Of a stretch of 64,000 nucleotides of DNA, positions 1 to 64,000 are shown piece after piece. The DNA is from ANME-2 cluster archaeon (GTDB lineage Archaea > Halobacteriota > Methanosarcinia > Methanosarcinales > Methanocomedenaceae). Where the stretch lies: NCBI GenBank assembly GCA_019429385.1, contig JAHYIS010000003.1, positions 34,825-98,824 on the forward strand. The letters are read 5' to 3'. Positions within the stretch are counted from its first letter, which is position 1; each line of letters begins with the position of its first letter. Made by a program: the position numbers and the translations under genes. The notes beneath the pieces are model-generated. The model ran no database searches. It saw only the letters and a list, made by a program, of their open reading frames with translations, and was not told the DNA's origin.

Positions 1-260
1 TGAATTGAAGAAAGCGGCTGAAAAAGTCAAAGAAATAGTGTAGCTTCTCTTTTGTATTCCCACTTTTTTATCGATTTTTTTATATTCTTACTCTTCTATC
101 GTTTCTCATTTTTTTGTGCATCTGCTATTGCATCTCAGGTATCAATCTGCTCCCCCCATCCCTCTATTGTGGTGTCAACCTCACCCATGTATCACTCCAT
201 GGTTACTCCGGTATCAAAGATTTTATCACTTTAGACCTCTATCAAGGGAAGGAAGTACAA

Positions 261-1436
261 ATGACAGACATATATCAAAATATCGTTGACAGGGACCAGA
301 AGTACGTTTTCCAGAACTATACCCGCCAGCCAATAGCAATTTCTCGTGGTGCGGGGGCTGTAGTATGGGATACAGGAGGACGGGAATATATAGATTGCGT
401 GGCAGGCATAGCGGTCAATAATCTGGGACACTGTCATCCTGCTGTGGTTGAGGCTGTTAGCCGGCAGGCTGCAGAACTTATACATGTATCAAACCTGTAT
501 TATACCCGTCAGCAGGCCGACCTGGCAGAACAACTGGTGCCCCGGACAGGCATGGACCGGATATTCTTCTGCAATTCAGGGACCGAAGCCGTTGAGGGCG
601 CATTGAAACTGGCGCGCCGGGCTACAGGACGAACCGATTTTGTAGCTGCAGAGCACAGTTTCCATGGTCGTACCATGGGTGCGCTCAGTGTAACCCACAA
701 GTCACAGTACCGTGAACCATTCCAACCGCTATTGCAGCATGTAGAATTCGTCGTTTATAACAATGTAGAATCATTAAAGGGCAGCGTGAACCGTGATACT
801 GCAGCGGTCATAATCGAGCCCATCCAGGGCGAGGGAGGGGTACGGGTACCTTCTGATGAATATTTGCGTTCAGCCCGGGACCTTTGTGATGATTCCGGCG
901 CGTTATTGATATTTGATGAAGTCCAGACAGGGTTTGGCAGGACGGGAAAGTGGTTTGCAAAGGAGCATTCAGGGGTGGAGCCCGACATAATGACACTGGC
1001 CAAAGCACTGGCTGGCGGTCTCCCCATGGGTGCCATGCTTGCAAAGGAAAACACGGCTACAAAGATGCAAAAAGGTGACCATGCTGCTACATTTGGCGGC
1101 AGTCCGCTGGTATGTGCTGCTGCACTGGCATCATTGAAGGTATTGGAAGATGAGAAACTGGTCGAACGTTCGGCCCGGATGGGTGATTACCTGATGCAGG
1201 GATTGAAAACCCTTGAACTTGACCGGGTTACTGAAATCCGGGGAAAAGGGCTTATGGTTGGCGTTGAACTGGATATGAAATGTGGCTCCGTAGTTGATCA
1301 TGCAAGGAATAACGGGGTGCTGTTGAACTGCACATCAGAATCCGTGCTCAGGTTCGTACCTCCTCTTACTATCACAAAAGAGCAGATTGACCGCGTAATA
1401 GAAGTGGTTGCCAGGGGCATAAAGGAAGCACAATGA
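261..1436 (+). CDS. argD: acetylornithine aminotransferase (class-III PLP aminotransferase)
   Basis: ORF 114..1436. The family-typical N-terminus starts at ATG 261 (MTDIYQNIVDRDQKYVFQNY). Motifs: GHCHP, FCNSGTEAVE, LIFDEVQTGFGRTG, TLAKALAGG. Confidence 0.9.
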   Translation: MTDIYQNIVDRDQKYVFQNYTRQPIAISRGAGAVVWDTGGREYIDCVAGIAVNNLGHCHPAVVEAVSRQAAELIHVSNLYYTRQQADLAEQLVPRTGMDRIFFCNSGTEAVEGALKLARRATGRTDFVAAEHSFHGRTMGALSVTHKSQYREPFQPLLQHVEFVVYNNVESLKGSVNRDTAAVIIEPIQGEGGVRVPSDEYLRSARDLCDDSGALLIFDEVQTGFGRTGKWFAKEHSGVEPDIMTLAKALAGGLPMGAMLAKENTATKMQKGDHAATFGGSPLVCAAALASLKVLEDEKLVERSARMGDYLMQGLKTLELDRVTEIRGKGLMVGVELDMKCGSVVDHARNNGVLLNCTSESVLRFVPPLTITKEQIDRVIEVVARGIKEAQ

Positions 1437-2530
1437 CTGACTCGAAAGACCTGCTCAAGAGTTCCATCAAAGGTATAGCCGAGTATGTACCGGGCAAATC
1501 TACAGAAGATATTGTCGCAGGTTATGGATTAAGACCAGGGGATATAATCAAGCTTGGTTCAAATGAGAATCCACTCGGCCCGTCCGCCAGAGCAGTAGAG
1601 GCCGTTCGCACAATGGCGGACAGCATTAGTGTGTATCCTTCAGTTGATGCAGGAGAACTGCGCAGGGCACTTGCAGCCTACACAGGCTACCCGGATGATA
1701 TGGTGGTCATGGGAGCAGGTATGGATGGTGTGGTCGATACTCTTATGAGGTTGTTCGTCCAGCCCGGTAATAGTGCCATTATACCCACTCCAACCTTTTC
1801 CTATTTTGAGATTGCATTGAGGGCAGCGGGAGGTACACCTGTGTTTGTTAAGCGGCAGAATGATTATAGTGTGCCGGTCCAGGCAATAATCTCCTCTCTC
1901 GAGGATTCCACCCGTATGATATATTTATGCTCACCGAACAACCCGTCAGGTAATACCATATCTGAGGAGGGTGTAAGGGCCATAGTCGAGTCAACAAACG
2001 CCATTGTTTTTCTGGACGAGGCTTATGTTGAATTCGCCACAAAAAGCCTGGTATGTCTTGTATCAGAGTACGACAATCTCGTAGTGGGCCGGACCATGTC
2101 CAAGGCCATGGGCCTGGCAGGACTCAGGATAGGGTATGCTGTTGTACCCAACTGGATATTCAGGGAATACATGAAAGCAACAACTCCCTTTGCAATTAGC
2201 AGAATTGCCGTGGCAGCCGGACTGGCTGCACTTGATGATGTCGATTACCGGAGGAAGACCATTGATAATGTTCATGAGGGCAGGAAATTCCTTACCGAGC
2301 ACCTGTCCGGTCATTGCAGGGTATATCCGTCAGAAGGGAACTTTATTCTCATAGATGTATCACCGAAGAAAAGCAAGGATGTGGTGGAAGTGCTGGTGAA
2401 GATAGGCATCATTGTGCGCGACTGCACTTCGTTTCGTGATGCAGGTGATGGGCTCATAAGAATAACCGTGGGCACTCCAGACCAGAACAAACGGGTAGCA
2501 GGTGCTCTGCAGGATGCATTAACCTCATGA
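1433..2530 (+). CDS. hisC: histidinol-phosphate aminotransferase
   Basis: ATGA overlap with argD. Motifs: KLGSNENPLGPS, CSPNNPSGN, RTMSKAMGLAGLRIGY (PLP Lys). Confidence 0.9.
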   Translation: MTDSKDLLKSSIKGIAEYVPGKSTEDIVAGYGLRPGDIIKLGSNENPLGPSARAVEAVRTMADSISVYPSVDAGELRRALAAYTGYPDDMVVMGAGMDGVVDTLMRLFVQPGNSAIIPTPTFSYFEIALRAAGGTPVFVKRQNDYSVPVQAIISSLEDSTRMIYLCSPNNPSGNTISEEGVRAIVESTNAIVFLDEAYVEFATKSLVCLVSEYDNLVVGRTMSKAMGLAGLRIGYAVVPNWIFREYMKATTPFAISRIAVAAGLAALDDVDYRRKTIDNVHEGRKFLTEHLSGHCRVYPSEGNFILIDVSPKKSKDVVEVLVKIGIIVRDCTSFRDAGDGLIRITVGTPDQNKRVAGALQDALTS

Positions 2531-3075
2531 TAATTGCACTGACCGGTACACCGGGCACAGGGAAGACTTCTATTTGCGCTTTGCTGGAGCAGCATTACAG
2601 GATAATCGACCTCAATGCTTTGATAATAGGTGAGGGCCTGCACGCGGGTAAAGATGAACAGCGCGGTTCATTTGAGGCGGACATGGAAGCTCTCCAGGCC
2701 CGGGTGGATGAACTGGTAGCAGATAGGACCGCAACCGTGATTTTCGAAGGACACCTATCCCACCTGTTAACGGGCATTGATGGGCTTATTGTGCTTCGCA
2801 CCCGTCCGTGTGTGCTGGCACAGAGACTTGAGAACAGGGGGTACCCACCCCAAAAGGTTCAGGAAAATATGGAAGCAGAAGCTTTAGACGTGATACTGGT
2901 GGAAGCGGTGGAACGGTATGAAAGGGTTTATGAACTGGAGACTACCATGACCATACCCGAGGATGCTGTACGGGGGGTAATCTCAATGATACAGTGGCTT
3001 GAGTCAGGTGATCACGAGCAATTACGGGGATTTCTGCCAGGACGTTTTGACTGGAGCGAAGAGGTATTCGGATGA
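2527..3075 (+). CDS. putative adenylate kinase, Fap7/AK6-type P-loop NTPase
   Basis: N-terminal Walker A IALTGTPGTGKTS, about 180 aa, ATGA-coupled to hisC. Confidence 0.7.
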   Translation: MIIALTGTPGTGKTSICALLEQHYRIIDLNALIIGEGLHAGKDEQRGSFEADMEALQARVDELVADRTATVIFEGHLSHLLTGIDGLIVLRTRPCVLAQRLENRGYPPQKVQENMEAEALDVILVEAVERYERVYELETTMTIPEDAVRGVISMIQWLESGDHEQLRGFLPGRFDWSEEVFG

Positions 3076-3737
3076 CACTGAATAATTACAGGCCTTATGT
3101 GAGTTTTATTTTGGAACCCTGTGCTTCTGTCCTTGTACGCATAGGTCTTACTCCCAACCGGGTATCAGTATTATCTCTTGTCTTTGCAATACTGGCCGGT
3201 GTGTCGTATTATTATTCATATGACAACAGGATATACCTGGTTGCAGCACTGGTGTTTGTGATATTGAACTCGTTCACTGATGCTGTTGACGGTGTCATGG
3301 CACGATTGTTCAACATGCAATCTGATAGGGGTGATTTCCTTGACCATGTTATCGACCGGTATGCAGATACATTCATCATTTGCGGCATATTCTTTGCAGG
3401 ATATGTCCACTGGATGGCAGGGGTTGCTGCCATCACCGGCGTGCTGATAACCAGTTATATGGGCACTCAGGCCCAGGCAGTGGGAGGTACCCGGCATTAC
3501 GGTGGCATCATGGGTCGGGCAGACAGACTGGCCCTGATAATTATGGTGAGTGCTGCTAATATCTTCTACACTGGACAAATGTATTCTATGCAACTGCTTG
3601 GCTGGACAATAGTGGTGATTGCAGTGACGTCCCATTTTACGGCTGTGCAGAGATTTTTGCACACCTGGGGTGAAATAGAAGGTACCAAGGGCAACAGGGA
3701 CATTAAGGACAATAAGCGAATCAAGGACAATAAGTAG
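3072..3737 (+). CDS. CDP-alcohol phosphatidyltransferase family protein
   Basis: DAVDGVMARLFNMQSDRGDFLDHVIDRYAD matches D-G-x2-A-R-x8-G-x3-D-x3-D. Multi-TM. Lys/Asp-rich repetitive tail. Confidence 0.8.
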   Translation: MTLNNYRPYVSFILEPCASVLVRIGLTPNRVSVLSLVFAILAGVSYYYSYDNRIYLVAALVFVILNSFTDAVDGVMARLFNMQSDRGDFLDHVIDRYADTFIICGIFFAGYVHWMAGVAAITGVLITSYMGTQAQAVGGTRHYGGIMGRADRLALIIMVSAANIFYTGQMYSMQLLGWTIVVIAVTSHFTAVQRFLHTWGEIEGTKGNRDIKDNKRIKDNK

Positions 3738-3744
3738 TACTTTT

Positions 3745-4266
3745 TTACCAGGATTCCCAATGTACCAGTTTTGAGGCGTCCATGCGTACAGGTGCGTCCG
3801 GAGTATCTGCCGGGTAGCCCAGGGCCAGCATACAGACTGGCCTGATGTTGTGGGGGATCATGAGTATCTCTGCTACATCCGCATCATTGAACGCCCCCAC
3901 CCAGCAGGTGGCCAGGCCCCTATCATGGGCGGCCAACGTCATTACCATTGCACTTATGCTGGCATCCTGGATGGCATAGAGTTCTCCCCGGGCGCTGTAT
4001 ATGCGACTTGAACGGGGCGTGTTGGCACAGAACACTATTATCACAGGCGCCTGCACAATGAATTTCTGGTCAAGCGCAGCCTCTTTCAGTTTTTTCTTGA
4101 CAGCTGTGTTTGTTACCACAATAAAGTCCCTTGCCTGGAGATTGCCGGCAGAGGGTGCCATCTGGGCATCATGGATGAGTTTTTCAATGGTCTGGCGGTC
4201 CACCGGGTCTGGTGTAAATGTACGTACGCTTCGCCGTTGGTATATGGCATCCAGGCATTCTGTCAT
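3745..4266 (-). CDS. nitroreductase family protein
   Basis: ORF 3745..4299. Likely start is the internal ATG at 4266 (MTECLDAIYQRRSVRTF). SAGNLQ motif and nitroreductase-like length. Confidence 0.8.
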   Translation of the reverse strand: MTECLDAIYQRRSVRTFTPDPVDRQTIEKLIHDAQMAPSAGNLQARDFIVVTNTAVKKKLKEAALDQKFIVQAPVIIVFCANTPRSSRIYSARGELYAIQDASISAMVMTLAAHDRGLATCWVGAFNDADVAEILMIPHNIRPVCMLALGYPADTPDAPVRMDASKLVHWESW

Positions 4267-4438
4267 ATTCCATAAAGTGTTGATGAATGTATAAAACATT
4301 AGCTAACCATCATCCTGGAAAAAATATGGGAAAAAAAACATGGATTTACGTTCCGTAGGTTTTATCGTTCATGCCACGGTTTATATGTACTATTCTAACC
4401 AATGATTGAATACATTGAGATAATACATCGGTGAAAAA

Positions 4439-4990
4439 ATGCCAGGATCGGAAATAAAGATACAGAACGTGGTTGCTTCAACTAAATTAGCTGATAGTTT
4501 TGATTTAGTAAGCATTGAATCAGTCCTTGAAGGTGCAGAATATAATAAAGCTAAATTTCCAGGTATGGTCTACCGGGTTACCAATCCGAAAGCAGCCTTT
4601 CTGATTTTTACTTCAGGTAAGGTAGTATGCACCGGCGCAAAGAATGTGGAAGATGTGGCAATTGTCATTAACAATGTTGCCAGGAAGATTGAATCTCTTG
4701 GCATGAAAGTGTTGATGGATCCTGAGATAACCATACAGAACATCGTTGCTTCAGCTGACCTTGGTACGAACCTGAATCTCAATGCAATTGCGGTAGGCCT
4801 GGGTTTCGAGAACATTGAATATGAACCTGAGCAGTTCCCCGGACTAGTGTACCGTATTAAATCACCCAAGATAGTAGTTCTCATATTCAGTTCCGGTAAA
4901 CTGGTAGTAACCGGAGGAAAATCTCCGGCAGATTGTCAGCGTGGAGTCGAGATCGTACGTGAGCAACTCGAAAGTATGTCGTTGCTCTGA
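4439..4990 (+). CDS. tbp: TATA-box-binding protein
   Basis: Two direct repeats (IQNVVAS... / IQNIVAS...; FPGMVYR / FPGLVYR; [12 protein letters not shown] / [12 protein letters not shown]). Confidence 0.95.
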
Positions 4991-4993
4991 ACA

Positions 4994-5305
4994 TTGTTCC
5001 ATGGGGTGAATACCATGTCTTACCGTGAAGCTGTGGCCAAGAGTTTTATCGTGGATGAGGAGGTCAGGGAGTTCATAATCCAGGAGGACCGCGACTTTCG
5101 TATCTGCACATCCTGCAGCGGTCCAGTGCTGGTTCCGACTGACCTTGTTCCTGCCAAACCTACTGACGTAGAGGTTAAAGTAGGTGAAAATTCACTGTTC
5201 GTTTCTATACTTCAGGCCCGGTTCACAAGACGAATCCATAGTTCCATGCTGGAACAATACCAGTATATGATGTCAGCGGACCTGAGCCGTTGTGAACTGG
5301 ATTAA
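4994..5305 (+). CDS. hypothetical protein (CxxC-containing)
   Basis: 103-aa ORF 4 nt after the tbp stop. No recognised domain. Its last codons and stop lie in copy 1 of the 14-bp tandem repeat. Confidence 0.5.
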   Translation: MFHGVNTMSYREAVAKSFIVDEEVREFIIQEDRDFRICTSCSGPVLVPTDLVPAKPTDVEVKVGENSLFVSILQARFTRRIHSSMLEQYQYMMSADLSRCELD

Positions 5306-5415
5306 GTGAACTGGATTAAGTGAACTGGATTAAGTGAACTGGATTAAGTGAACTGGATTAAGTGAACTGGATTAAGTGAACTGGATTAAGTGAACTGGAT
5401 TAAGTGAACTGGATA
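5293..5415. repeat. perfect 14-bp tandem repeat GTGAACTGGATTAA, 8 full copies plus an 11-nt partial copy
   Basis: Counted directly: units start at 5293, 5307, 5321, 5335, 5349, 5363, 5377, 5391, with a partial copy at 5405-5415. No mismatches seen. Confidence 0.95.
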
Positions 5416-5440
5416 CTATCGTTTTTTTTTGTATCAGGAA

Positions 5441-5484
5441 CTGATTTACCGTTATCTGGTTTACCATTGCTGGATCTACCATTA
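5441..5484. repeat. three degenerate ~15-bp repeats (CTGATTTACCGTTA / TCTGGTTTACCATTG / CTGGATCTACCATTA)
   Basis: Read directly. They share CTGGAT/TTACC with each other and CTGGAT with the upstream 14-mer. T-runs at 5422-5430 and 5495-5500 flank them (convergent gene ends). Confidence 0.6.
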
Positions 5485-5520
5485 CCGAATCAACTTTTTT
5501 CTGATCTGCAGTTTCCCTAT

Positions 5521-6207
5521 CTACTTTTGCCTGATTGCCTGGAACTGGGCTGTCTCATAAGGATATTCGGGCATTTCTGATAGTTCCTTTATACAGTATC
5601 TCCGCTGGTTGCGGTTACCGGTACGTTCAAGTTTATCCTCCCGGTATAATCGGGAGAGGTAGGTGGACACCGTGCTCAGGTTGATGGGGCCATATATCCG
5701 GTCATAGTCACTTTTTACTTCAAGTGATGTGAACCAGTGTCCCTTGTATTCAAAATTGAGGAAAAGTTCCAATCGTTCTTTAATGGTAAGGGACTCGTTC
5801 TTTAGCTGGCTGTATTCTTCAACAGCAATGCCAAAGTTACGAGTCCTTGGGGTTTTGGGTGGTGTGGTTTGAGATGTTTGAAAAGCAGGTTGATTGAATT
5901 GAGCTGTCTGTACTGGTTGGGGCGGCATGGCAGGAGTGTTAACCATTTGAGGTGCAGCAAAACCAGTCTGTTGTGAAGTTGTTTGTATAGAATTGTACAG
6001 GTTGGTGAACTTGTTCATGAGATTCAATAACGTTTCAGAAGTAAAATTGCCGATTATCTCAGTCCTGTCAATAGAACCGTTATCCATTTTTATTTCGACA
6101 CGTATTTCCATTTCATTGTCCTCAATAGTGGCAATATATACCGAAGGAAGGCAGCCGCAAATCCCCTCAGATTGCGGCAGGCATCCCTCGTTTCGGAAGT
6201 ATTCCAT
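5521..6207 (-). CDS. hypothetical protein with a C-terminal winged-helix-like domain and a Q/P/T-rich linker
   Basis: 228-aa ORF. N-terminal ~75-aa Cys-containing domain, a low-complexity QQTGFAAPQMVNTPAMPPQPVQTAQFNQPAFQTSQTTPPKTP linker, and a C-terminal ~90 aa resembling wHTH (STVSTYLSRLYREDKLER). Confidence 0.6.
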   Translation of the reverse strand: MEYFRNEGCLPQSEGICGCLPSVYIATIEDNEMEIRVEIKMDNGSIDRTEIIGNFTSETLLNLMNKFTNLYNSIQTTSQQTGFAAPQMVNTPAMPPQPVQTAQFNQPAFQTSQTTPPKTPRTRNFGIAVEEYSQLKNESLTIKERLELFLNFEYKGHWFTSLEVKSDYDRIYGPINLSTVSTYLSRLYREDKLERTGNRNQRRYCIKELSEMPEYPYETAQFQAIRQK

Positions 6208-6661
6208 CCCCTCCGATGATTGTCCACTTTTACGTTGTGAATGTGTAATTCACACGCAGTGTTGTAGTTAACATGTGAATATACATCACTACTTGTATTT
6301 ATAGTACACAGTGGAAATAGGGGTAAATAGCAGTCTTTACAATAAAAAAACCATTTAACACATTTTTAAAGTAAAAATACTGTAATTTAAGCTGTTTTTC
6401 ATATTCACACCATCACAATACCTATTCACGCAAAATATTTACTATTTTAATTCTATTTATTTTTCCATAGGAAACAAGGGGGTTGACCTATTACAGTTGA
6501 ATACGTCAAATAACTCTTTAAAACCTTAAAAGTGAGATTAACACAGTTATATTCTATTCACACCAGTACACATTGCAGTGAAACCAGTCAATGTGTGAGT
6601 GTGATAATATACCTCCCCCTTTACACAATCAATATCAATCAAAAGGAATATTATAACGAAG
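6208..6661. promoter_or_regulatory. 454-bp AT-rich intergenic region with repeated TATTCAC and ORB-like boxes (candidate origin or regulatory hub)
   Basis: TATTCAC at 6402, 6423, 6555 (+) and 6275-6281 (-); AATTCAC at 6247. ORB-like: CACAGTGGAAATAGGGGTAAA 6307-6327, TCCATAGGAAACAAGGGGGT 6464-6483, TTACAGTTGAATA 6491-6503, TTGCAGTGAAACC 6573-6585, and inverted CCTCCCCCTTTACACAAT 6612-6629. Near-pure A/T stretch at about 6330-6400. Confidence 0.5.
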
Positions 6662-7765
6662 ATGTCTGATGAGCATGTTATTTCGGGGACCATTCTTTAT
6701 GGTGATGAGCCCATGCTTATCGAAGGATACCTGTGCGTGAAAGATGGCATAATCACAGAAGTGGGGACTGATCCGTGTGTAGACGCCACACTGGATGGAT
6801 TGGTGACTCCGTGTTTTGTCAATGCGCATACTCATATCGGTGATTCTATAATCAAGGACCCGCCACTGTCTGACCTGGATAGCCTGGTGCGACCTCCCCG
6901 TGGCCTGAAACATCGTGTACTCGGTGAATCGCTGGATGTCGACCTGAAGCGTGCCATGGACCGGACATTACGTGATATGATGCGCACAGGCACCTGTGCA
7001 TTTTGCGATTTCAGGGAAGGCGGTAGAGAAGGTGCATCCATGCTGGCAGATATCCTTGCCACATCCGCATACTCATCCTCAGGGCTCCAAGGGATGATTA
7101 TGGGCCGGCCTTATCAACCAGACAGGCCGGACAAGGATGAATTAAATGACCTGGTCAAGGTCTGCGATGGAATCGGTATGAGCGGGGTCAATGATGTTCC
7201 ATTCGAAGTGTTACAGGTTGCATCCAGTGTGGCCCGCAGGGAAGGAAAGCCTTTTGCCATACACGGAGGTGAAAAGGATATGTCAGATATCTCAAGGTCA
7301 ATTGAACTGGAGCCTGATTTTATTGTGCACATGACCCATGCTTCTCAGGCACATGTTAAACAGCTGGCAGATGCTGATATACCTGTAGTGGTCTGTCCCA
7401 GGTCGAATCTCGTGACGCGTGTGGGTTCTCCTACCCGCCCTCCGATCGCCAGGATGCTTGACATGGGCGTCACGGTTGCAGCGGGCACAGACAATGTTAT
7501 GTTGAATTCGGTCAATATGTTCTCTGAAATGGAATTCCTTTCAAAGGTATATGGGCTGGAGGACAGACAGGTATTTAATATTTGTACACTAAATGGTGCT
7601 CGGGTACTTGGACTGGCCGAACAATTCGGTTCAATACAGGAAGGAAAAAAGGCAAAGATAATGGTACTGGATAAAAGGTCTTCCAACTTATCTAACTGCC
7701 ATAATATGCTTGCCAGTTTTGTCAGGCGAGGCAGACCTGATGATATCAAGACCATCATCACTTAA
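6662..7765 (+). CDS. amidohydrolase family protein (metal-dependent, chlorohydrolase/deaminase-like)
   Basis: VNAHTHIGDS (HxH metal site), an internal HG/HM His, and a GTDN motif near the C-terminus. Confidence 0.8.
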   Translation: MSDEHVISGTILYGDEPMLIEGYLCVKDGIITEVGTDPCVDATLDGLVTPCFVNAHTHIGDSIIKDPPLSDLDSLVRPPRGLKHRVLGESLDVDLKRAMDRTLRDMMRTGTCAFCDFREGGREGASMLADILATSAYSSSGLQGMIMGRPYQPDRPDKDELNDLVKVCDGIGMSGVNDVPFEVLQVASSVARREGKPFAIHGGEKDMSDISRSIELEPDFIVHMTHASQAHVKQLADADIPVVVCPRSNLVTRVGSPTRPPIARMLDMGVTVAAGTDNVMLNSVNMFSEMEFLSKVYGLEDRQVFNICTLNGARVLGLAEQFGSIQEGKKAKIMVLDKRSSNLSNCHNMLASFVRRGRPDDIKTIIT

Positions 7766-7780
7766 TCGGAGGGAGATTTC

Positions 7781-8233
7781 ATGAAAAGCGAGATATTTAA
7801 GAAAATAGTAATTGCAACGGACGGTTCAGCAAACTCAGAGAATGCCGTTAAGCACGCTATTGAATTAGCACGGATATCGGAAGCCAGCCTTTCTGCTGTG
7901 TATGTTGTGGACACGGGAGCTTTTGCTTCCATTCCTGTTGATATGGCAATGGGCAACATGTATGAGATTTTGAAAACGGAAGGTGACAATGCCGTCAAAC
8001 AGGTGGAAGACCTGGCCCAGGCTGCGGGTATTGAAACAGAACGCTTTACTATTGAAGGTCATCCTGCTGAGGAAATAATTAAATTCTCTGAGAATATTTC
8101 AGCTGACCTCATTGTTATGGGTACTCTTGGAAAAAGCGGTCTTGACAGGTTCTTGCTGGGAAGTGTCGCAGAAAAGGTATCAAGGAACTCACATACACCT
8201 GTTATGGTCGTACGAGGGGAAAACCCCAAATAG
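7781..8233 (+). CDS. universal stress protein (UspA family)
   Basis: KKIVIATDGSANSENAVKHAIELA ... IVMGTLGKSGLDRFLLGSVAEKVSRNSHTPVMVV. Confidence 0.85.
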   Translation: MKSEIFKKIVIATDGSANSENAVKHAIELARISEASLSAVYVVDTGAFASIPVDMAMGNMYEILKTEGDNAVKQVEDLAQAAGIETERFTIEGHPAEEIIKFSENISADLIVMGTLGKSGLDRFLLGSVAEKVSRNSHTPVMVVRGENPK

Positions 8234-8273
8234 TACAAACTCCATCAACAGCCCAAATAGGAGTTTTACAAAA

Positions 8274-9125
8274 ATGCCTGGTTTTACAACAGTTGAAGAC
8301 ATTATGGTACGGGATGTTGCATATGCTTCATTGCCTGGTTCCAGGGACGAGGTACTTGAAATCCTGAAAAATAAACATGTTTCCGGCGTACCTGTGGTAA
8401 AGAAGGATGAGCTTGTTGGTATCGTCACCAGGACTGACCTTTTAAAGTATCCTGAAGAAGAGCAGCTAGCTATCCTGATGCGGAGAGACCCTATTACCAT
8501 CAAACCCGGTGAGTCTATTGTGGATGCTGCCAGGACAATACTCGAACATAAGGTCCGGCGGCTACCCGTTGTTGAAAACAGCACCTTGGTAGGTCTGATC
8601 ACCATCGCTGATATTGTAGGTGCTATTGCAGGTTTGAGTATTTCAGAGCCTATTGGTGATATTATCAGCGACCAGACAATCGTTATCTGGGACAAGACCC
8701 CGGTTTCAGTTGTGGGAATGATCATGGAGATGGCAGAGGTAAAAGCTGCACCTGTAGTGAATGTGAACCGTGAAGTCCTGGGTGTAATAAATGATAAGGA
8801 CCTGATAAATATAAGCGTCATTGAAGATTCGCTTGGGCATTCGGATATGTCTGCGGGTTCGGATGACGATGCATGGACCTGGGAATCAATGCGTGATACA
8901 ATGAGCCTGTATTACAGTGTGTCAAGGATAAAACTTCCGGATTCTACAGTGAGCGAAGTAATAAACCTAAAAAGGGAACCTGTGACCGTTGTACCCAATA
9001 CTACCGTGAGTGATGCTGCAAGGAAAATGAAACGCAACAATATCGACCAGATGCCTGTCCTGTCCGGACGCAATAAACTTATTGGTATGTTGCACGACTT
9101 TGACCTGCTTAAGGCACTGGTATGA
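8274..9125 (+). CDS. CBS-domain protein (four CBS repeats)
   Basis: ORF 8112..9125. The upstream part overlaps usp, so the likely start is ATG 8274 (MPGFTTVEDIMVRDV). Repeated CBS signatures: SGVPVV, RRLPVV, AAPVVN, DQMPVL. Confidence 0.85.
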   Translation: MPGFTTVEDIMVRDVAYASLPGSRDEVLEILKNKHVSGVPVVKKDELVGIVTRTDLLKYPEEEQLAILMRRDPITIKPGESIVDAARTILEHKVRRLPVVENSTLVGLITIADIVGAIAGLSISEPIGDIISDQTIVIWDKTPVSVVGMIMEMAEVKAAPVVNVNREVLGVINDKDLINISVIEDSLGHSDMSAGSDDDAWTWESMRDTMSLYYSVSRIKLPDSTVSEVINLKREPVTVVPNTTVSDAARKMKRNNIDQMPVLSGRNKLIGMLHDFDLLKALV

Positions 9126-9186
9126 GGACACTGTTCGATACATTCATTAGTGATGATAATACATACAGATTTGGAGGTAATCAATC

Positions 9187-9360
9187 TTGACAAAGAAGAA
9201 ACAGACAGGTAGCGGTCTGCAGTCATCAGCTGGACTTATGCGGTATTATGAAGCTGATGAAACCACATTTCACATGGACCCGAAATATATCCTGATAGGT
9301 GGAGTGCTGACAGGATTGCTATTATTGCTGCTCAATTACCGGTTTGGCCTCTGGCCCTGA
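9187..9360 (+). CDS. secG: preprotein translocase subunit Sec61-beta (archaeal SecG)
   Basis: Absent from the ORF track (57 aa, TTG start). GGAGGT lies 7 nt upstream. Translation: TKKKQTGSGLQSSAGLMRYYEADETTFHMDPKYILIGGVLTGLLLLLLNYRFGLWP, i.e. the conserved SAGLxRY motif plus one C-terminal TM. Confidence 0.75.
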   Translation: MTKKKQTGSGLQSSAGLMRYYEADETTFHMDPKYILIGGVLTGLLLLLLNYRFGLWP

Positions 9361-9398
9361 AATCCTTTTTGAGTAATATGACCTTGAAATGACCGGTG

Positions 9399-9956
9399 TC
9401 AGCGAGATTCCGGGTCCAGCCAATCAGCAAATTTTCGCATAGCATTACCCCTATGCGATACCCTGTTCTTTTTGATATCTTCAAGTTCGCCAAACGTCTG
9501 GCCTTCATACAGGAAGATGGGATCGTATCCAAAACCATGCGTCCCGCGTTCTTCAAATGATATGGTCCCTGCAACTTCACCTGTGAATGTACGGGGCTCG
9601 TCGCCGGGCCGGCAGAATCCCACGACTGTCCTGAACACAGCCCTGCGGTTGGTCTCATTTTCCATGAGCTTCAGGACTTTCCTGTTGCCCAGGCGGTCTT
9701 CCACATATCGTGAGTAGGGCCCGGGGAAACCGTTCAGGACATCGATGAAAATGCCGCTGTCGTCCACCATGACATCCCTGTCCAGCCTGTCAGCACACCA
9801 GCGCGCACCATAGGCTGATATGGTCTCAAGGTCATCGGCCTGCAGTTCAGGATATTCGCAATCGAGCTGTTCTACTTCATATCCCACCTCTCCCAGGATG
9901 TTCTTTGCTTCCCTGAGTTTATGGGCATTGCCGGTGGCGAAATATATCTTATGCAT
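9399..9956 (-). CDS. rdgB: XTP/dITP diphosphatase (HAM1/RdgB family)
   Basis: IYFATGNAHKLREA, DDSGIFIDVLNGFPGPYS, GFGYDPIF, SHRGNA. Confidence 0.9.
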   Translation of the reverse strand: MHKIYFATGNAHKLREAKNILGEVGYEVEQLDCEYPELQADDLETISAYGARWCADRLDRDVMVDDSGIFIDVLNGFPGPYSRYVEDRLGNRKVLKLMENETNRRAVFRTVVGFCRPGDEPRTFTGEVAGTISFEERGTHGFGYDPIFLYEGQTFGELEDIKKNRVSHRGNAMRKFADWLDPESR

Positions 9957-10521
9957 ACCGTCCTCTCCTTTCTATCTGTGTTACCCGCTCGAGTACAGCG
10001 TCAGCGCCTGGAAACGTCATGCGATAGGCAGCGGAGAATGCGGATATGAGTTCTTCATGGTCATTGTGCGTGCTTTCGTAGGTCTGGAACAATACATGGA
10101 TGTCCACGCCCTGCGCCTCTACAGAGCTGTCATAATAGGCCAGCCCGAAGTCGATGAGGTATATCCTGCCATTGTGCAGTATCATGTTGGAGGTGGTGAG
10201 GTCGCCGTGTATAATATTGGCAGTGTGGAGCTTACCCACGACGATCCCGATGTCGCCACTCAAGTGGGGTGTGATGATGTCTTTTATTTTCGGGCCTTCG
10301 ATGTATTGCATGGTGATTTCGAAGTCCTCGATGTCGTAGATTATGGGCGTTGACACGCCGCTGCGCCTGGACTCGGAGGTAAGCCGGGCTTCATTCCGGG
10401 TGCGCTCTCTGCGGATAAGGTTATCCAGGGCTTCCAGGCGGTATCCTTTCGGCAGGCGTTTCTTGATGACCATGCCGTCCCTGAGTTCTATGGTGGCTTC
10501 TGCGCCCATGCTGAGGAACAT
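9949..10521 (-). CDS. bud32: Kae1-associated kinase Bud32
   Basis: ~190-aa atypical kinase: RTRNEARL, IIHGDLTTSNMIL, IDFGLA. 8-nt overlap with rdgB. Confidence 0.85.
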   Translation of the reverse strand: MFLSMGAEATIELRDGMVIKKRLPKGYRLEALDNLIRRERTRNEARLTSESRRSGVSTPIIYDIEDFEITMQYIEGPKIKDIITPHLSGDIGIVVGKLHTANIIHGDLTTSNMILHNGRIYLIDFGLAYYDSSVEAQGVDIHVLFQTYESTHNDHEELISAFSAAYRMTFPGADAVLERVTQIERRGRYA

Positions 10522-10894
10522 AGGTGAGGAAAATGACCTGTTGTGATATAAAACTGGCTGTTACCTTTTGCTGTGTATCTTTTCCAGCTCAGGGTCCTGG
10601 AAAAGATCCTGTACGAGGAATGATATGGCAATAGTATGGGACGATACGTCAAAGCGAAACCTCCTGGATATCGGATCAGCCCTCAATCCCAGATGGGGCA
10701 GGCCACTGAGTGCCGGTGTGGACCTGTTCGAGAACATGTTCCTGGATACTGACCCGGGTTCAGGTGGACAGATCAACACAGGCTGCTCAAAAAAGTGGTT
10801 CCAGCGGTTTCGCAGGGATCCCAGCGGTATCCATCTGGTGATCGGCAAACAGCGGGGTGGTATAAATCTGCCATGTGCTTCTTCCTGGCCCGGG

Positions 10895-11008
10895 CCACCC
10901 TCAGGCGGCCCATCTATGTCATCACTGCAGCACCATTAATTCAAACTGGTGGTTCGGTTGGACCAGCCATCCACCTTCAGGCGGCCAATCTATGCCATCA
11001 CGGCAGCA
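10895..11008. repeat. 38-bp imperfect direct repeat (10895-10932 and 10971-11008, 4 mismatches)
   Basis: CCACCCTCAGGCGGCCCATCTATGTCATCACTGCAGCA versus CCACCTTCAGGCGGCCAATCTATGCCATCACGGCAGCA. Spacing is 76 bp. Confidence 0.8.
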
Positions 11009-11096
11009 GATGGGGTCATGCCAGAAGTTGAGGTGTTCGAGGATATCCTACAGGTCCCAAAATGAAGCGTCAAAGTGATTGATTCTCCTTGCCAAA

Positions 11097-12083
11097 CTAC
11101 TGAACTTTCAAATGCTCTTTTCCTGCCTGTGTCGTCTTCCTACCCTGGGGAGTACGTTGAATAAAACCGATCTGGATCAGATACGGTTCATATACATCTT
11201 CAATAGTCCTGACCTCTTCCCCCACTGAAATGGCAATGGTTTTCAGGCCCACGGGTCCACCTTCGAAATCATCTGTTATTATACTAAGTATACGCCTGTC
11301 AAGTTCATCCAGGCCCAGCTTGTCTATACCCAGCATAGTCAGCGCATCATCAGCAACTTCCTGAGTTATCGTTCCATCAGCCCTAACAAGTGCAAAATCC
11401 CTTGCACGCCTCAGTAACCTGTTAACAATTCTGGGCGTTCCACGGCCGCGTTTAGCAATTTCTACAGTCCCATCTCGGGTTATGGGGATACGCAGGATCG
11501 AAGCACTTCGATGCACTACCTCCACAAGTTCCCTAATAGTGTAATGATTTAGCCTGAAAGTAATGCCAAATCGATCCCTGAGCGGTGAACTCAGCAGTCC
11601 TATCTTTGTGGTTGCACCAATAAGAGTAAAATGTTCCAGGTTGAGCTTTATTGACCTGGCACTTGCCCCCTCCCCTATCATCACATCTATTTCCATATCC
11701 TCCATAGCAGGATACAAAATCTCTTCAATAATTGAATTCATGCGATGGATCTCATCAATAAAGAGTACATCTCCTTTTTTAAGTGAAGTAAGTATTGCGG
11801 CAAGGTCTCCGGCCTTTTCCAGGATAGGTCCTGAAGTACTTTTTATACTGACTCCCATTTCATGTGCGATAATATTTGCCAGAGTGGTTTTTCCAAGACC
11901 AGGTGGTCCTGAAAATAAGATGTGGTCAAGTGGTTCACCCCGCTTTTTTGAGGCTTCAATAGCTATTTTTATTGATTCCTTTATGATATTTTGACCTATG
12001 AACTCATCAAGTTTTATGGGGCGGATGGTTGAATCTTCTGTTTCATGATCCTGCTCTGAAGGAGAGACTATTCTTTCTTCCAT
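11097..12083 (-). CDS. ruvB: Holliday junction branch-migration ATPase RuvB (bacterial type)
   Basis: [11 protein letters not shown], Walker [12 protein letters not shown], Walker [22 protein letters not shown], and C-terminal winged helix [10 protein letters not shown]...[17 protein letters not shown]. Confidence 0.95.
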
Positions 12084-12085
12084 AT

Positions 12086-12676
12086 TTACTCTTTAACTTC
12101 TTTTAATTTCAACAGTGCTGCCTTAATTAATACTTCGATCGATGGTGCTTCAAAATCCGCAGATACAGCATCTACAGCTTCCCTGGACTCTCTTTGTTGA
12201 AAACCCAATGATACAAGAGCACTTACTGCATCATAATTGATATTACTGGTGCTGGTGGGAACAAATCCTTTCATTTTCTTTTTCATCTTATCCTTTAATT
12301 CCAGTATCAATCTCTTAGCATTTTTCTTGCCAATTCCTGAAATATTTGTAAGGACTTTTTCATCCTCATTGAGGATCGCACTGGCAAAATCTTCTAATGT
12401 AATTTCAGAAAGGATCTTCAAAGCTATCTGGGGCCCGACTCCTGAAACGCTAATTATTAATTTGAACATCTCAAGTTCGGTTGAGTTCATGAACCCGTAG
12501 AGATTGAGCGCATCCTCCCTGACATTCAGATGCGTATAAAGTGTTACGTGTGATTGTTTCGTAAGTTCCTGTAATGCCGGTTGCGGAACATTTACATGAT
12601 ATCCTATTCCTCCGACATCAATAACAACAAAACCTTCACCACATTGCGCAATTTCGCCACGTAAATGTGAAATCAT
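12086..12676 (-). CDS. ruvA: Holliday junction DNA-binding protein RuvA
   Basis: MISHLRGEI...GYHV OB-fold N-terminus. Two HhH motifs ([13 protein letters not shown]; [16 protein letters not shown]). C-terminal domain III. Confidence 0.9.
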
Positions 12677-12680
12677 ATCA

Positions 12681-13151
12681 TTATCTCATTATATGTATAT
12701 GACATAAAGCAATCGAAAGACCATCAGCCGCATCATCAGGTCTGGGAAGTTCATCCAGACCCAGAAGCCTTGTTATCATCTCCTGCATCTGTCGTTTATC
12801 AGCACGTCCTGTACCTGTTATCGCCTGCTTGATTTGAGCCGGTGTATATTCGAATAAAGGTATTTGTTTTTGTTGTGCAGCAAGTAATATCACCCCTCTT
12901 GCTTCACTTACCCTCATTGCAGACGTGACATTTTTATTGAAAAAGAGTTTTTCAATAGCGACAATTTGAGGATTGTACTTTTCAAAAAGCGTTTTGATCT
13001 CATTATAGATCTCCAGTAGGCGCTCTGATGTTTGTTTTTCAGCAGAAGTTCGAATACATCCATAGCTTACAGGAATGATCTTTTCTTCTGATTTTTGTAT
13101 TACTCCAAAACCAACGGTTGCAAGTCCCGGATCGATTCCGATAATGATCAT
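12681..13151 (-). CDS. ruvC: crossover junction endodeoxyribonuclease RuvC
   Basis: ORF 12681..13202. Family-typical start MIIIGIDPG at 13151. Motifs: AIEKLFF, EYTPAQIKQAITGTGRADKRQ, DDAADGLSIALCH. Confidence 0.9.
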   Translation of the reverse strand: MIIIGIDPGLATVGFGVIQKSEEKIIPVSYGCIRTSAEKQTSERLLEIYNEIKTLFEKYNPQIVAIEKLFFNKNVTSAMRVSEARGVILLAAQQKQIPLFEYTPAQIKQAITGTGRADKRQMQEMITRLLGLDELPRPDDAADGLSIALCHIHIMR

Positions 13152-13171
13152 GGTATTTTTCTCGGCGATTA

Positions 13172-13636
13172 TTAGCTTTCGTATTTTTCTATATAATCCC
13201 AAATTTCTTGATCGGTTTTTGGCATATTACCTTCAAAAAATGTCTTTATCCATTGTAAATACCCAATTCCACTTGGACTTCTGTGTTGCTTCACAAGTTT
13301 GATTAAAAGTCTAACACATGAAATAATCTCCCCATAAGTAAAACTCCTTTCTCCCTCAATTCTGTTAAGCATCAATTGACCTTTCACAGATTGTGAGATG
13401 TTATACGCAAGCGAACCTTTCTTTTGACCATCGAAATCTTTTTTGAGCTTATTGTACGCAGATAACACTGTTTTATCTTTAAGAGCGGGATTTTCCTGCC
13501 ACATAAATAAAACTACGGATTCTATACTGACAAATATTTCATGATAATCGGCTATATCCTCAATAGCCACTTTTCCGTTACCGTTTTCGACCAATTCTGC
13601 CAATTGTTGATTTACATGAACCCTTGTGTTCTCCAT
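13172..13636 (-). CDS. hypothetical protein
   Basis: 154-aa ORF with no recognised domain. It lies 20 nt upstream of ruvC on the same strand. Confidence 0.5.
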   Translation of the reverse strand: MENTRVHVNQQLAELVENGNGKVAIEDIADYHEIFVSIESVVLFMWQENPALKDKTVLSAYNKLKKDFDGQKKGSLAYNISQSVKGQLMLNRIEGERSFTYGEIISCVRLLIKLVKQHRSPSGIGYLQWIKTFFEGNMPKTDQEIWDYIEKYES

Positions 13637-13828
13637 ATATTTTCACCGCCCTTGTGTTCTATAAATAGATTTGTACTTACGCCGCCACTTACCGATGCAT
13701 TGCGCCTTCCATCAATTTATCGCCTCGGTCTGATTTCTTGAAGCTATCATTTTTCTGATGAGCTCTCAGGTATGCATATTGGAAGAATTTCATATGCATA
13801 CATTATTTTCCGGATAATCGTCCCATTT

Positions 13829-14398
13829 TCACTTTATGTGGGCTAACCTCTGATTAATTTCATCAAGGTCAAAGTATTCAGGATCAAAATCATAATCCAG
13901 CCAATCCACCATTTCTTCATGCTCGGGATGTTGCGGATCTTTGAGGATTTCAAGGAGTTCATCATATCCATAAGGACCGCCACAATCTTCCGGAGGACAG
14001 TCACGTTTACCCTTAAGGCAGACCGGATAGTGTTTATCTACTTCCAGAGGGAGGATTTTTTCAACCAGGATTATGTGATACCAGGAATCCCCAAAATCGT
14101 ATTCGTAGATGAATTTAGTATTTTCTTCAAAGACCACCTGGCTTAATGTTATTGTTCTTTCATCAATCACATCAAACATATCAGCCGGGTCAGGTTCACC
14201 ATATATCATTCCATCTATGATAAACTGATGAAGGTGATAACCGTCCCACCCCATCAATTCCTGAATAATGACATGAAGTTTAGATAATGTAATATCGCTT
14301 TTAACCTGTATTCGTCTCCAGATGGGTGGTTTTATCTCATCAAGTGTTACTTTTATCTGATAGATATGAATATCTTCATTCCGTTTCTTTTTAGGCAT
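13829..14398 (-). CDS. pRiA4b ORF-3-like (MM3350-like) domain protein
   Basis: IYQIKVTLDEIKPPIWRRIQV...LSKLHVIIQELMGWDGYHLHQF...YEYDFGDSWYH is the family signature as I recall it. C-terminal CPPEDCGG. Confidence 0.75.
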   Translation of the reverse strand: MPKKKRNEDIHIYQIKVTLDEIKPPIWRRIQVKSDITLSKLHVIIQELMGWDGYHLHQFIIDGMIYGEPDPADMFDVIDERTITLSQVVFEENTKFIYEYDFGDSWYHIILVEKILPLEVDKHYPVCLKGKRDCPPEDCGGPYGYDELLEILKDPQHPEHEEMVDWLDYDFDPEYFDLDEINQRLAHIK

Positions 14399-14541
14399 GA
14401 CAATCACCAATTTCTTATGGAATAATGTCCTGTTAATCGGTTATTAGATTTTCGATTAATTTGAGGAGATTGACTGCATACGAAACCTGAATAAGAAATG
14501 TTTATGTTGTAAAAAATTAATTAATTTCCACTCTCATAAAT

Positions 14542-17500
14542 ATGATCGCACTACATGGAACCTGGAAACCGTCAGAAAGAATAGACACACTGGGAGATTT
14601 CTTCATATGGGGTGAGTTATCCACAGCTTCCACCATCAAACGCAGAGGGCGCCCTCCAAAGATCTCTGCCAGTACACCCCGGCCTCATCCATTTCAGGCC
14701 CCAAACGAGGACCTGAACCGGGTGATAGCATTCCTGGAAAATGGCAATGACAGCATAATCACTAACAGGACATATCAGGATAATGTATTGTTATCGCTTC
14801 CTTCATTTTCAAAATCTCCCCAGGCATCACCTGATTTACTAAGAGATGATGGCAGTGAGGAGACAGATGAGCCAGTGGGTCTAATACCATGGAAAGTACA
14901 TGGTTTAAGCATTCTTCCCCAGGACGCAGTAACATTACTCAACTCACTCTCAGGAGCATGGATCGAATATGACAACACTGTCATTGGAACCGATCTGAGG
15001 TTCTGGAGTAATGTCTCAAAATTTGCACTTGAACTGTTATCAAACCAGCATTTTTTTCCTGGCATGGTTATTTCTGAAGAAAGTAAGATATTTTCCAGAT
15101 GGCAGTATATGCTCAATGATGAGGAAGACAGGATGCGCTTTTCAATCCTTGCAAACTCAATGCCTCCTGTTTGCAGATCACTCCTCCAGAATACTATTCC
15201 AAATACCCGGGAAGCTCTCATATCGGATTTTCTCAATAGTAGCATTAACGGATGTATCAAAAACTGGATGTCAATCTCAGAGATCAAATCAAAAAAGCCC
15301 GGTCTCTCTGAAATATGGTTACGATCCCTGACAACCGGAGAACCGATACAAGTCAATAAGTCAGTTCTTAACAACCTTTCAAAAGGTTTACAATCATGGG
15401 AAGCCCCGATACATGAAATTGAAAAATCCGGATTTCGCACATCGTTCCGGCTTGAACCCCCCATTGAGGAGGAAACAGACATCTGGAATATGCGCTATTT
15501 TCTTCAGGCTTCGGATGACCCAAGCCTGCTTGTGCCTGCTGAAAAAGTCTGGAAAGAATCAAAAGACACACTTAATTTCCTTAACCGTAAATTCGACCAA
15601 CCCCAGGAAAAACTTCTTGCCGATCTTGGGAAAGCCTCCAGGCTATACCCTCCTATCGAGGCCAGTCTCCATTTAGCAAGACCCACTGCCGCCCGGCTTA
15701 GCACGCAGCAGGCTTATTCATTTTTAAAAGAAGTTGTGCCCTTATTTTCAGAGAGCGGATTCGGGGTCCTTATTCCACCATGGTGGAAAAAAGGGGGATC
15801 AAGTTCGAAGCTTGGTGTAACATTAAATGTGAAACAAAAGAAAGACCCTAAAACCAGCAAAGGATTGTTCGGTTTTAACTCAATTATCCAGTACGACTGG
15901 CAGATCGCCATTGGCGGTGAGCAGTTAAGTGAAGAGGAATTTGAGAATCTTGTAAACCTGAAAGAGCCGCTTGTACGCATCAGGGGAGAATGGGTAGAGG
16001 TCAAAAATGAAGATATTGCAGCTGCTATTAAATTCTTCAAATCCGGAAAATCAGGTGAGATGAAACTGGACGAAGCCCTCAGGCTGAGCGCCGGACTTGG
16101 AGAATCGGAAACAGGCCTCCCAGTTGGCGGATTTAATGCAACCGGAGTGCTATCCGAGCTATTTGAGCGTTTATCAGGGAGAACCGGAATAGAAGATTTA
16201 ACACAGCCCGGTGATTTTGTTGGTGAGCTTCGACCTTATCAGGTCAGGGGCTTCTCGTGGCTTGCGTTTTTGCGGGAGTACGGACTGGGAGCATGCCTTG
16301 CAGATGATATGGGACTTGGTAAGACGATCCAGCTTCTTGCCCTGCTCATAAAGGATAAAGAAGAAGGCATCAATAAACCAACCCTCCTGATATGTCCCAC
16401 TTCCGTAGTTGCTAACTGGTATCGGGAAGCGCAAAAATTTGCACCATCCCTCAAGGTTATGATACATCACGGCACAGCCCGGCTGAAGAAAAATGAATTC
16501 CATTCCGAAGCTGTCAAATTCGACCTGGTCATCAGCACCTATGCCCTTGCTTACCGGGATGAGGATATGTTCGAAAATGTGGATTGGAGCGGGGTTGTGC
16601 TGGATGAAGCGCAGAACATTAAGAACCGGTTCACAAAGCAATCCCAGGCTGTCCGTAAAATCAAATCAGACTATCGAGTGGCCCTTACAGGCACACCTGT
16701 TGAGAACCGTTTATCAGAACTCTGGTCTATTATGGAGTTTTTAAATCCGGGCTACCTCGGCTCGGCAGAAGGTTTCAGGAGAGGTTTTGCGATGCCTATT
16801 GAACGCTATAATGACAAAGAAGCAGGCATGAAGCTTCGAAGTATTGTTTCACCATTCATCCTTCGCCGCCTCAAGACAGACCCTGCCATCATAACAGACC
16901 TGCCTGATAAAATTGAGACAAAGGTATACTGCAACCTTACAAAAGAGCAGGCTACACTCTACAAGGCTGTTGTTAAAGATGTGCTTGAGAGAATCGAAAG
17001 CTCAGAAGGAATTGAAAGAAAAGGGATCGTGTTATCAGCACTTACAAGATTAAAACAGGTATGCAATCACCCGGCGCAGTACCTGGATGACGGTTCGGTA
17101 CTCCCGGGACGCTCAGGCAAGTTGAATCGTATCACTGAGATGATGGAAGAGGTGATAGCTGAAGATGATGCTGCGCTTGTCTTCACCCAGTTTTCCGTGA
17201 TGGGAAACATGCTTAAAACGCATCTCCAGCATGTCTTTGGCCAGGAGGTACTCTTTTTGCATGGCGGAGTGTCCCAGAAACAGCGGGACCATATGGTTAT
17301 GAGATTTTCAGAAAAGGGCGGACCCCGGATATTCATTCTTTCACTCAAAGCTGGCGGGGTGGGTCTGAACCTCACCCGTGCCAGTCACGTGTTCCACTTT
17401 GACCGGTGGTGGAACCCGGCCGTTGAGAACCAGGCAACAGACCGTGCTTTCAGGATCGGGCAAACCAAAAATGTGCAGGTTCACAAGTTTGTGTGCGAAG

Positions 17501-17655
17501 GGACTCTTGAAGAGAGGATAGATGAGATGATAGAGGATAAGAAAGCACTTGCCGAGAATGTTGTTGGGACGGGCGAGGGCTGGCTGACAGAGATGTCGAC
17601 CGAGCAGTTGAAGGGTTTATTTGCATTGAGGCAAGAATCAGTGATGGATGAATAA
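14542..17655 (+). CDS. SNF2-family helicase with a long N-terminal SNF2-associated region
   Basis: 1037 aa. Helicase core from ~aa 560: LRPYQVRGFSWL, LADDMGLGKT, VLDEAQNIKN, LTGTPVENRL, SLKAGGVGLNLT, WWNPAVENQATDRAFRIGQ. Confidence 0.9.
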   Translation: MIALHGTWKPSERIDTLGDFFIWGELSTASTIKRRGRPPKISASTPRPHPFQAPNEDLNRVIAFLENGNDSIITNRTYQDNVLLSLPSFSKSPQASPDLLRDDGSEETDEPVGLIPWKVHGLSILPQDAVTLLNSLSGAWIEYDNTVIGTDLRFWSNVSKFALELLSNQHFFPGMVISEESKIFSRWQYMLNDEEDRMRFSILANSMPPVCRSLLQNTIPNTREALISDFLNSSINGCIKNWMSISEIKSKKPGLSEIWLRSLTTGEPIQVNKSVLNNLSKGLQSWEAPIHEIEKSGFRTSFRLEPPIEEETDIWNMRYFLQASDDPSLLVPAEKVWKESKDTLNFLNRKFDQPQEKLLADLGKASRLYPPIEASLHLARPTAARLSTQQAYSFLKEVVPLFSESGFGVLIPPWWKKGGSSSKLGVTLNVKQKKDPKTSKGLFGFNSIIQYDWQIAIGGEQLSEEEFENLVNLKEPLVRIRGEWVEVKNEDIAAAIKFFKSGKSGEMKLDEALRLSAGLGESETGLPVGGFNATGVLSELFERLSGRTGIEDLTQPGDFVGELRPYQVRGFSWLAFLREYGLGACLADDMGLGKTIQLLALLIKDKEEGINKPTLLICPTSVVANWYREAQKFAPSLKVMIHHGTARLKKNEFHSEAVKFDLVISTYALAYRDEDMFENVDWSGVVLDEAQNIKNRFTKQSQAVRKIKSDYRVALTGTPVENRLSELWSIMEFLNPGYLGSAEGFRRGFAMPIERYNDKEAGMKLRSIVSPFILRRLKTDPAIITDLPDKIETKVYCNLTKEQATLYKAVVKDVLERIESSEGIERKGIVLSALTRLKQVCNHPAQYLDDGSVLPGRSGKLNRITEMMEEVIAEDDAALVFTQFSVMGNMLKTHLQHVFGQEVLFLHGGVSQKQRDHMVMRFSEKGGPRIFILSLKAGGVGLNLTRASHVFHFDRWWNPAVENQATDRAFRIGQTKNVQVHKFVCEGTLEERIDEMIEDKKALAENVVGTGEGWLTEMSTEQLKGLFALRQESVMDE

Positions 17656-17678
17656 TGGAATATACGGATAGTTGAATC

Positions 17679-18563
17679 ATGGGCAGGTATGAAGACTTCT
17701 GGGGCGGCTATACTCCTTCAAAGCCAATACAGGTGGAAGGCGGTATCAAAGCCAAAAGCAAGAAGGGCAGTATCGGAGATACCTGGTGGTCAAAACGTTG
17801 GGTGAGTGTCCTGGAATCCTTTGGCTGGAGCAACCGGCTTGAGCGGGGAAGACGATATGCCAGAAAAGGCCAGGTGCTTGATTTTGAACTTTCGGCCGGA
17901 AAAGTCGAAGCAAAAGTCCAGGGCTCGGTCCGGAAACCTTATTCAGTTACTATTGAGATTAAACCGATTACTGAAAAATCATGGGATTATGTCATAGAAG
18001 AGATGTCTCAAAAGGCAATATTCGCAGCAAAACTACTTGCAGGCGAGATGCCACATGATATTGAAGAAGCCTTTGAAGCAGAAGATATATCGCTGTTCCC
18101 TGAAAAATCGAAAGATATAAAGACGCACTGTTCATGTCCGGATAGTGCAAATCCCTGTAAACATATTGCTGCACTGTATTATATTTTGGCTGAAGAGTTT
18201 GACCGTGACCCTTTCATGATCTTTGAATTGCGTGGCCGGACAAAGGATGAAATTATTTCATCTCTTCGCCAGAAGCGCACTGACGAAAGCCATCCTGAAC
18301 CAGAAGAAATTTTTGATGTTGCGCAAGTAAAGGAAGTTGCTTTGTCCATGGATGATTTCTGGGAAGGGGGGGATAGCGAATCATTTTCAGTTAATATCTC
18401 GCTACCTGATGTATCGGCAGCAATTATCAAACGGCTGGGAACACCGGAATTCTGGGATAGCAAGGTCGATTTTGTAGAGAAAATGGGCGGGTATTATGAA
18501 GAGATTAGCAGGCGCGCTATTGTGACTGCTTATTGTGAACAGACAAAAACGAAAAAGAAATGA
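17679..18563 (+). CDS. SWIM zinc-finger protein
   Basis: CSCPDSANPCKHIAALYYIL matches the CxCxnCxH SWIM motif. The N-terminal WWSKRW...RLERGRRYARKGQV is typical of the SNF2-partner family. 23 nt downstream of the SNF2 gene. Confidence 0.85.
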   Translation: MGRYEDFWGGYTPSKPIQVEGGIKAKSKKGSIGDTWWSKRWVSVLESFGWSNRLERGRRYARKGQVLDFELSAGKVEAKVQGSVRKPYSVTIEIKPITEKSWDYVIEEMSQKAIFAAKLLAGEMPHDIEEAFEAEDISLFPEKSKDIKTHCSCPDSANPCKHIAALYYILAEEFDRDPFMIFELRGRTKDEIISSLRQKRTDESHPEPEEIFDVAQVKEVALSMDDFWEGGDSESFSVNISLPDVSAAIIKRLGTPEFWDSKVDFVEKMGGYYEEISRRAIVTAYCEQTKTKKK

Positions 18564-18798
18564 AACAATGAGTCTGATCAATACTCCAGGATAAGCCTGG
18601 GAGACTATGAACTGGAGGGTGTAGACGATATCGGTATTGATGACTTTAGCCAGGAAGAGTTCCTGGGTGACGAGGACGACCTGCGGGGTGACTTCCCGGG
18701 AGATGCAGATGGGCTGCTGGGAGCCTATGCCGGCAATGTGGACCGCTACGTGTTCTGAAGCGGCGAAGTGATGAACTGGGTGGCCATTCTTCAAGCGC

Positions 18799-18978
18799 GA
18801 CTCCATGCTGGTCAAACTTCACATGCTTGATCGTCAGGTTTCCAATCTCGCTGATCCTGGCGCCGTTCACATATAAACTGGCTATCAATGCTCTGTCTCT
18901 GGGATGTTCGCAGGCATTGATCATATTCTCGATCTCTTCCCCACTCTGCAGGTCTTCAGGAAGCTTATGTGAATGATT
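18799..18978 (-). pseudogene. tyrosine recombinase/integrase fragment (decayed)
   Basis: Minus-strand frame reads ...PEDLQSGEEIENMINACEHPRDRALIASLYVNGARISEIGNLTIKHVKFDQHGV, the integrase core-domain signature. A stop lies immediately upstream, similarity is lost downstream, and no catalytic R..HxxR..Y region is recognisable. Confidence 0.6.
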
Positions 18979-19243
18979 TCAAGACGATATTTTTATCCAC
19001 TCTATAGTTTCATCCATATCCAGCCATCTCAGTTAATATCTTCAATTCAATCAAGTGTTTCAATACTCTTGCTATCTTCAAACCTTCTGAAAAACAAAAA
19101 CTCTCAAACTAAAAAATCAGTTGTTTATTTTCCTCAGTGATGCTGGAATTTCTGATTCTCCCTTCAACAGATTTAAGATTCTGTTCAAGGTTGTACAACA
19201 TGTGTTATCACATTCCATTCTAATCTCTTAACCACTCAGGAAG

Positions 19244-19306
19244 CGAAGTGAAAGTATTCGAAGTGAAAGTATTCGAAAAAAGGTGAGAATCGAACGTGAA
19301 ATTTTA
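19244..19306. repeat. 15-17-bp tandem repeats abutting the tRNA-Leu 3' end (2 perfect CGAAGTGAAAGTATT plus 2 degenerate)
   Basis: 19244-19258 and 19259-19273 are identical. 19274-19290 (CGAAAAAAGGTGAGAAT) and 19291-19306 (CGAACGTGAAATTTTA) are degenerate. Confidence 0.75.
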
Positions 19307-19391
19307 TGCGGGGGAAGGGATTCGAACCCTTGAACTCCTTCGAGAATAGATCTTGAGTCTATCACCTTTGGCCTGGCTTGGTTACCCCCGC
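19307..19391 (-). tRNA. tRNA-Leu (anticodon CAA)
   Basis: Manual fold of the reverse complement: acceptor GCGGGGG/CCCCCGC, D arm ACC..GGT, anticodon stem ATAGA/TCTAT with loop CTCAAGA, long variable arm, T arm AAGGG-TTCGAAT-CCCTT, discriminator A. Confidence 0.9.
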
Positions 19392-19407
19392 ACAGGGGAA
19401 ATGGGAA

Positions 19408-19740
19408 TTACCTGTCCTGGAGCGTCTCAACCTCTTCAACGATCCTGCGACCGGCCGCAATCTCATCGATACTGTGAATAACAGCGCCCATATCCTCTAT
19501 GATCTCTTTGATCTGTTCATAGTTCAGGTCATCGCCTTCAATGGTCACCTTAATATTCTCGGTCTGCTGGTCAACTTCATACAGGCTCAGGTTTACGCCG
19601 CTTATGTTTTCCAGTTCACTCAATGCCGTAGCATATTCAAGTATCAATGGATGATGAGGTTTCAAAACATCCAGAACCAATCGTCTAATTCCTACCACGT
19701 GATTTATCCATCCTGATGTGTGTACTCTCAATACAAACAA
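19408..19740 (-). CDS. DUF211-like conserved archaeal protein
   Basis: [20 protein letters not shown]...[31 protein letters not shown]. The true start may be GTG at 19698. Confidence 0.7.
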
Positions 19741-19835
19741 TAACTTATAACTCTTACTACATTCAAATCATATCATCATATACCTCATAAATACGTATAT
19801 ATGGTGAAAAACAAAAGAATATCTGGAGTGGTACT

Positions 19836-20237
19836 ATGAATACTTCACGATATATTTTCTTATTAACAATAGGTATTGCCGTGATCAGCATTGGAACGGC
19901 AGATGCCCTGACAAGATCAGGGGAATGGGAAGCCGCTTCTCTGGTATCCGACAATCGAATACCTGCCGGGTCTAATATCACTGAAGACCATGAGATCAGG
20001 CTGCCGCAGGGAAATGCCGGTCCAGTGAGAGTGATCGTCTGACTGCTGTACAGAACAGCTCCCCAGGCTTTTATCGATGAAACTTTTGGCAGTGCAGCCG
20101 AGAACGTACCTCTGGTGGAAATGGAAAAAGGAGAATTTACCGTTCATGAAGAAGCCACAGGCATACCCGGATTTGGAATGGTACCATCTTTCATCATGAC
20201 AGGAATTGTGTTTATTCTGTTCGGTAGACGGGATTGA
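19836..20237 (+). pseudogene. small secreted PGF-CTERM protein interrupted by one in-frame TGA (20040-20042)
   Basis: N-terminal signal peptide MNTSRYIFLLTIGIAVISIGTADA. After the TGA the same frame stays open for 64 codons and ends ...EEATGIPGFGMVPSFIMTGIVFILFGRRD*, a canonical PGF-CTERM tripartite signal. Confidence 0.6.
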
Positions 20238-20405
20238 TTTCAATTCCTCCTCCCTATTTTTCAGGATACAGAGTTTAACGCTACCTGTTCAGGTTAATCC
20301 GAACGATATTCCGGCTTTGCTTAATGAGGTCAATTTTATTGGAAAGAGCACCATCACCATCCGTTTCAGAAACCCTTAAGTCAATATCAACTCAACTGAT
20401 TGCTA

Positions 20406-23150
20406 ATGAAATTCCAGATACTGGATGCCGATTATACCTACGACGACCTTGAAAACCCGGTCATCCGCCTCTTCGGCCGTGATGATGCAGGCCAAAGTGT
20501 TTGTTGCTTCGTGCCCGGATTCAAACCCTACTTCTTCCTGAAACCACACCCCAAACACAATCCTGATGAACTGGCAGAAAAGATCAAAACCACCTTCAAT
20601 GAGCATGTCACAAACGTGCAGGTCACCCCGCGATTTGAACCTGTAGGTTACTTTAAAGCACCTATTCCCATGCTCAAGGTCATTCTCAACGACCCGAAAG
20701 GCGTGCCTGCCATACGGGACGATGTGCTTCAATTACCCGGCGTTGCCAGCATATATGAGACCGACATACTGTTCCGCAACCGCTTCCTTATCGATTCAGG
20801 TATCGGTGGCATGTCCTGGGTAGAGACCGGCTCCGAACCACTGCAGGGGGACAAGTTCAAAGGTATCAGCCTGATCGGCGTGGATTGCCAGGTCAGGACC
20901 GTGTCAGATACCATAACCCCGCAGGATGTCATCACCAACGCGCCCCTGCGGTACATGGCATTCGACATAGAATGCCTGCCAATGGACGGCGCCATGCCCA
21001 CACCGGACCATAGCCCGATAATCATGATAAGCTGCGCTTTTGAGCCAGCATATAATGGTAAGAGCACCACGGTCCTGGTGGGTAAGGACGCTGACGGGCT
21101 TGAGAGTGATTCCGAGGCGTTCGCTGACGAGATCGGAATGCTTGAACGGTTCTTCGAGATAATCAGGGAATTCGACCCGGATGTATTTGTCGGGTACAAC
21201 TCGAACAGCTTCGACATACCCTATATCGTGGACAGGATCAGTACCCTTGAGAAAGAACGCAAAGTGAAACTACGGCCGGTCATGGGTCGGGACGGCCGTT
21301 CGGTCTACTACCGCAGGATAGGCACCATGACCAGCATAAACATCACCGGTCGGGTAGTGGTTGACGCGCTTCCCATCATAAGGCGGGATTTCAGCCTGAA
21401 GCGCTACACCCTCAGGAACTCTGCGCAGGAATTGCTGGGCAGGGAAAAACTGGATGTCAAACCCTCGGAGATGGAAGAATACTGGCACGACACCGGTGAT
21501 AAGTTCCATTCTTTCGTAGATTATGCCAGGCGCGACTCTGAACTGGCACTGGAACTGGTACTCAGGCTGAGCCTGCTGGACAGGTTCTGGGCACTGTCCA
21601 GGGTCAGCGGTACCCTGGTGCAGGATATCCTCGACGGCGGCCAGACCAATATGGTAGAGAACATTCTCATGAAAGAGTACCGCGCCCATAACAGGGTAAT
21701 GCCCCCAAAACCTGACAACGATATTTCCCAGCAGCGGCACATGATCACCGAAGAACTGAAGGGCGGCGAAGTACTGGACCCGAAAAAGGGGCTACTGGAA
21801 GATGTGGTGATACTGGACTACAAGTCACTCTACCCCACCATCATGATGGCCCATAACCTGTGCTATACCACCGAGATAGTCGACGGGGACCAGGTGCCGG
21901 ACGGGGACTTTGAGACTACTCCCTCGGGCGGCAGGTTCGTATCTGCGCAGGTGCAAAAGGGCATTGTCCCCTCCATCCTGGCAGGACTGCTGCAGCGCAG
22001 GGTCGAGACCAAACAAATGATGAAACATGCATCCGGGGACGAAGCCCGTGCCCTGGATGCCACACAGCTGGCTCTCAAGATATTGCTGAACAGTTACTAT
22101 GGTTATTCAGGTTATACCAGGGCACGACTGTACAGTCTCACAATGGCGAATTCGGTGACCAGTTTTGGCAGGGAGAATATCCTCAATACCAGGGACCTGG
22201 TAGAAAAGCGCATCGATAGCATCTATCTCTCCAACGGTGATGCGTATGTCCAGGAAGAACTCCCCGGGGCAGGACTCAAAACCGATGAGCTGCAAAGGTT
22301 CAACCTGTCCGTGGTCTATGGGGATACGGACAGCGTGTTCGTAAAACTATCCCCTGAAGGCATCTCCCTGGAGGATGCCGGTGCTGTGGGGCAGAAAATT
22401 GCCAGGATCGTATCTGCAAAACTACCTGACCCCATGGAACTGGAATTCGAAAGTTTTGCCAGGCGCTCAATATTCATTGCCAAGAAACGCTATGCAGTAT
22501 GGGTATTTGAACCATCTGCCAGTGGCTGGTCTGACAGTATAAAGGTCAAAGGCATGGAAACGGTCAGGCGGGACTGGTGTGAACTTACCAGCAAGACCCT
22601 GAACAGGGTACTCGAACTGGTATTGAAGGAAGGGAGGGTCGAGGATGCGGTAAGCTATGTACGAGGAGTTATCAACAGTGTGCGCAACATTGACTTTGAA
22701 AAAGACCCTTCGGTCCTGGAAGACCTGACACTCACCCGCAGGTACACCAAGAAGAGCGAGAATTACCAGAACAAACAACCTCATGTCATGGTTATCGAGA
22801 AAATGAAAAAACGGTCCGGTTTTGTGCCGCCCATCGGGGACAGGATCCCCTTTGTCATAATAGCGGGACCGGGACTGCTTGCTGACAAGGCAGAAGATCC
22901 CGAATTTGTGAAAGAGAACAACCTGTCGCTGGATGTTAACTACTACATAAAGAAACAGATACTGCCACCCGTTGAGCGCATCCTGCGTGAGTTTGGAGTG
23001 GATGCATCATTTTTGGATTATGATGAAAAACAAATGGGGCTGGGAGATTTCGGGGGGGGTGGCAGCATTGTGAACGAGCATGTAGCCACACAGGATGACA
23101 TGGGACCAAAAAAAGCGAAAAAAAGCCAGTCAAAACTATTTGATTTTTAA
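20406..23150 (+). CDS. polB: family-B DNA polymerase
   Basis: Exo motifs FDIE, YNSNSFDIPY, YARRDS. Pol motifs LDYKSLYPTIM, KILLNSYYGY, YGDTDSVF. C-terminal PIP-like QSKLFDF. No intein. Confidence 0.95.
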   Translation: MKFQILDADYTYDDLENPVIRLFGRDDAGQSVCCFVPGFKPYFFLKPHPKHNPDELAEKIKTTFNEHVTNVQVTPRFEPVGYFKAPIPMLKVILNDPKGVPAIRDDVLQLPGVASIYETDILFRNRFLIDSGIGGMSWVETGSEPLQGDKFKGISLIGVDCQVRTVSDTITPQDVITNAPLRYMAFDIECLPMDGAMPTPDHSPIIMISCAFEPAYNGKSTTVLVGKDADGLESDSEAFADEIGMLERFFEIIREFDPDVFVGYNSNSFDIPYIVDRISTLEKERKVKLRPVMGRDGRSVYYRRIGTMTSINITGRVVVDALPIIRRDFSLKRYTLRNSAQELLGREKLDVKPSEMEEYWHDTGDKFHSFVDYARRDSELALELVLRLSLLDRFWALSRVSGTLVQDILDGGQTNMVENILMKEYRAHNRVMPPKPDNDISQQRHMITEELKGGEVLDPKKGLLEDVVILDYKSLYPTIMMAHNLCYTTEIVDGDQVPDGDFETTPSGGRFVSAQVQKGIVPSILAGLLQRRVETKQMMKHASGDEARALDATQLALKILLNSYYGYSGYTRARLYSLTMANSVTSFGRENILNTRDLVEKRIDSIYLSNGDAYVQEELPGAGLKTDELQRFNLSVVYGDTDSVFVKLSPEGISLEDAGAVGQKIARIVSAKLPDPMELEFESFARRSIFIAKKRYAVWVFEPSASGWSDSIKVKGMETVRRDWCELTSKTLNRVLELVLKEGRVEDAVSYVRGVINSVRNIDFEKDPSVLEDLTLTRRYTKKSENYQNKQPHVMVIEKMKKRSGFVPPIGDRIPFVIIAGPGLLADKAEDPEFVKENNLSLDVNYYIKKQILPPVERILREFGVDASFLDYDEKQMGLGDFGGGGSIVNEHVATQDDMGPKKAKKSQSKLFDF

Positions 23151-23169
23151 ATTCACGAAGGAGTTTACC

Positions 23170-23814
23170 ATGGAAGTCCATCTCATAAACAGTTCGCCAT
23201 ACGATGCCAACGCGTACCTGATAGTTGCTCATAGACCCGTGTTAATAGATGTGGGCATGAATGCGTCCCATCTCCTTGACCGGATATCAGCCATAATAGA
23301 GCCCACTGATATTGGGACCATAATCCTGACCCACGGTCATTATGACCACTGGGGTGCGGTGGAAGAAGTGAGCAGTGCAACGGGAGCAGATATCGTCATC
23401 CATGCCCGGGATGCACCCATGCTTGCAGATAAAATGGCCAGCGCGGCTGCAATGTTCAGGGGCAAAGCTGCATCTTTCATTCCCGAAAGGATGCTTCATG
23501 AGAACGATACGATAGACCTGGGGAACGGTAGTGGTCTTGAGGTTATCCATACACCGGGACACACGCCCGGATGCATATGTCTGTACCACGCACCTACAAG
23601 ATCATTGTTCTCCGGCGACACCGTGTTCCAGGGCGGCGGTTTCGGGCGCACTGACCTTGCCGGTGGTGACCAGCGCTTGCTTGTGGAATCACTGGAACGG
23701 CTGGCAGGGATGGATGTGAATGTGCTCTATCCCGGGCACGGTGAGGTGACAGCGGTTGATGCATCAGGCCAGATACGCCTGTCACTGCAACTTGCAAGGA
23801 CGTATATGCGATAG
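23170..23814 (+). CDS. MBL-fold metallo-hydrolase
   Basis: ORF 23095..23814 overlaps the polB end. Likely start ATG 23170 (MEVHLINSS). Motifs: THGHYDHWG (HxHxDH), HTPGHTPG, YPGHG. Confidence 0.85.
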   Translation: MEVHLINSSPYDANAYLIVAHRPVLIDVGMNASHLLDRISAIIEPTDIGTIILTHGHYDHWGAVEEVSSATGADIVIHARDAPMLADKMASAAAMFRGKAASFIPERMLHENDTIDLGNGSGLEVIHTPGHTPGCICLYHAPTRSLFSGDTVFQGGGFGRTDLAGGDQRLLVESLERLAGMDVNVLYPGHGEVTAVDASGQIRLSLQLARTYMR

Positions 23815-23861
23815 GAAACCGCTGCCAAACGATTATCACTCTGAACGAATAATGGGATAGT

Positions 23862-24155
23862 ATGGACTACGACATTAAGGTGCATACGTGGTGGGAGCAC
23901 AGGATAAGGAAGATAAGTATACGGTCCGGTGAAAATAAATTAAGTATCTGGTTCGCCCATTTTGGGGAACTGGACCTGGAGGACAGGAAGACCCAGAACA
24001 TCTTCGCAGGTATCATGCAGGGTATCTTCGGACAAGCGGTGGATACACCTTCGGTACACGTGGATATTGTCAGGGGGGATAAGGTTAAACTTTCCAGGCA
24101 TGTACGAAATACTGAGGAGATAATGGACAGTTTCAGGGAGGCTTTTGAGAAGTGA
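23862..24155 (+). CDS. hypothetical protein
   Basis: 97-aa ORF with no recognised domain. ATGA-coupled to the next ORF. Confidence 0.45.
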   Translation: MDYDIKVHTWWEHRIRKISIRSGENKLSIWFAHFGELDLEDRKTQNIFAGIMQGIFGQAVDTPSVHVDIVRGDKVKLSRHVRNTEEIMDSFREAFEK

Positions 24156-24637
24156 TGAAGGTAAATACTGAGCATTCCCGTGATGTTGAAGATACATTTG
24201 ATATGGACTCATTTATCTTACAGGATGAGCGGGAGCATATGTTATTCGAACTGCACAGGTACCTCGTGTGGGTCGGGGAGCCATTACCCGAGGACATTGA
24301 CATTGACGGTCATCAGATTAAACTGCATGACCTTATCTGGAAATTGACACAAAAAGAAAAGTTGACAGAAAATGAACGTAAATGTATTAAAGGCCTGATC
24401 CAGACTCTTGAACAAAAAGAAAAACTGGATGAAGAACGTATCGAGAAAGCGAACCTTACCAGGGCACAGGCCGAACAGCTTCATGATGAGGCGGCCGGGT
24501 TGTTAAGGGCTATCATGGATTTGAAGGATCTGGAGGAAGGCAGGATCAAAAAAGCTGATTTTGATGAAGCGTCAACAAGGGACAGGGTTCAGGATGCAAG
24601 GCGCTGGATGAATTTTATGAAGCAGATGAAAGATTGA
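24152..24637 (+). CDS. hypothetical protein (charged, coiled-coil-like C-terminal half)
   Basis: 161-aa ORF with K/E-rich heptad-like segments and no recognised domain. Confidence 0.5.
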   Translation: MMKVNTEHSRDVEDTFDMDSFILQDEREHMLFELHRYLVWVGEPLPEDIDIDGHQIKLHDLIWKLTQKEKLTENERKCIKGLIQTLEQKEKLDEERIEKANLTRAQAEQLHDEAAGLLRAIMDLKDLEEGRIKKADFDEASTRDRVQDARRWMNFMKQMKD

Positions 24638-24819
24638 TGTATGGTTTTAACCAATATTTCTGTCATGAACGTAATCAGGACGGGATTGCTATCCATAACC
24701 ATTTGAATCAGGTAGTGCGCAATCCGGATTGTCTTGATTGTAATCCGAGATTCCATAAACGTTAAATACCATGTACACAATCGTACCTCAATGCACACAT
24801 ATATACAACTGGTTTGAAC

Positions 24820-25614
24820 ATGCACACAATAATAGATAGTATAATCACATCAACCGAAAACCGGGTCAAAGGGTTAAAGGATGTTGGTTCGGGGAAATCC
24901 CTTACCACCCGAAGTCTTGCCAGGTCCATACAAGCAGTACATGACAGGAATGGCATCCCTGTGATAGCCGAGGTCAAACCGTCATCACCTACTACCCATA
25001 ACAGGGATGTCAGCCCTGCAGATGCCGCACAAATCGCAATGACCATGGAAAAGGCAGGAGCTGTAGCCATCTCCGTCCTTACAGAACCGGATTATTTCCA
25101 CGGCAGCCTTGAAAACCTGGAACAGGTCCGGAGGGCTGTGAACATTCCGGTATTAAGGAAAGATTTTATCATCGACGAGAAACAGCTCTATGAAACACAC
25201 AGCGACCTGATACTGTTGATAGCCGGCATACTTGGTGACCGGTTGCCTGGCTTTATCGACCTTGCCAGGCGCAGGGGACTCCAGCCACTGGTAGAGGTCC
25301 ACAACCATGCAGAATGTATGGCAGCACTGGATAGTGAAGCACATATCATAGGCATCAATAACCGTAATCTCATGACCATGGATATCGACCTTGCAACCAC
25401 AGAAGAACTGGCTCCGGTCATCAGGAAGCACAACCCTGAGATAATAATAATAAGCGAAAGCGGCATATTGACACCCCGGGATGCTGTCCGGATGGTACAG
25501 GCAGGTGCCGATGCTGTTCTGGTAGGCACATCCATTATGAAGGGTGACATTTACCTCAACACCAGGTCATTGGTCGAAGCTGGAATACCTGGTTCACACG
25601 ACCAGCACGACTAA
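24820..25614 (+). CDS. trpC: indole-3-glycerol-phosphate synthase
   Basis: VIAEVKPSSP, ISVLTEPDYFHGS, VLRKDFI, VEVH, IGINNRNL, ISESGI. Confidence 0.9.
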   Translation: MHTIIDSIITSTENRVKGLKDVGSGKSLTTRSLARSIQAVHDRNGIPVIAEVKPSSPTTHNRDVSPADAAQIAMTMEKAGAVAISVLTEPDYFHGSLENLEQVRRAVNIPVLRKDFIIDEKQLYETHSDLILLIAGILGDRLPGFIDLARRRGLQPLVEVHNHAECMAALDSEAHIIGINNRNLMTMDIDLATTEELAPVIRKHNPEIIIISESGILTPRDAVRMVQAGADAVLVGTSIMKGDIYLNTRSLVEAGIPGSHDQHD

Positions 25615-25743
25615 CACGTCAAGTACTTCAAAAACGTCAAACACTTCAAGCATGTCAAGTATTTCAAATACGTCAGCACTTCAAACACATCAAGCACGGC
25701 AAGTATTTCAAATACGTCAGCACTTCAAACACGTCAAGCACGG
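25612..25743. repeat. three tandem 44-bp units in the trpC-trpB spacer (two near-identical, one degenerate), each built from ~9-bp TCAARYAYD sub-repeats
   Basis: 25656-25699 and 25700-25743 differ at one position (A/G). 25612-25655 is a degenerate copy. Confidence 0.85.
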
Positions 25744-25780
25744 CAAATAAGGAACACATATCAAATGCATAAAACTGGCA

Positions 25781-26992
25781 ATGAATAGAGGAAAATTCAT
25801 GAACATCACACAAAAAGGCAAATTCGGGCGGTTCGGCGGGCAGTTCGTACCCGAGGTGCTCATGCCTGCACTGGAAGAACTGGAAGAAGCATATGAACGC
25901 TTCAGGGATAATCCTGATTTCAAAAAGGAACTTGATTATTACTTGAGGGATTTTGCCGGCAGGCCGTCACCTTTGTACCATGCACGGCGCCTGAGTGAAA
26001 AATACGGTGTCAAGGTGTATCTTAAACGCGAAGACCTGGTACACGGCGGCGCCCATAAACTGAACAATACCCTTGGCCAGGCGCTCCTGGCAAAGTACAT
26101 GGGCAAGCGGAGGCTCATTGCAGAGACCGGGGCCGGCCAGCACGGTACGGCCACTGCCATGGTCGGAGCGAACCTTGGAATGGTCACAGAGGTCTATATG
26201 GGTGCTGAGGATACCCGGCGGCAGCGTATGAACGTGTACCGCATGGAACTGATGGGTACAAAGGTCATACCTGTTACTTCCGGCAGCCAGACCCTGAAGG
26301 ATGCCATCAACGAGGCGCTACGGGACTGGGTGAGCAATGTGGAAAATACTCATTACCTCATCGGCTCAGTAGTGGGCCCCCATCCCTACCCCACCATTGT
26401 AAGGGACTTCCAGAGCGTCATCGGTAACGAGGTCAGGTCGCAGATATTGGAAAAAGAAGGGCGACTTCCAGATTCCATTATCGCATGCACGGGTGGCGGC
26501 AGCAATGCCATGGGTATCTTCCATTCCTTCGTTCCTGATACCGGTGTGAAACTGTTTGCAGTGGAAGCAGGTGGAAGCGGCCTGAAATGCACAGACAAGG
26601 CTGCACTGCACTCCGCATCCCTGAGTGTGGGCGAGGAGGGAGTGCTGCATGGCGCGCGGACAAAGATATTGCAGGACCCCTACGGCCAGATACTGGAATC
26701 CCACAGCATCTCTGCTGGTCTGGATTACAGCGGTGTGGGTCCTGAACTGGCCTACCTGGCCGAAAATGGGAGGATCATTCCGGTGAACGCCGATGATGAT
26801 GAGGCACTTGCTGCTTTCCATGAACTGAGCCGGCTTGAGGGTATCATTCCTGCACTTGAATCATCCCATGCCCTTGCCTACCTGGCAAAAGCGGCAGGTT
26901 CAGGTGAACTGGGTGATATTGTGGTCATCAATATATCAGGACGAGGCGATAAGGACCTTGAGACCGTGCTGGAGAAGGGGGTACAGGTATGA
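25781..26992 (+). CDS. trpB: tryptophan synthase beta chain
   Basis: [19 protein letters not shown] (PLP Lys), [16 protein letters not shown]. An alternative start is ATG 25799. Confidence 0.95.
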
Positions 26993-27753
26993 GGATATCT
27001 GATACGTTCAGTGAACTGAAAAAGAACAAAGAAGGAGCGCTCATAGCCTATGTATGTGCAGGTGACGGAGACACTCCGGGAATCGTGCGCGCACTCGTCA
27101 AAGGCGGTGCAGATATCGTAGAATTGGGATTGCCGTTCTCTGACCCTGTGGCCGACGGACCCACCATCCAGGCATCCATCCAGAGGGCGCTGGATGCGGG
27201 CATGAACCCAGATAAATATTTCGCTATGGTCAGGAACCTGGATGTGGATGTACCGCTTGTGGTGATGACCTACTACAACCTGATATTCAAACGCGGGCCC
27301 GAGCGGTTCGTGAAGGATTGCCTGGAAAGCGGTATCACAGGCATCATTGTACCCGACCTGCCGCCAGAGGAATCCGGTGAGCTCGCAGGGTATTGTGAAA
27401 AGAACGGGGTCGACCTGATATTCCTGGTGGCACCTACGACAAAAGGAAGCCGGCTTGAGGATATCCTGAAACGTGGTACAGGATTTTTGTACCTGGTATC
27501 CAGGCTGGGCGTTACGGGCGTCAGGGCCGATATTGCCATGTCCACGAAAGAGGTGCTGGACAGGGTCAGGACCGATACACCCCGGGCTGTGGGGTTTGGC
27601 ATATCATCGGGCGAGCAGGCCGCCGGTGTGTTCAAAAGCGGCGCTGATGGCGTTATCGTTGGTTCTGCCTTTGTAGACATCATAGCCAGCGGGCAGGATG
27701 TTATCGGACGGCTGGAGGCGATGGCCAGCGAGCTTAAATCCAGTCTGCGATGA
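26989..27753 (+). CDS. trpA: tryptophan synthase alpha chain
   Basis: ATGA-coupled to trpB. Motifs: [27 protein letters not shown]. Confidence 0.95.
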
Positions 27754-27862
27754 AATGATAACGGATACGGGTATTGCTCATCGTATCCAGGCCAGGTGCC
27801 CAGTCATCTGCGCGATGAATCCGAAATGATAACGGATACGGGTATTGCTCATCGTATCCAGG
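27752..27862. repeat. two copies of a 40-bp element (27752-27791, 27823-27862), each forming a GGATACG/CGTATCC hairpin, between convergent genes
   Basis: GAAATGATAACGGATACGGGTATTGCTCATCGTATCCAGG appears twice, identical, 71 bp apart. The duplication also includes the CTGCGATGA trpA stop context. Confidence 0.85.
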
Positions 27863-27870
27863 GTCCGGGC

Positions 27871-28701
27871 TCATGCATGGTCATGCACCCAGAACTCACC
27901 GTCTGTAGTCATTTCCTTTTTCCATATCGGTACCTCTGACTTCACGCGCTCGATGGCCTCGCTCAGGACCGGGAACAATTGTGTCCTGTGGGATGATGCG
28001 ACAACGATATAGACAATATCCTCGCCGGGCCTTATCTTCCCGGTCTTGTGATGGATAACGACATCCATGATACCGTCCTTTTCCTTTAATTCAGTAGATA
28101 TCTTCTCGATGCTCTCCCGTGCAAGGCTTTCATACTGTTCGAACTCAAGCGTTTCTGTCTGCACATCCCCGGTCATCTCACGCACGATACCGGTGAACGT
28201 ACCGATGGCACCAGCCTTTTGTATAGCTGGATTGCTGCGCACTTTCCTGACCAGGAGCTCCAGCGTGACCCAGTCCGGTTGGGAGCGGATGACCTCGACC
28301 AATCCGGCAATATCCACATCAGCATGTTCAGGTAGGTTCGCCACCACGTTCGAGACCCCGGATGGATAATCAAGGTCGCCCAATACGATCTTTGGAAGGG
28401 AACTTTCTTTATCACCTTCAATGATGGCAAAATCCATGCCGCTATTGGCAAGGGCATTCAGTGCTTTTTCAAGAGTTGGCTCCCGTGCCACAGTGACAAG
28501 TTCGGACGCGGTGATACCAACAACCACTTCTGCACCTGCATCGAACTGTTTTCCTGTGTCTGTATTTTCCGGATTGAAGCGGTGATGCATCATGTGTTTC
28601 ACCGTTCCGACGCGACCGAATGCACCAAGCGCTTCAACAAGACTGCAGACAAGTGTGGTCTTGCCAGATTTCTTATGCCCTACCACAGAAATTACTTTCA
28701 T
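27871..28701 (-). CDS. MobB-like P-loop domain fused to molybdopterin synthase catalytic subunit MoaE
   Basis: ORF 27871..28836. Likely start MKVISVVGHKKSGKTTL at 28701. The C-terminal half, GAIGTFTGIVRE...VVASSHR...PIWKKE, is MoaE-like. Confidence 0.8.
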   Translation of the reverse strand: MKVISVVGHKKSGKTTLVCSLVEALGAFGRVGTVKHMMHHRFNPENTDTGKQFDAGAEVVVGITASELVTVAREPTLEKALNALANSGMDFAIIEGDKESSLPKIVLGDLDYPSGVSNVVANLPEHADVDIAGLVEVIRSQPDWVTLELLVRKVRSNPAIQKAGAIGTFTGIVREMTGDVQTETLEFEQYESLARESIEKISTELKEKDGIMDVVIHHKTGKIRPGEDIVYIVVASSHRTQLFPVLSEAIERVKSEVPIWKKEMTTDGEFWVHDHA

Positions 28702-28801
28702 GATATTATCCTCCATTTTCAAGATATATAAGGGGGCTGCGCGATACCGTGAACGGAACAGAATACCCATCGTGCAAAACACCCGGACGTTACCGCATTC
28801 T

Positions 28802-29890
28802 CTATCCGGCATCCCCCTTGAAGATGTGTATCTCACGTTTCTTCAATGATGCATTCACCCGTTTCCCAACACCCATCCCCATCCGCTTATAGCTGTGGAC
28901 AGGCAGTTCTATCTCAAGCATCATTCCTGTATCAGATACCAGCCTTACCTGGTAGGTAGGACCAGTATGCATCGACCGTATCACCTCACCAGATACCTGG
29001 TTCTCCTTTACTGCAACTCCAATTGGCCGGTCATCCCTTACTATCATTACCTGTTCCGGCCTTATACACCAGTATATCTTTTCGCCATCAGGAAAATGAT
29101 AATGGTCGGCCATGAAGGTAGAATCCCCGGCACGGATGAGAGTAAGGTTTGCACGCGCATCGGTTTCCTCTATCACACCCTCAAAGATGTTGTGGACTCC
29201 CACAAGGTTGGCCACTGAAAAACGTGAAGGATGACTGAACACGTCCTGCGGGGGACCGACCTGCTCCACTTTCCCCTCATTGAACACCACAAGCGTATCA
29301 GCCATGGTGAAAGCCTCAACAGGGTCGTGGGTGATGAATATCACCGGCACCTGGAACGTCTCCTGTATCGACATCAATTCATCCCTCAGGTGCAGCCGGG
29401 AAATGTTATCAAGTGCGGTCAGGGGTTCATCCAGCAAAAGCAAACGTGGTCGACGGATAAGTGCCCGTGCCAGTGCCACCCTCTGCTTCTGTCCTCCTGA
29501 TAATTGGGACGGTTTCTGCCCCTGCAATCCCTCAAGCTGTAACAGTTCCAGCATCTCATTCACCCGTTCTTTCCCTGCATCGTTCGGGAGACCGTAGCCA
29601 ATGTTCTTCTCTACGCTCAGGTGAGGGAAGAGGGAATAGTCCTGGGACATGTACCCGATATTGCGGGCCTGTGGTGTGAGGTCGACTCCCCGGGATGAGT
29701 CAAAGAACACCGTACCGTCGATACTGATGAACCCGTCATCCGGTCTCTGTAATCCTGCAATGGACCGCATGACCAGTGTCTTGCCCGCCCCTGACCTGCC
29801 AAAGAACACGACCATACCGCCAGGCGCATTGAATCCCACATCCAGGTCGAAGGAGTGGAATCGCTTGTGTATAGCTATCTCAATTCCCAT
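28802..29890 (-). CDS. modC: molybdate ABC transporter ATP-binding protein with a C-terminal TOBE/Mop-like domain
   Basis: GRSGAGKT, LSGGQKQRVALARAL, LLLDEP, and a ~130-aa C-terminal OB-like extension. Confidence 0.85.
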   Translation of the reverse strand: MGIEIAIHKRFHSFDLDVGFNAPGGMVVFFGRSGAGKTLVMRSIAGLQRPDDGFISIDGTVFFDSSRGVDLTPQARNIGYMSQDYSLFPHLSVEKNIGYGLPNDAGKERVNEMLELLQLEGLQGQKPSQLSGGQKQRVALARALIRRPRLLLLDEPLTALDNISRLHLRDELMSIQETFQVPVIFITHDPVEAFTMADTLVVFNEGKVEQVGPPQDVFSHPSRFSVANLVGVHNIFEGVIEETDARANLTLIRAGDSTFMADHYHFPDGEKIYWCIRPEQVMIVRDDRPIGVAVKENQVSGEVIRSMHTGPTYQVRLVSDTGMMLEIELPVHSYKRMGMGVGKRVNASLKKREIHIFKGDAG

Positions 29891-30551
29891 CCAGCCACCT
29901 CCCGGTCCTGAAGGTCAGGTATATGATCAAAAATGATACGAACGTGAGTATCCCGGCCAGCAGGTTAGCTGTTCCCATGTCACCGGATATCATGGCACCG
30001 TATATCGCGAGGGGCATGGTATCAGTACTTCCCGGGATGTTGCCCGCCACCATCAATGTGGCTCCGAACTCGCCCAGCGCCCTGGCAAAGCTCAATATGA
30101 TCCCGGCCATGAGACCCTTACGCGCAAGCGGCAGGGTGATACTGAACAGGGTATACGTCCTTGACCGCCCCAGCGTATAGGAGACCATCTCAAGGTCCGG
30201 GTCCACCGCTTCAATAGCTGCACGACCTATCTTTATCATGATCGGGATAGCCACGACGACGGCTGCGACGACCGCTGCACCCCAGGTGAACATGAGGGAA
30301 AAACCTGTCAGCTCATAAATGGGCCCCCCGATGACGCCCCGCCGTCCTAAGAGCACTATCAGGTAATAGCCCGTGACCGATGGCGGCAGTACGAGCGGTA
30401 ATGTGGTCAGGGCATCCACCAGGTCCTTTCCACGAAATTCGTATCGTGCCAGCAGGTATGCCGTTCCGGTACCAAGAACAGCTATTATACCCGTGGCCAG
30501 AAGTGCAACCTTCAGGGATAACAACATCGAGAACAGGATATCTGTTGCCAT
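29880..30551 (-). CDS. modB: molybdate ABC transporter permease
   Basis: ORF 29880..30635. Likely start MATDILF at 30551. EAA-type loop ARALGEFGATLMVAGNIPG. Confidence 0.85.
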   Translation of the reverse strand: MATDILFSMLLSLKVALLATGIIAVLGTGTAYLLARYEFRGKDLVDALTTLPLVLPPSVTGYYLIVLLGRRGVIGGPIYELTGFSLMFTWGAAVVAAVVVAIPIMIKIGRAAIEAVDPDLEMVSYTLGRSRTYTLFSITLPLARKGLMAGIILSFARALGEFGATLMVAGNIPGSTDTMPLAIYGAMISGDMGTANLLAGILTFVSFLIIYLTFRTGRWLDGN

Positions 30552-30552
30552 T

Positions 30553-31353
30553 TCACACCTCAGTGGTTGGAATGAAACCAGACTGTTCCAGGAAGTATTC
30601 ATCGGAGGCAACCATTTCCACAAACCTGCCGGCAATCTCCGGATTATCTGACGAAGCGGTCACTGCGATCGTATAGACGATAGGTGAATGAAAGGAATCA
30701 GGGATGCTCTGGGACACCCGTACCTGGCCGGTGATATCGGTCAGGTACACGAACCCGGCATCAACTTCATCCCTGGCAACGTAGTTCAAGACCTGCTTGA
30801 CATTTGACCCGTACACCAGGTTGTCTTTCACATCCTCCCAGGTGCCGGAATTCTCAAGTGATTCCTTCGGGAACTTCCCTGCAGGGACATGAGACGGGTC
30901 TCCAATAGCGATACGGTCAAAAGTATCCAGGTTCTCCAGGGTCGCGTCTGTCTCACCCCCTTTCGGTACAATGATAACCAGGCTGTTGGCTGCAAAAACC
31001 CTTCTGGACCCGTTCATGATAAGACCCTGTTCCTGAAGACCATCCATATAATCCTCAAGGGCCGATACATACACATCCACGGGTGCACCCTGCTTGATCT
31101 GGGTGCACAGCACACCGCTGCTGGCATAGTTCATGGTTACCCGTACACCCGGTTCTGCCTGCTCGAATTCCGGGCCCAGTCCGTCAAAAACCTGCTGCAG
31201 GCTGGAAGCCGCTGACACGGTGATGACCATATCATTTTGTTCGGTACATCCCGATATGGAAACGCTGATAATACCGATTACACCAATCAAGAGTACGAGA
31301 ACTGGCCATACCAGAGCACTCTTCTTCCTGGGAACAGAAGTCCGTACAACCAT
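30553..31353 (-). CDS. modA: molybdate-binding periplasmic protein
   Basis: Signal/TM plus lipobox-like SGC. Motifs: VSAASSL, NYASSGVL..QIKQGAPVDVYVSA. Confidence 0.8.
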   Translation of the reverse strand: MVVRTSVPRKKSALVWPVLVLLIGVIGIISVSISGCTEQNDMVITVSAASSLQQVFDGLGPEFEQAEPGVRVTMNYASSGVLCTQIKQGAPVDVYVSALEDYMDGLQEQGLIMNGSRRVFAANSLVIIVPKGGETDATLENLDTFDRIAIGDPSHVPAGKFPKESLENSGTWEDVKDNLVYGSNVKQVLNYVARDEVDAGFVYLTDITGQVRVSQSIPDSFHSPIVYTIAVTASSDNPEIAGRFVEMVASDEYFLEQSGFIPTTEV

Positions 31354-31356
31354 AGT

Positions 31357-31866
31357 TCACGTTTCGCTCCTGTTAATGAGGTATTCAATGGCATGAACGA
31401 TATCCTCTACCTGTCGTGCATCTGAAGGGTCCTTGATGGTAGCAATTACCTCTTTCCCCTTCCCGAAAATGTCAATATCTGCCTCATCTCTGGCAATAAT
31501 GACCCTGGGCCACTCCGAACGATTGAATCCGTCTGCGAGTATCACATCCCTGTCATCCAGGTGTCTGGCGATCTCATCCAGGGTAAGTTCCTGATCAACC
31601 CTCTTCACCAGAGCGAACATGGTGGGGGATGATATGCATACAGTCCTGGCGCCTGCCTGTGCATGGCGCCAGGTATCCTTACCTTCATGGTCTACCTCAA
31701 AATCGTCATGGCTATGATGTTTGATAGTACCCACGCTGTACTTCTTTTCAGTGAGGCTGTGAATGAGTTTCTCTACAAGCGTGGTCTTGCCACTGCCGGA
31801 TGGACCGACGATGCAAATACGTGGTTGAAGGTTCGATGACATATTATTCATCCTCGATCTTGCCAA
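31357..31866 (-). CDS. mobB: molybdopterin-guanine dinucleotide biosynthesis adapter MobB
   Basis: IVGPSGSGKTTLVEKL...GTIKHHSHD...DTWRH. Confidence 0.8.
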   Translation of the reverse strand: MARSRMNNMSSNLQPRICIVGPSGSGKTTLVEKLIHSLTEKKYSVGTIKHHSHDDFEVDHEGKDTWRHAQAGARTVCISSPTMFALVKRVDQELTLDEIARHLDDRDVILADGFNRSEWPRVIIARDEADIDIFGKGKEVIATIKDPSDARQVEDIVHAIEYLINRSET

Positions 31867-32446
31867 TATCTTCCATTGTGTTGATGTTCATGAATGTCCT
31901 GAGGTCAGGGTCGATGTCCTGTATCTCTTCCATAGCCACGAATACCACATCCTTGAGCTTGAAAATGGGGGCCAGCGCTATCTTATCATTGCGAAGAATG
32001 GCTTTTTCTGTTTCCACTGCCATCGGGCTGGCACGGTAAACGGCGTGCAGCGGTTCCAGGACCTCGTTCTCCCAGACCGGTATGGCAGCATCATGCCCCT
32101 GTGCGCGGTCAAAGAGCAATTGCACGACACGGGTATCCAGGTATGGCATATCGCATGCGGATATGAACACGTATTCCCCTCCTGCCGCTTTCATTCCTTC
32201 CAAAATACCGGCCAGGGGTCCAACATCATGATAGTTATCGAGAACAACATCCAAATCCTGTGTGTATCCTCTCAGCGTTTCCTGTTGTATTTGGTCCCTT
32301 ACCGATACTATGACCTCGTCCACAACAGTCTCAAGTACTTCTATGGTCTTTTCAAGTATGGTCCTGTTCCCTACGGGTAACAGGGCTTTTTCCCTGAATC
32401 CCATTCTCCTGCCGCGACCGCCGGCCAGTATCAATGCAGACCTCAT
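31844..32446 (-). CDS. mobA: molybdenum cofactor guanylyltransferase
   Basis: LILAGGRGRRMG..K.LLPV, ISACDMP, ~200 aa. Confidence 0.85.
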   Translation of the reverse strand: MRSALILAGGRGRRMGFREKALLPVGNRTILEKTIEVLETVVDEVIVSVRDQIQQETLRGYTQDLDVVLDNYHDVGPLAGILEGMKAAGGEYVFISACDMPYLDTRVVQLLFDRAQGHDAAIPVWENEVLEPLHAVYRASPMAVETEKAILRNDKIALAPIFKLKDVVFVAMEEIQDIDPDLRTFMNINTMEDIGKIEDE

Positions 32447-32451
32447 AGTCC

Positions 32452-33027
32452 CTATATAGCCCTGCAGTATCCCTGACCTGAGCAGACCTTACAGACGACC
32501 TTATCGTCGATCATACCGGTCAGGCCGGAAGGTACCAGGTCTTTGCATTCAAAGCATTCAACGATACGGGTGCTCTCGAAATTCTGTCCCATATCAACAA
32601 GCACTTCCTGGATATCCAGGTACTTCTCATCCATCACCAGCAATTCTGCGCCCAGTTCATCCTCCTGTTCATGGCTCAGTCTGCCCAGGCGCATCATCCA
32701 TGTTTTCATCAAAGGGGACAGGTCCTGAGCATCTTGCTTCAATGCCACCCTGATCCCATTATTGGTTTCAGTATTGGAAATGGTCAGGGCCAGTTTACCA
32801 TAATCCTCGACAAATGCATTCCCGTGACCCACAGTACAACCAGTAGCCGCCTGCATGGCATCTGCCAGGCAACGGGCGGTCTCTGAAATGCCCATTATCC
32901 TTTTATGACCGCGCTCCACTGCCAGTCGTTCCAATGCAATCTCACTCATACGCAATCCTAGGGCAAGCCCGGGTGCAAGATGACCGTGAAGGTTTACAGC
33001 CAGTTCTATTATCTCTTTATCATTCAT
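32452..33027 (-). CDS. FmdE-family protein with a C-terminal zinc ribbon
   Basis: HGHLAPGLALGLRM is the FmdE signature. C-terminal CFECKDL...CKVCSG. Confidence 0.75.
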   Translation of the reverse strand: MNDKEIIELAVNLHGHLAPGLALGLRMSEIALERLAVERGHKRIMGISETARCLADAMQAATGCTVGHGNAFVEDYGKLALTISNTETNNGIRVALKQDAQDLSPLMKTWMMRLGRLSHEQEDELGAELLVMDEKYLDIQEVLVDMGQNFESTRIVECFECKDLVPSGLTGMIDDKVVCKVCSGQGYCRAI

Positions 33028-33036
33028 TGTATCACC

Positions 33037-34233
33037 TTAATTGAACAGATGTACCGTAACCGTCTCTCCTTTTGTGATATCTTTGTCTGTGATAACGTAC
33101 CCATCCACTACTGAGGACCGGGGCGAGGCAGATATTAATGAAACGCCGTATGGGTCTCCTGCCGAAAAGAGGGAAAGGTCTGACCCATCATATTTCATGG
33201 TCTCCAGACCGGATGACCCCTGTTTAACGAACAATATATAGCTGTTACCGTCCTGCGGGAGTGAGATGTTACTGTTCATTATTACACTGGTGGATGGTCT
33301 GGGTATGTTCGTGAAATAGTGTCGTACTACCAGTTCCAGGGCCGCAAAGGCCCCAGTGGGTTTTCCCGGGAGGCCAAATACCGGAGTATCATTCACCACC
33401 CCCACAGCCAGGGGTTTTCCGGGTCGTATCCTGACCTTGTGGAAGACCATTTCACCCAGTTCCTTTATGGCAGTATGCACATGGTCCCGCTCGCCTACTG
33501 ATACACCACCTGTTGTCAGGACCACATCGTAATCGCCTGTTGCGGCTTCGATCATATCGAGTGTCATATCATAATCATCAGGAACGGTACCTACCAGTTC
33601 GGCATCACATCCCCATTCCTGCATGAACCCTGCAACCATCAAAGCATTCGTATTCTTTATCATGCCATTGAATATCTCGGTCCCTGTGGAAATTATGCCC
33701 ACGTTCATTTTCTTGAGTACCGCAACTTCATCCACATCCAGGCCGTACAGCAGGGCCATGCTTTGGGGAGATATCCTCTGGTATTTGTCAAGTATCACAT
33801 CCCCTTCCCGGTAATCGGTACCTGCCCGTAACACATGGGTCCATGGAGGAACAACGGGACCTGTCAGTATATCTCCGGAGACCTGTGTATCCTCAAATTT
33901 TACTACGGCATTGGCTCCGTCCGGAAGAAAAGCACCCGTGGCTACGGCCGCTGCCATTCCAGGTCCAATGTGTACACCTTTTTCATCTCCCGCATATACC
34001 CGCTCGTTGACCTGCAGGGGATACCCGTGGTCGGTATGAACGGCATAACCGTCCATGGTTGCAATATCATATTCCGGAGATATCCTTGTAGCCACTACTG
34101 ATTCGGCAAGTTCCCGACCCAATGCTTCATTCAGGGTGACCGGTTCATGTTCCCTGTAATAATAATACCTGGATTTCAGGTCGGTCACGGCATTTACTGC
34201 TTTTTTGACAGATATCATTTCCATGAAATTCAC
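33037..34233 (-). CDS. moeA: molybdopterin molybdenumtransferase
   Basis: ~398 aa. Motifs: MDGYAV, STGTEI, TTGGVSVGERD, PGKP. Confidence 0.9.
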   Translation of the reverse strand: MNFMEMISVKKAVNAVTDLKSRYYYYREHEPVTLNEALGRELAESVVATRISPEYDIATMDGYAVHTDHGYPLQVNERVYAGDEKGVHIGPGMAAAVATGAFLPDGANAVVKFEDTQVSGDILTGPVVPPWTHVLRAGTDYREGDVILDKYQRISPQSMALLYGLDVDEVAVLKKMNVGIISTGTEIFNGMIKNTNALMVAGFMQEWGCDAELVGTVPDDYDMTLDMIEAATGDYDVVLTTGGVSVGERDHVHTAIKELGEMVFHKVRIRPGKPLAVGVVNDTPVFGLPGKPTGAFAALELVVRHYFTNIPRPSTSVIMNSNISLPQDGNSYILFVKQGSSGLETMKYDGSDLSLFSAGDPYGVSLISASPRSSVVDGYVITDKDITKGETVTVHLFN

Positions 34234-34319
34234 CCGATTAACAAAAATGATTGTTTTTGTGTGTAATATTAATAATTTTGCTTAACATATAAATATTATG
34301 GGGTGAAATTATTGACTGT

Positions 34320-34727
34320 ATGGTTAATACGACCAACCTTACCGACAGGCAGATAGAGGTGCTCAAAATGAGGGCAGGTGGGATAACCCAGAGCCAGGTC
34401 GCCCTACAACTGGGTACCACCAAAGCGAATATCAGTATTATTGAAGCCCAGGCCAGGAATAATATAACCCGCGCAAAGAACACGGTGGAACTTGTCAAGA
34501 TCATCAATGCCCCCATCTGGATAAAAGTGGTGCCAGGGACAGATATCTACGAGATCCCTGGCATGATATTCAATGAGGCAGATATACATAATATCTGGAT
34601 CCCAAAGGGAGGTCCATCCCTGCTTTCACTTATTGAAGAAAAAGCCCAGAACAAACTTCGGGAACGCAGGGTATTGCATGCTATTGAAATTGGCATAACC
34701 AACGAAGGTGACATTCTGGTACAATGA
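34320..34727 (+). CDS. tfx: DNA-binding transcriptional regulator Tfx
   Basis: LTDRQIEVLKMRAGGITQSQVALQLGTTKANISIIEAQARNNITRAKNT matches the LuxR-like HTH of Tfx. ~135 aa. Confidence 0.8.
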   Translation: MVNTTNLTDRQIEVLKMRAGGITQSQVALQLGTTKANISIIEAQARNNITRAKNTVELVKIINAPIWIKVVPGTDIYEIPGMIFNEADIHNIWIPKGGPSLLSLIEEKAQNKLRERRVLHAIEIGITNEGDILVQ

Positions 34728-34918
34728 TGTTCCATGAATGGTCCATTTCCCACACGAGGGGTTAATCCGATATACTCAGGTTGATTTATCGGAGTCTGTC
34801 TAAAAAAATCACTTTCGATTTATTTAATTACTACTTTAAAAATAGTCTATGCAGCCATAGATTTTTCAATGCAAAGAAAAATTAGACAATCAATTACGAA
34901 AAAACCTGAGGATATAGT

Positions 34919-37468
34919 ATGAACATTTCGAGACGGTCATTTTTAAAAGTAGTTGGCGCTTCAACTGCCGGTGTCGCTGCAGGAATTACAACACACCCAA
35001 TGTTGACAACTCTTGCTGAAACTGATACCACAAATTCTACGAACCTCCTTTCAGGAGGAGGATGGAAAGCCACTACCTGTCAGGGCTGTACGTCATGGTG
35101 TGCCAAACAGGTATATGTGGAGAACGGACGGGCCATCAAGGTCAGGGGGAATCCCAACTCTAAAGTGAACGGTGCCGCCAGCTGTCCAAGGGCACATCTT
35201 GGATTGCAGCAGGTCTATGATCCCGACAGGACAAAGACCCCTATGAAACGTACCAATCCAGTGAAAGGCAGGAATGAAGACCCAAAGTTCATACCCATAT
35301 CCTGGGATGAAGCACTGGATACCATAGCTGATAAATTAATAGAACTCAGGCAGAACAATGAATCCCACAAGTACCTGCTCCTGAGAGGACGTTACTCTTT
35401 TATGGCTGATATCCTTTACAGCCGGACGACCAAAATAATCGGGTCTCCCAATAACATATCCCACAGTTCTATTTGTGCCGAAGCTGAGAAGTTCGGCCCC
35501 TATTATACAGAAGGTGAATGGGATTACCGGCAATATGATGTGGAAAACACCCGTTACATACTCCTGTGGGGAGCTGACCCGATAGCTACCAACAGGCAGG
35601 TTTCCTATTATCTGAGCGTATGGGGAGAGATCCTTGACAGAGCTCAGGTGGCCGTTGTAGACCCGCGGTTATCAGCGACTGCCACAAAAGCTGATGAATG
35701 GGTGCCCGTCAAACCTGGGCAGGACGGAGCACTGGCAGTTGCTATAGCACACGTGATACTGACCGAAGGATTATGGAGCCGTGAATTCGTTGGTGATTTC
35801 ACCGATGGCACCAACAGGTTCGCAGCTGGCCAGGAGGTCAATGAGGAAGACTTTGAGGAAGTACACACCTACGGGATAGTAACATGGTGGAACAGGGAAC
35901 TCAAGGACAGGACACCTGCATGGGCATCTGAAAAGACCGGGCTCCCTGAAGACCAGATACGACGGGTAGCACTGGACTTTGGAAGAGCTGCCCCCTTTGC
36001 CATTTCATGGGTCGGCGGAGGTCCGGTAATGCAGACCAGAGGTGCTTATGCAAGTATGGCCTGCCATGCTTTGAACGCTCTTGTCGGTTCGGTGGACAAC
36101 CATGGCGGGACCATGAAAGCAAATAAAGCATATTATACCTCATTCCCGAGCGAAAAGGAGTTCCTTGATGATATTGCCCATGAAGGGTCTGGTAACAAAA
36201 AAATAGACCACCGGGGAACAAAGCAATTCCCTGCCCTGAAAGATGGAAAGTCAGGTGGCGGTGTGATGACCAATTATGTCGCTGATGCCATTATCAATGA
36301 CGATCCCTATGACATCAAGGTAGTCATAGGATATATGAACAACTTCGTATTTTCCGCACCCCAGACAGAACGCTGGGTAAAGGCACTCTCCAAGATACCG
36401 TTCCTGGTGCACCTGACCACAAATGCATCCGAATTCTCATGGTTCGCAGATATCGTGCTGCCGGCATGTAACCATATGTTCGAGAAGTGGGGATATGTAC
36501 CGGTCCATTCGAACGGGTATACCCATGTCACTTTGCTCCAGCCAGTTATCGAACCGCTCTGGGATGTGAAGATCGATGAGACAGAGATTCCCTGGCTGAT
36601 CGCCGAGAAACTGGCAGAGAGGGGCTTTGACAACTTACTGAGGCATTTCAAGGAATACATAGACCCTGAGACCGGGAAAGCACCCACGAATGCAAAGGAA
36701 TTCGCATTATATGCCTTGAAATATGCCACCCAGGACCTCTGGGACCCCGACAAATACAAAGGGGGAGACAGATTCAACGGATGGGAAGATTTCAGGTCGA
36801 CCGGAGTGTGGAACTCAGACCCCTATTCATTCAAAAAGAGGTGGAGTGACATGAACACCAGCACAAAGAAGTTCGAGTTCTACAGTAAGACCCTTGAGAA
36901 AGCACTGACCGGACATGCTGAAAAACACAAGACCACCGTGGATGACATAATGGCTACCTGCAATTACCAGGCGAGAGGGGATATGGCATATATCCCCCAT
37001 TATGAAGAACCATACATGATGGGAAGCGAAACTGAATTCCCGTTCGTCCTGGTGGACCACAAATCCAGGCTTAACCGGGAAGGAAGGTCTGCCAATTGTG
37101 AATGGTACCACGAGATAAAGGATGTGGACCCCGGTGATACCTCAAATGAGGATGTGGCCAAGATAAATCCGCTGGATGCACAAAAACTCGGCATTGGTAC
37201 CGGCGATAAAATCCGGCTTGTATCTCCCACAGGCCAGCTGGAATGTACAGCAAAACTATGGGAGGGGACCAGACCCGGGACGGTCGCCAAATCCTATGGC
37301 CAGGGGCACTGGGCATACGGGAAAGTGGCATCCAGGGAGTTTGGTAAAAAACCTCTTGGTGGAAACAATAATGATATAATCCCGGCCGAATACGATCGTT
37401 TGAGTGGTTCCTCTGCATTTTATGCAAATGCCAGGGTTAAGGTAGAGAAGGTGCAGGAGGTGGATTAA
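34919..37468 (+). CDS. Tat-exported molybdopterin oxidoreductase catalytic subunit (PsrA/PhsA-like, Cys-ligand type)
   Basis: Twin-arginine signal SRRSFLKVVGAS. FS0 cluster motif CQGCTSWCAKQ...C. Candidate Mo-ligand Cys in SHSSICAEA. 849 aa. Confidence 0.9.
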   Translation: MNISRRSFLKVVGASTAGVAAGITTHPMLTTLAETDTTNSTNLLSGGGWKATTCQGCTSWCAKQVYVENGRAIKVRGNPNSKVNGAASCPRAHLGLQQVYDPDRTKTPMKRTNPVKGRNEDPKFIPISWDEALDTIADKLIELRQNNESHKYLLLRGRYSFMADILYSRTTKIIGSPNNISHSSICAEAEKFGPYYTEGEWDYRQYDVENTRYILLWGADPIATNRQVSYYLSVWGEILDRAQVAVVDPRLSATATKADEWVPVKPGQDGALAVAIAHVILTEGLWSREFVGDFTDGTNRFAAGQEVNEEDFEEVHTYGIVTWWNRELKDRTPAWASEKTGLPEDQIRRVALDFGRAAPFAISWVGGGPVMQTRGAYASMACHALNALVGSVDNHGGTMKANKAYYTSFPSEKEFLDDIAHEGSGNKKIDHRGTKQFPALKDGKSGGGVMTNYVADAIINDDPYDIKVVIGYMNNFVFSAPQTERWVKALSKIPFLVHLTTNASEFSWFADIVLPACNHMFEKWGYVPVHSNGYTHVTLLQPVIEPLWDVKIDETEIPWLIAEKLAERGFDNLLRHFKEYIDPETGKAPTNAKEFALYALKYATQDLWDPDKYKGGDRFNGWEDFRSTGVWNSDPYSFKKRWSDMNTSTKKFEFYSKTLEKALTGHAEKHKTTVDDIMATCNYQARGDMAYIPHYEEPYMMGSETEFPFVLVDHKSRLNREGRSANCEWYHEIKDVDPGDTSNEDVAKINPLDAQKLGIGTGDKIRLVSPTGQLECTAKLWEGTRPGTVAKSYGQGHWAYGKVASREFGKKPLGGNNNDIIPAEYDRLSGSSAFYANARVKVEKVQEVD

Positions 37469-38194
37469 ATGACAAGATATGCCATGGTAATAGATCTTCA
37501 ACGGTGTGCCGGTTGCGGTGCATGTATCATCACCTGCAAGAACGAGAACAACCTTCCAAAGGGTATCACATGGTCCAGCAGGATCACCAGGACATCAGGT
37601 ACGTTCCCGAACGTGAGATTTGATTATATCCCCACACTCTGCAATCATTGTGAGAAAGCACCCTGTGTGAAGACATGCCCCACAAAGGCAATGCACAAGA
37701 AAGAGGGAGATATCACCATGCATGATGCAAATAAATGTATCGGCTGCAAAGCATGCATGGCTGCATGTCCGTATGGTGTGATATACTTCAACTGGGAAGA
37801 ACCCCACAAACAATGGAAGAACACTACAGCAACAATAGAAGGATGTACATCTTCTCCTGCAGAGGTCGTTTCGAAATCCGGAGGGAATACGTTACCCTAC
37901 TATAATAAGGACCGAGCAGGTACCCTGCCCGGTATAAGGCCAAAGGGGATCGTGGAGAAATGTACCCTGTGCGACCACAGGATCGAGAAAGGGGAACTGC
38001 CCTATTGTGTGGAGGGATGTCCGGCCAATGCAAGGATAATCGGGGACCTGGACGATCCTAATAGTGAAGTGAGCCATCTTCTTGGTAAGTATGCTCCAAC
38101 ACGCCTGAGGGAGAACATAGGTACTGAACCAAAGGTGTTCTATATCAGGGATTTTAATCCGGCTGCATATTCAAAAACCAAAGGAGGTCTCTAA
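37469..38194 (+). CDS. 4Fe-4S ferredoxin-type electron-transfer subunit (PsrB-like)
   Basis: CAGCGACIITC, CNHCEKAPCVKTCP, CIGCKACMAACP, CTLCDHR...CVEGCP. The start abuts the catalytic-subunit stop. Confidence 0.9.
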   Translation: MTRYAMVIDLQRCAGCGACIITCKNENNLPKGITWSSRITRTSGTFPNVRFDYIPTLCNHCEKAPCVKTCPTKAMHKKEGDITMHDANKCIGCKACMAACPYGVIYFNWEEPHKQWKNTTATIEGCTSSPAEVVSKSGGNTLPYYNKDRAGTLPGIRPKGIVEKCTLCDHRIEKGELPYCVEGCPANARIIGDLDDPNSEVSHLLGKYAPTRLRENIGTEPKVFYIRDFNPAAYSKTKGGL

Positions 38195-39304
38195 ATGAAA
38201 ATCACTAAGACCATGGAAGCTGCCTGGTTCGGATTGCTAATACTGGCTATACTGGCCGGTCTCTATACTGTTCTTAAAGCGTTCCAGGAAGGGCAGGTGA
38301 TATATGGAGGTACTGATACACTGTTCTGGACCATTCCCCTGGCGGCTTACACATATTTTGCTTTGATAAGTACCGGTCTGGCATTCGTGGCATCTGCTTC
38401 AATAATATTCGGTGTGGAACGATATAAGCCATTAGTAAATCGTGCATTATTCGTGGCTATTGCCGCTTTTGGAGCAGGGATAATTGCGATCATTATGGAG
38501 CTCGGTTACCCGGGGAATATCATGAACTATATCACATCTCCTAATTTGACTTCTTCCATATGGTGGGAGACGGTTATGTTGAGTGTTTTCTTCATATTCC
38601 TGCTTGTGAATTTCTGGATGGTGCAAAAAGGTAAAAAAGCCATGGTTCCAGCTGTGGTTCTGTTCATATTTGCCATAGGTTCGTCATCTACCTTAGGTGG
38701 TTCATTCGGGCTTGTGGAGTCCAGACCTGCCTTCTTCGGTGAGTTCATGCCTGTATACTTCCTGTTTACCGCATTATTGGGTGGTATAGCAGGAATAGTA
38801 TTTGTGACCCTTATCTACCACAATGTCACAAGTAAAACAATACCAGAAGAACAAAAGACACAAATGAATAAAGTAGGAAGGGATATGGCCATTGTTACCG
38901 GGTTCGTCCTGATCATTTTCATATCCAGGACCATCATTAAGATGTATTCCAATTCGACCGGGTTTGCAGGATTCGAGCATATTTTTACCCACTGGCCCTA
39001 TTACTTTGAACTGGGACTGGGATTGCTCCTGCCAATATTGTTGATGGCAATTCCATCAGTCCGTGCTTCTGTTAAAGGTAAGGTTATAGCATCATTCCTT
39101 GTCCTTATTGGTATATTAGCAGGCAGGATATCCCTCCTGATGTCCGGACAGGTTAACCTGACCGGTTCTGTTCCGGTTGGGCTATCTGAAATACAGACAT
39201 ATTCACCAACCATTTGGGAATGGCTGGTTCTGATATTCGCTATGTCTACAATGCTTCTGATTTATACTCTGGGGGAGAAGTATTTAAATTTAGAGACAAC
39301 GTAA
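38195..39304 (+). CDS. NrfD/PsrC-like integral membrane anchor subunit
   Basis: 369 aa, about 9-10 predicted TM helices. The start abuts the PsrB-like stop (TAAATG). Confidence 0.8.
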   Translation: MKITKTMEAAWFGLLILAILAGLYTVLKAFQEGQVIYGGTDTLFWTIPLAAYTYFALISTGLAFVASASIIFGVERYKPLVNRALFVAIAAFGAGIIAIIMELGYPGNIMNYITSPNLTSSIWWETVMLSVFFIFLLVNFWMVQKGKKAMVPAVVLFIFAIGSSSTLGGSFGLVESRPAFFGEFMPVYFLFTALLGGIAGIVFVTLIYHNVTSKTIPEEQKTQMNKVGRDMAIVTGFVLIIFISRTIIKMYSNSTGFAGFEHIFTHWPYYFELGLGLLLPILLMAIPSVRASVKGKVIASFLVLIGILAGRISLLMSGQVNLTGSVPVGLSEIQTYSPTIWEWLVLIFAMSTMLLIYTLGEKYLNLETT

Positions 39305-39319
39305 TAGGCGATAGCTCTT

Positions 39320-39355
39320 GGTAAGTATGGGGCCCGATACGGGTCCATACCTACC
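39320..39355 (+). other. long imperfect hairpin between the membrane-subunit and chaperone genes
   Basis: GGTAAGTATGGGGCCCG-ATA-CGGGTCCATACCTACC gives ~15 pairs with one bulge, one mismatch and one G-U. Confidence 0.5.
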
Positions 39356-39382
39356 ATTGATTGAGATTATGAGGAGTGAAAA

Positions 39383-40015
39383 ATGAACGAAAACGATTTT
39401 TTAATTCATGAAAAGGCCAGAGGTGATGTGTATAGATTTCTTTCACAGTGCTACCGTGGGCCTGACCATGACCTTATTGAAAAAGTGAACGACCTGCAAA
39501 AAGCTGCAGATATCATTGACCCTGGCACGGGAAGTATCTTCCCAAGTATTGAAAAACTCAACGAATTACTGATAGACCACTCACAGCTGTTTGTCGGGCC
39601 TTTCAAATTGCAGGCCCCCCCCTATGGCTCCGTATACCTGGAAGGGGAGAGGAAGGTCATGGGCAACTCAACCCTGGATGCGATCAGAAGATACAAAGCA
39701 GCCGGACTGGATATCTCAGACGACCACAAAGAATCACCGGACCATATTACTGTTGAACTGGAATTTATGTATTACCTCATCCATAAAGAGTTGCAGGTAA
39801 TCAAACAGGCCGATATAGAAGGTACCCTGGATAACCTGAATGTGCAGGTCCGGTTCCTTCAGGACCATCTTGGCGCATGGGTGCCTGGATTTTCAGATAA
39901 TATCGAACAAAATACCGGCACCGGATTTTATAAGAACCTGGCCGGGTTCACAAGAGCTTTTATTGAAAAAGACATGGCCGACCTGAGAGAAACAATAGAT
40001 GGACTTTCATCGTGA
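39383..40015 (+). CDS. TorD/DmsD-like molybdoenzyme maturation chaperone
   Basis: HSQLFVGPFKLQAPPYGSVYLEG and ELEFMYYL are TorD-family-like. Confidence 0.7.
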   Translation: MNENDFLIHEKARGDVYRFLSQCYRGPDHDLIEKVNDLQKAADIIDPGTGSIFPSIEKLNELLIDHSQLFVGPFKLQAPPYGSVYLEGERKVMGNSTLDAIRRYKAAGLDISDDHKESPDHITVELEFMYYLIHKELQVIKQADIEGTLDNLNVQVRFLQDHLGAWVPGFSDNIEQNTGTGFYKNLAGFTRAFIEKDMADLRETIDGLSS

Positions 40016-40128
40016 TGTCTATTGAAAGATCACATTGCATAGGTACAGTGATGTATTGAACTTCCCCTGAAAAGGCTGTATGTCGGACAACTAACTATAT
40101 ATTGGTAATTTAATATATATCTGTCATG

Positions 40129-40159
40129 GAAATCCCGTGACCTTTTCAACCGGGATTTC
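40129..40159 (+). promoter_or_regulatory. 9-bp-stem hairpin immediately upstream of the ferredoxin-gene start
   Basis: GAAATCCCG (40129-40137) and CGGGATTTC (40151-40159) with a 13-nt loop, ending 3 nt before ATG 40163. An AT-rich TATA-like tract lies at 40095-40120. Confidence 0.5.
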
Positions 40160-40162
40160 TTA

Positions 40163-41242
40163 ATGACCAGGCAGGTTTTATACACAATGGGAACCGGTAT
40201 ATTTGGATTTCTTAAAGTACTTGATGGGATATCTGATAAGGATCTGGTGAATATCGATATCAAAAAATGTATACGATATCTCAATAAGCATTCATCCTGT
40301 TCAAGATGTCAGGAAAATTGTCCTACCGGTGCGATAAGACTTGATGGGCAGGATATCAGGATCGATGGCTTCTTATGTACCGGCTGTGGAATTTGTTTGA
40401 ATGTTTGCCCGAACCCGGTATTTTCACTTAAGGATATTGAACCGGGAACAGTAGTTAAAGCGGCAAAAGACAGTGAATTGATAACCATATGCTGCTCTGG
40501 AAAGGGCACATCCCTTCAGGTCCCTTGCCTTGGGTTCTTGAATGAGGCTGTCCTTCTTCAGATGGCTTCAATAAATAAGGAGGTGGTGCTGAACATGTCT
40601 GCATGCCAGATGTGTGATTATTCAACAGCACGTGAAATAATCCTCGGTCACATTGATGCGGCAAATTCAGTGCTCCAGTGTTTCCTGGTGAAACGTCAGA
40701 TCAAAGTAAAGGATGACGACACTGCTATTAAACCTGAACATGAATCCTTTACACGGAAATTCATCACCCATTTCTCTGATCGAAAACCCTGTTACGGATA
40801 CTCCAGGCAGTCAATGTTCATTGATGCATTGAAGACATTGGGCCCTGCCAGTCTGAAGGTCATGGACGCAGGGAATCTGCCATTTGGTACTATCGAGGTC
40901 AGGTCATCCTGTAATGGATGTGGGATATGTGTTGCCGTATGCCCCATGGATGCCATAACCATTGAAAAGAATGATGATTTCCTCTTGATGTTCAAACCTT
41001 TCCTGTGTACCGGTTGCGGTCTGTGCAGCCAGCTGTGCCCGGAAGGTTCCCTATGTCCCGGAACAGATATCGACCTTGATGTTCTGTTCAGGGAAAAAAC
41101 GACCAAAGTCATACAGATAAAAAGAGTGAAATGTAAAGAGTGTGCAACGTTGTTTGTTCCGTCTTACGAACAGCTGCTATGTGCTTCCTGTAAAAAGAAC
41201 AAAGATATTGAAGATTCTTTTTTTTCACACAAACAGCAATGA
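40163..41242 (+). CDS. 4Fe-4S dicluster domain protein (two ferredoxin-like modules plus a C-terminal zinc ribbon)
   Basis: CSRCQENCP, CTGCGICLNVCP, CNGCGICVAVCP, CTGCGLCSQLCP. C-terminal CKEC...CASC. Confidence 0.7.
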   Translation: MTRQVLYTMGTGIFGFLKVLDGISDKDLVNIDIKKCIRYLNKHSSCSRCQENCPTGAIRLDGQDIRIDGFLCTGCGICLNVCPNPVFSLKDIEPGTVVKAAKDSELITICCSGKGTSLQVPCLGFLNEAVLLQMASINKEVVLNMSACQMCDYSTAREIILGHIDAANSVLQCFLVKRQIKVKDDDTAIKPEHESFTRKFITHFSDRKPCYGYSRQSMFIDALKTLGPASLKVMDAGNLPFGTIEVRSSCNGCGICVAVCPMDAITIEKNDDFLLMFKPFLCTGCGLCSQLCPEGSLCPGTDIDLDVLFREKTTKVIQIKRVKCKECATLFVPSYEQLLCASCKKNKDIEDSFFSHKQQ

Positions 41243-41288
41243 TGAATACTTGATTTTGATACACTTCGATATTGGGTGGCTATCATAG

Positions 41289-41414
41289 CTATCATTTGGA
41301 TTTATTGCGGTGCTTGATAAAAAAACCGTTGTTTATTTCAGGTTGAGAGAAGAGGAAGGAACAGAGCCAAAGGTATTTTACATCCGGAGCTTCAGCCATT
41401 CCGGACATGTGTGA
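41289..41414 (+). pseudogene. relic 3' end of a second PsrB-like 4Fe-4S subunit gene
   Basis: The frame reads ...FRLREEEGTEPKVFYIRSFSHSGHV*. Compare the intact subunit C-terminus, TRLRENIGTEPKVFYIRDFNPAAY (38100-38170). There is no upstream coding continuation. Confidence 0.55.
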
Positions 41415-41530
41415 AATGCCACAAGAGCAATCCTGATGGCGGGCCGGACCTGTGTCCAAGGATAAAGGTCACCCAAAAATATTCAAGGTATGGTCCGCTA
41501 TCAGGAACGGTTGGCATAACATATGAATGA

Positions 41531-41559
41531 GGACCTGCAAAAGGGTCCATCTTTTTTTT
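41531..41559 (+). terminator. hairpin plus T8 run
   Basis: GGACC (41531-35) / GGTCC (41544-48) stem, followed by TTTTTTTT at 41552-41559. Confidence 0.6.
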
Positions 41560-41649
41560 ATATTCCAGAATTCACATTGCAATTATCCAGGAATCTTTCA
41601 TTGAACACTATATTTAAATCATTCTCGCCCTTAGTTGAATGTAACATAT

Positions 41650-42192
41650 ATGATCCGCACATTCATAGCCGTAGAACTCCCGCACGACATGACAGAGGCC
41701 ATCCGAACGATCCAGCAGGAGATGGATTTCAAAGGTTTGAAACTGGTAGAGCCCGACCTGGTGCACCTGACTATGAAATTCCTGGGTGACATACCGGAAT
41801 CACAGGTGGAACCCATTTCCCAGGCCCTTGCCGGTATTGACTGCCCCCCGTTCCCTGCCATGATCGCAGGGGTTGGCGTGTTCCCCAAGCCTGCATACAT
41901 GAAAGTGATATGGCTGGGTGCACGGGGTGAGTTCGAACATTTGCATGGGGAAGTGGAGCGTACCCTCAAAGAGTTCAGGTTCAAGAAGGACCGCGGGAAA
42001 TTCACGGCTCATGCCACCCTGGCCCGGGTCAGGCATCTGGATGAGCCAACTAAGGAACATCTGGCACAGGTACTGACCGGGTTGCAGGATGTGGACCTGG
42101 GCGAGTTCACGGTCGAACACATCACAGTTAAAAAGAGCACACTAACGCCCAGGGGACCCATATACGAAACCCTGAAGAAAATCCCACTATAA
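41650..42192 (+). CDS. thpR: RNA 2',3'-cyclic phosphodiesterase (2'-5' RNA ligase family)
   Basis: MIRTFIAVELP start. Two HxT motifs (HLTMKF, HATLAR). TATA-like TATATTTAAA at 41609-41618. Confidence 0.85.
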   Translation: MIRTFIAVELPHDMTEAIRTIQQEMDFKGLKLVEPDLVHLTMKFLGDIPESQVEPISQALAGIDCPPFPAMIAGVGVFPKPAYMKVIWLGARGEFEHLHGEVERTLKEFRFKKDRGKFTAHATLARVRHLDEPTKEHLAQVLTGLQDVDLGEFTVEHITVKKSTLTPRGPIYETLKKIPL

Positions 42193-42202
42193 CAATACAA
42201 AC

Positions 42203-43603
42203 ATGACTAAAAACAACATATTGACAGAGATCCTGGGCAGAATAAAACCCACTGCGCATGAACAGCAAAGGATGCACAAAGTTGCAGACCAGATCATATC
42301 ACTGGTTGACCAGGCGGCCGCTGGTTCGGGCTTACCTGATGTTTCAGGTGCGCTTGTAGGTTCTGCTGCAAGGGGAACCTGGATATCGGGTGAACATGAC
42401 CTGGATATTTTCATCATGTTCCCTGAGGAAACATCCAGAGAAGAACTGAAAACCATGGGACTGAGAATTGCCAGGCAGGTGGCGTCCAATGCTGTTCGGT
42501 TTGAAGAACGTTATGCAGAGCATCCATACATTCATGCATATTTTGGCGATTTTGAGGTGGACCTTGTACCCTGCTTCAGGGTCGGGAGTGCAGCGCACAT
42601 AAAATCCGCAGTTGACAGGACACCTTTCCATAATCTGTTCATTCTTGAAAGGATAAAGGGACTGGAAGATGAGGTGCTGTTGCTCAAACAGTTCATGAAA
42701 GGCGCAGGTGTGTACGGTTCAGACCTCAGGACCGGCGGGTTCTCGGGATACCTCGCAGAATTACTCATCATCCATTACGGTACGTTCGCCGGTGTACTTG
42801 AAGCTGCAGATAGCTGGAAACCCGGCATTACCATAGACATTATGGAACATGGGGACAGGAAGCATACTGACCCGCTGGTTATGGTGGACCCCACCGATCC
42901 GGGCAGGAATGTCGCAGCGGCACTGACACTGGACAGGTTTGCAGGGTTCATTGACAGGGCACGGCAATACCTGGTTCCTTCTGTAATTGAACCGCTGGAA
43001 CAGTTCCTTCCTGGAATGTTGGAACAATTCTTTCCCTCTCAGGAAACACCCATGAGTGATGTGGAATTCGACTTCATTACCGGTACACGCGGGACATCCC
43101 TGGTGGCCGTGGTCTTTGACAGGCCAGATGTGGTTGAGGACGTGCTCTATCCCCAGCTGTTCATGCTGCACGGCAGTATTACAGAACTGCTGTCACGGTA
43201 TGGATTCCAGGTCCTGAACAGTGATGTATGGGCTGGTGACGGGGAAGCGGCTGTAGTGCTGGAAATGGAAGTGCAGCAACTACCACCCGTAAAAAAACAC
43301 CTGGGACCACCTGTCTGGGAAAAGTCCCATGCCGGAAGCTTCAAACTGAAGTACCTGCAAAATAAGGGTTTATCAGAGGTATATATCGAGAAAGGCAGGT
43401 ATGTTGTGGATGTGCATCGAAAATACACGGATGTAGCCGAACTTTTACGCAATGAGCTCCATACATGCCGGTTGGGTAAACACGTGGGCAAGAATATACA
43501 AACGGGCTTCAAAGTGTTGCAGGGCAGGGAGTTACTGGAAATCGATTCTCAAAGGTTCAGGGAATTCCTTACAGGGTTTTTCCACCTGAATGCAGGTCAA
43601 TAA
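42203..43603 (+). CDS. cca: archaeal class-I CCA-adding enzyme
   Basis: [33 protein letters not shown], ~466 aa. Confidence 0.9.
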
Positions 43604-44606
43604 CTTTCTCTACGAGATGGCGTGTAGAGGCTGATACGTCTCTCATTTCAGTGACTTCTCCCATCTCCGGAACATCACCCATTTCACCAAGAAGGGCCCT
43701 GAATATCATGACCACCGAATCTGACAGTGCACCATAATCATACCCCCCTTCCAGTGCAAGTACCAGTTTCCCGCTACAAAGTTCTTCTGCAAGCAAACGA
43801 ACCACCCCGGTCATCTGTCCAAAACCTGCAGAGGTCAGGTTCATGCCTGCCAGGGGGTCGTTCCTGTGCCCGTCCTGCCCTGCACTCACCAGAATGATGT
43901 CTGGCCTGAATTTACGGGCGGCAGGTGCCAGAATCTCATTGAACACATACAGATAATCAGCATCGTTGGCACCCCCGGGCAACGGTACATTGATAGTATA
44001 TCCTCTGCCCTCCCCCACTCCAATCTCATCCACCCTTCCCGTACCCGGATAATGGGGGTACTGGTGAATGGAAAAATAGAGCACCGAACTGTCCTTGTAG
44101 AATGCCCGCTGGGTGCCGTTGCCGTGATGCACGTCCCAGTCAACGATTAGTACCTTTCCCAACCCTTTTTGTTGCGCATACCTGGCCGCTATTGCCACAT
44201 TGTTGAACAGGCAAAAACCCATACTCCTGTCCGGCTCGGCGTGATGGCCAGGAGGGCGCACCAGGGCAAATACACTGTCCATCCCATCCAGGACCGCATC
44301 CACTCCCACTATAACACCGCCGGCAGCCAGCAAAGCAACCTCATACGAGCGAATACTGGTCGGTGTATCCCTGTCCAGGGCCATTTTCTTCGATGAAAAG
44401 TCCCTCACGATACGAATATGGTCAGAAGTATGTACCAGTTGTAATTGTTCAATGGAAGCATGAACCGGTTTTACAGGACTTAGCAGGTCAATAAGATGAG
44501 AATCGCCCAGGCGATTCATAATGGCCTTCAAACGCCCGGCATTTTCCGGATGCATGCCTGTATCATGCTCCAGGTAATCCTTAGAATATACAATTCCCAC
44601 CTGCAT
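43569..44606 (-). CDS. histone deacetylase-family protein (AcuC/HDAC-like)
   Basis: [22 protein letters not shown]. Confidence 0.85.
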
Positions 44607-44645
44607 GCAAGTACAAACAGCAGGATACGTAATAAATGTTACAAA

Positions 44646-44981
44646 TCAGAGTCGGGTCAGGTCAATAAAACCTGCAAGGTTAACGACACCTATTGCGCCG
44701 ACGACCTCTCCATTGCTGTCCTTGATCGGAGAAACGACGACAGGAACATCCTTATACGGACCTTTGTCTGCAAATCCGTGTATGGTCTTGCCTTCCTCCA
44801 TTGCTCTCTCAAGGTAAGCCCCAGTGTAATTATAATCAAGAACCTTATTATTCTCTATCCTGATGCCTTTTTTATTCTTGCTTCTCATGGTAATAGGCAG
44901 TCCGACAGCAGAAAATATGGCCATAGCTATCGGTTCTAACTCCTGCGCCGTAGAATCCCTGGTAATTGCTATTCCGACCAT
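44646..44981 (-). CDS. hypothetical protein
   Basis: 111-aa ORF with no confidently recognised domain. Confidence 0.45.
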   Translation of the reverse strand: MVGIAITRDSTAQELEPIAMAIFSAVGLPITMRSKNKKGIRIENNKVLDYNYTGAYLERAMEEGKTIHGFADKGPYKDVPVVVSPIKDSNGEVVGAIGVVNLAGFIDLTRL

Positions 44982-45031
44982 TTTTTTACACCACGTTCCA
45001 GATGAAATAAACTATACTTAAAGGCTCCGAA

Positions 45032-45568
45032 TCATCCGCGCATTTTTTCAAGGTCCATAGTACACCCGGCACCCTGTCCGATTCCCTCATCCACCCTGAC
45101 ATGCAGGCCGGTAATATTACCCGTAGACCCATTCTCCATAATTCCCACTGATAGTTCATGTAAGAAATACTTACAGAGGTCTTCAGCGCTGACTGAATGT
45201 ATTGGCAGCAGCAATACATCATCCTGAGGCAGGACATAGTGTTTACAGCTTTTTACGATCTCCACGGTATAATGTCCGTTCTCTTCAGTTATCTTCAACC
45301 GCGGGTCATCTTTTGCAACCAGTACCCTGTGGTCAAGCCGGTCACAGATATCCTTGACAATATCTTTGAGTACCATGAAATCAATTATGAACTCCCCTGC
45401 CTGGGTTCCTTCAACACGCACGCTAACCGCATATGTATGACCGTGCAACCGCCCGCATTTCGGATGGTCAGGTATCAGATGACTGGCAGAAAATCTGAGC
45501 TTTGCCATCCAGCCATCAAGTTCAATAAACAATTTCGTATCACCAGGGAGAGGTTTAAGGGTTTCCAT
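45032..45568 (-). CDS. 6-pyruvoyl-tetrahydropterin synthase / QueD-family protein
   Basis: ORF 45032..45625. Likely start METLKPL at 45568. FSASHLIP...CGRLHGHTY is the PTPS zinc-site signature. Confidence 0.8.
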   Translation of the reverse strand: METLKPLPGDTKLFIELDGWMAKLRFSASHLIPDHPKCGRLHGHTYAVSVRVEGTQAGEFIIDFMVLKDIVKDICDRLDHRVLVAKDDPRLKITEENGHYTVEIVKSCKHYVLPQDDVLLLPIHSVSAEDLCKYFLHELSVGIMENGSTGNITGLHVRVDEGIGQGAGCTMDLEKMRG

Positions 45569-45585
45569 ACCAATAAACTCTTTGT

Positions 45586-46356
45586 ATGGCCCGAAACCAG
45601 AAAGACTATTTCTACCACAAAGCAAAGAACGAGGGGTATCGTTCCAGAGCTTCTTATAAACTGGACCAGATCAATAAAAAGCACAACGTCATCAAAGCCG
45701 GAGATTCGGTAGTGGACCTGGGCGCTGCTCCGGGGGGCTGGCTGCAAATGGCAAAAGAACTGTCTGGCGGAAGGGTTGTTGGTGTGGATCTGCAAAAGAT
45801 AAAGCCCATTGATGGTGTGGAGACCATTAAAGGTGACATCACTCGAGACACTACACTTAATAAGATCGAGGAGATCATTGGCGAGCACGGGGCCGATGTG
45901 GTGATATGCGATGCGGCACCTAACCTGACCGGCAGCTGGGACCTTGACCATGGCCGCTCCATTGCCCTAAGTGAATCTGCATTAGCAATTGCAAAAAAGC
46001 TATTAAGACCGGGAGGCAACTTTGTGGTCAAGGTGTTCCAGGGAGATATGTTCAAAGATTTCCTGGATGAAGCGAAGGAGAATTTCGTGTATTTACGCTC
46101 ATTTACGCCCCGAGCCTCACGCAAAGAAAGCGCTGAGATATATGTGATAGGAAAGAAGTTCCTGTCAACTTTGATCAAGAAGGGCCAGGAATATGATGTG
46201 GATATCCTGGAAATCGGTGACCAGGGGGATGGCATTACCAGGGTCGGAGATTTTGTGGTATTTGTACCGGATACGAAGCTGGGACAGCACATCAGGGTAC
46301 GGATCACTGATGTGAAACCGAATTTTGCTTTTGCAGACATTATAGAAATAGGGTGA
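45586..46356 (+). CDS. rlmE: 23S rRNA 2'-O-ribose methyltransferase RlmE (FtsJ) with a C-terminal TRAM domain
   Basis: YRSRASYKL, VVDLGAAPGGW, VICDAAPN, KVFQG. C-terminal GDQGDGITRVGDFVVFVPDTKLGQHIRVRITDVK (TRAM-like). Confidence 0.9.
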   Translation: MARNQKDYFYHKAKNEGYRSRASYKLDQINKKHNVIKAGDSVVDLGAAPGGWLQMAKELSGGRVVGVDLQKIKPIDGVETIKGDITRDTTLNKIEEIIGEHGADVVICDAAPNLTGSWDLDHGRSIALSESALAIAKKLLRPGGNFVVKVFQGDMFKDFLDEAKENFVYLRSFTPRASRKESAEIYVIGKKFLSTLIKKGQEYDVDILEIGDQGDGITRVGDFVVFVPDTKLGQHIRVRITDVKPNFAFADIIEIG

Positions 46357-46424
46357 CCAAAAAATCTCACAATTATTATTATCATGACAAAAGTTTAATT
46401 TCTATCAGGTACATTTAATACTAT

Positions 46425-46802
46425 ATGTCACTTCCTACATTCTGCCCAAAAACAGGTTCTGGTTCGTGTATCGGTGATAGATGCCCTGTGTATGTCACGG
46501 ACTGGCGGTCCAAAGATGAATACTGCAATGTGGGTTATTATCCGGACCACGAACGCTCTTCCCAGGGCGAACCAGTAGTAGATAATTATGCATCTGCCTT
46601 TAAAGTAAATATGAAGCACAAAAGTGATGTTCATACCCGGTTGGACCTGAATTCGATGTTGCACGGATTGCAGGAATGTGAGGAAAATGCAGCCAATCCA
46701 GAGGTTGAAGTCGCAAAACCAAAAAATAAAGTACACAGAACAATGAACCTTATGAACCTGGGTGATTTGTCAGATGACTATGAAGCTCAATTTTGGGCGT
46801 AA
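46425..46802 (+). CDS. hypothetical Cys-rich small protein
   Basis: 125-aa ORF with N-terminal CPKTGSGSCIGDRCP...C and no recognised domain. Confidence 0.4.
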   Translation: MSLPTFCPKTGSGSCIGDRCPVYVTDWRSKDEYCNVGYYPDHERSSQGEPVVDNYASAFKVNMKHKSDVHTRLDLNSMLHGLQECEENAANPEVEVAKPKNKVHRTMNLMNLGDLSDDYEAQFWA

Positions 46803-46863
46803 AAGTATTGGTAGAGCGCTATAATGTGATTACTTATTATTATCGATACCAGTCCTAACAGGT

Positions 46864-47913
46864 CTACCCTTCCTTTTTCATTGCCATGGATATCAGTTCT
46901 GCCAGGTCCATCACAGTAATCCCGGCATCGGATAGGTTCCTGAAACATAAAGGGCATGACGTAACCACATAGTCAACACCGCCGGGAATATTATTCGTCA
47001 GTTCTTCTGTAATAAAGCCAGAGAGTTCCGGATATCCCAATCTGACACCACCCCCGCCACCGCAGCAACTGGCATTCTCCTTTGAAGCTTTCATCTCAAC
47101 AAGGGTGCAGACCTTTTCAATAACGTTTCTTGGAGCATCATATATCCCGTATGTCCTGCCCAGGTGACACGGGTCATGATAGGTTACCGAGATGTCACAT
47201 TGACCCAGAGATAGCTCATCAAGCCTGTCATCCAAAAACTCTGAAAAGTGCAGAACATCAAAGGCCTGGTATTGTTCCCTGAACATCGAATAACAGCCGG
47301 CACAACCAACAATTATCGTATGTGCACCTGCTTCCCTGAACAACCGGGAATTATGTTCGATCACACCTGACGCGTCCAGTCCCATCCTGAACAGTGGTGA
47401 ACCACAGCACTGCTCATTCTCCAGGAATCCAACCCCGAACGTTTCCAGGATCCTGTATGTCGCCGTTGCCGTAGATGGATACCTGTATGAAGCCAGGCAG
47501 CCTGCAAAATATACATACCCGGAATCGCCGGGAACCCGGGGTGCGGTCATCCATGCGGTCCTTGCTGATTCATCGCCCAGCGAGTTTCCCGTGTTCCTGA
47601 TACGCTCCTGCATTTCCAGCTGGTGAGGTGTTGCATGGCCCAAACCTACCAGTTTACGCCGTGCTGCCCTGGTCACCTGCTGCGGATTTGCCCCAGAGGG
47701 ACATACAGTCACACATTGCTGGCAGGTAGTGCATGTCAATATACTCGTTACCATTCCCGCTGATGGTTCAAGCCCTGAAGCCATTCCCATTGCCATGTGC
47801 ATCCTCCCCCTGGCTCCGGAAGATTCCCAACCTTGCACCTGCTGCGTAGGACATACCGTACGGCAGCGGCCGCATCGCACACATTTGACAATTTCTCCCA
47901 GGTATTCCCTCAT
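46864..47913 (-). CDS. (Fe-S)-binding oxidoreductase subunit with CCG domains (GlcF/HdrD-like)
   Basis: CVRCGRCRTVCP and CTTCQQCVTVCP ferredoxin motifs. Two CCG-type Cys clusters (CCGSPL..., CCGGGGG). Confidence 0.8.
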   Translation of the reverse strand: MREYLGEIVKCVRCGRCRTVCPTQQVQGWESSGARGRMHMAMGMASGLEPSAGMVTSILTCTTCQQCVTVCPSGANPQQVTRAARRKLVGLGHATPHQLEMQERIRNTGNSLGDESARTAWMTAPRVPGDSGYVYFAGCLASYRYPSTATATYRILETFGVGFLENEQCCGSPLFRMGLDASGVIEHNSRLFREAGAHTIIVGCAGCYSMFREQYQAFDVLHFSEFLDDRLDELSLGQCDISVTYHDPCHLGRTYGIYDAPRNVIEKVCTLVEMKASKENASCCGGGGGVRLGYPELSGFITEELTNNIPGGVDYVVTSCPLCFRNLSDAGITVMDLAELISMAMKKEG

Positions 47914-49289
47914 TCCAGGCCCACCTTCAGGGGATTCATAATATTATGAGGGTCAAGTGCCTTTTTTATGGAGTCCATAACATCCATTGCACCACCGTGC
48001 TCCTGGTTCATGTATATCCCGCGGGCACCTCCTATACCGTGTTCTCCCGACACGGTGCCATTGAGCCGCAGAGCCGCACGATGGATGTCGTCGGCCGTCT
48101 TCTTCAGCACTTCCCACTGCTCTTTATCAAGTGTATCAATAGCCATCCCCGTGTGCAGGTTGCCGTCCCCGGCATGGCCGTATGTCATTATGGTAAGACC
48201 ATGCCTGTCTGAAATGCTGCGTATCTCCCTGAGCATCTCAGGAATTGCGGACAATGGGACCGCCACATCTTCACCGATATAGACCCGGGTCTTGCCAGGA
48301 CTCAGCCGCGTAACCGCAGCACCTGCCAGGCGGCGGGCAGCCCACAGTTCCTTCATCTCCGGTTCGGAATATGCAATGGTAACATCAAAAGCTCCAAGTT
48401 CGCGGCAACAACCAGCCACCCTGGCCGCGCCGGATTCAACACTGCAAGGGGCACCGTCCACTTCGATAAGCAACAGAGCTTCACATTCAGGGATACACAG
48501 GTTTGTATCATACGTATTGACTGCCAGGATGGTGGTACGGTCCATCAGTTCGCATGCAGATGGCATGATACCCTTCTCCATTATGGCTGGCACGGTACGG
48601 CCGGCAGCTTCCAGGTCATTGAAATGGGCCAGCACTGCCGCACGGGCCTCAGGTAATGGGTGTATCTTCAACCTGGCCCTGGTGATGATACCCAGCGTGC
48701 CTTCCGAACCTACCATCAGGGCGGTGAGGTCATATCCGGATGCGGATTTCATCACCTTGCCACCGGTCAGGATGACTGCCCCGTCCGGCATGACCACTTC
48801 AAGGTCCAGCACGTAATCAGTGACTGTACCATATTTTACTGAGCGCATGCCGCTGCCCCTGTTGGCTATCAGCCCGCCCAGGGTGCACATTTCGCTGCTG
48901 CCCGGGTCAGGGGGGAAAAAGAAACCGTGGGTTTCAAGTGCACGGTTCAGGTCAGCGTGGATGAGTCCCGGCTCAATTAGTACCTGCAGGTTCGGGATAT
49001 CGATCTCAAGTATCCTGTTCATCCGGCCCATGTCCAATACGATGCCGCCGCACAGTGGTACTGCTCCACCTGCCAGGCCGGTACCCGCGCCCCTTGCAAT
49101 AACAGGAATGCGGTGTTTTTGGGCCAGTTTTACAATTTCTGAAACTTCGGCAGTTGTGCTGGGCATGACCACATAATCCGGGGTACCCTTAATGTACGAA
49201 GCGTCAGAGGAATAACAATACAATTCTGCCGGGTCATTGGAAACGCGGGATGAGGTGACAATGTCCTGAAGCCTGGTGAAGATGTCCAT
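47910..49289 (-). CDS. FAD-linked oxidase (GlcD / D-lactate dehydrogenase-like)
   Basis: ORF extends to 49373. Likely start MDIFTRLQ at 49289. Motifs: ARGAGTGLAGGAVP, GTLGIIT, GEHGIG. Confidence 0.85.
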   Translation of the reverse strand: MDIFTRLQDIVTSSRVSNDPAELYCYSSDASYIKGTPDYVVMPSTTAEVSEIVKLAQKHRIPVIARGAGTGLAGGAVPLCGGIVLDMGRMNRILEIDIPNLQVLIEPGLIHADLNRALETHGFFFPPDPGSSEMCTLGGLIANRGSGMRSVKYGTVTDYVLDLEVVMPDGAVILTGGKVMKSASGYDLTALMVGSEGTLGIITRARLKIHPLPEARAAVLAHFNDLEAAGRTVPAIMEKGIMPSACELMDRTTILAVNTYDTNLCIPECEALLLIEVDGAPCSVESGAARVAGCCRELGAFDVTIAYSEPEMKELWAARRLAGAAVTRLSPGKTRVYIGEDVAVPLSAIPEMLREIRSISDRHGLTIMTYGHAGDGNLHTGMAIDTLDKEQWEVLKKTADDIHRAALRLNGTVSGEHGIGGARGIYMNQEHGGAMDVMDSIKKALDPHNIMNPLKVGLE

Positions 49290-49410
49290 GATACTTTTCC
49301 TTTTTTGCCATCGTGGGTACAGTAGTATTGAGTACAAATTTGATATATGTTTGGCAATCCGGACCTGAATCAATAATCATAAAAACCATCAGGATGTTTA
49401 GAGACCTATT

Positions 49411-49923
49411 ATGACAATGCTCTCAAAACAGGAACTAACGGCCGCAATGAACACCCGGCCACCACTGGTGGAACAGATGATAGACCCCAGTATACAGACC
49501 CAGCCTAACGGTCTTGAGCTGACCCTGCAAAGTGTCCACAGTTTACAGGGCCCGGGGTCTGTTGCTTTTGATAACAGTGAACGTATCCTGCCTGGTACCA
49601 ATCTTCTTGATTTTGATGTGGATGGGTGGCTTCACCTTGACCCTGGCATCTACAAGGTCATCTATAACGAAGTTGTGAACATCCCGGAAGGACTGGCTGC
49701 CATTGCCAGGGCACGGTCCAGCCTGCTGCGCTGTGGTGTGGCCCTGGAGACCGCTGTATGGGATGCCGGATACAGCGGGCGCAGCGAGAGCTTACTGGTA
49801 GTGCATAATCCTGATGGTTTCAGGCTTAAGCGTAATGCCAGGGTGGTGCAGCTAATCTTTTTCAAACTCAGCAGTGATGTAAGCGAAGGCTACAGCGGTA
49901 TCTACCAGAATGAAAATAAATAG
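49411..49923 (+). CDS. dCTP deaminase/dUTPase-superfamily protein (probable dUTP diphosphatase)
   Basis: ~170 aa. ARSSLLRCG, WDAGYSG and VVQLIFF are typical of the trimeric dUTPase fold. Confidence 0.75.
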   Translation: MTMLSKQELTAAMNTRPPLVEQMIDPSIQTQPNGLELTLQSVHSLQGPGSVAFDNSERILPGTNLLDFDVDGWLHLDPGIYKVIYNEVVNIPEGLAAIARARSSLLRCGVALETAVWDAGYSGRSESLLVVHNPDGFRLKRNARVVQLIFFKLSSDVSEGYSGIYQNENK

Positions 49924-49999
49924 AACAAGAATCGGGAAAATTGTCCTATAAAGGAATGATGTGAAAAAAAAGAGAACAGGGGTCAAAGAAAAGGTCCGG

Positions 50000-51292
50000 T
50001 TAAGGCCTATTTCTCATGACCAGTCCTGCTGTTAAGAGTACCATTAAACTGAACAATACCCCGATGGAAGGTGACCCGTATTCGGGGATATCCCTCTGGC
50101 CACCATTTCCTGTATTCCTTGAGCTTGACGGTACTTCGGTCTTGATGATATAGGCATTTCCACCGGTTCCAAAAGACTTGGTCTGTCCTGCCAGTATAAA
50201 TCCTCCATCAGAGGTCTGGGCTACCGAATAGCCATAATCGTCATTCTCTCCGCCAAAGACCTGGCTCCACTGCTCATTTCCATCACTGTCCAGCTTCAGG
50301 AGATACACGTCATTTGCTCCATATGTGTACTGGTTGGTCTTACCGACAATGATATAACCTCCGTCCCTGGTGTTCTGGATAGACCGGGACTCTTCGATGG
50401 TATCACTTGCTCCAAAGAACTTCTCCCAGACTTTTTTACCCTCAAGGTCAAGCTTGATGACATATACATCAGAATTAGCCAGCACATTTTTTGATTTGGA
50501 ATGCCCGGTTACAACATACCCGTCCCTTTGCTGGACAATTGAATATGCCTGGTCGTCATTGTTACCGCCAAAACTGGATGTCCATTTCACATTGCCATTG
50601 GAATCTGTTTTTATGACATACACATCATAACTTCCATCCCCGTTCGACCGGGTATATCCTGCAATGACATATCCATTATCCGACGTCTGACGGATGTCAT
50701 AAGCGCCGTCCTCCAGCCCGCCGCCAATGCTTTTGTCCCATTGTTTGTTTCCGCTGGAGTCGAGTTTGATAATATATACATTACCGTCAATGATGTTCAA
50801 CCATGATTGTCCGGCCGCAATATAACCGCCATCAGAGGTCTGGATTATGGACTCGCATATATCGGTCTGTCTGCTGCCATAATGCTTATCCCACTGGAGA
50901 TTCCCGGAAGAATCCAGTTTCAGAATATAGTAATCAATAACTCCTACATCGAAGGAACGTGTACCTCCTCCTATAATATAACCACCGTCCGAAGTCTGCC
51001 GGATGGATTTGGCAAAGTCTATTTTCGGTCCTCCGTAGTTATGCTCCCATACCACATCACCCGATGAGCTAAGCTTAACCACGTAAACATCTTCAGTGTT
51101 ACTCATACGTTTCGTCATACCGGCAGCAACATACCCGCCGTCTGAGGTCTGTACAACGTCATAAAAAATCTCTTCCCGGTTTCCGCCCAGGTCTGCTGCC
51201 CAGTCAGCCCTGGGTGCTGTATCCGCAGATACAGCCAGCGGTGTGAGCAATAATAGTGCAAAAAAGAGAGCACTCATCATTTTATATCTCAT
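50000..51292 (-). CDS. secreted repeat (beta-propeller-like) surface protein with a C-terminal TM sorting-signal-like tail
   Basis: Signal peptide MSALFFALLLLTPLAVSA. About 8 repeats of TSDGGYI..G..(n)..DVYVIKLDSSGN..W. The tail is DIPEYGSPSIGVLFSLMVLLTAGLVMRNRP. Confidence 0.75.
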   Translation of the reverse strand: MRYKMMSALFFALLLLTPLAVSADTAPRADWAADLGGNREEIFYDVVQTSDGGYVAAGMTKRMSNTEDVYVVKLSSSGDVVWEHNYGGPKIDFAKSIRQTSDGGYIIGGGTRSFDVGVIDYYILKLDSSGNLQWDKHYGSRQTDICESIIQTSDGGYIAAGQSWLNIIDGNVYIIKLDSSGNKQWDKSIGGGLEDGAYDIRQTSDNGYVIAGYTRSNGDGSYDVYVIKTDSNGNVKWTSSFGGNNDDQAYSIVQQRDGYVVTGHSKSKNVLANSDVYVIKLDLEGKKVWEKFFGASDTIEESRSIQNTRDGGYIIVGKTNQYTYGANDVYLLKLDSDGNEQWSQVFGGENDDYGYSVAQTSDGGFILAGQTKSFGTGGNAYIIKTEVPSSSRNTGNGGQRDIPEYGSPSIGVLFSLMVLLTAGLVMRNRP

Positions 51293-51359
51293 AATGTTTT
51301 TCACCAGTATATGATTTATACGAACCACTATTAATAATCTTTTACAGATTGACGTGAAA

Positions 51360-52685
51360 TTACTTTAAACGCTCAATAATTCGCTGTTTCTTGTCAATAG
51401 CTATCCGGGCAGCTTCATCGACCCTGTCACACATGACCTTGAAGTCCAATGGCTCCGCCTCACCAACCAGTTTTTTTATGGGGGTATAGGCAGATTCCCT
51501 GAACCTTGGAGAAAAGTCCACGGTCCTGCCGTCAATCTCAAGTTTTGCACCGCTGCCATGCCCAACCCTGCCGATCATATCTGCTGCAATACCTTTTGAA
51601 CCAAGCACGGAAAGGATGGCATCAGCAGCATCAGCAGGAGCAATTATCAAGAGCGCATCAAGGGATACTCCCAGGTAATCGATCTCAAGTTCTTCGAGCA
51701 TTGACAGAACCGAAGGATTCACCAGCGGTCGGATACGCTCTTCCCGGAACACCAGTTCTACACCCGCGGTCCTTGAGATCTCCTTAGCATCGCCGCGTAC
51801 TCCACCGTTGGTCACATCCGTCATGGCATGGATGCGTTCCAGCAGTCCTGCATCCATAATAGCTTCACAGGCCTCTATGAATTTGAGATTAATGGTCTCA
51901 TCGACAATCTCATGTTTACCATAATAGAGAGCCGTGGTCGAGATAGTGCCGCCGCCTGCCCCTTCAGTCATAAGTATAACGTCACCTGGTTCGGCCAGTA
52001 TCCTTGCAGAGACGGTCCCGGTGATACCGACTGCGCCCACACCGCCGGTCATACGCTCACCAATGACCATATCCCCCCCTATGCGCAGGGTACTGCCTGT
52101 TATAAGAGGTACACCGGTCAGTTCTGAAACGGTTGTTATACCTGCAATGTGGTCGAATATCTTGCCCACATCCCCGTCATCGGCAACATGGATGTCGGAC
52201 AGCATAGCCAGCGGCCTGGCCCCCATTGCATAGATATCACGAAGCGCAGCCCTTGCCACATGGAAACCAGCCAGGAATGGGTAATCGCTGAGCCTGCTAT
52301 GGATACCGTCCACCGTCACCACCAGATACTCACCGTTGCCGGTCCTGACCACTCCCGAATCGTCCAGGTGCGATGTATCCACTTCCGCCGATGTTTTGCC
52401 TATCACCCGTGCTATCTGCTCGTGGGTATAGAAATCGCCCATTCCCCGGCTGCCAACACCAAATTGCCCCATGGTAATGCCTGAGGTGACCGGTTCAAAA
52501 ATATCTCCTTTCGGTTCCAGGGTGGCGCTGGCTTCCACCATAACTGCATGGGCTAATTCTTGTGCATGCTGTTCGGTAACATTCCCGCCCTTGATCTCAC
52601 GTATGCGACGGGCAAGTCTTTCCTCTATCTGCCCCTCACTCTCACCCGATAACAAAGCGCGTTTAGCATAACCTTCAATGTCCAT
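51360..52685 (-). CDS. AIR-synthase-related (PurM/ThiL/HypE-fold) protein
   Basis: DDSGVV, DGIHS and ALRDIYAMGARP are typical of the PurM-like N-domain. 441 aa. Confidence 0.75.
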   Translation of the reverse strand: MDIEGYAKRALLSGESEGQIEERLARRIREIKGGNVTEQHAQELAHAVMVEASATLEPKGDIFEPVTSGITMGQFGVGSRGMGDFYTHEQIARVIGKTSAEVDTSHLDDSGVVRTGNGEYLVVTVDGIHSRLSDYPFLAGFHVARAALRDIYAMGARPLAMLSDIHVADDGDVGKIFDHIAGITTVSELTGVPLITGSTLRIGGDMVIGERMTGGVGAVGITGTVSARILAEPGDVILMTEGAGGGTISTTALYYGKHEIVDETINLKFIEACEAIMDAGLLERIHAMTDVTNGGVRGDAKEISRTAGVELVFREERIRPLVNPSVLSMLEELEIDYLGVSLDALLIIAPADAADAILSVLGSKGIAADMIGRVGHGSGAKLEIDGRTVDFSPRFRESAYTPIKKLVGEAEPLDFKVMCDRVDEAARIAIDKKQRIIERLK

Positions 52686-52750
52686 GTCCAGAGGGATGCA
52701 TATATTGATTATTAAAGGTTCTTAAAATCGTACTATGGTATTACCCGGTA

Positions 52751-53686
52751 TTACCACACCAGAGAAATACTTTTCAGTTCCCTGCTGCGATCCAGCTCTT
52801 TCAATATCACTCGCACTTCCTGGTCAGTGATGTTACCTGCCCTCTGGCTCATGCGGACCACCTGGCTCACCTCGATCCGACCGGTGTGGCTGAGCAATTT
52901 GACAATACGCAGTACTGTATTTTTCTGCCATTCATGCTCTCTTGTCTGGTACGTACGTATGGAGCGAAGGAAATCTATCTTCCGGAATTCGGGCCAGTAC
53001 GGTGCACAGAAATAAGCTGCACATTCGCTGCCATTGGCCTGCCAGGGCAGGAAATTGGACATTCTCTCATCACCGCCGGTCCTGATTATCAGGTCAACGT
53101 CAGGCACTGCCAGGCCGGGAGATGGATAGAGATGGGATGAAATTACCTCTTCATTAATATCTGATACTGTCATTTCACCGCTGGAGATCTTGCCGGCGAG
53201 GGTCTGTGCGGTATCCACGATTTCCTGGCGGCCTCCGTAAGCCATGGCAATATTCAGGTACAGGTTGCTATAATTCCTGGTCATGTCCTCTGCACATATC
53301 CCTGTCTGCTTAAGAGCTTCAGGCAGCAGGTCGATATTCCCCAGCATCCTGACCCGCATACCTCTCCTATGAGTACGCTCATCATCCATTAATTCCTCCA
53401 GCTTTAAGCCCATAAGTTCAAACAGTTTCTGCTTTTCATCCTCTGAACGGTTCAGGTTCTCGGTAGAGAATGCATAGACGGTTAATTGTTTCACGCCCAG
53501 TTCATAGCACCAGTCAAGTACTCTTTCAGTGGTATTCGCACCCTTGATATGACCCTGCCAGGTGCTCATTTTCAACTTACGGGCATACCTGCGGTTCCCG
53601 TCCATGATAATTGCAATATGTTCTGGTACCCTGAACTCCTTAATCTCATGGGTGAGCAAATATTCATACCCTGAATAAAGGAACAT
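52751..53686 (-). CDS. uppS: cis-prenyltransferase (undecaprenyl-diphosphate synthase family) with a ~65-aa C-terminal extension
   Basis: HIAIIMDGNRRYA, LTVYAFSTEN, LIIRTGGDERMSNFLPWQ. The ORF extends to 53737; likely start is 53686. Confidence 0.9.
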   Translation of the reverse strand: MFLYSGYEYLLTHEIKEFRVPEHIAIIMDGNRRYARKLKMSTWQGHIKGANTTERVLDWCYELGVKQLTVYAFSTENLNRSEDEKQKLFELMGLKLEELMDDERTHRRGMRVRMLGNIDLLPEALKQTGICAEDMTRNYSNLYLNIAMAYGGRQEIVDTAQTLAGKISSGEMTVSDINEEVISSHLYPSPGLAVPDVDLIIRTGGDERMSNFLPWQANGSECAAYFCAPYWPEFRKIDFLRSIRTYQTREHEWQKNTVLRIVKLLSHTGRIEVSQVVRMSQRAGNITDQEVRVILKELDRSRELKSISLVW

Positions 53687-53885
53687 ATCAACGCTTCTTT
53701 TAACCACGCCTAAAGCACTTTGCATACCAGTAATCATAGAGATTCAATATACAAATAGTTATTTGATTAAAATGATAGATTAATATGATTTGAATGTTTT
53801 AAATATGCTGTTGTATCAGTGGTTATGAATTATATATATGGAACATCAATAAGAAAGGTAACTAATAAACCCGGGTTTTTAAAAC

Positions 53886-54764
53886 ATGACTGCAAACTTT
53901 CTCTGGATATCACTGGTCTTTTTCACCATTGCGTCTGTGCTCCCTCATAAATTCAAGCTGCAACGAATGCCTGTCGGTGCTATCGGATGGATATTCTTTG
54001 CACTTTATTGGGCATTACAGCCTATCTATTACCTGAAAGAAGGCGACATTTCAATGGTACTGCTGATGTTGGTGGTGGCGTTTTTTTGCCTCATAATTGC
54101 ACACCTGATGATAGGTACTTATGTAATGACAAAAAAAGGCATACCACTGGATAATCCAATCGACAGACCAAAGACATTACTGGCTGTTACCACGGTCACT
54201 GCCATAGGGTGTCTGTTCTATTTCCCTTTTGCTCAAATTGAATCTTTGAATCATTTAATCATAAGTACGGTTACCTCGCAGACGTTCTGGCTTTCACAGC
54301 AGGTGGGATTCCCTGTGGAAAGGGCGGATTGGAATATGATCCGGCTCGGAATATACCGGGTCGAGATAATACTGGCATGTACTGCTATCGAAAGTATCGC
54401 CCTGTTCTTCGGCCTCATATTAGGGACAAGAGCAGAAGCCAAGAAGGTTTTGCTGGCATTACTGGCATCCATTCCTGTAATTTATATCCTCAATGTTATC
54501 AGGAACACATTCGTGATAGGAGCTTACGGGTATGAATGGTTCGGGAGCGGGCCCATGATAGTGAACCTGTTTGGCCATGAATATTTCCTGCATGATTCGG
54601 CCAGCTTCTACATAAGCCACCACCTGATAGCCAAAGGCGGGTCAGGTATAGCATTGTTCTTCATTGCCTATGCAGTATTGAAAACTCTCCCCGAACTACT
54701 GGACCTCATCGAGGAAATCTGGCAACTGGTAAAGGTTGACTTGAACCACCTCAGGGGTGGGTAG
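53886..54764 (+). CDS. artA: archaeosortase (ArtA-like)
   Basis: Polytopic membrane protein. Candidate catalytic Cys in ILACTAIES, Arg in LNVIRN, His in ISHHL. Adjacent psd and pssA. Confidence 0.75.
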   Translation: MTANFLWISLVFFTIASVLPHKFKLQRMPVGAIGWIFFALYWALQPIYYLKEGDISMVLLMLVVAFFCLIIAHLMIGTYVMTKKGIPLDNPIDRPKTLLAVTTVTAIGCLFYFPFAQIESLNHLIISTVTSQTFWLSQQVGFPVERADWNMIRLGIYRVEIILACTAIESIALFFGLILGTRAEAKKVLLALLASIPVIYILNVIRNTFVIGAYGYEWFGSGPMIVNLFGHEYFLHDSASFYISHHLIAKGGSGIALFFIAYAVLKTLPELLDLIEEIWQLVKVDLNHLRGG

Positions 54765-54802
54765 GGATTCTTGCCCGCAATACCGGGACACTGATCACGG
54801 GA

Positions 54803-55417
54803 TTGTTCGTCACTGCCCTTGTCCTGGCACTGGCAGCCCTTATATTATCTTCGACCTTGCTGGCCAGGGAATCGGCGCTGGTATTTCTCCTGGATTTTTT
54901 CTTTATCTGGTTCTTCAGGGACCCGGAGCGCATACCCGGAGGAGATGATACTGATGTCGTGTCGCCTGCTGACGGTAGAGTGGTAGATATCCGGGGAACT
55001 ACGGTATGCATTTTCATGAACATACACAACGTGCATGTGAACCGGGCTCCCTTGAGCGGGAAGATAGTGGCAATGAAGCACACGGATGGTGGATACCTGC
55101 CTGCCTTCTGTAAGGATTCACATCGCAACGAGCGTAATTCAACATGCATAGAGTCGGATTTTGGACTGGTCAAAATGGTCCAGATCGCTGGTACGGTTAC
55201 CAGAAGGATTGATTCCTATTTCAACGTGGGCGACACGGTGGTCAGGGGCGAGCGTATCGGTATGATACGATTCGGTAGCCGTGTGGATGTGACACCTCCA
55301 CCAGGGTACAAACTTATGGTCAGAAAGGGGCAAAGAGTACGGGCAGCAGAAACGATTATTGCCAGTAAGATAGACTTTGATGAAAGGGAGGCAGACTGCA
55401 TCCATGCATCAGAATAA
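54803..55417 (+). CDS. psd: archaetidylserine/phosphatidylserine decarboxylase proenzyme (short archaeal type)
   Basis: FFRDPER, SPADG, HNVHVNRAP, and the self-cleavage-type FGSRVD motif. Confidence 0.85.
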   Translation: MFVTALVLALAALILSSTLLARESALVFLLDFFFIWFFRDPERIPGGDDTDVVSPADGRVVDIRGTTVCIFMNIHNVHVNRAPLSGKIVAMKHTDGGYLPAFCKDSHRNERNSTCIESDFGLVKMVQIAGTVTRRIDSYFNVGDTVVRGERIGMIRFGSRVDVTPPPGYKLMVRKGQRVRAAETIIASKIDFDEREADCIHASE

Positions 55418-56114
55418 TGAAAATCCCAGTATTTACAAATTGATACGACTTCCTGACCTGGTGACATTGTTAAATGCGCTGCTCGGCCTGACTGCTATCC
55501 TGATGGTAGTCCAGTCACCCTCCAATGTCCTGCACGCTTCCATTCTCATTGTACTTGCGGTGATTGCCGACGGAGCTGATGGTGCAATTGCCAGGAGACT
55601 GGAATACGGGGTGCTGGGGGAGCACCTGGACTCGCTGGCCGACGTGATATCCTTTGGAATGGCACCTGTTGTGATCGCCTTCGCACTACTGGCACCCCAG
55701 TACCATTACCCAGTATGCATTATAGGGGGTGCATTCCTTGCCAGTGGTATCCTGAGACTGGCCAGGTTTGGTGTTATTGACCAGAAAGGCGGGTTTATCG
55801 GCATGCCTATCACCACATCCGGCCTGATGGTCTCCCTGTATGTGCTGGCTTTCAGTAGCGGAGAAGGACCATTGTTCTCGTACGGTCTGCTGGCTACCAT
55901 GCTGCTTTTATCGGTATTGATGGTAAGCCGGATACGATATCCAAAGGTCAGGGATGCCCGCCTCATTGGAGTGATGACTGTCCTGCTGATACTGATGGTA
56001 ATGTCTTTCTATCTGGGCAGTGCGCCCGGGCTTATGGTTACGGCCCGGGCAAATCTTGTGTTGATAGGGGTGTATATCCTGTCTCCGTTATTGAATTTTA
56101 GGAAAAACCGGTGA
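55404..56114 (+). CDS. pssA: CDP-alcohol phosphatidyltransferase, archaetidylserine synthase-like
   Basis: DGADGAIARRLEYGVLGEHLDSLADVISFG is the CDP-alcohol transferase motif. 14-nt overlap with psd. Confidence 0.85.
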   Translation: MHQNNENPSIYKLIRLPDLVTLLNALLGLTAILMVVQSPSNVLHASILIVLAVIADGADGAIARRLEYGVLGEHLDSLADVISFGMAPVVIAFALLAPQYHYPVCIIGGAFLASGILRLARFGVIDQKGGFIGMPITTSGLMVSLYVLAFSSGEGPLFSYGLLATMLLLSVLMVSRIRYPKVRDARLIGVMTVLLILMVMSFYLGSAPGLMVTARANLVLIGVYILSPLLNFRKNR

Positions 56115-56298
56115 TAATGGCTGTTTGTATCTGAAAATTGTGGATTATTTCATTTCCGCGGTATAAGAATTCAGGAATGTCAATAGCGGTTAAGAAATCC
56201 CCTTTTCCGGTGGTTTAAAATTCCAACCCGACAATCCTCATCAGCCCCCTCTCCTCATCAACCAAACTAATTTATCCCCGGGACATATATGCCTTGAT

Positions 56299-56970
56299 AT
56301 GGACCCTTCACTCTTCCCCTTTGACCTCTCCACCCCCTCGCTACTGCGTGTCCAGGACCTGGTCAGGCAGCGGGCTGTCCTCTATGATGACCATGCCACA
56401 CCCCGGCTCATAGCAGGTGTGGACCAGGCATTCATGCAAGATACCATCATCTCAGGCATTGTGGTGGTTGACTACGGATCCTGTGAGGTGGTCGAGGAGG
56501 TATACCACAGGGCACATGTGGAATATCCCTACATCCCCACATTTCTTTCATTCAGGGAAGGGCCTGCCATTGTTTCAGCCTTCGGGAAACTGCACCATAT
56601 GCCTGATATCCTGATGGTGGATGGCTGCGGTATCAACCACCCGCGCAGTGCAGGTCTGGCCACTCATGTTGGCGTGGCGCTGGATATACCTACGATAGGA
56701 GTGGCCAAGAATATACTGTGCGGGATTGGGGATGAACCTGTGGAACTGGGTGATGTGAGCCCGCTGGTCTTTGAAAACAGGCAGGTGGGGTGGCTTATCA
56801 AGTCATGCAGCAGGTGCAGACCCATCGTGGTGGCGCCCGGGAACAGGGTAAGCATGGACGGGACGCTGGATATCACGAAACACATGCTGCGCGGGCACAA
56901 ACTGCCCGAACCCTGTCTGCTGGCACACAGGTATGTGACCAAGCTGGCAAAAACAATAAAGCACCTTTAG
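56299..56970 (+). CDS. nfi: endonuclease V
   Basis: AGVDQAF, YIPTFLSFREGP, MVDGCGINHPR, GVALDIPTIGVAK. Confidence 0.9.
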   Translation: MDPSLFPFDLSTPSLLRVQDLVRQRAVLYDDHATPRLIAGVDQAFMQDTIISGIVVVDYGSCEVVEEVYHRAHVEYPYIPTFLSFREGPAIVSAFGKLHHMPDILMVDGCGINHPRSAGLATHVGVALDIPTIGVAKNILCGIGDEPVELGDVSPLVFENRQVGWLIKSCSRCRPIVVAPGNRVSMDGTLDITKHMLRGHKLPEPCLLAHRYVTKLAKTIKHL

Positions 56971-56992
56971 AACATCCAGACCCATCGATATC

Positions 56993-58390
56993 ATGCAAAA
57001 CGAACCGGACCCAAAGTACAAATGGCGCGCAATGTTAGTCGTATCCATTGGAATATTCATGGCCACCCTGGATGGCAGTATTGTAAATATCGCACTGCCC
57101 ACCCTGACAGACTATTTCAGCACTGACATACTCACCATCGAATGGGTGATACTTTCGTACCTGGTCACCATCACAACCCTGCTGCTTACCCTGGGCCGGC
57201 TTTCTGACATGTACGGACGCAAACCCGTATTCTCTTTGGGCCTGTTGATCTTCTCTCTGGGTTCCGGGCTGTGCAGCCTGTCGGCATCAGCGACCCAGTT
57301 GATAGCCTTCCGCGTTGTACAGGGTCTGGGAGCCGCCATGGTAATGGCGAACGGTCCTGCTATTATTACGGACGTGTTTCCCCATACCGAACGGGGCAAA
57401 GCAATGGGACTTATTGGCACCGTTGTCAGTATCGGTTCAATGGCCGGACCGGCTTTGGGTGGTTTTCTTATCCACCTGTGGGGCTGGCAGAGTATTTTTT
57501 ACATTAACATTCCCATAGGGCTGCTGGGAACAGTATACGCCCTCAGGATCCTGCAGACCGACCAGCCCCGTGCCTGCCAGAAATTCGATGTTCCGGGTGC
57601 CGTCTTCATGTTCATATCCCTGATATCTCTGTTATTGGTGATTACCAGGGGCCAGGAGCTGGGCTGGGATTCACCGGCAATACTCAGCCTGTCGGTCATG
57701 TTCGCAGTCTTTTTGGCAGGTTTCGTTATGGCAGAAAAAAAGGTCGACCAGCCGATGGTAGAGTTATCCCTGTTTCAAAACAGGCCGTTCTCAGCATCGA
57801 ATGCCAGCGGTCTATTAAGCTTTGTTGCCATGTTCACCGTAATCCTTCTTATGCCCTACTACCTGGAAAAAATACTGGGATACAATCCCAGCCATGTGGG
57901 AATGGCGCTGATAGCCGTTCCTCTGGTCATGGCGCTGGTGGCACCCATCAGTGGCTGGATATCTGATAAGACGAATTCATTTATCCTCAGCAGTATCGGG
58001 ATGGGCGTTTCGTGTCTTGCCATGTTCCTGCTGGGCAACCTGGACCAGAACGCTACGTTCCCTGACATCGTGGTCAGGCTCGGGATGATAGGACTTGGGA
58101 TGGGGCTCTTCCAGTCACCCAATAACAGCATTGTCATGGGTTCAGTACCAAAAAACCGGCTGGGGATCGCCGGTGGAATGCTCGGAATGGTAAGGAACCT
58201 TGGTATGGTCACAGGGGTTGCCATTTCCGGAGCGGTTTTCACCAGCGGGTTCCAGTCCAACCAGGCTGCTGGATTAACCTACGAAGCGTCCTTCCTTGGT
58301 GGTTTCCACAACGCTTTCATGGTAGCCGCAGTGATATGCGTGGTAGGTATCATCATGTCGCTCATGCGGGGAAAAAGCAGGGAAGAATAA
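56993..58390 (+). CDS. MFS transporter (DHA2/EmrB-like, ~14 TM)
   Basis: MATLDGSIVNIALP and GRLSDMYGRK (MFS motif A). 465 aa. Confidence 0.9.
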   Translation: MQNEPDPKYKWRAMLVVSIGIFMATLDGSIVNIALPTLTDYFSTDILTIEWVILSYLVTITTLLLTLGRLSDMYGRKPVFSLGLLIFSLGSGLCSLSASATQLIAFRVVQGLGAAMVMANGPAIITDVFPHTERGKAMGLIGTVVSIGSMAGPALGGFLIHLWGWQSIFYINIPIGLLGTVYALRILQTDQPRACQKFDVPGAVFMFISLISLLLVITRGQELGWDSPAILSLSVMFAVFLAGFVMAEKKVDQPMVELSLFQNRPFSASNASGLLSFVAMFTVILLMPYYLEKILGYNPSHVGMALIAVPLVMALVAPISGWISDKTNSFILSSIGMGVSCLAMFLLGNLDQNATFPDIVVRLGMIGLGMGLFQSPNNSIVMGSVPKNRLGIAGGMLGMVRNLGMVTGVAISGAVFTSGFQSNQAAGLTYEASFLGGFHNAFMVAAVICVVGIIMSLMRGKSREE

Positions 58391-58400
58391 TCTTTCGTAC

Positions 58401-59570
58401 TTACTCTTCCAGGTCATCGATGAGTTTCATTATTTTAATGGCCTTGTGCTTGTATTTTGCGCGTATGGATTGGTACTCTTTTTCTGACAGGGCACCATCG
58501 GCATAGTCCTCATCCAGTTCATTAAGGACCTTTAACAGGGCTTTCTTCGCTGATTTGAGCTCACCTATATCGAAACGTTCCAGATCTTCTGAATCGAGCA
58601 CAGAAACAGCAGACACGCTGTGCCCAACCTCCTCACTGGTTTCGATGTCTTCCCCGGACCCTTCATCATATTCCTCGGTTTCCTGTTCCAGATAAATATC
58701 TTCATCCTCTTTTGCTGGCCTGGCTTTTTTCGTTCCCTCTGTTAAGCCCTTGCCAGGAAGAGTTTTGCCCCTCAGGATAGGAATACCGATAACCAGGATA
58801 ATGATCAGCAACAGGAGCAGAATTAGAGAAACACCTTCCGTGTCAATGCCTGAACGACTCAGTACAAAAGATATCTCAATAAATTGAGGCTGTGCCCAAT
58901 TATATGTCATCGCCCCTTCCAGGTTCTCGACTGAATCAGCCTCTATCTTGCTGCCGTCTTCATTGACAATCCTGGTTTTCAGGTCATCTGATTTGACCAG
59001 TTTGACAACCAGTGCCGGCAAGCCGGATGCAGGGATATAGTTATAGTTCACGTTCGTGGGATATTTCAGTTTCTTGGTATAGGTCACAGATTCGGTCATT
59101 TTACCGGTAGGTTCTGCCGGCACCATGTACTGCACCCGGTACATGGGAGTCATGCCAGTTCCTGCCAGAATAGTGTCATTCCATCCGATGACGTTATCAT
59201 TGACAAAATAAACATTCAAAGGAATACCAGGGGTGTTTGCAGACATCCCAAGTTTTCTCATTTCCTCATTGAATATTCCATTTGGCACCCATGAAAATAT
59301 TGGTCCAGTGTAGTTTCCAGTTCCAATATTTTTGAATACGATGGTTTCAGCTACTTTTAGATAGCCTGGATTTGAAACTTGGTCAATTTCAATAAGATGT
59401 AGTACTATAACGACATTTGAACCATACGACGTGGCCGCACCACCCATTATACTCCCACCATTACTGCCACCTGTGGCATAATCTTCAAAAGCATATACCG
59501 GAGATGTAAAAAGCAGCAATACCAGGACAGACGATACAATAATGGACAGAGCCGGATCTTTTCTTTTCAT
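58401..59570 (-). CDS. hypothetical type-I membrane protein (signal peptide, ~230-aa ectodomain, one TM, acidic tail with a SHOCT-like end)
   Basis: Signal peptide ALSIIVSSVLVLLLFTSPVYA; TM LILLLLLIIILVIGIPIL; C-terminus ADGALSEKEYQSIRAKYKHKAIKIM. Confidence 0.6.
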   Translation of the reverse strand: MKRKDPALSIIVSSVLVLLLFTSPVYAFEDYATGGSNGGSIMGGAATSYGSNVVIVLHLIEIDQVSNPGYLKVAETIVFKNIGTGNYTGPIFSWVPNGIFNEEMRKLGMSANTPGIPLNVYFVNDNVIGWNDTILAGTGMTPMYRVQYMVPAEPTGKMTESVTYTKKLKYPTNVNYNYIPASGLPALVVKLVKSDDLKTRIVNEDGSKIEADSVENLEGAMTYNWAQPQFIEISFVLSRSGIDTEGVSLILLLLLIIILVIGIPILRGKTLPGKGLTEGTKKARPAKEDEDIYLEQETEEYDEGSGEDIETSEEVGHSVSAVSVLDSEDLERFDIGELKSAKKALLKVLNELDEDYADGALSEKEYQSIRAKYKHKAIKIMKLIDDLEE

Positions 59571-60105
59571 TGATGAGTACTTCCTTTATATCCTAACGAG
59601 ATTATGATGGTTATTTAATAATGTGACCTGCTTTTTAGTATAGTTATTCACGTGATTTTTCAGAAGTAATTTATTTTAATAAATACAAGTGAATATATAT
59701 AACAATTTCTATACAGTTTTTATTATTCACTATATATAATTCTACTTAAATTGTTGTTATTGTTTCACTCACATTCTAGTCCTTCACCATAAACCCCTCA
59801 AAAACCGGGCTTTAATTAATTCTTTGTGTCTACGAATTAATAATCTCATGAGGTAAATCCCAAAAGTGAATATTTTTAAGTTAGAAGAGGCACCCCAGGA
59901 AATAGGGTAAAACGATGCAGAGCTTGTCGTTCCAATATTATCAAACTACCTCGGATGCTGCGAACTTTCACCGACATTGATATGACCATCAGGTGTATAA
60001 ATAAAGGCAGATTAATGTAAACACGTTTGCTAATCTTTATCTATTCTCTGATTCTAGATTCCAAATAATTGATCGGAAAAACCGGATGCTCTGGATACAT
60101 GGATA
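59571..60105. promoter_or_regulatory. 535-bp AT-rich divergent intergenic region sharing motifs with 6208-6661
   Basis: TATTCAC at 59644 and 59723 (+) and at 59688-59694 and 59865-59871 (-). GGAAATAGGGTAAA at 59897-59910, versus GGAAATAGGGGTAAA at 6313-6327. Confidence 0.5.
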
Positions 60106-60630
60106 ATGGTAAATGGAGAAAATATCATGGAATTTGAAAAGGTTGTCAATGAAGAAGATGTGCTCTGGTTCGAATTTACCTGTCCGTTCTGTTCCCGGTC
60201 ATACCGTATCAACAAGACATGGGAACGTGTCGATGGGGGAAGTACATGCATGTATGACTACCCGGATGATAACATCCCGGATGATCACTGCCAGCACCTG
60301 GTCTCATGGGACAACTCTGAAGGTGGCAGCGATTACAATTGTGAGATCAATGAACTGGAATTTTTGACCAGGATGTCAGACCTGCCGTTTCGGGTCTGGG
60401 ATGTGCTCCAGGAAGTGGTGAACAATGATGGTCTTCCTGAGGGTTGTGAGGTTGGTATCAGGGCATTTTATGTGAACAGCTATATCGTATTTATTTTCTG
60501 TAATGACCCGCAAACCCTTGCACATGTGGTGCTGGAAAAAACCAAAGAACATATTCGCAGATATAATGACCAGTATTGTCTGGACGCCGTTGACCTTGAG
60601 CGTTATTCAGAAATTCTAGTACCTGAATAA
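60106..60630 (+). CDS. hypothetical Cys/His-containing protein
   Basis: 174-aa ORF (the alternative start ATG 60127 gives MEFEKVV). CPFC...C...HC.H candidate metal site. The C-terminal FCNDP module is repeated at 62081-62185. Confidence 0.5.
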   Translation: MVNGENIMEFEKVVNEEDVLWFEFTCPFCSRSYRINKTWERVDGGSTCMYDYPDDNIPDDHCQHLVSWDNSEGGSDYNCEINELEFLTRMSDLPFRVWDVLQEVVNNDGLPEGCEVGIRAFYVNSYIVFIFCNDPQTLAHVVLEKTKEHIRRYNDQYCLDAVDLERYSEILVPE

Positions 60631-60649
60631 TCGAGCCTGAAAACTGTAA

Positions 60650-62074
60650 ATGGCAATTAAAGGAAGTGGACATATCACCGGAGTGGAAGAACTAATAGAA
60701 GTCGTTAGAAGCGAACAGGGGAAGGAAATAATTCACATTGATAGAATTATCGAACAAATGCAGTATCTCGATATAGAAGATGAAAGAGAGGTCCAGACCC
60801 TGGTCGAACTATTACAGCAAGAAGACGATGGTTATCTCCGGAGTGTTGCAGCTATGGCCCTCGGAGAAATTGAGAATAACGAGACAATTGAGCCACTTAT
60901 CCGGGCCTTCACAACAGATGAGGACAGCCTTGTCCGAAGTATGGCTGCACTGGGTCTTGGAAATTTAAAGAGCGAAGAAGCAGTTGAACTACTTATCCAG
61001 TCCTTAACAACAGACCCTGAACAGACGGTCAGAAGTGACATAGCATGGGCCCTGGGGGAGATAGGGGATACAAGGGCAGTTGAGCCCCTTATCTCGTCAT
61101 TGAAAAATGATGAAGAAAGGCGGGTCAGATGCAGCGTGGCACGGGCTCTGGGAGAGATACGGGACAAAAGGGCTGTGAGCCCGCTGATAAGAGCTCTCAG
61201 GGATGACCATAGATACGTCCGGATGGTGGCAGCAAAAGCTCTTGGAAAGATTGGAAATAAGAAAGCAGTCGTGCCGCTTATTCAGGCATTGAAAGGTGCC
61301 TCTCTGGTACATGAGAATGCCATCATTGCACTTGGCAGGATTGGAGACCACAGAGCGCTGGGCCCTCTGGTCGGGATGTTACGTGAACCCTGGGGAGAAT
61401 ATGAAGAGGTCAGGAAATACGCAGCCAGAGCACTGGGGGAAATGAGGAATACCAGGGCTGTTCCCAGCCTTGTTCTTGCTTTGGCGGATGAGGATATTGA
61501 GGTTAGCAGGTGTGCAGCCGAGGCTCTGGGTGAGCTCATGGATAAAAGAGCTGTTGTGCCGCTTATCTATTTCCTTGAGATGAGCAGTGACGAGATATTC
61601 CGCTTGAACGCAATTTCTGCACTTGGACTTATCAATGACAAAAAAGCGGTAGAACCTTTGATAAAGATCCTGTTGAATGATGAAAGCAGTATGGTCCGAA
61701 TTGAAGCAACAACCGCTCTCATGCTTTTAATGGATGAAAGGGCAATTGAACCGCTAATCCAGACTCTACGCTTTGACCCGGATAGTGAAGTGCGAAAGGA
61801 AACAATGTTTCCTCTTTGTTTCATTATGAATAAAGTAGCGGTTGAGCCTCTGTCCGACATATTGGTAACAGAAATAGACAGTGAGGTCCGTAATGCTGCA
61901 ATACATCATTTATCAGTACTGAAAGATGAAAGGGCGGTACCGGCTCTTATCCGGTCTTTTGTGTCAGATAAAGACCGTGAGGTCCGGGAGAATGCTGCGC
62001 GGGCCATAAAAAATATTGGGGGGGTCAATGCCCCTGGAGCATTGTTCCAGGAAATGGAAATCAGCGAGGAATGA
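60650..62074 (+). CDS. HEAT-repeat (PBS-lyase-like) protein
   Basis: About 14 tandem ~31-aa repeats of the form D..VR..AA.ALGEIGD.RAVEPLI.AL. Confidence 0.85.
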   Translation: MAIKGSGHITGVEELIEVVRSEQGKEIIHIDRIIEQMQYLDIEDEREVQTLVELLQQEDDGYLRSVAAMALGEIENNETIEPLIRAFTTDEDSLVRSMAALGLGNLKSEEAVELLIQSLTTDPEQTVRSDIAWALGEIGDTRAVEPLISSLKNDEERRVRCSVARALGEIRDKRAVSPLIRALRDDHRYVRMVAAKALGKIGNKKAVVPLIQALKGASLVHENAIIALGRIGDHRALGPLVGMLREPWGEYEEVRKYAARALGEMRNTRAVPSLVLALADEDIEVSRCAAEALGELMDKRAVVPLIYFLEMSSDEIFRLNAISALGLINDKKAVEPLIKILLNDESSMVRIEATTALMLLMDERAIEPLIQTLRFDPDSEVRKETMFPLCFIMNKVAVEPLSDILVTEIDSEVRNAAIHHLSVLKDERAVPALIRSFVSDKDREVRENAARAIKNIGGVNAPGALFQEMEISEE

Positions 62075-62080
62075 CCTCCT

Positions 62081-62185
62081 ATGATGGGGGAGGTACGGAT
62101 CAGGACCTTTTACAGATATGGTTATGTTGCATACGTATTCTGCAATGACCCCGAAACACTGGAGAAGGTGGTGTTTGTAAGGTAA
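62081..62185 (+). CDS. 34-codon ORF paralogous to residues ~113-145 of the 174-aa protein (small protein or gene relic)
   Basis: MMGEVRIRTFYRYGYVAYVFCNDPETLEKVVFVR versus GCEVGIRAFYVNSYIVFIFCNDPQTLAHVVLEK, about 55% identity by eye. Absent from the ORF track (under 60 aa). Confidence 0.4.
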   Translation: MMGEVRIRTFYRYGYVAYVFCNDPETLEKVVFVR

Positions 62186-62244
62186 ATAAGGTGGTAGATA
62201 TTGGCATGGAATTTGTGATGGGGTAATTGCTGTCTAAAAAAAGG

Positions 62245-62691
62245 TTACAATATACTAGTAATCTCAATACGAGGTGCCTTCTCATCCCCAGATACAGCAT
62301 CAATTAAACCTTTAATGGCATCATATGCTTTGTTTTCCAAAATACCGTTTATATGCATGAATTGAACTGCTTTTATCATTGCCCCCTTAAGATGTTCGAT
62401 GTATTTCAGCCTGTTCTTGAGAAGAGCTGCATGTTCATCTGAAACATCTTTCATTTCTAATAATTTCTTAATATCTTCAAAGCCATCAAGTTTTTTAATA
62501 CACTTTTTGAGTTCACTTCTGGTATTGCTTAAAATATCATCACCCTGGCGCAATGAACTGATTTTAAAATCGTTTTGTGTGAGTACTCCACCATCAATAA
62601 GTATGTGGCTATTCTGTAATTGAAAAAGTCGATGCACAGTCATCTGGGTTTCCCCCCAAAGAGTATAATAATTCTGTATTGTTGATATCAC
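62245..62691 (-). CDS. hypothetical protein
   Basis: 148-aa ORF with no recognised domain. Confidence 0.45.
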   Translation of the reverse strand: MISTIQNYYTLWGETQMTVHRLFQLQNSHILIDGGVLTQNDFKISSLRQGDDILSNTRSELKKCIKKLDGFEDIKKLLEMKDVSDEHAALLKNRLKYIEHLKGAMIKAVQFMHINGILENKAYDAIKGLIDAVSGDEKAPRIEITSIL

Positions 62692-62877
62692 GTTTTTTCA
62701 CCTCAAATAGTAAATATGACTATAATACAGATTAAATTAATTTGACAAAAATCTTCCCATGAACACCTATTAATAATTTTATGGAGGAAGATATTTAATT
62801 TTTATGGCGGGATTCTCAGCATATGAATGGAGATATTGATTATGTCCTGCACACCAAGGCATATCTTTATATTTTAC

Positions 62878-62914
62878 CCCTGCTAATATATTATAAATTA
62901 CATTTTTAGCAGGG
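62878..62914. promoter_or_regulatory. 9-bp inverted repeat bracketing an AT-rich TATA-like loop just upstream of the ATPase gene
   Basis: CCCTGCTAA (62878-62886) and TTAGCAGGG (62906-62914). The loop is TATATTATAAATTACATTT. Confidence 0.45.
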
Positions 62915-62922
62915 TTAATATT

Positions 62923-64000
62923 GTGGTTTATGTAAGCAGAAATCTGGAGAACCTGATAAAGGAGAATCTTGACAAACCTGAAATAATTGCAATTCTCGGG
63001 CCAAGACAATCAGGAAAAACAACTCTTCTCAAGCATATTTTCCAGACTCTTGAAAATGCAGTGTTCATAAGTTTTGATGACAGGATGGTACTTGAGATGT
63101 TCGTTGAAGATGAGAAAACCTTCGCAGAACTTTATGTAAAGAATAATCGGTACCTCTTCATAGATGAGTTCCCGTATGCAAAGGAAGGGGGGCAGAAGTT
63201 AAAGTACATTTATGACCATTACCCGGATACAAAAATATTGGTATCAGGCTCTTCTGCTCCCGGGCTTACAATTCATGGTATTAAATATCTCGTAGGCAGG
63301 ATATTTGTCTTCAACCTGTATCCACTTTCCTTTGAAGAGTTTCTAAGATACCGGAATGTGGAGCTTTTTGATACCTACCTGAGCAGGAAAGATGCAATTC
63401 GGGCGTATCTCTATGAAAGTGGCGAATTGCCTGTGATCAGCAAACCGCTTATGGAAATGCTAAACGCAATCTATGATGAGTATATTGTCTATGGCGGATA
63501 TCCCAGGGTTGCAATCTCAAAGTCCGGTGGAGAAAAGAGGCTCGTTTTGAAGAATATATACAGCACTTATTTTTTACGGGAAATAAAGGATATGTTGAGC
63601 TTAACTACGGATTTTAACCTGAGCAGGCTAATCAAGGCGCTATCAATAGAACTTGGCGGGCTTATATCCTATTCAAGTCTTGGCGAAGTTTCAGGTTTTG
63701 ACTATAAGGGGCTTTTATGGCATCTCAACATTCTTGAGAAAACATTTATCTGTAAAAGGATTGTTCCTTTTTTTACCAACAAAAGAACTGAGATAATCAA
63801 GATTCCAAAAGTGTATTTTTTTGACAATGGGTTCAGGAATACCATTATTGATGATTTCAGGCCCTGCGATATCAGGCAGGATATCGGCATGCTGAATGAG
63901 GCATTTATTTTTTCCCAGTTGACATATGGGGGTGTGGAAGTAAAGTTCTGGAGAAGTAAATCCAAGGCAGAAGTTGATTTTATTGTGGAAAAGGAAGGTA
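62923..64000 (+). CDS. AAA+ ATPase (AAA_14/DUF4143-type), 3'-partial at the window end
   Basis: Absent from the ORF track because there is no stop within the window. The frame is open from 62887, with a candidate GTG start at 62923. Walker A ILGPRQSGKTTLL and Walker B LFIDEF. The later part (FFTNKRTEIIKIPKVYFFDNG) is typical of the DUF4143 region. Confidence 0.8.
   Translation, partial: MVYVSRNLENLIKENLDKPEIIAILGPRQSGKTTLLKHIFQTLENAVFISFDDRMVLEMFVEDEKTFAELYVKNNRYLFIDEFPYAKEGGQKLKYIYDHYPDTKILVSGSSAPGLTIHGIKYLVGRIFVFNLYPLSFEEFLRYRNVELFDTYLSRKDAIRAYLYESGELPVISKPLMEMLNAIYDEYIVYGGYPRVAISKSGGEKRLVLKNIYSTYFLREIKDMLSLTTDFNLSRLIKALSIELGGLISYSSLGEVSGFDYKGLLWHLNILEKTFICKRIVPFFTNKRTEIIKIPKVYFFDNGFRNTIIDDFRPCDIRQDIGMLNEAFIFSQLTYGGVEVKFWRSKSKAEVDFIVEKEG

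Follow-up and report, generated by a model that had tools for sequence, protein, structure and literature searches.

The canonical oriC1 of ANME-2 archaea and Methanolobus lies beside orc1 and polD and carries four to five full origin recognition boxes (ORBs), with an inverted pair among them. ORB-consensus elements have also been described away from the unwinding region or from orc1: the orphans ORB3 and ORB4 of 'Ca. Methanomassiliicoccus intestinalis' in the Methanomassiliicoccales (PMC4153887), a cluster inside dp1 of Pyrococcus (PMC1904270), and a Cdc6-titrating cluster downstream of oriC2 in Haloarcula (PMC4010727). Purified Cdc6 binds a single full ORB with high affinity, while ChIP-chip in Pyrococcus found the origin to be practically the sole in vivo Cdc6 site, isolated mini-ORBs being unbound (PMC1904270). 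Two further systems bear on the present locus. Orc1-2 of the Sulfolobales, an Orc1 paralogue, is reported to be a global transcription regulator (PMC9738581), and oriC3 of Sulfolobus pairs an origin with the gene for the winged-helix initiator WhiP (PMC4010727).

ANME-2 archaea are uncultured, and their replication and regulation are known from sequence alone. The locus considered here is a conserved gap at 6208-6661 of the window (the whole 64-kb stretch of ANME-2 DNA analysed). Like the ORBs of ANME-2 and Methanolobus origins, its main element, ORB-B, combines a TCCA-N2/3-GAAA dyad with a GGGGT G-string behind it and AT-rich sequence on its 5' side, and an AT-rich stretch lies beside it. Unlike those origins, the gap has one full ORB, no inverted pair and neither orc1 nor polD adjacent; the module instead keeps a constant distance from a promoter, and in Methanolobus its counterpart, which is ORB-free, is remote from orc1. 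The orphan ORBs share its position away from an unwinding region or orc1, but ORB-B is a single site of putative function, found order-wide at a fixed distance 5' of one regulator gene. Orc1-2 (PMC9738581) offers a precedent for promoter control by the Orc1 family, although it belongs to another phylum and is likened by role, not by recognition site. As at oriC3, a winged-helix gene adjoins conserved non-coding DNA; however, the present winged helix resembles RosR, MarR, Fur and BlaI, and oriC3 lacks an ORB whereas the gap has one.

Extent, composition and conservation of the gap

The earlier note had described a 454-bp intergenic gap, longer than most in the window. The interval is indeed free of ORFs and flanked by divergent ones (5521-6207, minus strand; 6662-7765, plus strand), and the majority of the window's gaps are shorter than 200 bp, further long ones measuring 535, 692 and 524 bp. 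The start annotated for the left gene is questionable: upstream of M33, the reading frame ('MEYFR') is interrupted in the majority of orthologues, and the structure model shows disorder there. A start at M33 would place the left border at about 6112, and the true extent of the gap is probably 550 bp (6112-6661). The features discussed below are collected in Table 1.

Table 1. Features of the gap and of the genes on either side, in window coordinates
Feature	Position	Strand	Remarks
Winged-helix (wHTH) regulator gene	5521-6111	minus	Start probably M33, ATG 6111-6109
Leader of wHTH gene, ~160 nt	6112-6275	minus	Predicted transcript
TC(T/G)GAGGGGAT boxes	6217-6207 (distal), 6172-6162 (proximal)	minus	In predicted wHTH leader
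Palindrome TGTGAAT-N5-ATTCACA, candidate operator	6236-6254		Read from sequence; at or just downstream of predicted wHTH transcription start
Deeply conserved block GTAGTTAACATGT	6264-6276		Near-invariant in alignments A1 and A2
TATA-like box TATTTATA (TATAAATA on minus strand)	6296-6303	minus	Conserved
ORB-A CACAGTGGAAATAGGGGT (partial ORB)	6307-6324	plus	Core CAGTGGAAAT and G-string; abuts TATA box
AT-rich stretch	6328-6462		Between ORB-A and ORB-B; boxes TTTAACAC (6354), TATTCACACCATCACAA (6402-6418), TATTCAC (6423)
ORB-B TTTTCCATAGGAAACAAGGGGGTT	6461-6484	plus	Origin-recognition-box-type element; box TCCATAGGAAACAAGGGGGT at 6464-6483
Box TTACAGTTGAATA	6491-6503	plus	TTACAGGTGAATAC in relatives; conserved in alignment A1
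Imperfect dyad TATTCACACCAGTACACATTG ... CAATGTGTGAGTGTGATAATA	6555-6609		Repeat search (I3); surrounds TTGCAGTGAAACC (6573-6585)
Proposed 'inverted ORB' CCTCCCCCTTTACACAAT	6612-6629	minus	Unsupported
Deeply conserved block CACAATCAATATCAAT...GGAATATTATAA	6624-6661	plus	Directly 5' of amidohydrolase ATG; invariant in alignment A1, largely kept in A2
Amidohydrolase gene, chlorohydrolase family PRK07213	6662-7765	plus	

The 454 bp are 68.5% AT, and the core between the two ORB-like elements is 77.8% AT, so that an AT-rich core is present but the near-pure A/T composition first ascribed to it is not. The remaining gaps range from 45 to 76% AT, and the content of the 454-bp gap is ordinary for intergenic DNA in the window; by helix stability, its least stable 100 bp rank fourth. 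The gap was more conserved in identity than the four-fold degenerate sites in the flanking gene, and this held for every level of divergence compared (0.77-0.87 versus 0.74-0.75 at level 1, 0.72-0.75 versus 0.54-0.55 at level 2, and 0.60-0.62 versus 0.37-0.41 at level 3), which argues that the gap is under purifying selection and is functional non-coding DNA.

Conservation takes the form of short blocks with variable spacers between them, together with one 15-bp box duplication and an insertion of ~250 bp. The block GTAGTTAACATGT is kept even in clades whose flanking protein is only 65% identical, and within the AT-rich stretch the block ATTCACA.CA..AC is invariant in every aligned ANME-2 clade. 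The block at 6624-6661 may represent the promoter or translation-start region of the amidohydrolase gene. That gene opens a co-directional cluster, being followed by a Usp gene and then a CBS-domain gene; exact-protein look-ups returned no record for the window's amidohydrolase or for P0087.

Four exact TATTCAC boxes had been reported, and all were recovered (6275-6281, minus strand; 6402, 6423 and 6555, plus strand), as was AATTCAC at 6247-6253. In 2000 dinucleotide shuffles of the 454 bp, TATTCAC occurred on average 0.13 times and at most twice. The excess is real, but its post-hoc significance is weaker than it appears, because some 7-mer reached at least four copies in 21% of shuffles. Across the window there was no enrichment (12 copies versus 9.85 expected), with eight of the 12 in two gaps. 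The earlier note had named confinement of the boxes to the upstream regions of a regulon as evidence against an origin, and a single second cluster, in another divergent gap (59645-59872), speaks in favour of such confinement. A common protein family at the two clusters was considered and rejected, the 174-aa protein adjoining the second being unrelated to the winged-helix protein. Nor is TATTCAC an origin element, as none occurs in any of the six canonical ANME-2 origin gaps. In the palindrome at 6236-6254 the left arm GTGAAT is invariant in eight genomes and the right arm is variable. The imperfect dyad at 6555-6609 is kept in close relatives only and displays no compensatory changes, and the ORB profile detects no ORB there.

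ORB-like elements and the main ANME-2 origin

All five strings previously proposed as ORB-like are present at the positions reported for them, although they fared unequally against a position weight matrix (PWM) and an nhmmer profile trained on canonical ANME-2 origin ORBs. ORB-B scored 17.9 bits with the PWM (next window site 7.0, best shuffle 14.8, training ORBs 28-40) and was the top nhmmer match in the 64 kb (E=0.028). It agrees with published ORB consensus sequences (PMC4153887, PMC4164010), with 17 matches over the 20 positions of the motif that Ori-Finder 2 gives for Methanomicrobia, TCCA[GC]T[GT]GAAA[CT][AG]A[AT]GGGGT (PMC4164010), and is the sole site in the window within three mismatches of that motif (0.15 expected). 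At 15 orthologous ANME-2 loci, 13 elements fitted ORB regular expressions, L003 having a variant core and L006 a degraded G-string, and almost every ANME-2 orthologue retains the positions TTTCCA, GAAA and GGGGG. Core variants differ by clade (CCATAGGAAA, CCAATTGAAA and CCAGTGGAAG) and lie near canonical Methanosarcinales origin-ORB cores, one being identical. By consensus and profile, ORB-B is a genuine ORB-type element; that it binds Orc1 is putative.

For ORB-A, only the core held up. This core is identical to that of canonical ANME-2 ORBs, but the TCC arm is missing, the spacer is 2-3 nt short, and nhmmer matched the core alone (6309-6318, E=8.8). ORB-A is kept in ANME-2a/b-like loci, occurs nowhere else in 1.28 Mb, and is missing from the Methanosarcinaceae homologues. 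The other three elements failed: neither profile nor PWM matched the box at 6491-6503, the profile did not match 6573-6585 (conserved among close relatives), and the supposedly inverted element at 6612-6629 likewise went unmatched by the profile and has a C-run that varies in relatives (TCTC, CTCC, CGCC, TTTC). A second inverted candidate, picked out by eye at 6206-6233 on the minus strand (AGTGGACAATCATCGGAGGGG), is missed by the profile and explained by the GAGGGGAT box of the leader.

Over the 1.28 Mb compared, the ORB pattern in non-coding sequence occurred only at orthologues of the present locus. One further match, in L069, is taken as chance since it sits inside a coding region. Mini-ORB strings 5' of the orthologues in Methanoperedens coincide with a listed upstream ORF (in L024, and judging by position also in L033 and L049) and were set aside.

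Six ANME-2 contigs share the order UPF0147, an AT-rich gap of ~700 bp, orc1, one gene and polD DP1, the last being reached in five of the six (L090 ends before it). The orc1-side gap holds four ORBs, one of them inverted and three forward, together with a mini-ORB, around an AT-rich stretch. One such origin (L086) belongs to the same assembly or bin as an orthologue of the present locus (L009). The main ANME-2 origin thus probably adjoins orc1 and polD, as seen in relatives of the window's genome. Such an origin, orc1-adjacent and with other boxes, is what the earlier note had said would count against its proposal, and related ANME-2 genomes have one.

The gap itself differs from these origins in two respects. 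The profile finds one significant site in it (6461-6484) against four to six in canonical origins, and its two elements ORB-A and ORB-B share the plus strand, whereas canonical ANME-2 and Methanolobus origins have an inverted pair. AT content between canonical-origin ORBs is 80-87% over 200-260 bp; the stretch at 6328-6462 has 77.8%. The classic oriC layout originally proposed is therefore not borne out: there is no conserved inverted pair, all ORB-like elements face the same way, and only one passes the ORB test. The remark that orc1/cdc6 is missing nearby was correct, with none found in the window by a Pfam scan (about 60 of 70 selected ORFs, every ORF of at least 135 aa) or a Walker-motif scan. 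Cumulative GC skew, calculated over the 64-kb window only, rises steadily from 1 to 10 kb with no inflection at 6.2-6.7 kb; the absence of an inflection had been put forward as counter-evidence, and at this window size it weighs weakly against an origin. Taken on sequence, the gap is most likely not the main replication origin of the chromosome.

The winged-helix regulator gene and its counterparts in the Methanosarcinales

The protein encoded to the left belongs to a family confined to the Methanosarcinales and annotated as BlaI/MecI/CopY in some members. Pfam and NCBIfam searches gave no match. In an AlphaFold2 model, a Q/P-rich linker without order joins a small N-terminal domain (residues 33-78) to the C-terminal wHTH (129-206), for which Foldseek returned only generic transcription-factor wHTH folds (RosR, MarR, Fur, BlaI; E of at least 7e-3); no Orc1/Cdc6, Cdt1 or plasmid replication-initiator structure was among the 50 best matches listed.

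The TATA-like box at 6296-6303 is the likely core promoter of this gene. Its spacing from the GAGGGGAT boxes equals that of TTTATATA boxes in the Methanosarcinaceae homologues, and in five lineages TATAAATA or TTTATATA lies 87-114 bp 5' of the first GAGGGGAT box. Methanolobus and Methanomethylovorans, as well as ANME-2, keep the box pair, which lies at +87 to +146 relative to a TATA box. In the predicted leader, the proximal box caps a hairpin (stem 6154-6160/6172-6178) and the distal box lies within another (6193-6216). The proximal box folds as AUCU[GAGG]GGAU, with G-U pairs on the minus strand only, and the lower stems differ in sequence between lineages yet stay complementary.

In three of the five lineages a single ORB lies 171-180 bp upstream of the TATA box. 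The distance in the window is ~160 bp from the start of ORB-B, or 180 bp start-to-start on the regulator's strand. In Methanomethylovorans (L091) and in a Methanosarcinaceae MAG (L092), where the neighbouring gene encodes an AAA ATPase, the gap 5' of the homologue likewise has a TATA box, a pair of GAGGGGAT boxes and a single ORB, oriented as in the window; in each case this ORB is 171 bp 5' of the TATA box. Against a profile whose training set was origin ORBs alone, the L091 element reached 21.6 bits (E=7.7e-7). In the Methanosarcinaceae uvrB follows the regulator gene with two small DUF131 genes in between, except in L092, where it comes next. By sequence comparison, the ORB-type element is linked to the regulator gene across lineages, and the neighbour on the other side differs. 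It is not obligatory for the regulator gene, since both Methanolobus homologues (L081 and L093) lack it, and on the complete chromosome of Methanolobus sp. ZRKC2 the ORB-free regulator locus is 632 kb from the orc1-polD origin.

Possible roles of the gap

The gap is most likely a composite transcriptional control region, mainly of the adjacent winged-helix regulator gene, and to this extent the 'regulatory hub' of the earlier title fits a conserved promoter/operator region beside such a gene. It has what a divergent promoter/operator region of a transcription-factor gene would have: a conserved TATA-like box at a consistent distance, an adjoining gene for a DNA-binding regulator, and dyads that could serve as operators. 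The TATA box would drive the regulator gene leftward, giving an mRNA whose ~160-nt leader carries the two GAGGGGAT hairpins. GTGAAT/ATTCAC boxes around the promoter may be operators at which the regulator itself, or some other factor, acts. Orc1/Cdc6 would bind the ORB elements as a transcriptional input or as a bound landmark for the regulator gene, with no origin assembled. We infer Orc1 binding, promoter positions, the roles of the boxes and the direction of regulation, and on balance we lean, with some reserve, towards a control region with a probable site for Orc1 binding in it.

Could the gap be a secondary or dormant origin far from orc1, at which Orc1 on ORB-A and ORB-B melts 6328-6462? 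Multiple archaeal origins are established, and there are proposals of origins that do not adjoin orc1 (PMC4010727, PMC4164010); here DNA of 77.8% AT lies between a half-ORB and a real ORB, spaced by 157 bp, in a strongly conserved gap, and the product of the adjoining winged-helix gene might be an accessory or initiator-like factor, as at oriC3/WhiP of Sulfolobus. We nevertheless consider this improbable. A single element passes the ORB test, and the two face the same direction with no conserved inverted partner, whereas every canonical origin examined in the order has three to five ORBs and an inverted pair on the two sides of an AT-rich stretch. AT-richness and helix instability are ordinary for the window's gaps, the GC skew of the window does not inflect at the gap, and the winged-helix fold matches transcription factors, with no initiator among the 50 best matches listed. 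The L091 and L092 modules likewise have a single ORB at a fixed promoter distance. Conversely, the region might be a promoter/operator only, in which TTTCC-N3-GGAAA and its G-run form the operator of the winged-helix or another factor and resemble an ORB incidentally. The dyad site always accompanies the regulator gene, many conserved boxes of the gap are clearly non-ORB, and TATTCAC boxes occur in another gap as well. Dyads of ORB-like form could have some other winged-helix protein as their reader. Against coincidence, the asymmetric G-string is kept in ANME-2, L091 and L092 as in canonical ORBs, core variants remain near origin-ORB cores, and the L091 element scores highly on the origin-ORB profile; an incidental likeness, while it deserves serious consideration, is on these grounds rather unlikely.

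If Orc1 does bind at the regulatory region favoured here, the orphan ORB would be a conserved euryarchaeal case of an initiator site within a promoter. A wider proposal, which we advance tentatively, is that Orc1/Cdc6 is wired into regulation across the Methanosarcinales through one ORB ~175 bp 5' of the promoter of a lineage-specific winged-helix regulator, the mRNA of which carries a GAGG-tetraloop hairpin pair; replication initiation or the cell cycle would then be coupled to a transcriptional programme. For ORB-containing gaps elsewhere, the motif alone is insufficient for annotation of an origin.

Conservation over the whole 454 bp might also be expected of a structured non-coding RNA or a long structured 5' leader running rightward toward the amidohydrolase gene, and the second long gap shares the 12-mer ACTTGTATTTAT, within which the TATA-like box lies. 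This explanation is very hard to credit. Rfam at gathering thresholds reported tRNA-Leu only for the whole window and nothing in the region, where four weak sub-threshold matches, none significant, appeared at E up to 10; the covariation term of RNAalifold was -0.09 kcal/mol on the plus strand; and short blocks with variable spacers, a box duplication and a large insertion are ill suited to such an RNA. The only covarying hairpins are on the minus strand, in the regulator leader, and this GAGG-tetraloop pair, hitherto undescribed, is a candidate new cis-regulatory RNA motif.

Gap conservation and its TATTCAC boxes

The ORF-free stretch at 6208–6661 separates a winged-helix regulator gene (left) from a divergent amidohydrolase gene (right), and the order TBP gene, small ORF, left gene, long gap, amidohydrolase is kept in 16 ANME-2 loci. 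Window genes share 86–88% protein identity with ANME-2/‘Ca. Methanocomedens’ MAGs. For the left gene, M33 (ATG at 6111) is the probable start, giving a true gap of ~550 bp: residues 1–32 are disordered in the structure model, the ‘MEYFR...’ frame 5′ of M33 is broken or shifted in most orthologues, and the majority of homologues start at the equivalent of M33.

The gap was alignable end to end among ANME-2 loci, and at every level of divergence its identity to the window exceeded that of four-fold degenerate sites in the amidohydrolase gene (closest relatives 0.77–0.87 against 0.74–0.75; intermediate 0.72–0.75 against 0.54–0.55; most distant 0.60–0.62 against 0.37–0.41). The gap is functional. 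Its conservation falls in separate blocks with spacers of variable length, a pattern typical of protein-binding sites. Box content shifts over evolution: one ANME-2 orthologue (L003, 1267–1777) has a tandemly duplicated ATTCACACC box (15 bp), and three others (L006, L009, L011) carry a ~250-bp insertion with an abundance of TCACAT-type repeats, placed between positions corresponding to 6610 and 6620.

The earlier note had proposed this gap as a candidate replication origin or regulatory hub, and its strings and coordinates all proved correct when the sequence was re-read. The TATTCAC excess held up, with four copies against 0.13 expected (maximum 2 in 2000 shuffles), although some 7-mer reaches at least four copies in 21% of shuffles. 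TATTCAC is not enriched across the window (12 copies, 9.85 expected), and 8/12 copies fall either in the studied gap or in another long divergent gap at 59571–60105. That second AT-rich gap (535 bp) shares a 12-mer, ACTTGTATTTAT, and a 10-mer, GGAAATAGGG, with the first, contains no ORB, and is flanked by genes for a 389-aa membrane-like protein and a 174-aa protein, neither with a family match. The GTGAAT/ATTCAC boxes are candidate operators rather than origin features, since canonical origins lack them. The special AT-richness attributed to the studied gap turned out to be ordinary (68.5% AT, core 77.8%, against 45%–76% in other window gaps), and its least stable 100 bp ranked fourth in the window.

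Positions and content of features in the window and related loci
Feature	Record	Position (strand)	Detail
Archaeal TBP gene	window	4439–4990	
Left ORF	window	5521–6207 (−)	no Pfam match
Hairpin box pair	window	6112–6217 (−)	
Hairpin box pair	L081	9923–9971	
Hairpin box pair	L091, L092, L093	upstream regions	
AATTCAC	window	6247	single copy
TATTCAC, studied gap	window	6275 (−); 6402, 6423, 6555 (+)	exact copies
ORB-A	window	6307–6324 (+)	
ORB-B	window	6464–6483 (+)	TCCATAGGAAACAAGGGGGT
Right ORF	window	6662–7765 (+)	amidohydrolase, chlorohydrolase PRK07213 family
TATTCAC, second gap	window	59645, 59689, 59724, 59866	
ORB	L091		TTTTCCAATGGAAATGAAGGGGTT; 21.6 bits, E=7.7e-7
ORB	L092		CTCCAGTGGAAGTAAGGGGGTT
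Origin gap	L085	9364–10000	
Origin gap	L086	9289–10000	
Origin gap content	L085–L090		one inverted ORB, three forward ORBs, inverted mini-ORB

ORB-type sites and the probable canonical ANME-2 origin

Neither a Pfam scan of ~60/70 selected window ORFs (every one of at least 135 aa being covered) nor a Walker-motif scan of the window found orc1/cdc6. A consensus-like Orc1 query, which matched Orc1 structures at 1e-153, led by way of a Methanosarcinales Orc1 to six ANME-2 contigs (L085–L090). All six carry UPF0147, a gap of ~700 bp (74–77% AT), orc1 and one intervening gene, followed by polD DP1 in the five long enough to show it. The gap elements are well conserved between MAGs, the forward ORBs having the consensus TCTCCAGTGGAAATCA.RGGGGT, and TATTCAC is absent from all six. 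This orc1-upstream, polD DP1-side gap is the probable main ANME-2 origin; the earlier note had itself held that a canonical orc1-adjacent origin elsewhere, with different boxes, would tell against an origin here. L086 and the orthologous locus L009 belong to one assembly, placing a classic origin and an orthologue of the studied gap in one bin, and in one genome if the binning is right. In this assembly (JAIWAT01) the L009 record is titled ‘Anaerolineales bacterium’, yet the genes on both contigs are archaeal and of ANME-2 type; a mislabelled or mixed bin is the probable explanation.

Published ORB consensuses are CTTCCAGTGGAAACGAAAGGGGT for archaea (PMC4153887 Table 2), GTTCCAGTGGAAAC-AAA----GGGGG for euryarchaea (PMC1868953) and TCCA[GC]T[GT]GAAA[CT][AG]A[AT]GGGGT for Methanomicrobia (PMC4164010 Table 1). 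ORB-B fits 17/20 positions of the last, and no other site in the window comes within three mismatches of that motif (0.15 such sites expected). In 1.28 Mb (window plus fetched loci), non-coding matches to TTCCA..GGAA[AC].{2,6}GGGG occurred at this orthologous locus only; one further match was intragenic. With a PWM and an nhmmer profile trained on the ORBs of canonical ANME-2 origins, ORB-B was the top site of the 64-kb window in both (17.9 bits, next site 7.0, best shuffle 14.8; E=0.028). Of the ORB-like elements first proposed, ORB-B is thus a genuine ORB-type site, ORB-A matches in its 10-nt core alone (nhmmer E=8.8), and the remaining three scored in neither profile. The supposed opposite orientation of boxes was not upheld, as all ORB-like elements point one way and relatives do not retain the G-run of the proposed inverted element.

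The regulator's upstream module and predicted leader

In its structure model the regulator has a small N-terminal domain joined by a disordered Q/P-rich linker to a winged helix at the C terminus. For this winged helix Foldseek gave, among the 50 best matches listed, generic transcription regulators only (such as RosR, MarR, Fur and BlaI). The family is restricted to Methanosarcinales. In Methanolobus (L081, L093), Methanomethylovorans (L091) and a Methanosarcinaceae MAG (L092) the homologue lies between a divergent AAA ATPase gene and uvrB, with an upstream gap of 450–620 bp that has in common with the window a TATA box and, 87–146 bp downstream of it, two TC(T/G)GAGGGGAT boxes. L091 and L092 each contain one ORB, oriented as ORB-B and upstream of the TATA box, with 171 bp from its start to that box where the window has 180 bp; neither Methanolobus locus has an ORB in this gap. 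On the complete chromosome of Methanolobus sp. ZRKC2 the regulator locus (2.555 Mb) is 632 kb from the orc1-polD origin (1.923 Mb, 5–6 ORB hits). This distance, and the recurrence of the module beside a different neighbour gene, tie the ORB to the regulator promoter rather than to an origin. The regulator-uvrB region in L081 (Methanolobus sp. WCC4) and L093 is flanked by genes for integrases, by Zot-like genes and by numerous small ones, which points to mobile elements integrated close by.

On the regulator's sense strand, the GAGGGGAT boxes form hairpin tips AUCU[GAGG]GGAU. Lower stems vary in sequence by lineage and keep complementarity (GCCGCAA/TTGCGGC, GCCATAA/TTGTGGC, CCCCCGCAA/TTGCGGGGG, GCCACA/TGTGGC, ATCCAT/ATGGAT, GAATCCAC/GTGGATTC), those of the gene-proximal box covarying between ANME-2 and Methanosarcinaceae. 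Complementary variable stems, together with G-U pairing possible on this strand alone, support a transcribed, structured leader predicted at roughly 6112–6275 (minus strand). Covariation gave no support for a plus-strand RNA across the gap, and Rfam gave no match above threshold there. Several lineages have an ATG immediately after a box, which yields either a short ‘MEYFR...’ upstream ORF or an ATG-TAA start-stop. The GAGG-tetraloop box pair may represent a cis-regulatory RNA motif that has not been described before.

Control region or origin

In the best-supported reading, which agrees with the ‘regulatory hub’ alternative, the gap is the winged-helix regulator gene's composite control region and also houses the promoter for the divergent amidohydrolase-Usp-CBS cluster. 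It contains a single genuine ORB-type site, plus a half-site adjoining the TATA box. A secondary replication origin is disfavoured. The gap has a single ORB, ordinary AT content, no GC-skew turn, an ORB at a fixed distance from a promoter, and none of the inverted ORB pairs always present in the canonical Methanosarcinales origins examined. The original observation is confirmed in part, and by the earlier note's own tests the origin reading is largely refuted. Orc1 would bind ORB-B, given that one full ORB suffices for good Cdc6 binding in vitro (PMC1904270), that the clade variants of the ORB-B core are near origin-ORB cores (one identical), and that parts of the literature describe non-origin ORBs (PMC4153887, PMC4010727) and Orc1-family regulators (PMC9738581). 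Counting against such binding are Pyrococcus ChIP-chip data, in which essentially the origin alone was bound in vivo (PMC1904270), and the two Methanolobus lineages without an ORB. Two leads are of modest novelty, namely the leader hairpins and the conserved association of an ORB with the regulator gene.

Elsewhere in the window, the largest gap without ORFs is 63010–63701 (692 bp, 60% AT). Beside tRNA-Leu, 11097–19392 carries a RuvB-RuvA-RuvC operon of bacterial type along with genes for a PRiA4_ORF3 protein and for an SNF2 helicase accompanied by a SWIM protein; it looks like a variable island, since the gene content between RIO kinase and PolB differs in two close relatives (L082, L083).

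Follow-up and report, generated by a model that had tools for sequence, protein, structure and literature searches.

The DNA between bud32 and tRNA-Leu(CAA) in a methane-oxidizing ANME-2 cluster archaeon (ANME-2a) is probably a mosaic rather than one island, and the reading favored here as a whole is that the remnant of a decayed integrative element holds a relocated chromosomal block. The sequence studied, referred to as the window, is a stretch of 64,000 nt from assembly GCA_019429385.1 (contig JAHYIS010000003.1, positions 34,825-98,824). Its species-specific DNA extends over 10557-19305, from the bud32 core block to the tRNA gene, and this extent is nearly exactly that given in a preliminary description made from the sequence alone. 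The tRNA-Leu site is a genuine hot spot of genomic change, the repair genes of the block (RuvABC) were not brought in by the adjacent integrase, and the locus is a case of ordinary genome plasticity.

The tRNA-Leu site and the integrase remnant

The tRNA-Leu(CAA) gene was placed on the minus strand by the preliminary description, and was located at 19306-19392 using ARAGORN and Rfam (54 bits). Homology with the outgroup locus L013, which has the same tRNA without any integrase, ends exactly at its last base. The interval that separates the tRNA 3' end from the integrase start codon contains tandem units (19244-19307). They consist of two perfect copies of a 15-bp unit at 19244-19273 (TRF score 68) and two degenerate 17-bp units reaching 19307, which agrees with the four repeats of 15-17 bp described earlier. 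The same tandem duplication is present in the conspecific locus L142, and a single copy is present in L086.

The tyrosine-integrase pseudogene (18793-19201, minus strand) was identified by Pfam, NCBIfam, tblastx to L086 and DNA alignment. Its ATG is at 19201, 104 bp past the tRNA 3' end and in the same orientation as the tRNA. The reading frame is interrupted by in-frame stops at 19109-19111 (TAG) and 18979-18981 and by the loss of ~125 bp with a frameshift near 19025-19029, and integrase homology stops at 18793. The recombinase fragment at ~18799-18978 matches PF00589 (E=4e-6, profile positions 6-59 of 172) and the NCBIfam model XerA_Arch (positions 98-151 of 263, 39 bits versus a cut-off of 220), and the sole surviving catalytic motif is the first Arg motif (ARISE). 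L086 carries a disrupted related integrase beside a tRNA-Pro, with post-tRNA DNA homologous to the window, and the two are collinear by tblastx over 19279-19151, 19108-19025 and 19029-18793. The ~260 bp previously taken for AT-rich non-coding DNA are therefore the ruined N-terminal half of the integrase, and the fragment described as truncated on both sides is indeed cut off at 18793 but is interrupted, not truncated, on its N-terminal side. The GC content of 18793-19305 is 0.386. The reconstructed L086 integrase shows 40 % identity over 98 % of its length to a Geoglobus pleolipovirus integrase (E=1e-68), and the window integrase is of the mobile-element type. Between the remnant and the conserved block lies a 198-bp segment (18595-18792, GC 0.57) which has no homologue by blastn or tblastx against all fetched loci and bears no relation to the DNA that follows SWIM in L081 and L084.

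A search of the whole 64 kb found the tRNA 3' end only once, in line with the earlier failure to see an attR by eye: a 22-mer search allowing up to 3 mismatches returned only the query itself, and the best matches in a short BLAST search were 12-15 nt, at chance level. The outgroups offer no clean empty site, since bud32 and tRNA-Leu are not neighbors in them. The tRNA-Leu/polB neighborhood is rearranged in many relatives: L009 carries an IS transposase there, L001 an IS110, and L012 and L142 an aminotransferase and a cytochrome.

The bud32 flank and the ATPase pseudogene

The conserved left flank ends with bud32 (Kae1-associated kinase; 9949-10521, minus strand), assigned from Pfam RIO1/kinase matches and a source naming it Bud32. 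Synteny through bud32 is retained in L095 at 85 % nucleotide identity, with homology spanning 3757-10556, and in L141 and L142 at 98 %. The 575-bp gap that follows (10522-11096) contains the pseudogene of an ANME-2-restricted P-loop ATPase (10557-11089, plus strand, ATG at 10625), recognized by homologue searches and alignment with L141 and L142. Relative to the intact L141 copy, which is also located next to bud32, its Walker A lysine is destroyed by a 2-bp insertion near 10862, a 76-bp stretch is repeated in tandem (10895-10970 and 10971-11046), and homology is lost after 11058, at about codon 119 of 234-258. A 38-nt direct repeat (D3) was also recorded in the pseudogene. The ATPase had no Pfam family above threshold, was matched to no known mobile-element family, and showed no significant similarity to the P-loop protein gp07 of the Geoglobus virus. 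The ATPase and integrase pseudogenes are convergent, one at each end of the species-specific DNA, and may once have been parts of one element.

The conserved gene block

The 7.5-kb block at 11090-18594, delimited by blastn, is conserved in ANME-2a and comprises SWIM, SNF2, a variable spacer, an orphan gene and ruvCAB; the gene content proposed earlier was borne out by Pfam. The Holliday-junction branch-migration helicase gene ruvB (11097-12083, minus strand) is an intact open reading frame with full-length RuvB_N, AAA_lid_4 and RuvB_C matches and an NCBIfam equivalog score of 497.6 bits (cut-off 282). It is accompanied on the same strand by ruvA (12086-12676; RuvA_N, HHH_5 and RuvA_C), also intact and scoring 205 bits to TIGR00084 (cut-off 85), and by ruvC (12681-13151), which has a full-length Pfam RuvC match, scores 230.5 bits to NF000711 (cut-off 163) and matches the solved RuvC structures of bacteria in PDB entries 6lw3 and 1hjr at E ~1e-33. 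The ruvC product is 156 aa from the ATG used in relatives, where it is also 156 aa; the mechanical ORF list gives a longer form that starts with a TTG at 13202. Judging by family membership, RuvAB would migrate Holliday junctions and RuvC would resolve them.

Directly upstream of ruvC is the 154-aa orphan (13172-13636, minus strand), which holds the same position in L081, L084 and L085, aligns at 72-99 % identity and is absent from L083. It has no Pfam or PHROG family, and its AlphaFold model was unusable (pLDDT 48). The spacer between SNF2 and ruvC holds a gene of the pRiA4b ORF-3 family (PRiA4_ORF3-like; 13829-14410, minus strand; PF07929, E=2e-73) that the window shares with L083 and that L081, L084 and L094 lack. 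On the plus strand, divergent from the complete, bacterial-type ruvC-ruvA-ruvB operon, are an SNF2-family helicase with a DUF3670 N-terminal region (14542-17655; Pfam DUF3670, SNF2-rel_dom and Helicase_C), whose PADLOC matches are restricted to the helicase core, and directly downstream its conserved partner, a SWIM zinc-finger protein (17679-18563; Pfam SWIM, E=5e-6). The same pairing occurs in L081 and L084, and a partial 201-aa gene of L083, cut by the contig end, is collinear with the SWIM gene of the window. The block contains no mobile-element gene.

By blastn the block matches L081, L083, L084, L092, L093 and L094 at 84-95 % nucleotide identity, with match boundaries no more than 10 nt from the stop codon of ruvB at one end and ~30 nt beyond that of SWIM at the other. 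It lies beside Fer4 and SAM-synthetase (MAT) genes in L081, L084 and L094, and partly so in L092 and L093; three or more distinct flank contexts are seen for it across ANME-2a genomes. No tRNA was found at the five block loci scanned (L081-L085), and there was no integrase Pfam match among the genes of the block contexts in other genomes. Identity of the core block elsewhere (84-88 %) equals that of the polB flank (84-88 %) and the TBP-bud32 flank (85.5 %). In Methanoperedens ruvCAB stands alone among housekeeping genes, and the top 120 RuvB homologues are 78-97 % identical, all source-named ones being from ANME-2 or Methanoperedens. The block is shown to have long resided in ANME-2a genomes, as has ruvCAB in those of ANME-2d.

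Base composition gave partial support to the earlier view of an AT-richer block. Windows covering 11.5-15 kb had a GC content of 0.38-0.40 (z -1.9 to -2.4) and were among the most deviant of the 64 kb, as was a zone at 62-64 kb to an equal degree, but windows at 15.5-18.5 kb, covering most of SNF2 and SWIM, had a GC content of 0.47-0.48 (z ~0). The AT-rich part is confined to ruvCAB, the orphan and pRiA4b. The GC content of ruvCAB is 0.40-0.41 at the other ANME-2a loci too.

Strain variation

Synteny comparison with conspecific genomes revealed the predicted arrangement of bud32, tRNA-Leu and polB without the block. Two conspecific MAGs (~98 % nucleotide identity) have bud32, an ATPase stub, an integrase stub and tRNA-Leu, and are without the 8,292 bp at 10794-19085. 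By blastn, L142 positions 1-10169 correspond to window 583-10793 and positions 10199-10517 to 19086-19403 (~98 %), with ~29 nt in place of the variable segment. The other MAG, SCH39, has the same junction ORF as L142 (P0140/P0186). In L142, and in SCH39 by accession order, bud32 is separated from tRNA-Leu by ~0.5 kb and from polB by 4.8 kb.

The variable segment ends inside the ATPase and integrase pseudogenes, and not at the tRNA or an att repeat. The block-less strain retains the tRNA-proximal integrase stub, and the premature TAG at 19109-19111 falls within the DNA that it shares with the window; since this stop is common to both, the integrase was probably already dead when the presence/absence polymorphism arose. 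The shared stop, the breakpoints in pseudogenes and the want of an att repeat all argue against an integrase-made polymorphism, and it is in part shown that the integrase did not create it. The window keeps integrase sequence (18793-19085) that the block-less allele lacks, and the ATPase 3' end, missing from the window, is kept by the block-less and P0127-type alleles. Neither the window allele nor the block-less allele is therefore ancestral to the other, as each keeps sequence missing from the other.

Origin of the locus

An integrative element, possibly a provirus, would once have occupied the tRNA-Leu 3' end, and the integrase and ATPase pseudogenes would be its remains. The resident block may then have entered the dead element by illegitimate or homologous recombination in this species, and would now segregate as a presence/absence polymorphism, the two conspecific MAGs representing the state without 10794-19085. 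The tRNA-anchored island envisaged in the preliminary description is upheld in its synteny break at the tRNA end, its mobile-type integrase and its strain-variable DNA, but not in its cargo: the block is unlike DNA delivered by the integrase because the variable segment ends inside pseudogenes, the TAG is shared, and the block occurs elsewhere without a tRNA or integrase. It is rather unlikely that a single island from integrase to ATPase integrated at tRNA-Leu, with later integrase decay, deletions giving the block-less alleles, and erosion of attR. Such an island would account for the position of the block exactly between the pseudogene at the tRNA and that at the far end, for its strain variability and for the AT-rich ruvCAB-pRiA4b portion; deletions alone can derive both alleles from an all-present ancestor, and the multiple flank contexts indicate that the block has moved. 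It accords poorly with the chromosomal position of the block beside Fer4/MAT in other ANME-2a species, with a core-like divergence and equally low ruvCAB GC elsewhere that make the block look vertically inherited, with the failure to find an att repeat in strains only ~2 % diverged, and with the absence of mobile-element genes within the block.

An assembly or binning artefact, in which DNA from separate loci or strains was joined in the contig at 11058/11090 and 18594/18793 and the block does not truly lie beside tRNA-Leu, is highly improbable. Both junctions, and the ORFs that span them, are known from a single MAG contig only, and contigs of relatives break here as well (that of L002 stops at the tRNA 3' end, that of L141 within the ATPase gene, and that of L095 upstream of bud32, 113 bp beyond the point where homology ceases), which suggests population heterogeneity able to confuse assemblers. 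However, the joined parts have no repeat in common, the two junctions are filled with unique sequence (31 bp and 198 bp) instead of showing a clean switch, and the ATPase copy has extra lesions of its own, fitting a distinct decaying allele. Least probable of all is that no element was ever present, the integrase fragment being a decayed chromosomal recombinase paralogue in a tRNA-side rearrangement hot spot. The XerA model is the best NCBIfam match of the fragment and the tRNA-Leu/polB surroundings are widely rearranged, but the score is far below the XerA cut-off, the closest full-length family relative is the pleolipovirus integrase, and L013 carries the tRNA without an integrase. The related integrase with homologous upstream DNA after tRNA-Pro is moreover a signature of tRNA-targeting elements.

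Comparison with known systems

On the favored reading, a decayed element holding a relocated block, the locus shares with tRNA-linked islands and decayed prophage or integrative-element remnants of the tyrosine-recombinase type a pseudogenized integrase, oriented like the tRNA and beginning 104 bp beyond its 3' end, a synteny break at the last tRNA base, and strain-variable adjoining DNA. It differs in having no att direct repeat, in the variable-segment ends lying inside pseudogenes, and in a ‘cargo’ that is a lineage-wide chromosomal cluster and not a set of foreign genes. The reconstructed L086 integrase has the N-terminal domain layout of the integrase of Geoglobus acetivorans pleomorphic virus 1 (BK065156.1), and this layout is still recognizable in the window, but unlike pleolipovirus-like proviruses the window is without VP3/VP4-like or Rep genes, and its ATPase has no significant similarity to gp07.

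The three Ruv proteins pass the NCBIfam equivalog cut-offs and are encoded in a tight ruvC-ruvA-ruvB operon, as in the bacterial RuvABC resolvasome, from which the locus differs in its archaeal host and in the ANME-2a-specific orphan before ruvC. An earlier study (bioRxiv 10.1101/2023.08.02.551345) noted RuvB in Methanoperedens and in its extrachromosomal elements. The SNF2-SWIM pair does not belong to Zorya, Dpd or DISARM (PADLOC), and its helicase scores below the cut-offs of the NCBIfam SCO1167 (740 versus 1200) and sll1366 (508 versus 550) families. The association of SWIM with SNF2 ATPases was reportedly already remarked upon in the 2002 description of the domain, and the order in the window, DUF3670, SNF2 and Helicase_C followed by a SWIM gene, is that of other prokaryotic SNF2 (DUF3670) and SWIM pairs.

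Presence and absence of the block within one species

The SWIM-SNF2-spacer-orphan-ruvCAB block occupies 11090-18594, between bud32 (9949-10521, minus strand) and tRNA-Leu(CAA). The window belongs to an ANME-2a-type archaeon, as its PolB is 88-91 % identical to those of ‘Candidatus Methanocomedens’ and ANME-2 cluster MAGs. The gene content given in the preliminary description (ruvB, ruvA, ruvC, a 154-aa orphan, PRiA4_ORF3, SNF2 with DUF3670, and SWIM) was recovered in full, and the synteny comparison proposed there revealed conspecific strains that lack the block at this site. Contig JARGFX010000007.1 (66 kb, from GCA_029211005.1; L142), about 98 % identical to the window at the nucleotide level, corresponds at positions 1-10169 to window 583-10793 and at 10199-10517 to window 19086-19403, a segment that includes tRNA-Leu and the same 15-bp duplication. 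A second MAG, SCH39, has a near-identical junction ORF (3 substitutions) that is placed between bud32 and polB by consecutive accession numbers. These two junctions identify window 10794-19085 (8,292 bp) as a presence/absence polymorphism within one species. The RuvB protein MDF1558311 was considered as a copy belonging to the block-less MAGs and was rejected, as it comes from a different MAG of the same batch.

The block is thus absent from this site in close relatives, but stubs of an integrase gene and an ATPase gene remain there, and the breakpoints of 10794-19085 lie inside the pseudogenes of these two genes and not at the tRNA. The junction ORF of L142 (P0140, a truncated ATPase ORF) goes directly from ATPase codon 56 to the integrase N-terminus read in antisense. 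No microhomology is present at the breakpoints beyond a run of A, and the junction contains about 29 nt of other sequence. This sequence matches the C-terminus of a near full-length ATPase, P0127 (‘LDKTHFSSSS’), so the 3' end of the ATPase gene survives in the block-less allele but not in the window; the reverse is true of the integrase sequence at 18793-19085. P0127 is encoded on a 3.1-kb JGI contig in which the ATPase gene continues into the integrase stub. On this sequence comparison neither allele can have arisen from the other, and their common ancestor had a complete ATPase gene and at least 135 integrase codons. Both alleles carry the same premature in-frame stop within their shared DNA, a TAG at 19109-19111, and the integrase was thus probably already dead when the alleles diverged.

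Further differences occur on the polB side of the tRNA. A 2.2-kb aminotransferase gene in L142 (10518-12705) is absent from the window, which has only 19404-19411 at this place; the DUF211 gene follows (L142 12706-13227, window 19412-19933), and a further 0.95 kb of L142 (13228-14179), holding most of a multihaem cytochrome gene, is absent at a window junction at 19923-19933, after which polB and the genes beyond it are shared again (L142 14180-20345, window 19923-26132). An 87 % identical relative, L012, also has both genes: there and in L142 the aminotransferase gene (445 aa) follows DUF211 on the side facing away from polB, which in L142 places it between tRNA-Leu and DUF211, and the gene of the multihaem cytochrome c (454 aa) separates DUF211 from polB. 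Neither gene occurs in the window or in the relative L013. These are two more strain-level indels within 1 kb of the tRNA. An IS110-family gene is located upstream of polB in L001 (1114-2316), and in L009 a C-terminal transposase portion (23-595) lies immediately beyond tRNA-Leu. Several relatives' contigs end at this locus: L002 exactly at the tRNA 3' end, L141 inside the ATPase gene, L095 about 150 bp from the start of bud32 and 113 bp beyond the point where homology upstream of that gene ceases, and L081 about 320 bp past the small ORF overlapping SWIM. These ends suggest population heterogeneity breaking the assemblies.

tRNA-Leu(CAA) and the integrase remnant

The tRNA-Leu(CAA) gene was found by ARAGORN and Rfam at 19306-19392 on the minus strand, the strand originally reported, and Rfam gave nothing else over the whole window. 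It lies at a synteny boundary: homology to L013 reaches no further than 19306, and 19307 is where the L002 contig begins. The variable arm (about 19340) reads CTCGAAGGAG in the window and CTCGCAGGAG in L013, L009 and L142; by eye the change is in the arm loop, and ARAGORN and Rfam still call the tRNA. The four 15-17-bp repeats described directly 3' of the tRNA, between it and the integrase pseudogene, consist of two perfect 15-bp tandem units (19244-19273, TRF score 68) and two degenerate 17-bp units. No second copy of the tRNA 3' end (attR) had been seen by eye, and none was detected in the 64 kb with a 22-mer of that end at up to 3 mismatches; short-word BLAST of 19230-19400 against the window gave chance matches of 9-15 nt only. 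A promoter and terminator scan, of a kind unsuited to archaea, returned counts at the level of shuffled sequence.

A tyrosine-recombinase fragment is present at about 18799-18978 on the minus strand (Pfam PF00589, E=4e-6, profile positions 6-59 of 172). It had been taken for an integrase core truncated on both sides and separated from the repeats by AT-rich non-coding DNA; the fragment is real, but only one of its ends is lost. A related and likewise disrupted integrase occurs on four short contigs (L086-L089), and in L086, the only one that reaches far enough upstream, it directly follows tRNA-Pro(GGG). Translated comparison (tblastx) with L086 is collinear over window 19279-19151, 19108-19025 and 19029-18793, and the DNA following the tRNA can be aligned between the window (tRNA-Leu) and L086 (tRNA-Pro). 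The supposedly non-coding DNA is thus the decayed coding sequence for the N-terminal domain of this integrase. The pseudogene runs from an ATG at 19201 to 18793 on the minus strand, has its first in-frame stop in the TAG common to both alleles, about 125 bp missing and a frameshift near 19025-19029, and a second in-frame stop at 18979-18981. All homology is lost at 18793, past the first catalytic Arg motif. Thus a gene of the integrase family adjoins the tRNA as a pseudogene only, and of the complete catalytic domain (R...K...H-x-x-R...H/W...Y) it retains profile positions 6-59/66 of 172, including ARISE; the L086 relative keeps HLFRHNR and the Tyr region.

The integrase of Geoglobus acetivorans pleomorphic virus 1 shares 40 % identity with the reconstructed L086 protein over 98 % of the latter's length, and the window's fragment scored 39 bits with the XerA model against a cut-off of 220. 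These two results mark the gene as a mobile-element integrase and rule out XerA. The homologue search with the integrase fragment returned only three short ORFs, one being the window's own, and a scan of viral contigs with the integrase found no relatives. The L086-L089 integrase (Logan contigs) is 61 % identical in amino acids in the shared part and is split into at least three frames; both known members of this lineage are decayed. The 198 bp at 18595-18792 were considered as a continuation of the integrase and rejected, having no tblastx homology and a frame unlike that of the L086 relative.

ATPase pseudogene beside bud32

The 575-bp apparent gap beside bud32 is a pseudogene of a P-loop protein. 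A six-frame Pfam search of 10500-11110 gave nothing, and the gene came to light only when an antisense open frame was searched at full sensitivity and the contigs of its homologues were read. The homologues have Walker A (GKQRGGKS) and Walker B (VCVIDDAQ) motifs, and almost all those with a source name are from ANME-2 or Methanosarcinales MAGs; truncated versions occur in many ANME-2 MAGs. In L141, which shares the argD...bud32 flank at 97.8 % nucleotide identity, the gene is intact beside bud32 up to the contig end. Compared with L141, the window copy has lost the Walker A lysine to a 2-bp insertion, contains a tandem duplication of 76 bp (10895-11046, with 38-nt cores 89 % identical) that is absent from L141, and shows no homology after 11058. 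Neither a curated family nor a phage or plasmid protein matched the ATPase (Pfam, PHROGs, PDB and a phage collection), nothing significant was obtained against pleolipovirus gp07 (BLASTP E=2, hhalign probability 0.3 %), and the viral-contig scan found no relatives. A 2.9-kb metagenome contig, L139, carries 79.5 %-identical ATPase-gene DNA (223-846) just upstream of an HsdR-like gene (1269-2879) of type I restriction.

The block in other genomes

Window DNA is homologous to relatives' blocks over 11090-18594, and the homology breaks off no more than 10 nt from the stop codon of ruvB at one end and about 30 nt beyond that of SWIM at the other. No match to the adjoining 31 bp (11059-11089) and 198 bp (18595-18792) was found among the fetched loci. 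From 18564 to 18757 the SWIM frame stays open for 64 codons past its stop and encodes an acidic tail (…DYELEGVDDIGIDDFSQEEFLGDEDDL…) not present in SWIM of L081 and L084; it is probably fortuitous or a piece of some other gene. Among the 120 best RuvB homologues identity is 78-97 % throughout, and the source-named ones are all from ANME-2, Methanosarcinales MAGs or Methanoperedens (named Methanoperedens about 79 %). An 11,963-bp contig encoding HUW68061-68066 has a RuvB 97.6 % and an orphan 99 % identical to those of the window. Relatives in IMG/VR viral contigs occur only at 56-59 % identity, which is the bacterial level.

In relatives L081 and L084, SWIM, SNF2, a variable spacer, the orphan and ruvC-ruvA-ruvB are followed by a convergent Fer4 gene and SAM synthetase. 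The same ruvCAB-Fer4-MAT run is preceded by a partial SNF2 and spacer in L094, begins without upstream context in L093, and has other genes and no SNF2-SWIM upstream in L092. The closest block copy, L083 (93-95 % nucleotide identity), has a different downstream flank, and in Methanoperedens ruvCAB stands alone among housekeeping genes. None of the five loci L081-L085 has a tRNA, and no integrase Pfam match was found in genes of the block contexts. Identity to species-level relatives is 84-88 % for the block, 84-88 % for the polB flank and 85.5 % for the TBP-bud32 flank (L095). The block is therefore not foreign to the lineage: it is found at other loci in other ANME-2a and has diverged as core genes have. 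Its pattern of occurrence is that of an old, vertically inherited cluster of changing position rather than that of cargo carried by an element.

The spacer (13162-14541) between the divergent SNF2 and ruvC genes is variable and a hot spot of small genes. In the window it contains both pRiA4b and the orphan; L083 has pRiA4b alone and L081 the orphan alone. It is occupied in L084 by ADSL_C, PBP and a gene for a PIN toxin preceded by a small ORF (toxin-antitoxin genes), in L094 by ORFs of 75 and 270 aa, and in L092 by MazE and small ORFs.

Nucleotide composition

The window has a mean GC content of 0.473, with a standard deviation of 0.039 among 2-kb windows. The preliminary description regarded the whole block as AT-richer, and this holds for ruvCAB, the orphan, pRiA4b and the SNF2 start (11.5-15 kb; GC 0.38-0.40, z -1.9 to -2.4), while most of SNF2 and SWIM (15.5-18.5 kb) is of average composition. 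The largest tetranucleotide distances also fall at 11.5-15 kb and are equalled at 62-64 kb. GC3 is 0.30-0.37 in ruvCAB, the orphan and pRiA4b, 0.47 in SNF2 and 0.63 in polB. As ruvCAB has a GC content of 0.40-0.41 in every ANME-2a relative examined, its low GC is no mark of recent arrival. Zones at 62000-64000, 59000-60500 and 4500-7000 (GC 0.36-0.42, tetranucleotide z up to +3.4) deviate as much as the ruvCAB zone or more.

Predicted functions

RuvB, RuvA and RuvC exceed their NCBIfam equivalog cut-offs (497.6 bits against 282, 205.1 against 85 and 230.5 against 163, respectively), have full-length Pfam domains, and are encoded 2-4 bp apart in one operon; RuvC aligns to solved bacterial RuvC with E about 1e-33. 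By family membership, RuvABC would migrate and resolve Holliday junctions. RuvB has already been noted in Methanoperedens and its mini-Borg elements (bioRxiv 10.1101/2023.08.02.551345). The SNF2-SWIM pair falls in the broad group of DUF3670-SNF2 helicases, with scores short of the NCBIfam cut-offs, and does not form part of a known defence system; a search for literature on SNF2-SWIM operons found nothing usable. An anti-phage helicase (Zorya ZorD, Dpd DpdE or DISARM DrmD) was rejected for SNF2: ZorD scored 289 bits against a cut-off of 1500, PADLOC matches cover the generic helicase core only (residues ~460-1010), and the SNF2 neighbourhood has no ZorABC, Dpd or Drm partner genes. The 154-aa orphan upstream of ruvC could be assigned to no family, and the single-sequence structure model obtained for it (pLDDT 48) is unusable.

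Origin of the locus

The locus is a genuine plasticity hot spot, and we consider a history in three parts the probable one. An integrative element would once have been present at tRNA-Leu(CAA) and have decayed to the integrase and ATPase stubs, the ANME-2a-wide SWIM-SNF2-ruvCAB cluster would have come between the stubs by recombination without this integrase, and the locus would now segregate as alternative deletion or insertion alleles. The single island first proposed, integrated at the tRNA 3' end and immobilised by integrase decay, would require an element that captured the cluster before integrating, with all other alleles being deletions. The tRNA boundary, the integrase pseudogene and the strain-variable DNA agree with it; the missing attR, breakpoints inside pseudogenes and cargo that is not foreign do not, and it is made rather unlikely by a cluster that has diverged like core genes, keeps its composition across the lineage and occupies chromosomal contexts in other genomes. 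A chimeric MAG is very improbable. That no element was ever involved is, if anything, still harder to accept, since the integrase has a relative linked to tRNA-Pro and its family shows a viral affinity.

Beyond this three-part history, the sharp ends past the ruvB and SWIM stops, the three or more flank contexts and the presence/absence within one species raise the doubtful idea, less probable still than the single island, that the 7.5-kb cluster is a movable recombination/repair cassette in ANME-2a and part of its exchangeable accessory DNA. If so, a bacterial-type Holliday-junction resolvasome would be accessory DNA, carried by some methane-oxidising strains and missing from others, with exchange through inter-strain recombination or extrachromosomal elements. 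The locus raises the question of whether bacterial-type RuvABC, otherwise conserved across ANME-2a and ANME-2d, is dispensable in some strains. Around tRNA-Leu and polB, strains of this uncultured ANME-2a species that are about 98 % identical differ by three indels in less than 10 kb, which helps to judge MAG contiguity and population heterogeneity. A textbook-looking layout of tRNA, dead integrase and AT-rich genes can mislead, as the AT-rich genes here are old residents that probably came to lie in a dead element.

In comparison with known systems, a pleolipovirus-like provirus (VP3-like, VP4-like, conserved NTPase and Rep) shares only the integrase family with this locus, at 40 % identity through L086, and no structural genes occur at 10.5-19.4 kb. 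The locus leaves knowledge of integrative elements and of RuvABC unchanged, and the remnant of a decayed integrative element and a relocated resident cluster are both known kinds of thing.

Follow-up and report, generated by a model that had tools for sequence, protein, structure and literature searches.

Small multiheme c-type cytochromes anchored by a PGF-CTERM signal have been noted in ANME archaea (Chadwick et al. 2022, PMC9012536). The MccSep/ExtKL protein of Geobacter sulfurreducens is a proven multiheme selenoprotein functioning as a polysulfide reductase (PMC13510729; PDB 9wt8; NF040886). Among solved folds, the one closest to the intact orthologue of the gene analysed here belongs to the Thermochromatium tepidum pentaheme cytochrome c552 (PDB 5ze8), the best match both in structure (Foldseek, E = 1.8e-20, TM 0.62/0.72) and in sequence (phmmer, E = 2e-14). 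The gene analysed here is located at positions 19836-20237 of the window, which will be used as the term for the whole stretch of 64,000 nucleotides that was analysed. Comparison with related genomes strongly argues that the segment is a pseudogene, the non-functional remainder of a gene for an archaeosortase-anchored pentaheme c-type cytochrome of 454 aa, and we consider this reading highly probable. The locus shares with its ANME orthologues the gene order DUF211-cytochrome-PolB, an identical signal peptide, 104 homologous C-terminal residues and a PGF-type tail; it differs from them by the loss of 321 internal codons together with five CxxCH motifs and by a premature TGA, and the window copy cannot bind heme. 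The features of the locus are the following.

19408..19740, minus strand: DUF211 gene (PF02680, 133 bits), the conserved left neighbour that defines synteny
19741..19835, plus strand: intergenic region before the gene, comprising a TATA-like stretch rich in AT and a ribosome-binding-like site, GGAGTGGT
19836..20042, plus strand: 5' ORF of the remnant, 68 codons plus TGA
19836..19907, plus strand: predicted Sec-type signal peptide MNTSRYIFLLTIGIAVISIGTADA, read from sequence and hydropathy
19923..19933, plus strand: deletion junction, consisting of one copy of the 11-bp direct repeat GAATGGGAAGC, which encodes E-W-E-A
20040..20042, plus strand: nonsense codon TGA, replacing AGA (Arg390 of the intact protein)
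20043..20237, plus strand: in-frame continuation, 64 codons plus TGA, corresponding to residues 391-454 of the intact cytochrome
20166..20234, plus strand: PGF-CTERM-like tail PGFGMVPSFIMTGIVFILFGRRD, recognisable by eye
20400..23150, plus strand: family-B DNA polymerase (PolB), the conserved right neighbour that defines synteny
Contig L081, 6001-7365: intact gene in a conspecific MAG

The ATG at 19836 on the plus strand opens 68 sense codons, which are followed by TGA (20040-20042) and a C; past this stop the frame remains open for 64 further codons up to a second TGA (20235-20237), and its translation includes the peptide FIDETFGSAAENVPLVEMEK. Thus, the coordinates, the in-frame TGA, the open continuation and the tail composed of PGF, hydrophobic helix and RRD, all reported in the initial annotation, were found as described. 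Codons 1-29 of the 5' ORF encode the cytochrome signal peptide and the first residues behind it, codons 30-68 match the orthologue (454 aa) at residues 351-389, and the continuation encodes the anchor tail and, before it, the final strands of the C-terminal beta-sandwich. The predicted signal peptide, with a basic residue, a hydrophobic core (Kyte-Doolittle 2.39) and an A-x-A-like end, is shared without change by the intact conspecific gene, and the first 98 nt of the gene show no difference from L081. The allele is present in a single public record (MBW6517265.1, on a 114.8-kb contig), and an exact look-up of the 68-aa ORF in the assembly index returned no entry. In the public record (locus tag K0A89_02030), the 68-aa fragment is annotated as "hypothetical protein" and bears no pseudogene mark.

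Searching with the joined 133-aa product yielded neither a real family in NCBIfam and Pfam nor a homologue among 5.8 billion proteins, which, taken by itself, would have pointed to an orphan mini-protein; this candidate was ruled out by the orthologues found through synteny. The word-indexed protein search is insensitive to short queries and missed an orthologue 85% identical; with the 104-aa tail as query it returned only the 68-aa ORF of the window itself, and the orthologues were detected by way of PolB synteny. The closest relatives of PolB place the window in ANME-2a / Candidatus Methanocomedens. In ANME-2 isolate B4-08 (L012), a 454-aa ORF with five CxxCH motifs, and with signal peptide and PGF-type tail as in the window, is located between the DUF211 gene and polB; it matches the family Cytochrome_C554 and the ExtKL-like multiheme model NF040886 (69.5 bits, cut-off 250). 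A protein search with this ORF resulted in 275 homologues, nearly all of 430-500 aa, including a protein (P0003) encoded on contig L081 of an 'ANME-2 cluster archaeon' MAG. The L081 contig is collinear with the window, and the three conspecific MAGs (L081, L085 and L086) share 97-99.6% nucleotide identity with it. All three carry the intact 454-aa gene at the syntenic site between DUF211 and PolB. The intact allele is on record in JARGFX010000007.1 at about 21,387-22,751. Two Logan contigs (L082 and L084) provided additional full-length alleles adjoining DUF211. Altogether, a 454-aa pentaheme PGF-CTERM-tailed cytochrome is found at this locus in the three conspecific MAGs and in three more distant ANME-2a assemblies. 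An intact syntenic orthologue is therefore present in close relatives of the window (L081, L085, L086, L012 and L084), and direct orthologues of 454 aa are MDF1531259.1, MCL7474958.1 and MDW7776117.1.

When P0003 was compared with the window by tblastn, residues 1-36 matched with 91.7% identity and residues 351-454 with 85.6% identity over 104 aa (E = 7e-52), the latter alignment covering both sides of the stop. Since the frame aligns with a full-length orthologue on either side, its continuity across the stop is not due to chance, and the proposal that the two halves form one gene proved correct. No other genome with the short architecture was found.

The window gene is shorter than that of L081 by exactly 963 nt, or 321 codons, in frame, and the same gap of 963 bp is observed in comparison with L012. 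The best-fitting junction may lie at any position within 19923-19934. In the intact gene GAATGGGAAGC occurs twice (L081 6088-6098 and 7051-7061), the first copy encoding EWEA after the signal peptide and the second EWEA at residues 351-354, and it is the 963 bp between the copies that are missing in the window. All five CxxCH heme motifs of the orthologue (residues 42, 86, 119, 170 and 204) are located in the deleted segment, and not a single CxxCH motif is present in the window ORFs; the retained sequence is clearly homologous to members of this multiheme cytochrome family, although their five heme motifs are gone. The AlphaFold model of the intact protein (pLDDT 88.9) shows a helical heme domain, a beta-sandwich at approximately residues 264-424 and a C-terminal helix, and according to this predicted structure the last four of the strands, a single helix and the tail are all that is left in the remnant. 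The supposed mini-protein with a small ectodomain is consequently the deletion product of a much larger cytochrome. An exact scan of JGI metagenome contigs for the deletion junction gave no match.

The second lesion affects a codon that is AGA in all six full-length orthologous loci read from seven assemblies (L081, L085, L086, L012, L082 and L084); over the last 304 nt, L085 and L086 do not differ from L081. In the predicted structure the TGA falls in the middle of a beta-strand (residues 385-394), and in an alignment of 70 homologues the respective column contains R, K, V, T, I, S, N or E; both Cys and gaps are absent from it. An exact scan of JGI metagenome contigs for the stop region, in which the variable base was given as N, found no match. 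Of the explanations considered in the initial annotation, a nonsense mutation agrees well with these data as far as the TGA, which is specific to the window, is concerned; the larger 963-bp deletion had gone unnoticed. The orthologues, proposed there as a check of the stop, have a sense codon at this position, and the further decay named as a sign of a plain pseudogene is present in the form of this deletion, the larger of the two lesions.

The history we propose would consist of an in-frame 963-bp deletion between the copies of the 11-bp direct repeat, presumably of the microhomology or slippage type, and an independent AGA>TGA nonsense mutation in the remaining part. With the deletion, residues 30-350 are gone; they comprise the five CxxCH sites, the heme domain in its entirety and, of the C-terminal beta-sandwich, the first half. 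Promoter and signal peptide are intact. At most, a heme-less secreted peptide of 68 aa would be made, and any readthrough product would be a heme-less fragment of 133 aa with a degraded anchor signal. Window positions 19412-19933 differ from L081 at only 2 of 522 positions, and since the upstream region is thus almost unaltered compared to the intact allele, the remnant may still be transcribed.

All three parts of the C-terminal signal are visible, namely IPGFG (PGF at 20166-20174), the hydrophobic stretch MVPSFIMTGIVFILFG (Kyte-Doolittle 2.29) and RRD. Nevertheless, to call it a textbook PGF-CTERM signal was too strong, as the model TIGR04126 did not match the window tail at E <= 10. With this model, the cut-off of which is 24.5 bits, the conspecific tail on its own reached 15.5 bits and the L012 orthologue 23.6 bits. 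In the window tail, T>P, V>F, V>M and M>T are derived changes. In the orthologues one polypeptide comprises both the signal peptide and the sorting signal, whereas in the window the TGA separates the two. The archaeosortase and the lipid synthesis genes reported at 53.9-56.1 kb were indeed found:

53886-54764, plus strand: archaeosortase A (ArtA; TIGR04125, 247 bits, cut-off 75)
54803-55417, plus strand: phosphatidyl/archaetidylserine decarboxylase
55377-56114, plus strand: archaetidylserine synthase-like CDP-alcohol phosphatidyltransferase

Judged from their sequences, the genes at 53886..56114 represent the machinery that would process the intact PGF-CTERM proteins of this genome; for the remnant they are irrelevant.

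The 3' part of the remnant is unusually divergent. In the tail (19934-20237), 36 of 304 positions (11.8%) differ from the conspecific MAGs L081, L085 and L086, among which this segment is invariant. For the 424 nt upstream together with the first 98 nt of the gene, only 2-4 of 522 positions differ from these three MAGs (0.4% upstream), and over the next 2.9 kb downstream the differences amount to 44-53 of 2900 (47/2900, or 1.6%, for L081). Correspondingly, dS is 0.30 in the tail and 0.02-0.09 in the neighbouring genes. At the protein level 15 residue positions are affected (14 replacements and the stop), which had been taken to indicate relaxed selection; VEMEKGEFTV and PSFIMTG are examples of the variants in the window tail. 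The reading as relaxed selection was withdrawn, as the dN/dS of the tail against L081 (0.26) is no different from the values obtained when functional alleles of this segment are compared (0.19-0.34); changes polarised to the window branch comprise 12 non-synonymous and 8 synonymous ones, which are small counts. The 3' remnant hence shows no statistical signature of long neutral decay (dN/dS 0.26), so that either the inactivation is recent or the segment was imported, and the excess divergence of the tail is not the result of neutral decay after inactivation. By its substitution pattern the tail resembles a stretch taken over from a more divergent allele under constraint, and the position of its left edge near the junction suggests an origin of the deletion in a recombination event with paralogous or foreign DNA. 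Alternatively, strains may have been mixed in the assembly. No paralogous donor of the tail was found within the window.

Simple decay does not explain why 0 of 98 positions differ in the 5' part and 36 of 304 in the 3' part, and this is the point at which the pseudogene reading may need refinement. Homology-facilitated illegitimate recombination with foreign DNA, a tentative refinement that we regard as possible but less probable than not, would have introduced a divergent ANME-2a patch of approximately 300 bp. The right end of the patch would have been joined by homology near the 3' end of the gene and the left end at the wrong copy of the 11-bp repeat, leading to the deletion of 963 bp. In line with this proposal, divergence changes sharply near the junction (0/98, then 36/304, then 47/2900 against L081), and the conspecific MAGs are mutually identical in the tail, the dS of which (0.30) far exceeds the background of 0.02-0.09 at an omega of 0.26. 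No donor allele was found, however; the first difference in the tail lies 36 nt past the repeat, so that the breakpoint need not coincide with the junction, and the same pattern would result from gene conversion by a paralogue that escaped notice or from an assembly of mixed strains. The latter leads to the question of whether the allele is an assembly, consensus or amplification artefact, in which case the real genome would possess the intact 454-aa gene and the gap, the TGA or both would originate from assembly, strain collapsing or a chimera. The allele is derived from a single MAG record, neither lesion has an independent sighting, and the scans of JGI contigs for the junction and the stop region were empty. 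Moreover, a tail diverged by 11.8% between flanks diverged by 0.4-1.6% is a mosaic as strain mixing can yield, and two other structural differences from the conspecific MAGs are found in the same 10-kb stretch. On the other hand, the flanks are collinear with three conspecific MAGs, and deletions between short direct repeats are a common class of real mutation. As the 11-bp repeat is shorter than the k-mers usually employed by assemblers, a false join at GAATGGGAAGC is unlikely, and were the TGA alone erroneous, the deletion would still make the gene a pseudogene. We therefore judge an artefact to be improbable and infer that the assembly reflects the real genome.

The remaining explanations assign a function to the stop codon. 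Regulated readthrough of the UGA, one of the options of the initial annotation, would turn the locus into a functional gene with a short secreted and a long archaeosortase-anchored form. Since the deletion preserves the reading frame, which is still open downstream, translation of the remnant is formally possible; the frame extends 64 codons past the stop and ends in a PGF-like tail, a C follows the stop, ArtA is encoded in the genome, and promoter and signal peptide are intact. Yet the open frame is explained by its homology to residues 391-454 of the intact gene, the stop occurs in no homologue (a sense residue in 70 of 70), and the short architecture in no other genome. Furthermore, both products would lack any heme site and most of the fold, the predicted RNA fold of 20030-20110 is not significant (z = -1.24; 22 of 200 shuffles fold as well), and TIGR04126 gives the window tail no score. 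To our knowledge, programmed UGA readthrough has not been established in Methanosarcinales. Programmed or leaky readthrough serving a functional gene is thus very improbable, and the regulated form proposed earlier was abandoned. A composite scenario appears only slightly less remote, although still quite improbable: the deletion would have arisen via a divergent ANME-2a patch at the 11-bp microhomology, and the remnant would be expressed, with occasional leakage at UGA-C resulting in a heme-less lipid-anchored surface peptide. Least probable of all is that the TGA encodes selenocysteine, the ancestral protein being distantly related to the multiheme selenoprotein ExtKL/MccSep. A faint match to NF040886, the model for the ExtKL (seleno)protein, spans the stop (E = 0.16), and the orthologues score 69-72 bits with this model. 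But U325 of MccSep (AGHSIPDGU) aligns with AGHSIPTG-S at approximately residue 297 of the ANME protein, that is, about 93 residues upstream of the TGA column and inside the deleted segment. Across the 70 homologues the U325 column holds L, V, I, S, F or T and the TGA column never Cys, and the orthologous codon is AGA. Rfam detected in the window only a tRNA-Leu and no SECIS element, and we are not aware of Sec machinery in Methanosarcinales.

Additional structural differences are found to the left of the locus. An 8.3-kb segment (10794-19085) is absent from the three conspecific MAGs and contains the following genes:

11097-12083, minus strand: bacterial-type RuvB
12086-12676, minus strand: bacterial-type RuvA
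12681-13202, minus strand: bacterial-type RuvC
13829-14410, minus strand: PRiA4_ORF3-like protein
14542-17655, plus strand: SNF2 helicase with DUF3670
17679-18563, plus strand: SWIM zinc-finger protein
18646-18924, minus strand: broken tyrosine-recombinase fragments

The segment looks like a decayed integrated element. A full bacterial RuvABC set (11097-13202) is unusual for an archaeon. Just inside the left end of the insertion, at 10895-11008, there is a direct repeat of 38 nt, the copies of which are 89% identical and 76 nt apart. At 19403-19412 a 2.19-kb deletion compared to the conspecific MAGs (L081 3389-5576) has removed a class I/II aminotransferase gene; its junction contains an 8-nt filler, GGAATTAC, and it directly adjoins the gene for tRNA-Leu(CAA) on the minus strand (19306-19392). 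A perfect tandem duplication of a 15-mer (CGAAGTGAAAGTATT, twice) is located at 19244-19273, just downstream of the tRNA-Leu gene.

In further ANME-2a assemblies DUF211 abuts PolB without a cytochrome gene in between (L002 392-644, L013 5860-6001 and L009 1453-1687); in two of them, L002 and L013, only approximately 40-150 bp separate the sequences that are homologous to the flanks in the window. As the gene is absent from these three loci, it is variable in ANME-2a, and on this comparison of loci the pentaheme cytochrome is a dispensable accessory gene at this site, intact in some lineages, absent in others and, in the window, in the process of being lost. Such variability is relevant when cytochrome inventories serve to infer the capacity for extracellular electron transfer. 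Integration of a foreign patch would, if true, bear witness to natural uptake of DNA and its recombination in uncultured methanotrophic archaea. Apart from this, the finding carries little weight beyond annotation, in which MBW6517265.1 ought to be marked as a fragment of a multiheme cytochrome pseudogene. It also calls for caution, as an ORF split by one stop may conceal a far larger lesion that is revealed only by comparison with orthologues.

The family of approximately 450 aa to which the intact protein belongs (L081 6001-7365 and 70 homologues) is a distant relative of MccSep/ExtKL without Sec or Cys. It is widespread in bacteria (anammox bacteria, Zixibacteria and NC10) and Methanosarcinales, and the motif AGH-x-(I/L)-P-T-G is invariant across the alignment of the 70 homologues. 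A C-terminal anchor tail was observed only in the archaeal members inspected and in one member from Zixiibacteriota, the hydrophobic tail of which lacks the PGF motif.

Compared to MccSep/ExtKL, the intact orthologue is distantly homologous, with five hemes and the shared motif AGH-x-IP-x-G. It differs in that the orthologues remain, with 69-72 bits, far under the cut-off of 250 bits and that Sec and Cys are absent from the family; the TGA of the window is located at another, non-homologous position, and the U325 region is deleted. Cytochrome c552 of T. tepidum is a bacterial, periplasmic protein of approximately 21% identity without a PGF-CTERM tail; of the C-terminal domain, no more than the last part is retained in the window. 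A further comparison is provided by unitary pseudogenes that originate from a deletion between short direct repeats and a nonsense mutation. With these the locus shares the intact syntenic orthologue in conspecific genomes, the two lesions and the dispensability of the gene in sister lineages, whereas it differs by the as yet missing signal of relaxed selection (omega 0.26) and by the unusual divergence of its 3' part. The remnant at 19836-20237 is accordingly an ordinary pseudogene.

Follow-up and report, generated by a model that had tools for sequence, protein, structure and literature searches.

A GTGAATA box shared by two AT-rich spacers of an ANME-2 archaeon, conserved beside a winged-helix protein gene and strain-variable at a second locus

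The two spacers and their flanking genes

The locus at the center of this analysis, hereafter region 2, is a spacer of 535 bp (positions 59571–60105; 32% GC) in the 64-kb window, by which we mean the whole stretch of DNA analyzed. It is an ordinary divergent promoter spacer that separates the gene of a membrane protein on the minus strand from an operon on the plus strand coding for a Cys-rich protein and a HEAT-repeat protein. The initial annotation of this DNA had described the layout of these genes correctly; however, the first gene of the operon, which it took as a 174-aa ORF from 60106, most likely begins at M8 of that ORF (60127), because its homologs start there, and would thus encode 167 aa. 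The genes and sequence elements of this locus are the following:

58401–59570, minus strand: gene of a 389-aa protein, its translation read as a signal peptide, one transmembrane helix, and an acidic tail; present in the relatives L010 and L013
59620–59765: hypervariable segment of ~145 bp, 14–30% GC
59645–59651, plus strand: box 1, TATTCAC, in the context TTATTCACGTGATT, an imperfect palindrome; in the strain-variable segment
59685–59696, plus strand: ACAAGTGAATAT, containing box 2 (GTGAATA, 59689–59695); in the strain-variable segment
59724–59730, plus strand: box 3, TATTCAC; in the strain-variable segment
59866–59872, plus strand: box 4, GTGAATA, abutting a TATA-like TTAAAAATA read on the minus strand
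59891–59912, plus strand: second motif, CACCCCAGGAAATAGGGTAAAA
59898–59912, plus strand: GGAAATAGGGTAAAA, similar to the short ORB of region 1 but degenerate, lacking the left half of an ORB and having a 3-G string
59996–60007, plus strand: TATAAATAAAGG, probable TATA box for the 167-aa/HEAT operon
60127–60630, plus strand: gene of the Cys-rich 167-aa protein
60650–62074, plus strand: HEAT-repeat gene, paired with the 167-aa gene here and in L017

Seventeen homologs of the 167-aa protein were found; those in L011, L012, and L016–L018 show 51–81% identity and occur in other gene contexts, as do the seven loci recovered in a metagenome scan with the 167-aa alignment, in which the motifs described below are absent. 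The JGI metagenome scan recovered no relatives of the 389-aa protein. An ORF adjoining region 2 has a counterpart of 95% identity in an ANME-2 cluster MAG, and genes in the neighborhood match MAGs labeled ANME-2 or Methanosarcinales, so that the DNA is of an ANME-2-type member of the Methanosarcinales. A scan of genome contigs for an ortholog of region 2 itself returned one contig only, which begins 30 nt before the gene. Searches against Pfam, NCBIfam, and PDB profiles assigned no family to the 167-aa protein, the 389-aa protein, or the winged-helix protein of region 1 (228/196 aa).

Other kinds of feature were considered for these spacers and set aside. A structured or known RNA was found in neither spacer; for region 2 there was no Rfam match at E<=1 in 59450–60250 and no significant RNA fold (fold z-scores of +0.25 and −0.54). 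A 21-aa ORF at 59915–59980 was discarded as coding sequence because a 4-nt indel breaks it in L010, and the output of a sigma-70 promoter scan was disregarded as not applicable to archaea.

Region 1 (6.1–6.7 kb) lies 53 kb away, between the gene of a winged-helix (wHTH) DNA-binding protein and an amidohydrolase gene. This synteny, viz., amidohydrolase, a spacer of 454–697 bp, and the wHTH gene, with TBP nearby, is kept in all ANME-2 relatives fetched. The region comprises:

5521–6111, minus strand: gene of the winged-helix DNA-binding protein, 196 aa from the conserved start M33; the ORF of the initial annotation extends to 6207
6237–6253: GTGAAT-N5-ATTCAC palindrome within the winged-helix gene leader
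6271–6289, minus strand: box c, ATATTCACATGTTAACTAC on the minus strand, the best conserved box
6296–6303, minus strand: TATAAATA (minus strand), putative TATA box of the winged-helix gene
6307–6328, plus strand: second motif, CACAGTGGAAATAGGGGTAAAT
6309–6328, plus strand: short ORB, CAGTGGAAATAGGGGTAAAT, resembling an ORB whose spacer before the G-string is 2 nt shorter
6402–6429, plus strand: boxes d (TATTCACACCATCACAA, 6402) and e (TATTCACGC, 6423), 21 nt apart
6464–6483, plus strand: canonical ORB, TCCATAGGAAACAAGGGGGT, matching the Methanomicrobia consensus
6555–6561, plus strand: box f (TATTCACACCAGTACA), upstream of the amidohydrolase promoter; conserved in three of four lineages

The wHTH protein has more than 100 homologs in ANME-2, Methanolobus, Methanomethylovorans, and Methanohalophilus, and the earlier view that both regions flank lineage-orphan genes is accordingly wrong for region 1. 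Their alignment places the conserved start of the gene at M33, position 6111. The protein has a small domain at its N terminus and, after a Q/P-rich linker, a C-terminal wHTH domain that contains an invariant STVSTYLSR helix; in the AlphaFold model, the C-terminal domain is a winged helix (pLDDT 85–92 over residues 110–175). The nearest solved folds recovered by Foldseek are those of RosR, MarR, PadR, and Fur regulators, with weak E-values (near 1e-2) and consistent topology, and some orthologs carry the annotation BlaI/MecI/CopY.

Enrichment of the box and comparison of the two regions

The two AT-rich spacers, 53 kb apart, share a non-random cluster of a 7-base box, TATTCAC (GTGAATA on the opposite strand). 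In the whole window it occurs 12 times against 9.85 expected, an unremarkable total, and eight of these 12 copies lie inside the two regions: four in region 2 (59645(+), 59689(−), 59724(+), and 59866(−), spanning 59645–59872) and four in region 1 (6275(−), 6402(+), 6423(+), and 6555(+), spanning 6275–6561), where two extra copies of ATTCAC (6237(−) and 6248(+)) form the arms of the palindrome. The four exact boxes noticed at the outset in the 535-bp spacer are hence all present, each 1 nt downstream of the position first given for it. With intergenic spacers defined as those of at least 80 bp, the window has 26, inclusive of regions 1 and 2; the remaining 24 (~5 kb), among them equally AT-rich ones, contain no copy of TATTCAC and two of ATTCAC. 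An unbiased comparison of 6- to 8-mers against 4.4 kb of other spacers puts ATTCAC and GTGAATA far at the top of the enriched words shared by the two regions (p about 1e-9 and 1e-12, respectively).

Dinucleotide shuffles of each region produced on average 0.11–0.14 copies of the box and at most two, and any 7-mer was present four or more times in both regions in just one of 3000 such shuffles. The search for the box covered the window and about 185 kb of related loci (L001–L015), in which clusters of at least three copies within 300 bp are confined to orthologs of region 1. High density of TATTCAC in AT-rich spacers generally would have pointed to a mere effect of composition; given the concentration in two spacers, its absence from the 24 others, and shuffles that never exceed two copies, we reject this source for the box on the sequence reached. 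Both spacers contain promoters and carry a specific, over-represented short motif, as would be expected of an operator cluster. The presence of such a specific, non-compositional box in both makes a common DNA-binding factor a reasonable supposition, and the shared boxes are probably binding sites for one regulator.

The second motif shared by the regions is real but weak, and near chance when taken alone. The initial annotation was right about its presence in both regions and about its coordinates in region 1, but placed it 2 nt too low in region 2 (59889–59910). The near-identity that it saw over a core of 14–15 nt reduces to an exact 10-mer, GGAAATAGGG, after which a 1-nt indel precedes the TAAA, i.e., GGAAATAGGG(G)TAAA, and this is not significant by itself: at up to two mismatches the pattern has two matches against 0.63 expected, a count reached by 12 of 100 shuffles, and two AT-rich regions of this size would have 1.4 exact 10-mers in common by chance.

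The two regions are not equivalent. The base before GTGAAT is T in five of the six region 1 boxes (TGTGAAT, often GGTGTGAATA) and in none of the four in region 2, where it is A or C and the boxes are embedded in pure AT. Region 2 has neither a fixed spacing of its boxes nor a clear dyad like the region 1 palindrome; its boxes are contained in short repeats of one another, both direct and inverted (e.g., AAGTGAATATATATAA and AAGTGAATATTTTTAA). Nonetheless, the 12-nt ACAAGTGAATAT at 59685 agrees with box c (ACATGTGAATAT at 6271) at 11 of 12 bases and with box c of the L014 locus, itself ACAAGTGAATAT, at all 12, and the corresponding 12-mer pattern, ACAWGTGAATAT, occurs in the window only at 6271 and 59685. 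Further, the box at 59866 and the element GGAAATAGGGT of the second motif repeat the order and strand of box c and the short ORB, with a gap of 25 versus 31 nt, and the TATA-like TTAAAAATA (minus strand) sits between them. The 12-nt match to box c and this order of elements argue that the apparent resemblance of the regions is not trivial.

Conservation in region 1 and turnover in region 2

We footprinted region 1 across four ANME-2 lineages, whose wHTH proteins are 50–76% identical to that of the window. In an otherwise diverged spacer, the alignment reveals discrete conserved blocks corresponding to the ORB, the short ORB, the TATA box, box c, the palindrome, and boxes d, e, and f. The GTGAAT cores do not vary among the four lineages, in contrast to the bases beside them, a sign that the region 1 boxes are under selection. 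Box c takes the form ATATTCAC(A/T)TGTTAACTAC across lineages and follows the TATA box at a distance of 14 nt, roughly where transcription of the winged-helix gene should begin; all four lineages have a TATA-like octamer at the position of 6296–6303, and box d is likewise conserved in all four. The short ORB is conserved in all ANME-2 orthologs as AGTGGAAAT-N-K-GGGT. Read on the strand of the winged-helix gene, the elements are ordered as short ORB, TATA, box c, palindrome, and then the leader.

The canonical ORB at 6464–6483 agrees with 17 of the 20 positions of the Methanomicrobia ORB consensus, TCCA[GC]T[GT]GAAA[CT][AG]A[AT]GGGGT (Ori-Finder 2, PMC4164010). It is the sole match in the window and its core is invariant in the footprint alignments, with the orthologous ORBs of L014 and L039 reaching 18/20 and 19/20, respectively. 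The conserved blocks together with the conservation of the ORB mark region 1 as a conserved control region, in which operator-like GTGAAT boxes, placed on the core promoter and leader of the wHTH gene, are combined with a box of the Orc1/Cdc6 type. Two further candidates for ORBs in the inverted orientation were rejected: 6205–6228 is ATCNGAGGGGAT, a Shine-Dalgarno-like repeat within the wHTH leader, and 6610–6630 is not conserved. Beyond ANME-2, the leader of the Methanolobus wHTH ortholog is likewise flanked by an inverted repeat, TGTGAA/TTCACA. In Methanomethylovorans, a 19/20 ORB is found ~300 nt upstream of the orthologous wHTH gene, the divergent neighbor there being a different gene; the GTGAATA box is not conserved upstream of this ortholog and, therefore, the link between the box and the wHTH protein is not general.

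The conservation that would be expected of operator sites in orthologous promoters is thus seen for the boxes of region 1 and not for those of region 2. In the nearest relatives, L010 and L013, the spacers are identical to each other and almost identical to that of the window at the 5′ end and over ~59766–60105. In place of the segment in between (~59620–59765) they have a shorter sequence that essentially cannot be aligned with it and contains no ATTCAC, and three of the four region 2 boxes, which fall within this ~145-bp segment, are consequently absent from both strains. The box at 59866 and the GGAAATAGGGT element are the only region 2 elements that L010 and L013 share with the window. At greater distance even these are gone. 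No boxes were found upstream of the homologs of the Cys-rich gene in L011, L012, and L016–L018, and the ORB-like GGAAATAGGGTAAAA, kept in L010 and L013, is absent from distant homologous loci. In the 78%-identical homologous locus L017, TATAAATAAAGG and the sequence just downstream of it are all that is conserved of the spacer; upstream of this promoter nothing is kept, neither boxes nor an ORB-like element. The boxes of region 2 are young and particular to this strain.

A candidate regulator and the alternative readings

Our preferred reading, put forward tentatively, is that the boxes are operators or half-sites of a single transcription factor, for which the wHTH protein of region 1, acting as an autoregulator, would be the best candidate, and that region 2 would be a recently gained target at the level of the strain, and probably a weaker one. 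The wHTH protein suggests itself because its own core promoter is where the boxes cluster and are conserved. One sequence-specific factor would recognize GTGAATA in both regions. Sites downstream of the TATA box occupy the classical position for archaeal autorepressors, and in region 1 a protein bound between the TATA box and the start codon may block the recruitment of RNA polymerase. In the strain of the window, region 2 would then have acquired a cluster of GTGAATA boxes, three of which lie 75–160 bp upstream of the 389-aa gene, with the fourth adjoining a possible leftward promoter, and would have become a recent and possibly weak member of the target set of this factor. The analysis establishes the non-random enrichment, the conservation of the region 1 boxes, the DNA-binding fold of the protein beside them, and the lack of conservation in region 2, whereas we infer that the boxes are bound, that the wHTH protein binds them, and that binding represses. 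The co-regulation by one factor that the initial annotation advanced accordingly gains from the specific box shared by the two regions, and is weakened as a stable trait by the strain-variable boxes of region 2, their absence from distant homologs, and the differing flanks.

The strongest rival, which we consider somewhat unlikely, is that the region 2 boxes are functionless by-products of local duplication, inversion, and turnover in a hypervariable AT-rich spacer, with the 7-mer shared by coincidence. Such turnover is indeed evident in the segment that is unalignable between near-identical strains and that harbors three of the four boxes, and the short direct and inverted repeats among these boxes fit local copying. 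The AT-only flanks, unlike those of region 1, the lack of conservation in the five more distant homologous loci, and the restriction of the similarity to the 7-mer core, with no extended similarity between the regions, are also consistent with it. However, coincidence with a word that is conserved in region 1 is improbable in light of the shuffles (1/3000) and of the 24 other spacers, equally AT-rich ones included, that all lack it, and one of the region 2 copies matches the conserved box c over 12 nt. Local duplication would account for the multiplicity of the boxes, but not for the choice of the seed word.

A more elaborate reading, which we regard as improbable, builds on the ORB of region 1, which is situated ~300 nt upstream of the wHTH gene, is remote from any orc1/cdc6 gene in the sequence covered, and is conserved from ANME-2 to Methanomethylovorans. 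This would be an origin, secondary or dormant, at a distance from cdc6, or else a promoter linked to the replication initiator Orc1/Cdc6, with the GTGAATA boxes as sites of the wHTH protein as its partner and region 2 as a nascent second site. Region 2 enters this reading as the nascent site of a two-factor module because its box, TATA-like, and ORB-like elements are in the same order as those of region 1.

More doubtful still is that both regions are origin-like, i.e., Orc1/Cdc6 sites or origins in which GGAAATAGGG(G)T serves as the ORB and the AT-rich stretch unwinds. In its favor, the genuine ORB of region 1 (17/20, and 18–19/20 in orthologs) and the conserved short ORB flank a stretch of 138 bp at 22% GC (6326–6463), an ORB recurs upstream of the Methanomethylovorans ortholog, and region 2 drops to 14–20% GC over 59671–59770. 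An AT-rich candidate for an unwinding element is thus available in both regions, but AT-richness does not discriminate origins here because the promoter spacers of this DNA are also AT-rich. Against it, region 2 has no ORB within three mismatches of the Methanomicrobia consensus. Its GGAAATAGGGT element (59891–59912) agrees with 11 of the 20 ORB positions in a gapless hand count, lacks the TCCA-N3-GAAA left half, has the wrong spacing, and was rejected as an ORB on failing the consensus; the elements of region 2 are, moreover, not conserved beyond close strains. The box at 59724 also matches a Methanococcaceae ORB expression (16/18), which we judge to be a low-complexity AT-rich coincidence, as this lineage uses the canonical ORB. 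An oriC has at least two ORBs, typically inverted around the unwinding element, an arrangement seen in neither region: region 1 has one full ORB and one shortened, both on the plus strand and hence direct rather than inverted. An adjacent orc1/cdc6 or whiP gene was likewise not found: a Pfam scan of the 30 longer window ORFs revealed no orc1/cdc6, and none is listed within 10 kb on either side of the wHTH gene in the gene tables of L002 and L015. The cumulative GC skew, which is weak in archaea, has no turning point at 6.3 or 59.8 kb. A scan of viral contigs with the ORB pattern gave 16 scattered single matches, by a rough estimate the chance level, and a literature search on ANME origins yielded nothing useful. 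Region 1 would therefore appear to fall outside the definition of an origin, with its one full ORB, direct repeats, and no adjacent initiator gene found, and the suggestion in the initial annotation of an origin-like module is at odds with region 2, given the missing ORB and the lack of orc1/cdc6 among the scanned ORFs.

Finally, descent of the two spacers as paralogous copies of one control module, through segmental duplication or gene conversion, which was also raised initially, is barely credible: the common 12-mer ATAAATACAAGT, the 10-mer GGAAATAGGG, the boxes, and the similar order of one box and the ORB-like element would speak for it, but the best local alignment of the regions scores 28, at the level of shuffles (mean 24, maximum 35) and not significant in either orientation, the shared k-mers are only modestly above shuffles, the shared 12-mer is opposite in orientation relative to its adjacent box between the regions, and the flanking genes are unrelated. 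In sum, region 2 is supported neither as an origin of replication nor as a copy of region 1 made by duplication. The probability left by these readings goes to another factor, or an architectural protein, behind the shared boxes.

The arrangement of our preferred reading, a putative operator-box cluster beside the gene of an apparently autoregulated winged-helix regulator, is familiar in kind. As in the autoregulated wHTH repressors of the MarR/PadR/RosR type, the wHTH gene directly adjoins conserved short boxes, repeated or in a dyad, that separate its TATA box from its start codon, and other genes also carry the box upstream, in the manner of a small regulon. Unlike those systems, the region 1 protein has no sequence match in Pfam, NCBIfam, or PDB, and its layout, with an N-terminal domain and a Q/P-rich linker preceding the C-terminal wHTH domain, is unusual. 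A second point of comparison is the Thermococcales glycolytic motif (TGM; TATCAC-N5-GTGATA), which is bound by TrmB-family regulators. The half-site here is similar to TATCAC and at one place (6237–6253) forms an inverted repeat with 5 nt between the arms, and the boxes are near promoters; however, TATTCAC has an extra T relative to TATCAC, the palindrome has its arms in the opposite orientation, most copies of GTGAATA are isolated half-sites, and no TrmB-family gene was identified here. To our knowledge, GTGAATA matches no known operator, and a literature search for TATTCAC/GTGAATA in archaea returned primer sequences and unrelated papers only; neither the wHTH family nor the box appears to correspond to anything described that we found. 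With the archaeal ORB/oriC systems (PMC4164010), region 1 shares an element with a G-string that is conserved across ANME-2, is found in Methanomethylovorans, and lies beside the 22%-GC stretch; it differs in having a single full ORB with a shortened direct one, in the lack of a detected adjacent orc1/cdc6 or whiP, and in the absence of a skew signal, and region 2 differs in offering just the 11/20 look-alike.

Transcription regulation in the methane-oxidizing ANME-2 archaea, of which there is no pure culture, is almost uncharted. The result for region 2 in itself is modest, namely a lineage-restricted promoter spacer with recent boxes. If the preferred reading is correct, it would provide a defined cis-element (GTGAATA, in its best form ACAWGTGAATAT or GGTGTGAATA) along with a candidate regulator conserved across Methanosarcinales, and the two natural haplotypes of the region 2 spacer, with and without three of the boxes, would constitute a natural experiment for metatranscriptomes. 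Possibly the more valuable lead is the conserved ORB upstream of the gene of a wHTH regulator, distant from any cdc6 seen.

ORB and leader of the wHTH gene

The uncharacterised winged-helix (wHTH) gene of the window (5521-6111, minus strand) has a canonical origin recognition box (ORB) roughly 300-400 nt upstream. The copies in the window, the related locus L014 and the Methanomethylovorans locus L039 agree with the Methanomicrobia consensus at 17-19 of 20 positions. The leader of the gene further displays two copies of a Shine-Dalgarno-like ATC(N)GAGGGGAT repeat, spaced 33-45 nt apart upstream of a conserved start codon.

Matches to the ORB consensus and paired leader repeats
Window 6464-6483, plus strand: canonical ORB
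L014 about 4875-4895: canonical ORB
L039 2696-2716: canonical ORB
Window 6161-6172 and 6206-6217, minus-strand leader: ATC(N)GAGGGGAT pair
L014 5152-5166 and 5197-5211: ATC(N)GAGGGGAT pair
L015 (a further related locus) 9923-9934 and 9960-9971: ATC(N)GAGGGGAT pair
L039 about 2959-2969 and 2992-3002: ATC(N)GAGGGGAT pair

The ORB is kept upstream of the wHTH gene in every ANME-2 relative fetched and in Methanomethylovorans, where it is still present next to a different divergent neighbour gene; it was not found in Methanolobus WCC4. The gene tables of L015 and the related locus L002 list no orc1/cdc6 gene within 10 kb on each side. Both leader repeats are retained across ANME-2, Methanolobus and Methanomethylovorans, and the pair could be a translational control element. 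The pair also shows that the 228-aa ORF call begins too early, and that translation truly starts at M33 (6111).

A block between the wHTH gene and PolB

Between the neighbourhood of the wHTH gene and PolB, the L002 gene table lists other genes than the window has, which suggests that the block 11097-18563 is an inserted island. Its opening part is low in GC (36-41% at about 11.5-14.5 kb).

Features in and beside the block
Within 11097-18563: RuvB of bacterial type, with RuvB_N, lid and RuvB_C domains
Within 11097-18563: SNF2/DUF3670 helicase, 1037 aa
Within 11097-18563: SWIM zinc-finger protein
Within 11097-18563, minus strand: several small ORFs
19306-19392, beside the block: tRNA-Leu

The Cys-rich and HEAT-repeat gene pair and its surroundings

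The combination of a gene for the small Cys-rich protein and a HEAT-repeat gene is conserved (the HEAT protein has 886 aa in L017, a more distant locus). Immediately 3' of the HEAT-repeat gene, a 34-aa ORF (MMGEVRIRTFYRYGYVAYVFCNDPETLEKVVFVR; 62081-62185, plus strand) is similar to the C-terminal region (IRAFYVNSYIVFIFCNDPQTLAHVVLEK) of the 167-aa Cys-rich protein, and looks like a fragmentary paralogue or pseudogene remnant. Three relatives at 75-81% identity have an additional Cys-rich ORF of 62 aa, placed after the conserved promoter and before the 167-aa gene (L017 2009-2197; equivalent positions in L016 and L018); the window lacks this ORF.

The sister strain L010 carries a DDE transposase 3.7 kb upstream, and an AAA_14/DUF4143 ATPase and a run of small unassigned ORFs downstream. 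From about 62.9 kb the window appears to carry the same ATPase gene, running off its edge. The neighbourhood of the spacer 59571-60105 looks like variable genome, with such features noted at L010 1-685 and 7738-9006 and at 62.9-64.0 kb of the window.
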